From the IMG/VR virus record IMGVR_UViG_3300007542_000024: 20,000 nt of DNA; one strand, given 5' to 3'. The notes below the pieces were generated by a model. The model was not told where the DNA came from and made no database searches. It saw nothing but the letters and a program-made list of their open reading frames with translations. The translations under genes were made by a program, and so were the position numbers. Positions 1 through 20,000 of this stretch are shown here, one piece after another. Source of the stretch: an uncultured virus (IMG/VR IMGVR_UViG_3300007542_000024). Its lineage: Duplodnaviria; Heunggongvirae; Uroviricota; Caudoviricetes. Within the stretch, counting starts at the first letter, position 1; each line of letters begins with the position of its first letter.

Positions 1-447
1 TTGAAGTCGCTGCGGCTGGCCCGAGGCACCCAACCCGCCCAAGGCGCCTTTGCTCTGATGGGGCAGGGCGGGACTCCCATCGTCGGGCAGATGGGCTTCC
101 GCACCTCGGGCGAAGGCCTGGCGCAGACCCTGCGCCAGGCTGGGATGGGAGGGGACGTCGCGCGGCGCTACGTCATGGAGTCCTCCCCCTCGGTGGTCCA
201 CGCCTTCCCCGAAGGGATGGAGTGGCGCAACATCATCGAGGACTCGCGTGAGGTCTACAAGCGCAAGCACGGCAAGTTGCCGAAGTCCGGTGCCCGTCTG
301 AAGATCCTGAGCAAGATCCTGGCCGAGAAGAGCGTGGGCGCGGCGCGCAGCGCGCTTCCCTTTGCTCTCTTGGGCGGCGGACTCGCCGCGCTTCGGGTAC
401 GTTCGAAGCGCCAGCAAGCCGAAGACCTCCGACGGAGAATCGGATGA
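1..447 (+). CDS. Hypothetical protein, probably 5'-truncated; C-terminal Gly-rich hydrophobic segment (putative virion protein)
   Basis: Open frame from the window edge; its TGA overlaps the ATG of the next gene (ATGA, 444-447); ends with LPFALLGGGLAAL followed by basic residues. Confidence 0.7.
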   Translation: MKSLRLARGTQPAQGAFALMGQGGTPIVGQMGFRTSGEGLAQTLRQAGMGGDVARRYVMESSPSVVHAFPEGMEWRNIIEDSREVYKRKHGKLPKSGARLKILSKILAEKSVGAARSALPFALLGGGLAALRVRSKRQQAEDLRRRIG

Positions 448-1490
448 GCACCTCCATGACCGATCGTGAAGCCCTGATCCGCTTCCTGCAGCTCCCTGCC
501 TCACAGCGGCAGGAGGTGGCGCAGTCCGTGCGCAAGGCCGGGAAGGCTGGCAGGGTCGCAGGCGGCGCTGCGGGCTTCACCGCGGGTGCCGTGGCCACCA
601 GCCCGCTCATCCGAGCCATCGCCAAGGTGAAGAACCCCGTCACGCAGACCCTGCTGCTCTCCGCCACGGTGGGAGCGGGGCACGTGGCCCCCACCATGGC
701 AGGCGCCCGACTCGGCAAGCGAGTGGCCGAGAAGCGCCACTTCAAGGGGAAGCTGAAGCGCCTGCAGGCGCCGGCTCTCATGCAGTCGGGGTACCCCCTG
801 CAGAAGGCAGCCCAGGACAGCCGGGAGGACATCGTACTCCGCGGCCGAACGATGGCGCATGCCTTCTACGACGAGATCGAGAAGTTGGCGGAAGCCGCCG
901 TGCGCCGTGAGCGCTTGATGCCCAAGGAGTCTCCCGTGCAGGGTGTCCTGGGTGCCGATGTGGAGCAGGAAGACGACAAGAACGCGCGCGCGGTCCCTGT
1001 GCTGGACCCGCCGCCTGGCTACGTGTTCTCCCCCGAGCTCGGAGCCTTCACGCCCGACCCCGCCAACCCTGGCTGGATGACGCCTGAGCAGGCCGAAGAG
1101 GCCCGCAAGCACAAGCTCTACTACGATGAGGGCTACCAGGCGGCCGCGCAGAACCAGGAAGAGGTGGCCCAGATGGAGCAGCAGGGCGCCCAGATGTCAC
1201 CGCAGCCCGGGATGCCGGGTACGCCTGGCGACATCGCGGGCTCTGGTCAGGGGCCTGCAGCGATGCAGCCCGGTGCCGATCCTGCTGCCGGTCAGGCCGC
1301 AGCCGCGGGCCAGCCCGCACAACCCGGGGGCCAGGCGGCAGCGCCTGCTCCCGGCACGGAGGCGGCAGCGCAAGCTGCGGGACAGCCCACGCCTCCCCCT
1401 GCCCCGGAGGCTGAGCAGCCGGCCTCTTCCCCGTCGCCCAAGAACAAGAAGCCTTCGTCCCGGGACATCACCATCAAGGTGAGCCGGTAG
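444..1490 (+). CDS. Putative virion/internal head protein with Gly-zipper-like segments, internal AFYDEIEKLA motif and Pro/Ala/Gln-rich tail
   Basis: 348-aa ORF; GGAG upstream; ATGA coupling; VAGGAAGFTAGAVA segment; motif encoded at 861-890; low-complexity C-terminal third. Confidence 0.75.
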   Translation: MSTSMTDREALIRFLQLPASQRQEVAQSVRKAGKAGRVAGGAAGFTAGAVATSPLIRAIAKVKNPVTQTLLLSATVGAGHVAPTMAGARLGKRVAEKRHFKGKLKRLQAPALMQSGYPLQKAAQDSREDIVLRGRTMAHAFYDEIEKLAEAAVRRERLMPKESPVQGVLGADVEQEDDKNARAVPVLDPPPGYVFSPELGAFTPDPANPGWMTPEQAEEARKHKLYYDEGYQAAAQNQEEVAQMEQQGAQMSPQPGMPGTPGDIAGSGQGPAAMQPGADPAAGQAAAAGQPAQPGGQAAAPAPGTEAAAQAAGQPTPPPAPEAEQPASSPSPKNKKPSSRDITIKVSR

Positions 1491-1502
1491 AGGAGACCCC
1501 CC

Positions 1503-2258
1503 ATGGCCACGATGTCCGACTGGAACTTCTTCAACCGCAACGTACAGAGCGGCATGCTCGAGGGGCGGTTCATGAATGCGGCCTTCACGCTGGTGGCCGC
1601 GGGGCCGCCACGGCTCGCCGCAGCCGGCGTGGACGTGGAGAGCGGCGAGCTCACGGAGCTGGGCAACATCGCCTACCCCATCGGCGTGCTGCAGAGCATC
1701 AACCTGGGCCAGAACTCCAACATCGTCCGGCTGTGGGAGATCGGCTCCATGCGGAGCTACTTCGCCCGCGGGCGGACCATGGGTCAGGTCGGGCTCGGCC
1801 GCATCATGTACCACGGCCCCTCCCTGCTGCGCGTGATGTACGCCTACCTGGGCGGGCGGCTCGACACGGGCGAGGAGTTCCTCGCGCTGTACGAGAACTC
1901 GGCCAAGGCCAAGCTCAACACCAGCGGTGAGGAGGGAGGCAAGCAGGTCTACCGGCTCCCGCCGGGCTACGAGAACCTGTGGCTGGACCTGGCCTCCGAC
2001 GTCTTCGACCAGCCCATCGGCCTGCTGGTCTACATGCGCGACTCCAACGAGGACACCATCGGCGCGTTCTACCTGGAGTACTGCATGATCGCCAACCACG
2101 GGTGGATGGCGGACGCCTTCGGCACCATCATGTCCGAGAACGTCGGCGTGATGTACGAGCGCATCATCCCCATCGACATCCGTGCCGTGGAGCTCATCCG
2201 GTCCAGCGAGGACGTGGAGAGCATCGTGGGCGCGAACGTGATCGGCAGCGCGGCCTAG
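1503..2258 (+). CDS. Phage tail tube-like structural protein
   Basis: 251 aa; GAGGAG SD; strong GC3 bias; IGVLQSINLGQNSNIVRLWEIGS...GRTMGQVGLGRI pattern resembles contractile-tail tube (gp19-like fold) proteins. Judged by eye; the gene is solid, the product call is moderate. Confidence 0.6.
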   Translation: MATMSDWNFFNRNVQSGMLEGRFMNAAFTLVAAGPPRLAAAGVDVESGELTELGNIAYPIGVLQSINLGQNSNIVRLWEIGSMRSYFARGRTMGQVGLGRIMYHGPSLLRVMYAYLGGRLDTGEEFLALYENSAKAKLNTSGEEGGKQVYRLPPGYENLWLDLASDVFDQPIGLLVYMRDSNEDTIGAFYLEYCMIANHGWMADAFGTIMSENVGVMYERIIPIDIRAVELIRSSEDVESIVGANVIGSAA

Positions 2259-3352
2259 GCTACGCGAGGTACCGCGGGAGCCGCTCCGGCAGCGCCCGGG
2301 GCAGCGGGCTGAGGGATGCGCCGGTGGCGGAAGTTCCCGGCGGCGGGCTGCAGCTCTGCACGCATGGCGGGGTTCTGCGGGCGGTCCTCCAGGTGACGCT
2401 TGAGGGCCACCGCGCCCGTCAGGCCCGCAAGGGCTCCGCCTCCGATCATGGCCGGAACGCCGGTGAGGTGCTTCAGTCGGAAGTACCTGTAGGCCGAGGG
2501 GGCCCGCGGGACCTTCCCCGTGGCCGCGGTGATGGCTGCCTTCTCACGCGACATCGCCTTGGACTTGGCCTCGCCCACGGCGTGCTCGGCCTGGCGGAAC
2601 ACGCCCTGGCGGTCGAAGCCCCGCTGTGGGGCGAAACGAGCCTCGACGCCCGTGTCCACCTTGAGCTTGTCCCCGCCCAACCCGTCGAAGGCCGACCGGA
2701 TGCTCTTGGACATCCGGTCGTAGTCGTAGACGTCCATCTGCCAGGCGCCGCGCTTCCGCCGCTCGAGCTGCTTCCGGATCTGGGCGGTGGGCTTCTCCAG
2801 CCGGATGGCCACATCGAAGTGACCCGGGTTGGCCTTGGTGAAGATGTGGCTCTGGTCCATGACGATGCCCTTGCGGCCCTTCAGCCCAGCGCTCTCGATG
2901 TACTTCTCGACCTGGCGCCCCTTGGTGAGGTGCTTGCCAGCCGCGTCCAGGTCGCGATGCTCCAGGCCGAGCTGCCTGGCGAGCTCGCGCGCCAGCGTGG
3001 TCTTGCCCGTGCCTCCCGTGGCGCCGATTGCGATGTTGATCTTCTTCGGATCCAGGCCTCGGCGTCGAATCTCCTTGGCGATGGCCTTGGCCTGCGCGAT
3101 GACCTGGGGAGGGGTGCCCCGCTTGGCCGCTTCCTGGGCCTCTATCGCCCGGGCGCCTCCCTTGCCGATGCTGGCGAGGTGGGCGCCGAGCTCGATGCGC
3201 AAGCCCTTGTACCTGCCCAGCACCCCGGCGGTACCCGCGGCCGTTCCGGCAGCCGCGCCGCCGGCTCCGGCCATCACGTCACCCTCGTCCACACGGGGAG
3301 CAGCGATCTTCTCGAGCTCGTCACAGAAGGCGTAGTAGGTCGTGCCGGACAT
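2255..3352 (-). CDS. P-loop NTPase of nucleoside/nucleotide kinase type, with N-terminal AFCDELEKIA motif and Gly/Ala-rich hydrophobic segments
   Basis: INIAIGATGGTGKTTLARELARQLGLEHRDLD is a Walker A in an NMP/shikimate-kinase-like context; GIVMD is Walker B-like; GGAGG SD upstream; stop shares the palindromic CTAG (2255-2258) with the convergent gene. Confidence 0.75.
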   Translation of the reverse strand: MSGTTYYAFCDELEKIAAPRVDEGDVMAGAGGAAAGTAAGTAGVLGRYKGLRIELGAHLASIGKGGARAIEAQEAAKRGTPPQVIAQAKAIAKEIRRRGLDPKKINIAIGATGGTGKTTLARELARQLGLEHRDLDAAGKHLTKGRQVEKYIESAGLKGRKGIVMDQSHIFTKANPGHFDVAIRLEKPTAQIRKQLERRKRGAWQMDVYDYDRMSKSIRSAFDGLGGDKLKVDTGVEARFAPQRGFDRQGVFRQAEHAVGEAKSKAMSREKAAITAATGKVPRAPSAYRYFRLKHLTGVPAMIGGGALAGLTGAVALKRHLEDRPQNPAMRAELQPAAGNFRHRRIPQPAAPGAAGAAPAVPRVA

Positions 3353-3369
3353 GGTACCTCCGAAGCACT

Positions 3370-3385
3370 CCTATCATAGCGAAAA
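3370..3385 (-). promoter_or_regulatory. Putative late promoter TTTTCGCTATGATAGG
   Basis: 13/16 identical to 16575-16590; both lie just upstream of genes carrying the FxxELEKxA motif. Confidence 0.45.
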
Positions 3386-3438
3386 GGGAGATGGGCCGCT
3401 CCGCGCCCCCTCGACCATGCGAGGAGGCGCGGAGCAGC
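3381..3438 (-). terminator. 19-bp hairpin followed at a short distance by TTTT; probable terminator of the - strand operon
   Basis: Arms 3395-3413 and 3420-3438 pair fully on the - strand with two G-U wobbles; T-tract at 3382-3385. Confidence 0.6.
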
Positions 3439-3470
3439 GGGTGGAGGCAGTGTTCTCCCGACTCAAGAGG

Positions 3471-3483
3471 CTTATCCCCGAAA
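3471..3483 (-). promoter_or_regulatory. Repeated promoter-like motif TTTCGGGGATAAG
   Basis: Matches the TTTC-N4-ATAAG copies at 7459, 8503 and 9065; intergenic. Confidence 0.55.
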
Positions 3484-3496
3484 CCCGGGGCTGATT

Positions 3497-4135
3497 CTAC
3501 AGCTCGAAGCCCTTCAAGAAGTCGTCGATCTCATCGTCCTCGAGGCCGAGCTCGTCCTCGGCCGGCGTGGCGACCTTCTCCTTGCCCTTCGGCTTGTCCA
3601 CCTGGCACTCTCCCAGCCCCAGCGGGTCGCAGTCAGCGTGCTCGCAGTCGCGGCAGAGGTCCTCGTTGTAGTCCGAGGCGGTCAGGTCGTGCACGGTCGA
3701 ATCGGCCGGACCCATGGGGCGGGCGCAGCAGGCGCAGGGCTTCAGGTCTTCCTCGAGGTCACCTCGGCTGGGCTTGGGGGTGCCGCGGGGGCGCTTGGTC
3801 TTCTTGGGGGCCAGGATGACCGGGTGGATGCTGCGCCACAGCCTGGGGAGTTCCGGGGCAGGGTGCATCGTCCAGGCGCCCAGGTGGTCGCCCAAGGCGA
3901 TGAGGATCTTGGCGTACAGTCCGTTGTTGCTCGTGTGGGCGCGCACCTGGCGCCAGCTCAGCCCCTGATCCGCTCCGGGCAGGCCGGCGCAGAAGGCCAG
4001 GATCTCACCCTTGCGCTGCTCGACAGCCTCTCGGTCGAGCTCGACGGCGTCTGTGACCTCGGGACCGTACCGCAGGCGCAGGCAGGGGGCACGGTCACCG
4101 GCGAGCAGCTCGCCTACGCTGAACGTGCGAGCCAT
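3497..4135 (-). CDS. Hypothetical phage protein with C-terminal Cys-rich (Zn-binding) segment and acidic tail
   Basis: 212 aa; CACC...CRDC...C...C; GGAGG SD; ATG abuts the upstream TAG. Confidence 0.75.
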   Translation of the reverse strand: MARTFSVGELLAGDRAPCLRLRYGPEVTDAVELDREAVEQRKGEILAFCAGLPGADQGLSWRQVRAHTSNNGLYAKILIALGDHLGAWTMHPAPELPRLWRSIHPVILAPKKTKRPRGTPKPSRGDLEEDLKPCACCARPMGPADSTVHDLTASDYNEDLCRDCEHADCDPLGLGECQVDKPKGKEKVATPAEDELGLEDDEIDDFLKGFEL

Positions 4136-4951
4136 CTACACCTCCCCGATCTCCACCATCAAGGGATCCACCTCGCGGAGCTTGGCGGTGATGATGGGGG
4201 CGATCTCGGCTTCGTCCCATGCGGGGAGCGCCTCGGGGTGGACCTCCTGCACCACGCGGGACATCACCATCGCCAGGTGATCGGGGGCGATGTTGTAGCC
4301 CCGCCGGAGGAACTTCACGACGCGGAGCAGGGAGCCGCCAGCTTCCTCCTCACGCATCGGCCGCATGTAGGCCAGGCGTTTGGCGGCCAGGTCGGCGTAG
4401 TACCGGGGGTGGCACATGGAGGTCCATCCCGGTTGGCGGCGCAGGGCAGCATGCGAGGCGCGCTCGCGCTTCTGGAAGTCGTCCGCGGGGCCGCCGAACA
4501 GGGCTGCCTGCTCGCCCTCGGTATGACGCATCCACAGCCCCGCGGAGGCGATGGTGAAGTCGAAGGACAGCAGCATCTTGGTGGGGTTGCTGTAGGTCCA
4601 GCGGTGGACCACCTGCACCGCCGTTCGCCAGCGGCGGACGGTGTAGGCGTTGTCGGTGACCCAGATGTGGCCCTTGTCCACACCGGCCTCGAAGCTCTCT
4701 TCGAGCAGGAAGGCCGTCACGGTCTGCGCCAGTTCCTTGTCGTCGACGATGAGGTCGATGTCGTTGACCGGCGTGCCCGAGATGGTGGAGCGGATGAACC
4801 CGCCGGCGACGAACACGCGCCCGGGGTACTCACAGAGTACCTCGAGGATGCGCTGGGGCAGGACGCGCAGGCAGAACTGGAGGTCTTCCCACAGCAGCTG
4901 GCCCATAGGCTGGGCAGCCGTGGTGCAGGGGTCGAGCGGCTCTTGGGTCAT
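4136..4951 (-). CDS. Nucleotidyltransferase, CCA-adding enzyme/poly(A) polymerase head-domain-like
   Basis: VFVAGGFIRSTISGTPVNDIDL matches the class II NTase hGG..R...DxD signature; FDFTI corresponds to the RDFTIN motif; no HD domain visible. Confidence 0.8.
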   Translation of the reverse strand: MTQEPLDPCTTAAQPMGQLLWEDLQFCLRVLPQRILEVLCEYPGRVFVAGGFIRSTISGTPVNDIDLIVDDKELAQTVTAFLLEESFEAGVDKGHIWVTDNAYTVRRWRTAVQVVHRWTYSNPTKMLLSFDFTIASAGLWMRHTEGEQAALFGGPADDFQKRERASHAALRRQPGWTSMCHPRYYADLAAKRLAYMRPMREEEAGGSLLRVVKFLRRGYNIAPDHLAMVMSRVVQEVHPEALPAWDEAEIAPIITAKLREVDPLMVEIGEV

Positions 4952-5247
4952 CCGGCACTCCGCCCGGGGTAGCCGGGGATCGGCTCGCGCGGCTTGAGGC
5001 CCACGCAGACCCAGGCCTCGTTCTCGGGGACGTTGAGCTGCTTGGCGGTCTCGATGTTCATGGAGAGCACCTGGGGGCCCGTGGCGCCCTGGAGCTGCAC
5101 GCAGAAGCGCTTGGGAGGCCTGCCAGAGCGGTGGGGGATGACCTGGGCGGGCACTTCGTCGCCCGACTTGCCGCCAGGCGGCATCAGGAGGACCCGGTCA
5201 CCGACCTTGAGCGGGCCGATGGGGGTGTTGATGTGTTCGGAAGGCAT
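4948..5247 (-). CDS. Hypothetical protein (possible SH3/KOW-like barrel)
   Basis: Start moved to ATG 5247 (GAGAGG SD, 2 nt after the upstream TAG); LKVGDRVLL pattern; 99 aa. Confidence 0.65.
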   Translation of the reverse strand: MPSEHINTPIGPLKVGDRVLLMPPGGKSGDEVPAQVIPHRSGRPPKRFCVQLQGATGPQVLSMNIETAKQLNVPENEAWVCVGLKPREPIPGYPGRSAG

Positions 5248-5249
5248 GA

Positions 5250-5885
5250 CTACCTCTCGTTGAGTGCCCGAAGTCGAGTTTTCTGCTCTTCGGACATGGG
5301 GGTGGACTTCACGTCGACGGGCTTGAAGGCGTAGGGCAGGGAGCGGAACACGTTCTCGCGGAACCACATGTGGATGCACATCCCACCGTCGACGTCGGTG
5401 TTGAGGTCGTAGCCGAGCAGGCCTGCGCCGGCGCGGCGAAGAAGTTCGGCTGCGTAGGCCCCGTGCGTGGCCCACACGGGGATCTGTCCGGTGGCCTCCA
5501 CGAGCTCTGGGCAGACGGTGAGGTTGATCTCATCCCACTTGCCGCCGCGACCGGCGAGCTCATCGATGAGGAAGGCCACCTGGGGGTCGCTACCCTGCCC
5601 CACGGGCTTGAAGGCGTAGGCGAGCGAGCGGAAGGCTCGCGCATCCACGCGGATGCGCCCGCTGCGGGTGCGGGCATCGAGTTGGTGCGCCACGAGACGT
5701 GACCCGCAGCGACGGAGGACCTGCGCAAGCAGGTTCCCGTAGGTGGCGGCTACCTCCACGTAGCCTTTCTCGAGCTCTCCCCGGGACACGGTCATGCTGA
5801 CCTCGTCGGAGGGCGAGCCGTACCTGTTGACGACAGCCAGGGCATCCCTGGCTTGCTGAGCTGTCTCTACGTTGTGCCAATTCAT
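5250..5885 (-). CDS. Hypothetical protein made of two tandem homologous domains
   Basis: AFRSLAYAFKPV and VFRSLPYAFKPV; DEVSMTV and DEINLTV; AQVLRRCG and AELLRRAG. Confidence 0.8.
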   Translation of the reverse strand: MNWHNVETAQQARDALAVVNRYGSPSDEVSMTVSRGELEKGYVEVAATYGNLLAQVLRRCGSRLVAHQLDARTRSGRIRVDARAFRSLAYAFKPVGQGSDPQVAFLIDELAGRGGKWDEINLTVCPELVEATGQIPVWATHGAYAAELLRRAGAGLLGYDLNTDVDGGMCIHMWFRENVFRSLPYAFKPVDVKSTPMSEEQKTRLRALNER

Positions 5886-6031
5886 GTGTCACCTGTTTCG
5901 GCGGGTGGCTCCGCATTCCCGTGCTCCCCGGACGGCCCTGTCCCTCTCGGGCAGTCGACCTCCTCCCCCATTCGACGGTTCACCGCACGGGCACGCGCTT
6001 CCACTCCACACTGGCCGGTTGACCATGCTGC

Positions 6032-6256
6032 TTATGCCCGTTTCCGGCCGCGGTTCTCGGTCGTCAGGGCGCGGTCCATGGCCATCCAGAAGGCGAGGAT
6101 GCCCTGGATGATCGTGGAGTTGGAGATGTGCTTGCGGAAGGGGCGGACGATGCTACTGCGCTGTAGCTCGCTCTTCTTGCGCTCGATGAACGCTGCCTGC
6201 TCGGGAGGGATGCGGATGGTCATCTGCACCATCCCCTTCGACTTCTTGCGGGTCAT
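6032..6256 (-). CDS. Ribbon-helix-helix-like DNA-binding protein
   Basis: 74 aa; alternating strand MVQMTIRIP, helix PEQAAFIERK, then SNSTIIQGIL; AGGAG SD. Confidence 0.6.
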   Translation of the reverse strand: MTRKKSKGMVQMTIRIPPEQAAFIERKKSELQRSSIVRPFRKHISNSTIIQGILAFWMAMDRALTTENRGRKRA

Positions 6257-6806
6257 TCGCCTCTCCTTGCTGCAGCGTCGCGATGTACGCCTTCCAGGCT
6301 TCTACGTCTCTTCTTTGTACCCAGACTTGCCGCGGGTTGCCAGCGTTCCACCGGGCAGTGCCTCGACTTCCCGGGAACTTGAAGGTGACGTAGCCTCCGG
6401 TTTCCTCGACCCCGGGGGAGACGTCAGTGACGGTGGCCTGGGGCCAGCGACGGCGCACTTCGGCTTCGGCGTGCTCGGCTCGTTCGCGGGAGCGCTCCTT
6501 CAGCTCGAGGAACTCGCACGTGTGCGCATGCGTCACGGCGAAGCGCCCGTTGCCTGGCGAGCTGTAGACGCGCAGAGCGTGCGTGCAGCCCTCGGGGAGG
6601 TCCGAGGCGAAGACCCAGCGCGCGTAGTAATAGCGGAGGGGCCCCATGTACGGGACGGCCGCGTCTTCGTCGCACTCGAACTCTACGAGGTAGTCGGCGA
6701 GCGCCTCGAGGTAGGTCCCGCGGTCCACGTGCCCCCGCACGTAGTACTCGACGGGATCCCCGTCCCACACCAGGGGGAGGACCTCTCCCACGGCAGCGGA
6801 CGGCAT
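6153..6806 (-). CDS. Hypothetical protein
   Basis: Start at ATG 6806 (TGATG overlap, GAGG SD); the last 104 nt overlap the RHH-like gene. Confidence 0.7.
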   Translation of the reverse strand: MPSAAVGEVLPLVWDGDPVEYYVRGHVDRGTYLEALADYLVEFECDEDAAVPYMGPLRYYYARWVFASDLPEGCTHALRVYSSPGNGRFAVTHAHTCEFLELKERSRERAEHAEAEVRRRWPQATVTDVSPGVEETGGYVTFKFPGSRGTARWNAGNPRQVWVQRRDVEAWKAYIATLQQGEANDPQEVEGDGADDHPHPSRAGSVHRAQEERATAQ

Positions 6807-7228
6807 CAGAACCTCGTGGACGGGCGCCTGGAGTCGGGCCACCCGTCGAACAGCTCGACGATGCGCATGCCAGCGGACTGAGGATACTCGCGAAACTCGG
6901 GGTCCTCGAGGGTGCCGTCCGCCTGGCGCGCGGCCCACTCTTGCTGCATCAGCTTGTCGTTCGCCCAGTTGGGGAAGCCCTGCGCGTAGTCGATGGCGAA
7001 CCCGAGCATCGCGTCGGTGACGCGGCCGCGACGGAGTGCCAGGTCCGTGTGCCCCAGGGCATCCAGACGCTCCGAGAGGACGTACAGGTGGTCGCCGGCG
7101 TCCGTGGAGTCCTTCGTCTGCACGAGCATCGAAGCCACGCGGCGTACCTCCTCGGCTGTCGGGGAGGTCTCGAAGTCGTCATGGGCGATGGCGAACGCCT
7201 TGAGCGACGTATGCTGGATCAGTTCCAT
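6806..7228 (-). CDS. Hypothetical protein
   Basis: 140 aa; GC3-biased; overlaps both neighbours. Confidence 0.7.
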   Translation of the reverse strand: MELIQHTSLKAFAIAHDDFETSPTAEEVRRVASMLVQTKDSTDAGDHLYVLSERLDALGHTDLALRRGRVTDAMLGFAIDYAQGFPNWANDKLMQQEWAARQADGTLEDPEFREYPQSAGMRIVELFDGWPDSRRPSTRF

Positions 7229-7419
7229 CGTTCAACGCTCTCCCGGATGCTCTCCAGCGTCTCCCACATCTTGTCGGTAACGCGGTTCGTGGCGCGGGCG
7301 GTCTCGCTCATCCCCTCCACGAGCTGCGCCCAGCGTCCGGACGCGCGGCAGGATGAGGGGAGGTCGGCAATGTCTTGGAGCAGGTCGTCGGCCTGCTCGA
7401 GGAAGGAGTCGGAGTCCAT
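7219..7419 (-). CDS. Small helical hypothetical protein
   Basis: Start moved to ATG 7419 (GAGGT SD), downstream of the promoter motif at 7459; 66 aa. Confidence 0.7.
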   Translation of the reverse strand: MDSDSFLEQADDLLQDIADLPSSCRASGRWAQLVEGMSETARATNRVTDKMWETLESIRESVERWN

Positions 7420-7458
7420 GGGTACCTCACGTAGGGAGTCACGAGGGGGAGTACTACC

Positions 7459-7471
7459 CTTATGCGCGAAA
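7459..7471 (-). promoter_or_regulatory. Repeated promoter-like motif TTTCGCGCATAAG
   Basis: Intergenic, about 40 nt upstream of ATG 7419. Confidence 0.65.
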
Positions 7472-7487
7472 GAGAGCGCGAACGCCA

Positions 7488-7513
7488 GCCCCCTCTGGCA
7501 GGCCAGAGGGGGC
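7488..7513 (-). terminator. GC-rich hairpin, probable terminator
   Basis: GCCCCCTCTGGC / GCCAGAGGGGGC inverted repeat just after the stop at 7526; no adjacent U-run. Confidence 0.55.
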
Positions 7514-7525
7514 CGGGGGAGAGTC

Positions 7526-8485
7526 CTACTCGATGGGCAGCGACTCACGGGCGGGTTCGGGCTTCTCGATGTCGTCCGGCGTGTCCGTGCCCTTCACGGG
7601 CTCCGGGGGCGGATACCCCGCGGCGACGAAGAGCTGGGTCACCAGGTCGGTGTCGCGGCCGGCTTCCCACTCACGCTGCAGGATGGTGATGATGTCCTCG
7701 AGCTTGGTCTCGGCGAGGTCCGCGCGCTTGGTGAGCGCGACGTACTGCGCCGCGAGCCACTCCAGCCCGTCGAAGACCGGCTCGAAGACGGAGAAGTCCT
7801 CGGGCGAGGCCAGGTGGTTGGTCAGCCCGATCACGACGGCCTTGGCCTTGTCGGTGAACTCCAGGTGGTTGTAGTCCAGGAAGAAGGGGTGGGTGTGCAG
7901 ACCTTCCACGACGCGGATGATCGTGGTGGCGAGGATGTGCTTGGGGCGCATGGAGACCTCTCGAGCGGGAGTGCGTTCACGGGCAGAAGCCCCGTGGGCG
8001 GTGGGTGTGGGGTTCAGGCGAAGTGCGCGGTCCAGCGCACGGTAGGTGGAGTGCGGGCAGTACTTGGCGATGGTGCGCTCGAGGGACATGCGAAGCTGGT
8101 CGCTGTTGAGCAGCACGGGCGAATCTTCGACGTAGGGGACGGTCACCTGCAGGATGGCGTTCTGGAACGCCTCGTGGAAGTGGCTGCGCGGGCTGTTGGC
8201 GAAGTAGGGCCAGAGCCCGGCGAGGGTCACAGCGGCGGCGCGCGGATCCTGCAGCTTGCGGCGGGTAGCGAGCACGGTGGATGCCCGCGCAGTGCGCATC
8301 CAGCGCCAGAACTCCCGAACAGCAGGAGGGGAGTGCATCTCGCCCAGGGCATACTCGACGCGCGCGTCGTAGAGGGACTTGTGCATGGACTCTCCAGGGC
8401 CGAGCGACGGGTGCACGTTCGACGGTGGGGGCACGGGCAGACGGAAGGCCTGCCCCGTAGCCTCGAGGGAAGGAATGGTGGACAT
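7526..8485 (-). CDS. Hypothetical protein (possibly two fused genes; internal SD + ATG at 7951)
   Basis: 319-aa ORF; GAGAGG SD before 8485 and again before 7951. Confidence 0.7.
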   Translation of the reverse strand: MSTIPSLEATGQAFRLPVPPPSNVHPSLGPGESMHKSLYDARVEYALGEMHSPPAVREFWRWMRTARASTVLATRRKLQDPRAAAVTLAGLWPYFANSPRSHFHEAFQNAILQVTVPYVEDSPVLLNSDQLRMSLERTIAKYCPHSTYRALDRALRLNPTPTAHGASARERTPAREVSMRPKHILATTIIRVVEGLHTHPFFLDYNHLEFTDKAKAVVIGLTNHLASPEDFSVFEPVFDGLEWLAAQYVALTKRADLAETKLEDIITILQREWEAGRDTDLVTQLFVAAGYPPPEPVKGTDTPDDIEKPEPARESLPIE

Positions 8486-8502
8486 GTGTACCTCTCACCT
8501 AC

Positions 8503-8515
8503 CTTATGCGTGAAA
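8503..8515 (-). promoter_or_regulatory. Repeated promoter-like motif TTTCACGCATAAG
   Basis: Intergenic, 17 nt upstream of ATG 8485. Confidence 0.65.
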
Positions 8516-8527
8516 GTGTGGGGCGGT

Positions 8528-8557
8528 GCCCCCGCCCGCCTACTGGCGGGCGGGGGC
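8528..8557 (-). terminator. 13-bp perfect hairpin overlapping a stop codon, probable terminator
   Basis: GCCCCCGCCCGCC-tact-GGCGGGCGGGGGC. Confidence 0.6.
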
Positions 8558-8758
8558 TTCGAAGACGCCGGGGGCGCTCTCGACCATCGGGATCACCACG
8601 GTACCCTCGGGGGGTTGGTAGCGCGGCTGCGCCTTGCGGGCGTCGGGGGGCACCTCGTAGGTGAACTCGATGTCAGCGGTGTCTCGTCGAGCCTTGGCCT
8701 GCCCGCGTGCGATTCCGACGCGGATGTTGCGGGTCAGGACTTCCAGCAGGACGCTCAC
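8540..8758 (-). CDS. Small hypothetical protein
   Basis: GTG at 8758 overlaps the upstream TGA (GTGA); 72 aa. Confidence 0.6.
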   Translation of the reverse strand: MSVLLEVLTRNIRVGIARGQAKARRDTADIEFTYEVPPDARKAQPRYQPPEGTVVIPMVESAPGVFEAPARQ

Positions 8759-9012
8759 TGCGCGAGCTCGCGCTTGTGCTCCGGGTGGACGATGGCGACG
8801 GCGCCGGCGGCGCGCAGGAGCTCCTGCGGGTCCACCGAGACGGTCACCGTCAGGGGCTGCCCCGGCTGCCACTTGAAGAGCTGCCCATCGAAGCGGGCGT
8901 TGAGCTGCAGCGTGACCAGGGGGTTCCCGGACTCACAGCGGACGCGCATCTCCCCATCGGGGAGGCGCTTGCCCTCTTTGTTCCGGAGCTTGACGGCGGT
9001 AGAGATCTGCAT
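8755..9012 (-). CDS. Small hypothetical protein
   Basis: Start moved to ATG 9012 (AGGAGG SD); 85 aa. Confidence 0.7.
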   Translation of the reverse strand: MQISTAVKLRNKEGKRLPDGEMRVRCESGNPLVTLQLNARFDGQLFKWQPGQPLTVTVSVDPQELLRAAGAVAIVHPEHKRELAQ

Positions 9013-9064
9013 GGCTGCCTCCTGAGTGTGACTGGAGAGGCGTCTCTCTGTCCTCTCCAAGCCC

Positions 9065-9077
9065 CTTATGAGCGAAA
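9065..9077 (-). promoter_or_regulatory. Repeated promoter-like motif TTTCGCTCATAAG
   Basis: Intergenic, upstream of ATG 9012. Confidence 0.65.
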
Positions 9078-9091
9078 GCAGCGTGGGATTG

Positions 9092-9123
9092 CTCCCTCCT
9101 CTCGCCGAAGCAGGAGGAGGGAG
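9092..9123 (-). terminator. Hairpin capped by a cUUCGg tetraloop, probable terminator
   Basis: The - strand reads CTCCCTCCTC ctgc TTCG gcga GAGGAGGGAG, 14 nt after the stop at 9138. Confidence 0.6.
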
Positions 9124-9137
9124 ACTTCCGTGACGGG

Positions 9138-10193
9138 TCAGTCGGTCAAGCTGGAGCTGAAGTCGTACTCGGCGTGGGTCCGGAGGAACAGCAGCACCTG
9201 GTCGAAGGCGGCTTCGCTGAGCACGAGGGGGCCGAACTTCTCTCCGGTGAGCGTGTCCATCAGCCAGAACAGGAGGTCGATGTGCCCATCGTCAGCACTC
9301 GGCCGGAAGGACACCCCGAGCCGCTGGTGGTTGTCGTGCTTCTCGCTGCCCAGTTGGACGACGGTCACCGTGATGAGGGCCTGCTCGCCGAAGACGTCGC
9401 CCTCGGTGGCCCGCACCAGCCTCTCGGCCAGCTGCTCGTTGATGTGCTTGGCCTGCTGCAGCGGGGCGCACGCCTGCATGCGCGCATAGAGCCTGGACTG
9501 CTCGACGTGGAGAGGCCGGGGGCGCTGCTTCTTGCCGAAGATGCGACGGACCTCCTCGGGGTCCACGCCGTTGGGGTCCGCCGAGATGTCAGCGACGGAG
9601 ATGCCCCCGTCCAGCAGCTGCTCGAGCCTCTCCATCTTCTCGAGGACCAGCTGCATCTGCGCCGGCTCGATGCCGTGGTTCCTGCGCAGGGCCGCCTCGA
9701 TGCTGCTCAGCTTGGCCGCGAGGTCCCGGTGGTGGGGGCCCGCTCCCTTGTTGATGGCGTCCAGCAGGTTGTGCAGCGCGGCCCGCGCCTGGTTGGCCGA
9801 GGACAGCCGGCGCGTCAGCGTGGTCATCTGCGTCTCGAGCGCCTTGTCGATGTGGGCCTCGAGGCGCGTGACCGCGTCGAAGATGCTGGGGTGCGTCTGG
9901 TCCTCGCCCTCCTCGATGCCGCTGTCGACGGCGAGGAAGGTACGGATGAGGGTGTCAGCGTCGGGCGCCGTGTCGCTCATCTTCTCGAGGCGGATGGCTC
10001 GCATCATGCCGGCGAGGGCCGCGGTCTGCCAGGTCGCGAAGCCGCGGCCGGTCTCCTGCTCGAGGAGCTGCAGGGCCCTGGCCATTCGGCTCCGCACGTG
10101 GTTGTGGTGGGCCTGCTCGTTGTCGAGATCGGGGTCGATCTCGCCGGCGAGGTACCTGTCGATGTAGTCCATGAGATCGTGCCAGTTGATCAT
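9138..10193 (-). CDS. Hypothetical protein with coiled-coil-like central region
   Basis: 351 aa; GAGG SD; strong GC3 bias. Confidence 0.8.
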   Translation of the reverse strand: MINWHDLMDYIDRYLAGEIDPDLDNEQAHHNHVRSRMARALQLLEQETGRGFATWQTAALAGMMRAIRLEKMSDTAPDADTLIRTFLAVDSGIEEGEDQTHPSIFDAVTRLEAHIDKALETQMTTLTRRLSSANQARAALHNLLDAINKGAGPHHRDLAAKLSSIEAALRRNHGIEPAQMQLVLEKMERLEQLLDGGISVADISADPNGVDPEEVRRIFGKKQRPRPLHVEQSRLYARMQACAPLQQAKHINEQLAERLVRATEGDVFGEQALITVTVVQLGSEKHDNHQRLGVSFRPSADDGHIDLLFWLMDTLTGEKFGPLVLSEAAFDQVLLFLRTHAEYDFSSSLTD

Positions 10194-10208
10194 GGTGGTC
10201 TGCTTCCT

Positions 10209-10517
10209 CTACTGCTTGGGAGGCGCGGGACGCTGCCCTGCCTCGTTAGGGTTGTGCTGGAGGACGGACTCCTCCAGGTCAGTCACGAGCGCCTGAAGGT
10301 GGTGCTCGAAGTCTTGCCAGGTGTCCAGGGGGACGTAGCCGAGCACCTCGACATCGGCATGGACGGAGCCGATGCCGAAGCGCGTGTGTGGCGAGGTGAG
10401 GTGCACACCTACGCCGGCGTTGGCGTAGGCATCCTCGGGAGGTCCCTCGGCGGGCTTGGTGGCGTCATCCAGCTCCCAGGGGGCGGGAGGGCTCGTGACG
10501 CCGCGGTCTTTGCTCAT
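10209..10517 (-). CDS. Hypothetical protein
   Basis: 102 aa; ATGA coupling; GAGG SD. Confidence 0.7.
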   Translation of the reverse strand: MSKDRGVTSPPAPWELDDATKPAEGPPEDAYANAGVGVHLTSPHTRFGIGSVHADVEVLGYVPLDTWQDFEHHLQALVTDLEESVLQHNPNEAGQRPAPPKQ

Positions 10518-10945
10518 GGATTTCCTCGCACGACCCAGATGAGCGGGTAGGGCGCTGCTGGGTCCATCTGCCTGGCCGTCGGGTCGACGTACCAGTGGTC
10601 ATCTCCGTGGTCGATGCGGACGATGGTGTGGCCTTCGAAGGCACGTGCGCAGTCGCGGGCGTTCCGGTAGTAGCGCATGGCCTCGGCCGGCGGGAGATCC
10701 ATCTCCTCGCAGTCGTTCGCGTAGAACGAGACGGGACTCTCATCGTCGTCATCGTCGTCCAGGTAGACCCCGTAGTGGATGGTGTCCACCTCGTGGCCGC
10801 AGTCGGCCAGCTCGAGGGTCAAGTCGTCGGAAGCGAAGGCGCAGTTCCCGCGGGCCTTCGCAGGCACTACGTACTCCGGGTGGCAGCCCACCCAGTTCTC
10901 GATGATGCACGCCAGCATGGCTGGCATGTCCGAGATGCTCAGCAT
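10514..10945 (-). CDS. Papain/transglutaminase-like fold protein (Cys-His-Asp)
   Basis: RGNCAFAS ... GHTIV ... YVDPTARQ ... PYPLIW; paralog of 12994-13467. Confidence 0.6.
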   Translation of the reverse strand: MLSISDMPAMLACIIENWVGCHPEYVVPAKARGNCAFASDDLTLELADCGHEVDTIHYGVYLDDDDDDESPVSFYANDCEEMDLPPAEAMRYYRNARDCARAFEGHTIVRIDHGDDHWYVDPTARQMDPAAPYPLIWVVRGNP

Positions 10946-11218
10946 CTATGCTGCTCCTCGCTGCTGCTTGTTGTAGGCGTCCGCCTCGAGGACATCGACA
11001 GCGGTGCCGTAGTCCCCTGCGGGGAAGATGGTGGTGGGAGCGCGGCCGCGGCAGCGGCATACCTTGGCCACCGCATCCTTGACGGACACCTCCCAGAGCT
11101 GCCCGTCCGGGTCGCCGACGCGGCCGTCGAACCAGTAGTTCCACAGCACGTCGTTCTTCGTCTTGCTCCCGGAGGTCTTCATGCTCTGCCCGACGCGGGG
11201 CTCGGAAGCCGAGGTCAT
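10946..11218 (-). CDS. Hypothetical protein
   Basis: 90 aa; GGAGGAG SD; TAG-ATG abutment at both ends. Confidence 0.7.
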   Translation of the reverse strand: MTSASEPRVGQSMKTSGSKTKNDVLWNYWFDGRVGDPDGQLWEVSVKDAVAKVCRCRGRAPTTIFPAGDYGTAVDVLEADAYNKQQRGAA

Positions 11219-11770
11219 CTACTCCTCCAGTGGGGAGCACCGCCCGAAGGGGACGGTGTCCTCCTTCACGATGACCGAGCCATCGTCGAAGTGGACTTCG
11301 TGGTGCATGACGACCAGGTCGTTGTCCTCGAACTGATCGGCCATCAGCTCGGCGAAGACGTTCCCCTGCTCGCGAGGCGTGCTGTCCATCGTGAAGATGG
11401 CGCCCGAGGGCATGGGGTAGGGTTCGATGGTGGCCTGCTCGAAGAAGAGGGGCGGCTCGTCCGTGAGCCTGTCGGCGTCGGACTTGATGCCTCGAGGGCC
11501 TTCAGCGTGCACAGTCCTTGCGGGCCCCGGGCGGAACAGGCCAGTGATGGCCTCCCTCAGCGGCAGCATCGCCTTGTTCATCTTCCGTAGGCGAGCTGCT
11601 GTTTCCTTGGACACGAGCTGGGTGCTTGGGTCCACCGGCTTCCCGCATGCGGGGCAGTGGAACTCCGGGCTCTTCACACCCCGCATGCGCATGCGAGAGC
11701 AAGGGTGATGGTGGTGCGGGATGAGGAACTCGTGCCCACAGCTGCAGGTGTAGGGTCCGGGCCTCGGCAT
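11219..11770 (-). CDS. Zn-ribbon-containing hypothetical protein
   Basis: CSCGH ... CPACG near the N-terminus. Confidence 0.7.
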   Translation of the reverse strand: MPRPGPYTCSCGHEFLIPHHHHPCSRMRMRGVKSPEFHCPACGKPVDPSTQLVSKETAARLRKMNKAMLPLREAITGLFRPGPARTVHAEGPRGIKSDADRLTDEPPLFFEQATIEPYPMPSGAIFTMDSTPREQGNVFAELMADQFEDNDLVVMHHEVHFDDGSVIVKEDTVPFGRCSPLEE

Positions 11771-11968
11771 CTACTCCCAGCCTCCATCGGCGCAGATGCA
11801 CTGAGCACGGCCGACGACCGTGTGGCCTTCGGCGTCCTTCTTCTTGATGCCTCCGCACTCGGCGCACTTCGGGGGAGGCTCCTTGCCGAGCATCATCGCG
11901 AAGAGGTCGGCGACTCCTGCCTGGCTCTTCCGCGTCTTGTCGAAGCGGAGCTCGATCTCCTTGCTCAT
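11771..11968 (-). CDS. Small Cys-rich (Zn-binding) hypothetical protein
   Basis: CAECGG ... CIC; start set at the ATGA overlap (11968); 65 aa. Confidence 0.65.
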   Translation of the reverse strand: MSKEIELRFDKTRKSQAGVADLFAMMLGKEPPPKCAECGGIKKKDAEGHTVVGRAQCICADGGWE

Positions 11969-12177
11969 CGAGGTACTCTCATACACACAGCGGCGCCGGG
12001 CTCGACGACGACTGTGGCGGTGACGCTCACCTCGCCTTCGATGGCGGCGTTGTCCTGCGCGCGGCGCGCCTGCAGCTTCACGTCGGCTGCGGAGGTCTCG
12101 TGGCCTGCGACGCTCTCGAGGTAGCGGGAGATGGCGAGACGGATCTCGCAGTCGGTCAGGGCGTAGGTGATCTTCAT
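11965..12177 (-). CDS. Small hypothetical protein
   Basis: MKITYALTD...; ATGA coupling at both ends; 70 aa. Confidence 0.65.
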   Translation of the reverse strand: MKITYALTDCEIRLAISRYLESVAGHETSAADVKLQARRAQDNAAIEGEVSVTATVVVEPGAAVCMRVPR

Positions 12178-12383
12178 GGCGTTCTCGTCTCGATGAAGTA
12201 GCGACCCTCGTCGTGCTGCAGGCCGACCGTGTCGCCTGGCTTCGCCGGAGGGGGGCCGATGTGGATCTCGCCGGCGCGCAGCTTCGCGACCACGTCGTCG
12301 TAGCTGAAGCCGTAGGCTCGGTAGTAGGCGGCCGCGGCGTCGAGGCTGCGGAAGTGGCTGGTGCCTGTGCGGACGCGGCTCAT
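12174..12383 (-). CDS. Small hypothetical phage protein
   Basis: MSRVRTGTSHF...GEIHIGPP...GRYFIE; GGAGG SD; ATGA coupling; 69 aa. Confidence 0.7.
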   Translation of the reverse strand: MSRVRTGTSHFRSLDAAAAYYRAYGFSYDDVVAKLRAGEIHIGPPPAKPGDTVGLQHDEGRYFIETRTP

Positions 12384-12592
12384 GGGCGCCTCCGGGGGAT
12401 GCCCAGCTGGCATGCGAGGCACTCGATCGGTTCCTCGATACGATGGGGGCGATCCTTCTCGATGCGGTAGTAGGTGACGGGGTAGGAGCGCGCTTCGACA
12501 ACGACTGCGACGTTGCTCACCCTGGGCAGCTCGTCGCTGAAGCGGCGGCGGATGCGCTGCACGTTCGGCTCGCTGCACTTCAGCTTCGCCAC
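12380..12592 (-). CDS. Small hypothetical protein
   Basis: GTG start; 70 aa; fills the gap between coupled neighbours; CLAC near the C-terminus. Confidence 0.6.
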   Translation of the reverse strand: MAKLKCSEPNVQRIRRRFSDELPRVSNVAVVVEARSYPVTYYRIEKDRPHRIEEPIECLACQLGIPRRRP

Positions 12593-12993
12593 GGGAACAT
12601 CCCCTTCAGGCGCGCGGCGAGCTTGGAGAAGAAGAGCTCGATGCGCCCTTCGACGAGCACGGGCTCCCGACGTGGAGGTTGCACCTCGTGGAAGGCTGGC
12701 TCGCCGTAGGTGTGGAAGACGACGTTCTCGTACATGTAGGTGCGCGTGAGCCTCGAGTCGTCGGACGCATGGGTCTCGGTGGCGAAGGCCACGAGGTAGC
12801 AGTCGTGCCAGCGACGCTCGTTGGGCGCGTCGATGATGCGCAGGTTCTCGCTGAAGTACAGCTTCCCGTCAGCTATGATGCGGGAGCAGTGGAACTCCCA
12901 GTGACCGTCGGGATGGCGCTGCGGTACCTGGGACAGCGACCCGACGGCGAAGGCGATGCTGTTCGGTCCGCGTGCGATGGTGATGGGGTGCAT
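12580..12993 (-). CDS. Hypothetical protein (N-terminus MHPIT)
   Basis: 137 aa; GGAG SD; ATG abuts the upstream TAG. Confidence 0.7.
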   Translation of the reverse strand: MHPITIARGPNSIAFAVGSLSQVPQRHPDGHWEFHCSRIIADGKLYFSENLRIIDAPNERRWHDCYLVAFATETHASDDSRLTRTYMYENVVFHTYGEPAFHEVQPPRREPVLVEGRIELFFSKLAARLKGMFPWRS

Positions 12994-13467
12994 CTACGTC
13001 TCCGAAGCGGCGGGTACGGGCCGCCAGATGAAGGGGAAGGGCAGGCGCTTGTCGAACTGGCGTGCCGTGAGGTCGACCATCCACCCGCGGTAGAAGAGGA
13101 CGCAGTGGTCGTTGGCGGGCACGAGCTCCCCAGCGGCGTCCCGCGAGTACTCCCCGTTGTCGTCCATGTGGAAGTAGGGGTAGCGCGCGGGCAGCGGGCC
13201 TTCGATGTAGCGCCCGAGCTCGGCGGTCATGTTCTCGATGTGCTTGATGCCGCGGCTACAGTCGTTGAGGCAGATCCAGGTGACGTGACCTTCGCCAAGC
13301 AGCGCGCGCAGCTCGCGAGCTACCCAGTCGCAGATGCCCTGACCTCCGGTGTCCTCGAGGATGCGGACGAACGAGCCTCGGGCATAGCCATCAGACTCGA
13401 CGAAGAGGTCAGGCAGGACGGCGAGCACGTCGGCAGCAGGGCCCTCGGCGCAGGTGATGGGGTGCAT
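12994..13467 (-). CDS. Papain/transglutaminase-like fold protein (Cys-His-Asp)
   Basis: Start moved to ATG 13467; QGICDWVA ... DHCVL ... MVDLTARQF ... PFPFIW; 157 aa. Confidence 0.6.
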   Translation of the reverse strand: MHPITCAEGPAADVLAVLPDLFVESDGYARGSFVRILEDTGGQGICDWVARELRALLGEGHVTWICLNDCSRGIKHIENMTAELGRYIEGPLPARYPYFHMDDNGEYSRDAAGELVPANDHCVLFYRGWMVDLTARQFDKRLPFPFIWRPVPAASET

Positions 13468-13829
13468 GGCTACTTCCCGGAGTGGTAGGCGAGGTTGACG
13501 AAGCCGTTGTCCTTCGGCGTGACGACGACGGCAGGCGGCACGACCTCTTCGTCGGGCCCGATGATGGCGATGTCGGGGATACGGTCGTCCTTGTTGGAGG
13601 CGCACAGCTCGAGCCTCGCGAGGCTCCGCGGATTGTAGAGGCCCGGGCCGATCTCTTCGTGCACTCCCTTGCGCAGGTCGATGCCGTTGTACTTGCCGCA
13701 CTCGGCGCAGACGTAGTCCTCGGTGCGCGTGTGGGCGACGAGGCAGCCCTCGATGCCGTCAGGGCAGGGGATGAGCGGCACGGTGTACTCGTGGCCGCAG
13801 GCGCAGGTGATGTGCATGACTACTTCCCG
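13447..13829. repeat. Direct repeat spanning two gene junctions (13447-13479 and 13800-13829)
   Basis: ggcgcaggtgat(ggg)gtgcatg[g/a]ctacttcccg; 29/30 identical apart from a 3-nt indel. Confidence 0.85.
13470..13817 (-). CDS. Zn-ribbon-containing hypothetical protein
   Basis: CACGH ... CPDG..GC..AH ... CAECG. Confidence 0.75.
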   Translation of the reverse strand: MHITCACGHEYTVPLIPCPDGIEGCLVAHTRTEDYVCAECGKYNGIDLRKGVHEEIGPGLYNPRSLARLELCASNKDDRIPDIAIIGPDEEVVPPAVVVTPKDNGFVNLAYHSGK

Positions 13830-14035
13830 CTCACGAGGTGGATGCTGGCGTCGATGGTGGGCGCGTCCTTCTGGCGCTGCGAGTCCTTCTTCATCAGCTT
13901 GGCCTCGATGAAGCGGTCGTAGGCACGCTGGTGGTCGGCAGGCAGCTTCCCGCTGCTCGTGCGCGCGTGCGCATCGAAGACGAGGCGCTCGGTGATGTCG
14001 GCTCCTTCGAAGAAGCGGTAGACGATGAACGGCAT
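13820..14035 (-). CDS. Small hypothetical protein
   Basis: 71 aa; TGATG coupling. Confidence 0.7.
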   Translation of the reverse strand: MPFIVYRFFEGADITERLVFDAHARTSSGKLPADHQRAYDRFIEAKLMKKDSQRQKDAPTIDASIHLVSGK

Positions 14036-14235
14036 CAGGACCCCTTCCGGCGTGGGACGTCGGCTACGTTCACAGCCAAGCCCCGGGCGCGCAAGACCTT
14101 CTCGGCCGCACTCCAGTCGGTGGGCAGGTCGGGCACGCGGCTCTTGATGATGCGGCCATCACAGACGTAGATGTCGTAGGTGAGCATCAGCGTGGGCTTC
14201 GAGACGAACTTCACGGTGATCGGGTGGGTCGACAT
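14035..14235 (-). CDS. Small hypothetical protein (MSTHPIT...)
   Basis: Start at the TGATG overlap (14235), GAGG SD; 66 aa. Confidence 0.65.
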   Translation of the reverse strand: MSTHPITVKFVSKPTLMLTYDIYVCDGRIIKSRVPDLPTDWSAAEKVLRARGLAVNVADVPRRKGS

Positions 14236-14582
14236 CAGGCATCCTCTCCGCTCTCGCCGGCGATGAGCGGCAGAGCACACTGGGTCGTGGCGCCCAGCGG
14301 CTTGGTCTTGCGCACCTTGCGGGGGACTCGCTTGATGGGCTTGGCGTAGAGCGGCGCTCCGACGACAGGGAAGCGCAGAAGAACAGGAACGGGCACGTGA
14401 TGCGCGAGACCCTCACGCACGGAGTACTTGATGGCCTCGAGCTCGCTGTCGAAGAGCAGAGGACTGGAGCCTCCATGCCCGTCAGGAGCGCAGGCGCACT
14501 TCTCGATACCGTTCCACCGCTGCCCGCGGCGAGGAACGTGCAAGACCCACTTGGTCAGCTCGACGTACTTCTTGGTGTCCAT
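14235..14582 (-). CDS. Hypothetical protein, first gene of the long - strand operon
   Basis: GGAGG SD; start is ATG 14582 or TTG 14588. Confidence 0.7.
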   Translation of the reverse strand: MDTKKYVELTKWVLHVPRRGQRWNGIEKCACAPDGHGGSSPLLFDSELEAIKYSVREGLAHHVPVPVLLRFPVVGAPLYAKPIKRVPRKVRKTKPLGATTQCALPLIAGESGEDA

Positions 14583-14654
14583 GGACAAGGCTACCTCCGT
14601 GTGGATGCGAGAAGAAGGGCTGAGGGTGACTCACCACTTTTCGCTCTCACACTC

Positions 14655-14667
14655 CTTATCCGAGAGG
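14655..14667 (-). promoter_or_regulatory. Variant promoter-like motif CCTCTCGGATAAG
   Basis: ATAAG core at the head of the - strand operon. Confidence 0.55.
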
Positions 14668-14774
14668 AACCGGAGGGTAATCGGGGGTGGGAGAGCGTCG
14701 AAACAACCTGACAGGTGGACTGTCGGGAATAGCTATGAAGAAAAGAGAAAAACAGCACGGGCTTATTTCTGCCA

Positions 14775-14803
14775 CTGACTCACCGACTTAGAACGGTTAC
14801 AAT
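14775..14803 (+). promoter_or_regulatory. Sigma70-like promoter CTGACT-17 nt-TACAAT
   Basis: -35 matches 4/6, -10 matches 5/6, spacing 17; upstream of the 14853 gene in an AT-rich divergent gap. Confidence 0.4.
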
Positions 14804-14852
14804 CAGGGGGCCGAGTCACAGGATGCCGTCATCTTCGTCAAGGAGTGCTGAT

Positions 14853-15764
14853 ATGTCAGGTTCGAGGGTCCCTTCCCGCATGCACCGTCAAGGCCCCCCG
14901 CAGCCCGTTCAGGGGATCGGTTCTGCGTTCGCCCAGAACCAGGCTCTTGCCGGAGCCCAGGATCCGGAGGCTGCTGCAAAGCTCTCCGAGCTGCCACCCG
15001 AGGAGCGAGCAGAGTACCTCCAGAAGATGGAGCGAGAGCGGGCTCGACGGGAGGAGATCATCGGAGAACTCCTGGGAGCTTACTCGCAAGGACTCCTGGA
15101 GGGGTTCTCGGGCATCGTCGCTGTGTCGTCGGACGATCTCTCGGAGAAGCTCAACGGCATGCCAACTCCCCAGTTGGAGAAGCTCTTCACCCGCTTCAAC
15201 GAGTGGTTGGAGGACAAGGAGATCTCGGGCGACGCCGGGGACCTCTTCCTGCAGCCGGCTGTGACCGACCCTGCCGATCCTCTCTACGACCCCATGATGG
15301 ACCACCCGCGGCGGAAGGCGCTCAACGAGCAGCTGGAGCCCATGAGCTTCTCGCAGATGGTCTTCAAGGGCTATGTGGACCAGACGGTCACTGTGCGCGA
15401 AGGCCTCACGGTCACCTTCCGCACCCTGCCCCAGCAGCACGGGCTGTGGCTCGAGCGTGAGCTGATCCGGGCGAAGGACTTCATGGCCCAGTACGGCCGC
15501 CACTGGTTCTCGTCCATGCAGGTGGCCACCTCGGTGCAGGCCATCAACGGCGAGAGCATCGGCCCCGACCTCTCCCCCTACTTCAAGGACACCGAGGAGC
15601 ACCGCAAGGGCTTCCTCGAGGCGCTGGCCGACCGCCTGGAGTACCTGGGGCAGCGTCCCGCCATCCTGAACGACATCCTCATCGTGCACTACACCTGGTT
15701 CTGCGGGAGGGTCCGGCGCGACTTGCTGGGCGGCAACCTGACGGAGAAGGTGGGAAACTCCTAG
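14853..15764 (+). CDS. Putative tail assembly chaperone (gpG-like, short form)
   Basis: AGGAG SD before ATG 14853 (alternative start 14823); 303 aa; ends GTG GGA AAC TCC TAG with a slippery heptamer. Confidence 0.6.
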   Translation: MSGSRVPSRMHRQGPPQPVQGIGSAFAQNQALAGAQDPEAAAKLSELPPEERAEYLQKMERERARREEIIGELLGAYSQGLLEGFSGIVAVSSDDLSEKLNGMPTPQLEKLFTRFNEWLEDKEISGDAGDLFLQPAVTDPADPLYDPMMDHPRRKALNEQLEPMSFSQMVFKGYVDQTVTVREGLTVTFRTLPQQHGLWLERELIRAKDFMAQYGRHWFSSMQVATSVQAINGESIGPDLSPYFKDTEEHRKGFLEALADRLEYLGQRPAILNDILIVHYTWFCGRVRRDLLGGNLTEKVGNS

Positions 15765-15801
15765 AGGAGCCCCTGCAGCTCGCCCAAGCGGAGCTCCTCT
15801 A
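15752..15801 (+). promoter_or_regulatory. Programmed -1 ribosomal frameshift signal: G GGA AAC plus downstream stem
   Basis: In-frame X XXY YYZ heptamer at 15752-15758; TAGAGGAGC (15762-15770) pairs with GCTCCTCTA (15793-15801). Confidence 0.75.
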
Positions 15802-16240
15802 CGAACGGTACAAGGGCCAGGACAACCTCACCGCGCTGCAGCTGCGCCTGGTGTTGCTGGTCCACGTGCACCAGAAGCAGCAGCGCTTCCTCGAGGTACA
15901 GGCCCTCGCCTTCTCGGCGATGAGCAGCGAGACGCAGAAGGTGGCGCGTGCGCAGGTGGACCGCTTGCGCAAGCACATGTTCCCTGGCGCCAAGAGCGAG
16001 AAGGAGCAGTGGGCAGAGAAGGCCCGCCGCCAGCTGGCCGAGGAAGCCAAGAAGGTCTACCTGGTCACGCCGCACGGCGCCGGCGCGGTCAAGAACCTCA
16101 AGGCTGCCCTGCACTCGGACAACGCCGACATGCGCCGCTGGGCCTCCCACGAGCTCAAGGAGCGGGAGCGCAAGAAGAAGCAGGTGAGCTACCGCCAGCG
16201 CCGGCCCAAGCGCTACGGTGCGGGCATCACGCAGCTGTAG
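15758..16240 (+). CDS. Frameshift extension (gpT-like part of a gpGT-like fusion, about 462 aa in total)
   Basis: The -1 frame is open from the slippery site (LLEEPLQLAQAELLYERY...) to TAG 16240 with coding-like GC3; no convincing SD/start of its own. Confidence 0.7.
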   Translation, partial: LLEEPLQLAQAELLYERYKGQDNLTALQLRLVLLVHVHQKQQRFLEVQALAFSAMSSETQKVARAQVDRLRKHMFPGAKSEKEQWAEKARRQLAEEAKKVYLVTPHGAGAVKNLKAALHSDNADMRRWASHELKERERKKKQVSYRQRRPKRYGAGITQL

Positions 16241-16253
16241 GCCTGCTGAGGGC

Positions 16254-16276
16254 AAAAAGGAAGCGCGGGGGCTTCC
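16254..16276 (-). terminator. Intrinsic terminator GGAAGC-ccccgc-GCTTCC-TTTTT
   Basis: 6-bp stem directly followed by five T on the - strand. Confidence 0.75.
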
Positions 16277-16545
16277 GGGTGGGGGTGGTCCCGGCGGTGA
16301 GGTCTCGATCTCCCGGATGTACAAGTCCGGCGGCGCCGGTGGGAGTTGGGGATTGGTTGGTTCGCTGGAAGCCTGCCTGTACCAGGCTCCCGAAATGAGA
16401 CCTCACCTGCCGGGTCCGACGACTGATGTCGCGTACCTACAGCGGGCACATAGCCACCTCTCGGTGGGGGTTGGACGTCGCGCCTTCCCGCGGCTCGCCC
16501 CTCACGTGAGCAGCGGCCGAGGGAAGGCGTCTGCTTTCCTTCCTC
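16254..16545 (-). ncRNA. Candidate structured non-coding RNA, about 295 nt, family not recognised
   Basis: Bounded by the ATAAG motif and a terminator; several stems, a GAGA tetraloop and G-U wobbles that fit only the - strand; no credible ORF. Confidence 0.6.
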
Positions 16546-16551
16546 ACAGTG

Positions 16552-16564
16552 CTTATGCAGAGGA
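16552..16564 (-). promoter_or_regulatory. Variant promoter-like motif TCCTCTGCATAAG
   Basis: ATAAG core pointing into the ncRNA candidate. Confidence 0.55.
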
Positions 16565-16574
16565 CGCGCTCCGA

Positions 16575-16590
16575 TTTTCACCGTGATAGG
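16575..16590 (+). promoter_or_regulatory. Putative late promoter TTTTCACCGTGATAGG
   Basis: 13/16 identical to 3370-3385 (-); precedes three FxxELxKxA genes. Confidence 0.45.
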
Positions 16591-16621
16591 GTGTCCTCGT
16601 CACCCTACGCCGGAGACCTCC

Positions 16622-16954
16622 ATGAACGACACCACCCGAGGCCAGCTCCTCGCCCGTGGCTTCGCTTCCGAGCTCGAGAAGCAGGCAGGCAAGGGGAAGA
16701 GGCTCGCCGAGAAGCTCATCTCCCCCAAGAAGTACTACGCCAAGAAGGCTGACCGGCTCGGGCAGCGCGCGGGCCGTCAGGCGCGGGAAGCACACGAAGT
16801 GCGCAAGCGCTTCCCCCTGGGCTCGGCGGCCGCGGATGCGGTCGACGACCTGGCCACCCAGAACCACCTGGCCGCCAAGCTGGCCACCAAGAAGAGCAAC
16901 TCGCTGCGGGGCCTGCGAGGCCGCATCGAGGCTGTGACCGGGAGGAGGCTGTGA
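16622..16954 (+). CDS. Small basic protein with N-terminal GFASELEKQA motif (putative internal virion protein)
   Basis: Start moved to ATG 16622 (GGAG SD); 110 aa; Lys/Arg/Ala-rich. Confidence 0.75.
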   Translation: MNDTTRGQLLARGFASELEKQAGKGKRLAEKLISPKKYYAKKADRLGQRAGRQAREAHEVRKRFPLGSAAADAVDDLATQNHLAAKLATKKSNSLRGLRGRIEAVTGRRL

Positions 16955-17187
16955 ACTCTACCCTGCGCCAAGGCTTCGTCACCGAGCTGGTGAAGCTCGC
17001 TGGCCTCAAGCCCAACCTCAAGGCGATGTCGCTCGATGAGCGGCTCAACCACCTGCTCGTCCAGGCCGAACGCGGGGCCAAGAAGCGCGTGAAGGCCATC
17101 AAGGCTGGGGCGCGCTCGGCCGAGCAGCGCGTCGACAAGAAGGCTGCCCGCTGGGTGCGCAAGCACACCGGGGGAGGCACGCCGTAG
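16951..17187 (+). CDS. Small basic protein with N-terminal GFVTELVKLA motif
   Basis: GTGA overlap; GGAGGAGG SD; 78 aa. Confidence 0.75.
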   Translation: MNSTLRQGFVTELVKLAGLKPNLKAMSLDERLNHLLVQAERGAKKRVKAIKAGARSAEQRVDKKAARWVRKHTGGGTP

Positions 17188-17189
17188 GC

Positions 17190-17933
17190 ATGCGCCCCGA
17201 GCTGCTCCAAGGCTTCATGGACGAGCTCGAGAAGCTCGCCGTCTCCACGCAGCAGCTCGCAGCTGCAGCTGAGCGCATCGGGTACCGCAAGGCCACGGTG
17301 GGCCGAGCTATCAGGAATCCCCGGAAGATCGGGCGGCTGCTCTCCACTCGGAAGAGCCCTGCGCTCTCCCTACCCTCGGCCAAGGTCATGCAGGAGAGGG
17401 CCTCGGAGCGCATGTGGGATCTCGCTGGGGAGGCGCTGAAGCGCAAGCAAGGCCGCATCTACGTGCGCTCGTCGAAGGAGCTCGCGAAGAAGCTCGCTCC
17501 CGGCCAGAAGCTGGGCAAGGGAGACCGGCGTGCGGTGCGTGATGCGGTGGTCGTCCACGAGGGGGCCGAGCGCAAGGTACACCACCGGCTCACGGCCAAC
17601 GACTACCACGACACCTACGGGCACGCGAACCCCCGGGTCCTGCTGCACGAGCACAACATGATCTCTCGTCTCACGGGCCCTGGCTCGGAGAAGGTGCGCA
17701 AGGCGTTCCGCGGGATGCGGGAGAGCACGGGCGAGATGTCGGACCTCCAGCGGTCCATGGAGAAGGTCTACGGGCCGCGGGTACGCCAGTTCTTCCGGGA
17801 GGGAGAGAAGGTGCCCAAGGCCGTCACCAAGGACTTCGCCAAGCGCGTGGCCGCCGGCCACCCTGTGAAGCCCAAGGGCTCCGACATCAACGAGATCTTC
17901 GCGCAGTTCCAGCGGTCCATGCGAGGGCAATAG
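17190..17933 (+). CDS. Basic protein with N-terminal GFMDELEKLA motif and His/Glu cluster (possible zincin-like site)
   Basis: 247 aa; GGAGG SD; VVVHEGAE ... GHANP ... HEHN. Confidence 0.75.
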   Translation: MRPELLQGFMDELEKLAVSTQQLAAAAERIGYRKATVGRAIRNPRKIGRLLSTRKSPALSLPSAKVMQERASERMWDLAGEALKRKQGRIYVRSSKELAKKLAPGQKLGKGDRRAVRDAVVVHEGAERKVHHRLTANDYHDTYGHANPRVLLHEHNMISRLTGPGSEKVRKAFRGMRESTGEMSDLQRSMEKVYGPRVRQFFREGEKVPKAVTKDFAKRVAAGHPVKPKGSDINEIFAQFQRSMRGQ

Positions 17934-17963
17934 CGCTCTGAGGGCGAAAGGGGTGGGGAGCCC

Positions 17964-18176
17964 CTACCGGCGGCCCATGGCCGCCTGGCGTCTCCCCCTG
18001 CTCTCGCCTTCACGGCGCGCAGTCTCTTCGATGCTGTCGAGGAAGCGGTTCCACGCCGCGGCCTCTCCCGGACTCAGGGCCCTCACGCTCTCCGCGAGCC
18101 TCTCGATGTGGATAGCTCCGCCTCGAGAGGTCCTGATGCGCTGGCGCAGGCGCCGCTTGTCTTCGATGCTGCCCAT
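17964..18176 (-). CDS. Small hypothetical protein
   Basis: Start at the TGATG overlap (18176), GGAG SD; 70 aa. Confidence 0.65.
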   Translation of the reverse strand: MGSIEDKRRLRQRIRTSRGGAIHIERLAESVRALSPGEAAAWNRFLDSIEETARREGESRGRRQAAMGRR

Positions 18177-18373
18177 CAGCGCGTCTCCATGCCGAGCCTG
18201 TAGGCCGCCATCATCTCCTCGCCGAGCTCCAGGCGCTCCTTCGGGGAGAGCTTGTGAGGCCACCGCTGCACCAGGTTGCTGATGCGGTTCTTCACCCAGA
18301 AGGGCAGCGCCATGTAGCGCTCGTGCACGGACCTGGTGTCGGTCTTGACGTCGAGGATCGGCTCGTCCGTCAT
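18176..18373 (-). CDS. Small hypothetical protein
   Basis: MTDEPILDV...; GAGGAGG SD; 65 aa. Confidence 0.7.
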   Translation of the reverse strand: MTDEPILDVKTDTRSVHERYMALPFWVKNRISNLVQRWPHKLSPKERLELGEEMMAAYRLGMETR

Positions 18374-18378
18374 GGTGT

Positions 18379-19449
18379 CTACCTCCTCACCCGCACGTGG
18401 CGGGTCTTGTTGGTCTCGTCCCAGCCACGCCGCGCCTCGAAGGGCAGGACGTAGCGCCTGTAGCAGTAGTAGGTGACCCCCTCGCGCTCCTCGGTGGCCA
18501 GCACGGGACGGTCGGTGGGCTTGGTCTTGCTCCAGAAGCGCCTGGGGTGGCCGCTGATGGTCCTCCAGGCTGTGTAGGCCCCGCGGGGACCGTCCTGGGA
18601 GCCCTTCCGGGTCTTCCGGACCTCCTGGGAGAGCCTGATGACCTGGTAGGCGCGCTCCGAGCGGCCCCGGCGGCGCAGCTTCTTGATGTGGCCCTTCCGC
18701 TTCTTGGCCTTCACGGTGCTCAGGGGGTCCACGCTGTCGCTCTCGAGCACGTCCTTGCCACAGGCCAGCATCTGCAGCAGCACGTGGATCGCCCCGACGA
18801 GCTTGGCGCAGTCCACGTGCTTGTCCCCATCGTGCCACTCGGGCTTGAAGGGGGGCTTCCCCGCGTAGTTGTAGCAGTGCCAGATGGCATCGTTGCGCGG
18901 GAGCTGCGCCTCGAGGTTCGCCCGCTCGTCGATGTAGTACAGCGCGCCGTCGAAGCCCTTGTCGTGGCCCGTCACGAGGAAGCCGATGGCCGGTTTGGTG
19001 CCATGCTCGATGCAGTCGCGGAAGACGTAGACGCCCTCGACCTCATGAGCACCCGTGTCCGTGTTCCAGACCGTCAGCCCGCAGTCCTCGAGGGCCAGGT
19101 AGAAGCTGTCCCAGGGCAGGGGCGGCAGCTCATCGAGCACCTCGGGGGGCTTGGAGCGCAGCAGGGCCTGCAGCAGTCCTTCCTCGAGGCGTACGAGGTG
19201 CTTGCCGTTGCGCACCCAGGAGACGACCGCCCAGTGAAGGATCATGCTGGTGCGCAGCATGTCCGTGGTGGGGGCGAAGATACGCGCCTGGGCCTGGTCG
19301 CAGTACTTGACGAAGCTCTCGGCGCCTTCGATCTCGGGTGCCTTGGCGAGGTGGGGGAACAGGACGGGCCGCTGCACGGGCCAGAGGTCGTCCTGCACGT
19401 CGTTGGTCAGCATGTACTCGGGATGTACCACTGGGTAGTGAATAGTCAT
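18379..19449 (-). CDS. Hypothetical phage protein with LPWDSFY motif and basic C-terminal SGHPRRFW segment
   Basis: Start moved to ATG 19449 (AGGAGG SD, directly after the promoter motif); 356 aa. Confidence 0.8.
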   Translation of the reverse strand: MTIHYPVVHPEYMLTNDVQDDLWPVQRPVLFPHLAKAPEIEGAESFVKYCDQAQARIFAPTTDMLRTSMILHWAVVSWVRNGKHLVRLEEGLLQALLRSKPPEVLDELPPLPWDSFYLALEDCGLTVWNTDTGAHEVEGVYVFRDCIEHGTKPAIGFLVTGHDKGFDGALYYIDERANLEAQLPRNDAIWHCYNYAGKPPFKPEWHDGDKHVDCAKLVGAIHVLLQMLACGKDVLESDSVDPLSTVKAKKRKGHIKKLRRRGRSERAYQVIRLSQEVRKTRKGSQDGPRGAYTAWRTISGHPRRFWSKTKPTDRPVLATEEREGVTYYCYRRYVLPFEARRGWDETNKTRHVRVRR

Positions 19450-19470
19450 GGTTCTCTGCCTCCTACAAGG

Positions 19471-19483
19471 CTTATACGCAGAA
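19471..19483 (-). promoter_or_regulatory. Variant promoter-like motif TTCTGCGTATAAG
   Basis: Intergenic, 21 nt upstream of ATG 19449. Confidence 0.65.
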
Positions 19484-19500
19484 GGCAGGCGTTGTTGGCG

Positions 19501-19521
19501 AAAGAGAGGCGCAGGCCTCTC
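19501..19521 (-). terminator. Intrinsic terminator GAGAGGC-ctgc-GCCTCTC-TTT
   Basis: 7-bp stem plus T-run on the - strand, upstream of the promoter motif. Confidence 0.6.
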
Positions 19522-19594
19522 ACGGACCTCCACGTCCGCTTAGTTGCAGGGCTCGCCCGGCTTCTCGTCAGCGCAGGGGCAGCAGGCGCTTCGC

Positions 19595-19999
19595 TCAGGG
19601 GACCTCTGGGGGGTGTACGGGGACGAGCGCGTACTCCTTCCCGTCGATGTAGTACTTGCCTTCGCGGAACTGGACAGTGACCGGGTCGACACGCTCGACT
19701 ACGCCGTCTTCTCGCTCCAGGGTGAAGCCGCACCCGTAGACGAGCACGTCCCACTCCGCTTGATGGCGCGCCTGCATGTTCTGCACGATGCGGAAGGGCG
19801 CGCGTCGCATGGACTCGAGTGCCTTGGGTTCGTGCACCGTCTCGGTGGGCTCTTGCGTCGTGAAGAAGATCGCGGTCGGGTAGTGGAACACCTGGTCGAG
19901 GGTGCCTGTCACGTGGGGGCGCCTCGTGGACGCCAGGCGACAACCCTTCCAGAGTTTCGGCCCCTGGAGCGTGAACTCTTCCCGGGGTGAGAGCTCTCG
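19595..19999 (-). CDS. Hypothetical protein, probably 5'-truncated by the window edge
   Basis: The frame of the 19595-19912 ORF stays open to the window end (RELSPREEFTLQGPKLWKG...). Confidence 0.65.
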   Translation of the reverse strand, partial: RELSPREEFTLQGPKLWKGCRLASTRRPHVTGTLDQVFHYPTAIFFTTQEPTETVHEPKALESMRRAPFRIVQNMQARHQAEWDVLVYGCGFTLEREDGVVERVDPVTVQFREGKYYIDGKEYALVPVHPPEVP

Positions 20000-20000
20000 C

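Follow-up and report, generated by a model that had tools for sequence, protein, structure and literature searches.

Genomic setting of the locus

What is the role of a 381-nt non-coding gap between two + strand genes of a large aquatic phage, and does it give rise to a folded RNA from its - strand? The gap occupies positions 16241-16621 of the window, i.e. of the whole 20,000-nt stretch of DNA that was analysed, which exhibits a GC content of 66.7%. Over positions 1-14039, the window shows 100% identity to one end of a viral contig of 110,689 bp (G001), and the locus sits past this contig end. For within-genome controls, G001 and the window were merged into a sequence of 116.65 kb, which represents an incomplete genome.

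The genes of the phage itself include those for RecA, a family A DNA polymerase, a DnaG-like primase and a DnaB-like helicase. Domains of both the beta (Rpb2 domain 6) and the beta' (Rpb1 domains 1, 2, and 5) subunit of RNA polymerase are found in a single ORF of 2036 aa (L005:2280-8390, +). An 800-aa piece of this polymerase shows 35% identity to Salmonella phage Arash over the full length of the piece and 33% identity to three Vibrio phages, each of about 187 kb; with the polymerase gene as query, identical contigs only were retrieved. According to the report on Arash, no virion protein of this phage is detected more than its RNA polymerase, Gp206, and the phage carries 21 tRNAs (PMC10585845). 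RecA is 57-64% identical to sequences from Caulobacterales and Brevundimonas genomes, which gives a hint of a Caulobacterales host that is weak because RecA is widely conserved.

The stretch, or part of it, is present in contigs of 20 runs, all of DNA, from 13 studies of freshwater, estuary and marine samples. The copies in other runs are identical, and low word shares reflect partial cover by identical pieces. The contig of one run (X17) matches positions 15962-16259 with one difference, and its last 14 nt diverge at the base of the terminator hairpin described below. This short contig shows that a variant of the locus exists. The predicted transcript and the two genes that flank the gap are as follows.

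16254-16548, - strand: predicted non-coding transcript of about 295 nt; MFE -147.0 kcal/mol, 94 pairs; no coding signal and no Rfam match
15851-16240, + strand: convergent flanking gene, 129 aa from a GTG; GC3 0.95; coding score +0.69
16622-16954, + strand: divergent flanking gene, 110 aa; GC3 0.88; coding score +0.57

The protein of the convergent gene has one match, at 36% identity, and the gene as query found no viral locus. Its GC3 pattern begins already at about 15765 and its homologues are longer; its start may be an in-frame CTG near 15773 and not the GTG at 15851. The divergent gene is the first of a + strand trio ending at 17933. Its protein has a single match, which is 99% identical, and no locus was found with this gene as query in viral or metagenome contigs. 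The last gene of the trio (17190-17933, +) encodes a basic protein of 247 aa with 173 distant representatives in public proteins, 84 of them at E up to 1e-10, some of which contain it as a domain within much longer proteins; no Pfam family and no viral locus were found for it. Upstream of the convergent gene lies a gene (14823-15764, +) for a conserved 313-aa protein. Its AlphaFold model has a pLDDT of 81.5 and gave no match in the PDB with Foldseek (best E 0.53), and the gene as query found no viral locus.

Coding potential of the gap

The codon statistics agree with the original prediction that, apart from a 4-codon MCPL, the gap holds no credible ORF. Codon-position GC is flat and periodicity is absent from about 16230 to 16590, and all four ORFs of the gap have negative codon-usage log-odds (-0.17 to -0.58), against +0.57 to +0.69 for the flanking genes. 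The log-odds were trained on 111 genes of the phage itself; in 35-codon windows, the score of real genes averages 0.487, and its 5th percentile is 0.019. The GC content and GC skew at the gap are unremarkable.

Predicted promoter

An ATAAG motif had been pointed out upstream of the RNA. This motif appears to be the core of a two-part promoter, GTGAAA-N18-CATAAG.

16576-16581, - strand: upstream promoter element GTGAAA, 18 nt before CATAAG, identified by spacing enrichment
16552-16557, - strand: promoter core CATAAG, identified by the strand bias of ATAAG, the motif being conserved in relatives
16543-16548, - strand: TGTGAG block, also present after the two most similar promoters of the phage itself (genome 78289 and window 14659)

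Along the 116.65 kb, the - strand carries 14 copies of ATAAG and the + strand a single one. At least nine of the 14 - strand sites are followed, 19-120 nt further on, by a GGAGG-type Shine-Dalgarno (SD) sequence and the start of a - strand ORF. For comparison, a profile built from 20 homologues of the 313-aa protein was used to collect 32 metagenome loci (L089-L120) with 29-57% protein identity and 34-65% GC. Counted over the phage's own genome and these related loci, GAAA-N18-[C/G/T]ATAAG is found at 20 sites at a spacing of 18, against 0-4 sites at each other spacing from 12 to 25, and in all 20 cases the site and the 313-aa gene are on opposite strands. All six high-GC relatives whose sequence extends upstream of the homologue of the 313-aa gene carry G[C/G/T]ATAAG on the opposite strand, 70-270 nt upstream of this homologue, and four of them have GCATAAG.

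Within the 116.65 kb, the sole full promoter match is the site of the RNA unit (16581-16552), which conforms to the longer consensus, GTGAAA...CATAAG, and exactly matches the promoter of the family's early units, GTGAAA-N18-[C/T]ATAAG; no sigma-70-type promoter was found near the unit. The transcript would start inside the TGTGAG block. We infer that GTGAAA-N18-CATAAG is a promoter proper to the phage family, and the phage polymerase may be the enzyme that reads it. The kind of genes that it drives, together with the virion data for Arash, suggests that it acts early in infection. The top results of a literature search contained no description of this promoter or of the RNA, and a published account is possible.

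Predicted terminator

16254-16276, - strand: predicted intrinsic terminator, GGAAGC-N6-GCUUCC followed by U5; hairpin -9.2 kcal/mol
16248-16257, - strand: terminator tail TTTTGCCCTC, present in exactly two copies in the 116.65 kb

The predicted terminator comprises a 6-bp stem (16276-16259) with a 6-nt loop and a T5 run at 16258-16254, which is the arrangement of an intrinsic terminator, a GC-rich hairpin leading directly into a U run. Runs of four or more T are rare in this genome, with 18 in the 233 kb of both strands (8 on + and 10 on -), and only two of those on the - strand lie directly 3' of a hairpin: that of the RNA unit and that of a cassette at genome positions 78289-77641. The second copy of TTTTGCCCTC ends this same - strand cassette. 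The family consensus of the promoter and the rarity of a hairpin followed by a T run in this genome thus point to a unit with its own promoter and terminator, as the original prediction had it.

The cassette (L005:17632-18290, -, genome 77632-78290) contains a 144-aa ORF of no known family. Its promoter is the one most similar to that of the RNA unit, and the tail is the same.

Predicted fold

The fold of the - strand was computed, and every helix listed in the original prediction was recovered at, or within 1-5 nt of, the position given for it there.

16531-16508 / 16503-16480, - strand: long hairpin of 21 bp, CGCCUUCCC.../...GGGAAGGCG
16454-16467, - strand: hairpin CCACC-GAGA-GGUGG with a GNRA-type loop
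16433-16449, - strand: 5-bp hairpin GUGCC / GGUAC
16419-16432, - strand: 5-bp hairpin GCGAC / GUCGU
16287-16417, - strand: 3' domain with a 24-bp long-range stem (16417-16392 / 16312-16287) at its base
16367-16391, - strand: 9-bp inner hairpin with GUACA in its loop
16339-16366, - strand: unpaired C/A-rich strand, unpaired probability mostly 0.8-0.9
16313-16330, - strand: 5-bp hairpin with the palindrome UGUACA in its loop

The 311-nt - strand sequence exhibits an MFE of -149.1 kcal/mol and a z-score of -4.80, and none of 100 shuffles folded as well. Among 94 intergenic windows/strands of the phage itself, scored with only 12 shuffles each, the 381-nt gap ranks third, behind a convergent terminator region and a 5' leader. 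The + strand folds about equally well, with -150.5 kcal/mol against -147.0 kcal/mol for the - strand over the 295-nt span and a z-score of -3.21 over the 311-nt span. There are five G-U pairs among the 94 pairs of the - strand MFE structure, and the earlier claim that the - strand alone allows the G-U pairs was overstated. Structure alone does not set the strand, because the + strand folds about as well and the G-U pairs are few. The strand is assigned by the predicted promoter and terminator, and not by folding energy.

The long-range stem encloses the hairpins 16391-16367 and 16330-16313 as well as the unpaired C/A-rich strand of about 28 nt. As read from the sequence, the loops of these two hairpins share a 5-nt complementarity, and we propose a loop-loop contact between them. 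The RNA also has two further C-rich linkers, and its unpaired bases as a whole comprise 34% A, 35% C and 14% G. Unpaired bases rich in A and C and poor in G are more usual for the sense strand of a structured RNA. The combination of C/A-rich, G-poor strands with a very stable scaffold is what most sets this RNA apart, and it suggests a binding platform for a protein or a G-rich RNA. Against the 111 translation-start regions of the phage, the C-rich strands pair no better than shuffled seeds.

Comparison with known RNAs

The original prediction did not recognise the RNA as a tRNA, a tmRNA or another known RNA, and named a comparison with the Rfam covariance models as a check. The 4227 models of Rfam 15 gave no match at the gathering cut-off in the 20-kb window. 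With the E limit relaxed to 10 for 651 nt and to 5 for 301 nt, the searches gave sub-threshold matches only, of at most 17.9 bits against cut-offs of 34-100, and ARAGORN found no tRNA or tmRNA gene in the window. No family in Rfam explains the region.

Several specific classes were considered and for the most part rejected. A group I or group II intron does not fit, as the homologues of gene 15851-16240 are complete and stand-alone in 18 of the 32 loci and no intron model matched. A retron ncRNA does not fit, as no reverse transcriptase domain was found in the 25 window proteins that were scanned, and what follows the unit on the - strand is antisense to a + strand gene. No match to TROVE (Ro60), the expected protein partner of a Y RNA or YrlA, was obtained among the 64 proteins scanned, which represent part of an incomplete genome. 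The sRNAs with C-rich loops (6C, RsaE, CcsR) gave no match at the gathering score, and the C-rich strands of the RNA lie in junctions and linkers; the single match to CcsR1, at 13.8 bits against a cut-off of 65.3, falls within the neighbouring gene. A transposable inverted-repeat element was rejected, the sequence being present in a single copy in its own genome. A tRNA remnant was considered and rejected too, and a mimic of a CRISPR repeat was rejected by eye only.

GOLLD and ROOL are likewise multi-helix RNAs of unknown function borne by phages or prophages. They tend to adjoin tRNAs and are several hundred nucleotides long, whereas the present RNA measures about 295 nt, has no Rfam match and has no tRNA in the 20-kb window around it. 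The bacterial sRNAs 6C, RsaE/RoxS, CcsR, and AbcR present exposed C-rich motifs to G-rich or Shine-Dalgarno sequences. They share with the RNA unit G-poor C-rich strands, a stable scaffold and an intrinsic terminator. In contrast, the strands of the present RNA are located in junctions and linkers and not in hairpin loops, and the RNA is two to four times longer. Phage morons are inserted between operons with their own promoter and terminator, and the classic ones encode proteins. Like them, the unit is self-contained, opposite to both neighbours and missing at this place from related phages, but, unlike classic morons, it exhibits no coding signal.

Search for relatives of the RNA

Distant-mode blastn against 50,697 phage records found no relative of the RNA body, and exact RNA patterns were not found in viral contigs. 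Within the 116.65 kb of the phage itself, blastn-short gave matches of 10-20 nt only and no paralogue. A covariance model of the 3' domain (R1), run on 274 kb comprising the own genome and the 32 loci, found only the domain itself, at 173.6 bits; its other matches were the reverse strand of the same locus (28.4 bits) and two more at E > 2. With blastn and nhmmer, matches to the related loci did not exceed 26 nt. In 401 genomes from the order to which a RecA-matched genome belongs, ten matches of 25-34 nt were obtained, at differing positions of the query, and in five single genomes searched for the RNA body all matches had E > 0.1.

The gene pair 14823-15764 and 15851-16240 is syntenic in 18 of the 32 related loci, and the genes to the right of the RNA unit were found in none of them. 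In most relatives, the junction gap is about 37-150 nt or the genes overlap. No such RNA was found at the syntenic place in related phages, the one exception being an unrelated structured gap in a distant relative with 52% GC. This syntenic gap of 249 nt (L091:1653-1901, -) has a z-score of -5.25, against -2.41 on its + strand, and shows no sequence similarity to the RNA and no Rfam match. Arrays of tRNA genes are located 3-5 kb from the conserved pair in two relatives, with 12 genes (L113:10493-12847, +) and 4 genes (L099:9492-10889, -), respectively; no tRNA array was found in the 116.65 kb of the phage itself.

These data, which come from a single sequence, support a phage-borne, self-contained ncRNA unit that lies outside all Rfam 15 families.

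Leader and early cassettes of related phages

The early leftward mRNA cassettes of the same phage family (L089-L099) exhibit a promoter architecture and a spacing identical to those of the RNA unit. They lie at the same place and in the same orientation, downstream of the conserved pair and pointing back, and share with the RNA a purine-rich first 20 nt and a possible GGAAGG/CCUUCC hairpin. However, these cassettes carry an SD sequence and an ORF, whereas the RNA unit carries about 260 nt of folded non-coding sequence and its own terminator. In the relatives, 18 of 19 promoter sites have an ORF of at least 40 aa within 110 nt, with the SD sequence and the ATG usually at +35 to +56. Within about 110 nt of the promoter of the RNA unit, no SD sequence with a coding ORF was found, only ORFs with negative coding scores.

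16522-16543, - strand: alternative 5' leader hairpin GGAAGG / CCUUCC in the form typical of the family, -7.8 kcal/mol

The leaders of the relatives fold as a hairpin whose 5' arm is rich in purines and whose 3' arm is rich in pyrimidines. Because the loop lengths differ, RNAalifold found no consensus in the MAFFT-aligned leaders, and an anchored analysis of each sequence was used. The summed energy of 14 leaders is -139.3 kcal/mol, compared with -95.9 +/- 8.5 kcal/mol when the tails are shuffled, and G-C as well as A-U pairs are found at the same anchored positions of the arms. This support comes from the 14 leaders as a set and not from the leader of the RNA unit alone. The transcript of the RNA unit opens with the same purine block, and the leader hairpin, expected about 12 nt after the promoter motif, is missing from its local MFE structure, in which none of the nine arm positions is paired. 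When the hairpin is forced in the full RNA, the energy is -134.0 kcal/mol against -147.0 kcal/mol for the MFE, and in the full RNA the pyrimidine arm of the leader pairs within the 21-bp hairpin instead.

Possible function of the RNA

The reading that we prefer, and to which we give roughly even chances, is that positions 16548-16254 of the - strand constitute a stand-alone transcription unit; its RNA, of about 295 nt, would be non-coding and highly folded and might act in trans as a C/A-rich decoy or sponge. The unit would begin at the two-part promoter of the family, GTGAAA-N18-CATAAG, which the 2036-aa fused beta/beta' polymerase would read, probably early in infection, and transcription would end at the hairpin and U5 just before the convergent gene 15851-16240. 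The 5' region would form the 21-bp hairpin and three small hairpins, and the 3' domain, shut by the 24-bp stem, would expose the G-poor, C/A-rich single strand of about 28 nt. The C/A-rich strands would then serve as a decoy or sponge platform, the proposed partner being a factor, of the host or of the phage, with affinity for C-rich or G-complementary RNA.

A more far-reaching version, which we regard as unlikely, is that the sole full-consensus early promoter in the 116.65 kb drives an abundant RNA that serves as a host-takeover factor, its C/A-rich strands trapping a host RNA-binding machine (e.g. Rho or a global RNA chaperone) or G-rich RNAs. The long helices would then confer nuclease resistance, and the RNA would correspond, as RNA alone, to the small early proteins encoded by the relatives at the same place.

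If real, the product of the unit would be a structured RNA without a family, from little-known large aquatic phages with their own multisubunit RNA polymerase. It would fill a slot where relatives encode early proteins, and would thus offer a clean case for what a phage gains from RNA over protein at an early stage of infection. With the promoter consensus, the family's transcription programme becomes testable in vitro.

The main rival, which we consider unlikely, is a relic. In the relatives, the promoter and the first ~30 nt form an mRNA leader module, so the RNA unit may be an ORF-less cassette, i.e. an early leftward mRNA unit whose ORF was lost or replaced and whose RNA, if any, has no function of its own. 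The ORFs behind the same promoter and leader at 18 of 19 sites in relatives fit this explanation, as does the cassette 78289-77641, which shares the look of the promoter and the terminator tail yet has a 144-aa ORF; the RNA body, moreover, has no relatives in any of the collections searched. However, a fold with a z-score of -4.8 and helices of 21 and 24 bp is unexpected for decayed coding sequence. Residual coding signal is absent in every frame, and tblastn of the cassette proteins of relatives against the gap gave nothing below E 0.027. That the unit carries the sole full-consensus promoter in the 116.65 kb also speaks against a relic.

The unit could also act in cis, as an antisense unit or insulator whose leftward transcription or terminator blocks, or pairs with, read-through from 14823-16240 and thereby uncouples the trio 16622-17933. 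The act of transcription, or the duplex with + strand read-through, would then matter, and the fold would not. The position of the unit exactly between two + strand operons suits such a role; no + strand terminator follows gene 15851-16240, the sole T run being on the - strand, and the syntenic gap of L091, at the end of a leftward array, is also strongly structured on the - strand. Nevertheless, a simple antisense unit or roadblock needs no multi-domain fold, and the short or overlapping junctions of most relatives argue that a large element is not generally needed there, which makes this role quite improbable.

It is very unlikely that the + strand or the DNA itself is what matters, as an intercistronic or 5' UTR element, or as an origin, a packaging site or an operator. 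The + strand does fold well (z -3.21; -150.5 kcal/mol) and is G-rich; the copies of a 13-nt direct repeat lie 125 nt from each other on it, and an inverted repeat adjoins the start of gene 16622. In contrast, the promoter consensus and the hairpin with its T run are both specific to the - strand, and the unpaired bases of a + strand RNA would be rich in G and U. The direct repeat has just two copies, there is no AT-rich tract or iteron array, and neither the GC content nor the GC skew stands out at the locus.

Finally, a small protein, from a 37-codon ORF (GTG 16547), a 59-codon ORF (GTG 16406) or the 4-codon MCPL behind GAGAGG, is hardly credible: GTG 16547 does lie within the conserved TGTGAG block, making a leaderless start conceivable, and GAGAGG followed by 5 nt and ATG does resemble the start region of gene 7526-8485, but the coding scores of -0.17 and -0.30 fall below the 5th percentile of real genes (0.019), the 59-codon ORF crosses the terminator and has no SD sequence, and, by frame arithmetic, the equivalent GTG is out of frame with the downstream gene at two of the three promoters that share the block.

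Other ATAAG promoter loci

Two other - strand loci with an ATAAG promoter were observed. In the window, positions 3353-3496 (-) comprise such a promoter at 3475 and a strong hairpin with a U run at about 3385, with a fold z-score of -6.1. The hairpin lies about 30 nt before the start of gene 2255-3352, and the locus could be an attenuator-type leader or a short RNA. The second (L005:2005-2245, -) has its ATAAG promoter between two + strand genes, followed by a highly acidic ORF of about 47 aa and then by a hydrophobic ORF of about 22 aa.
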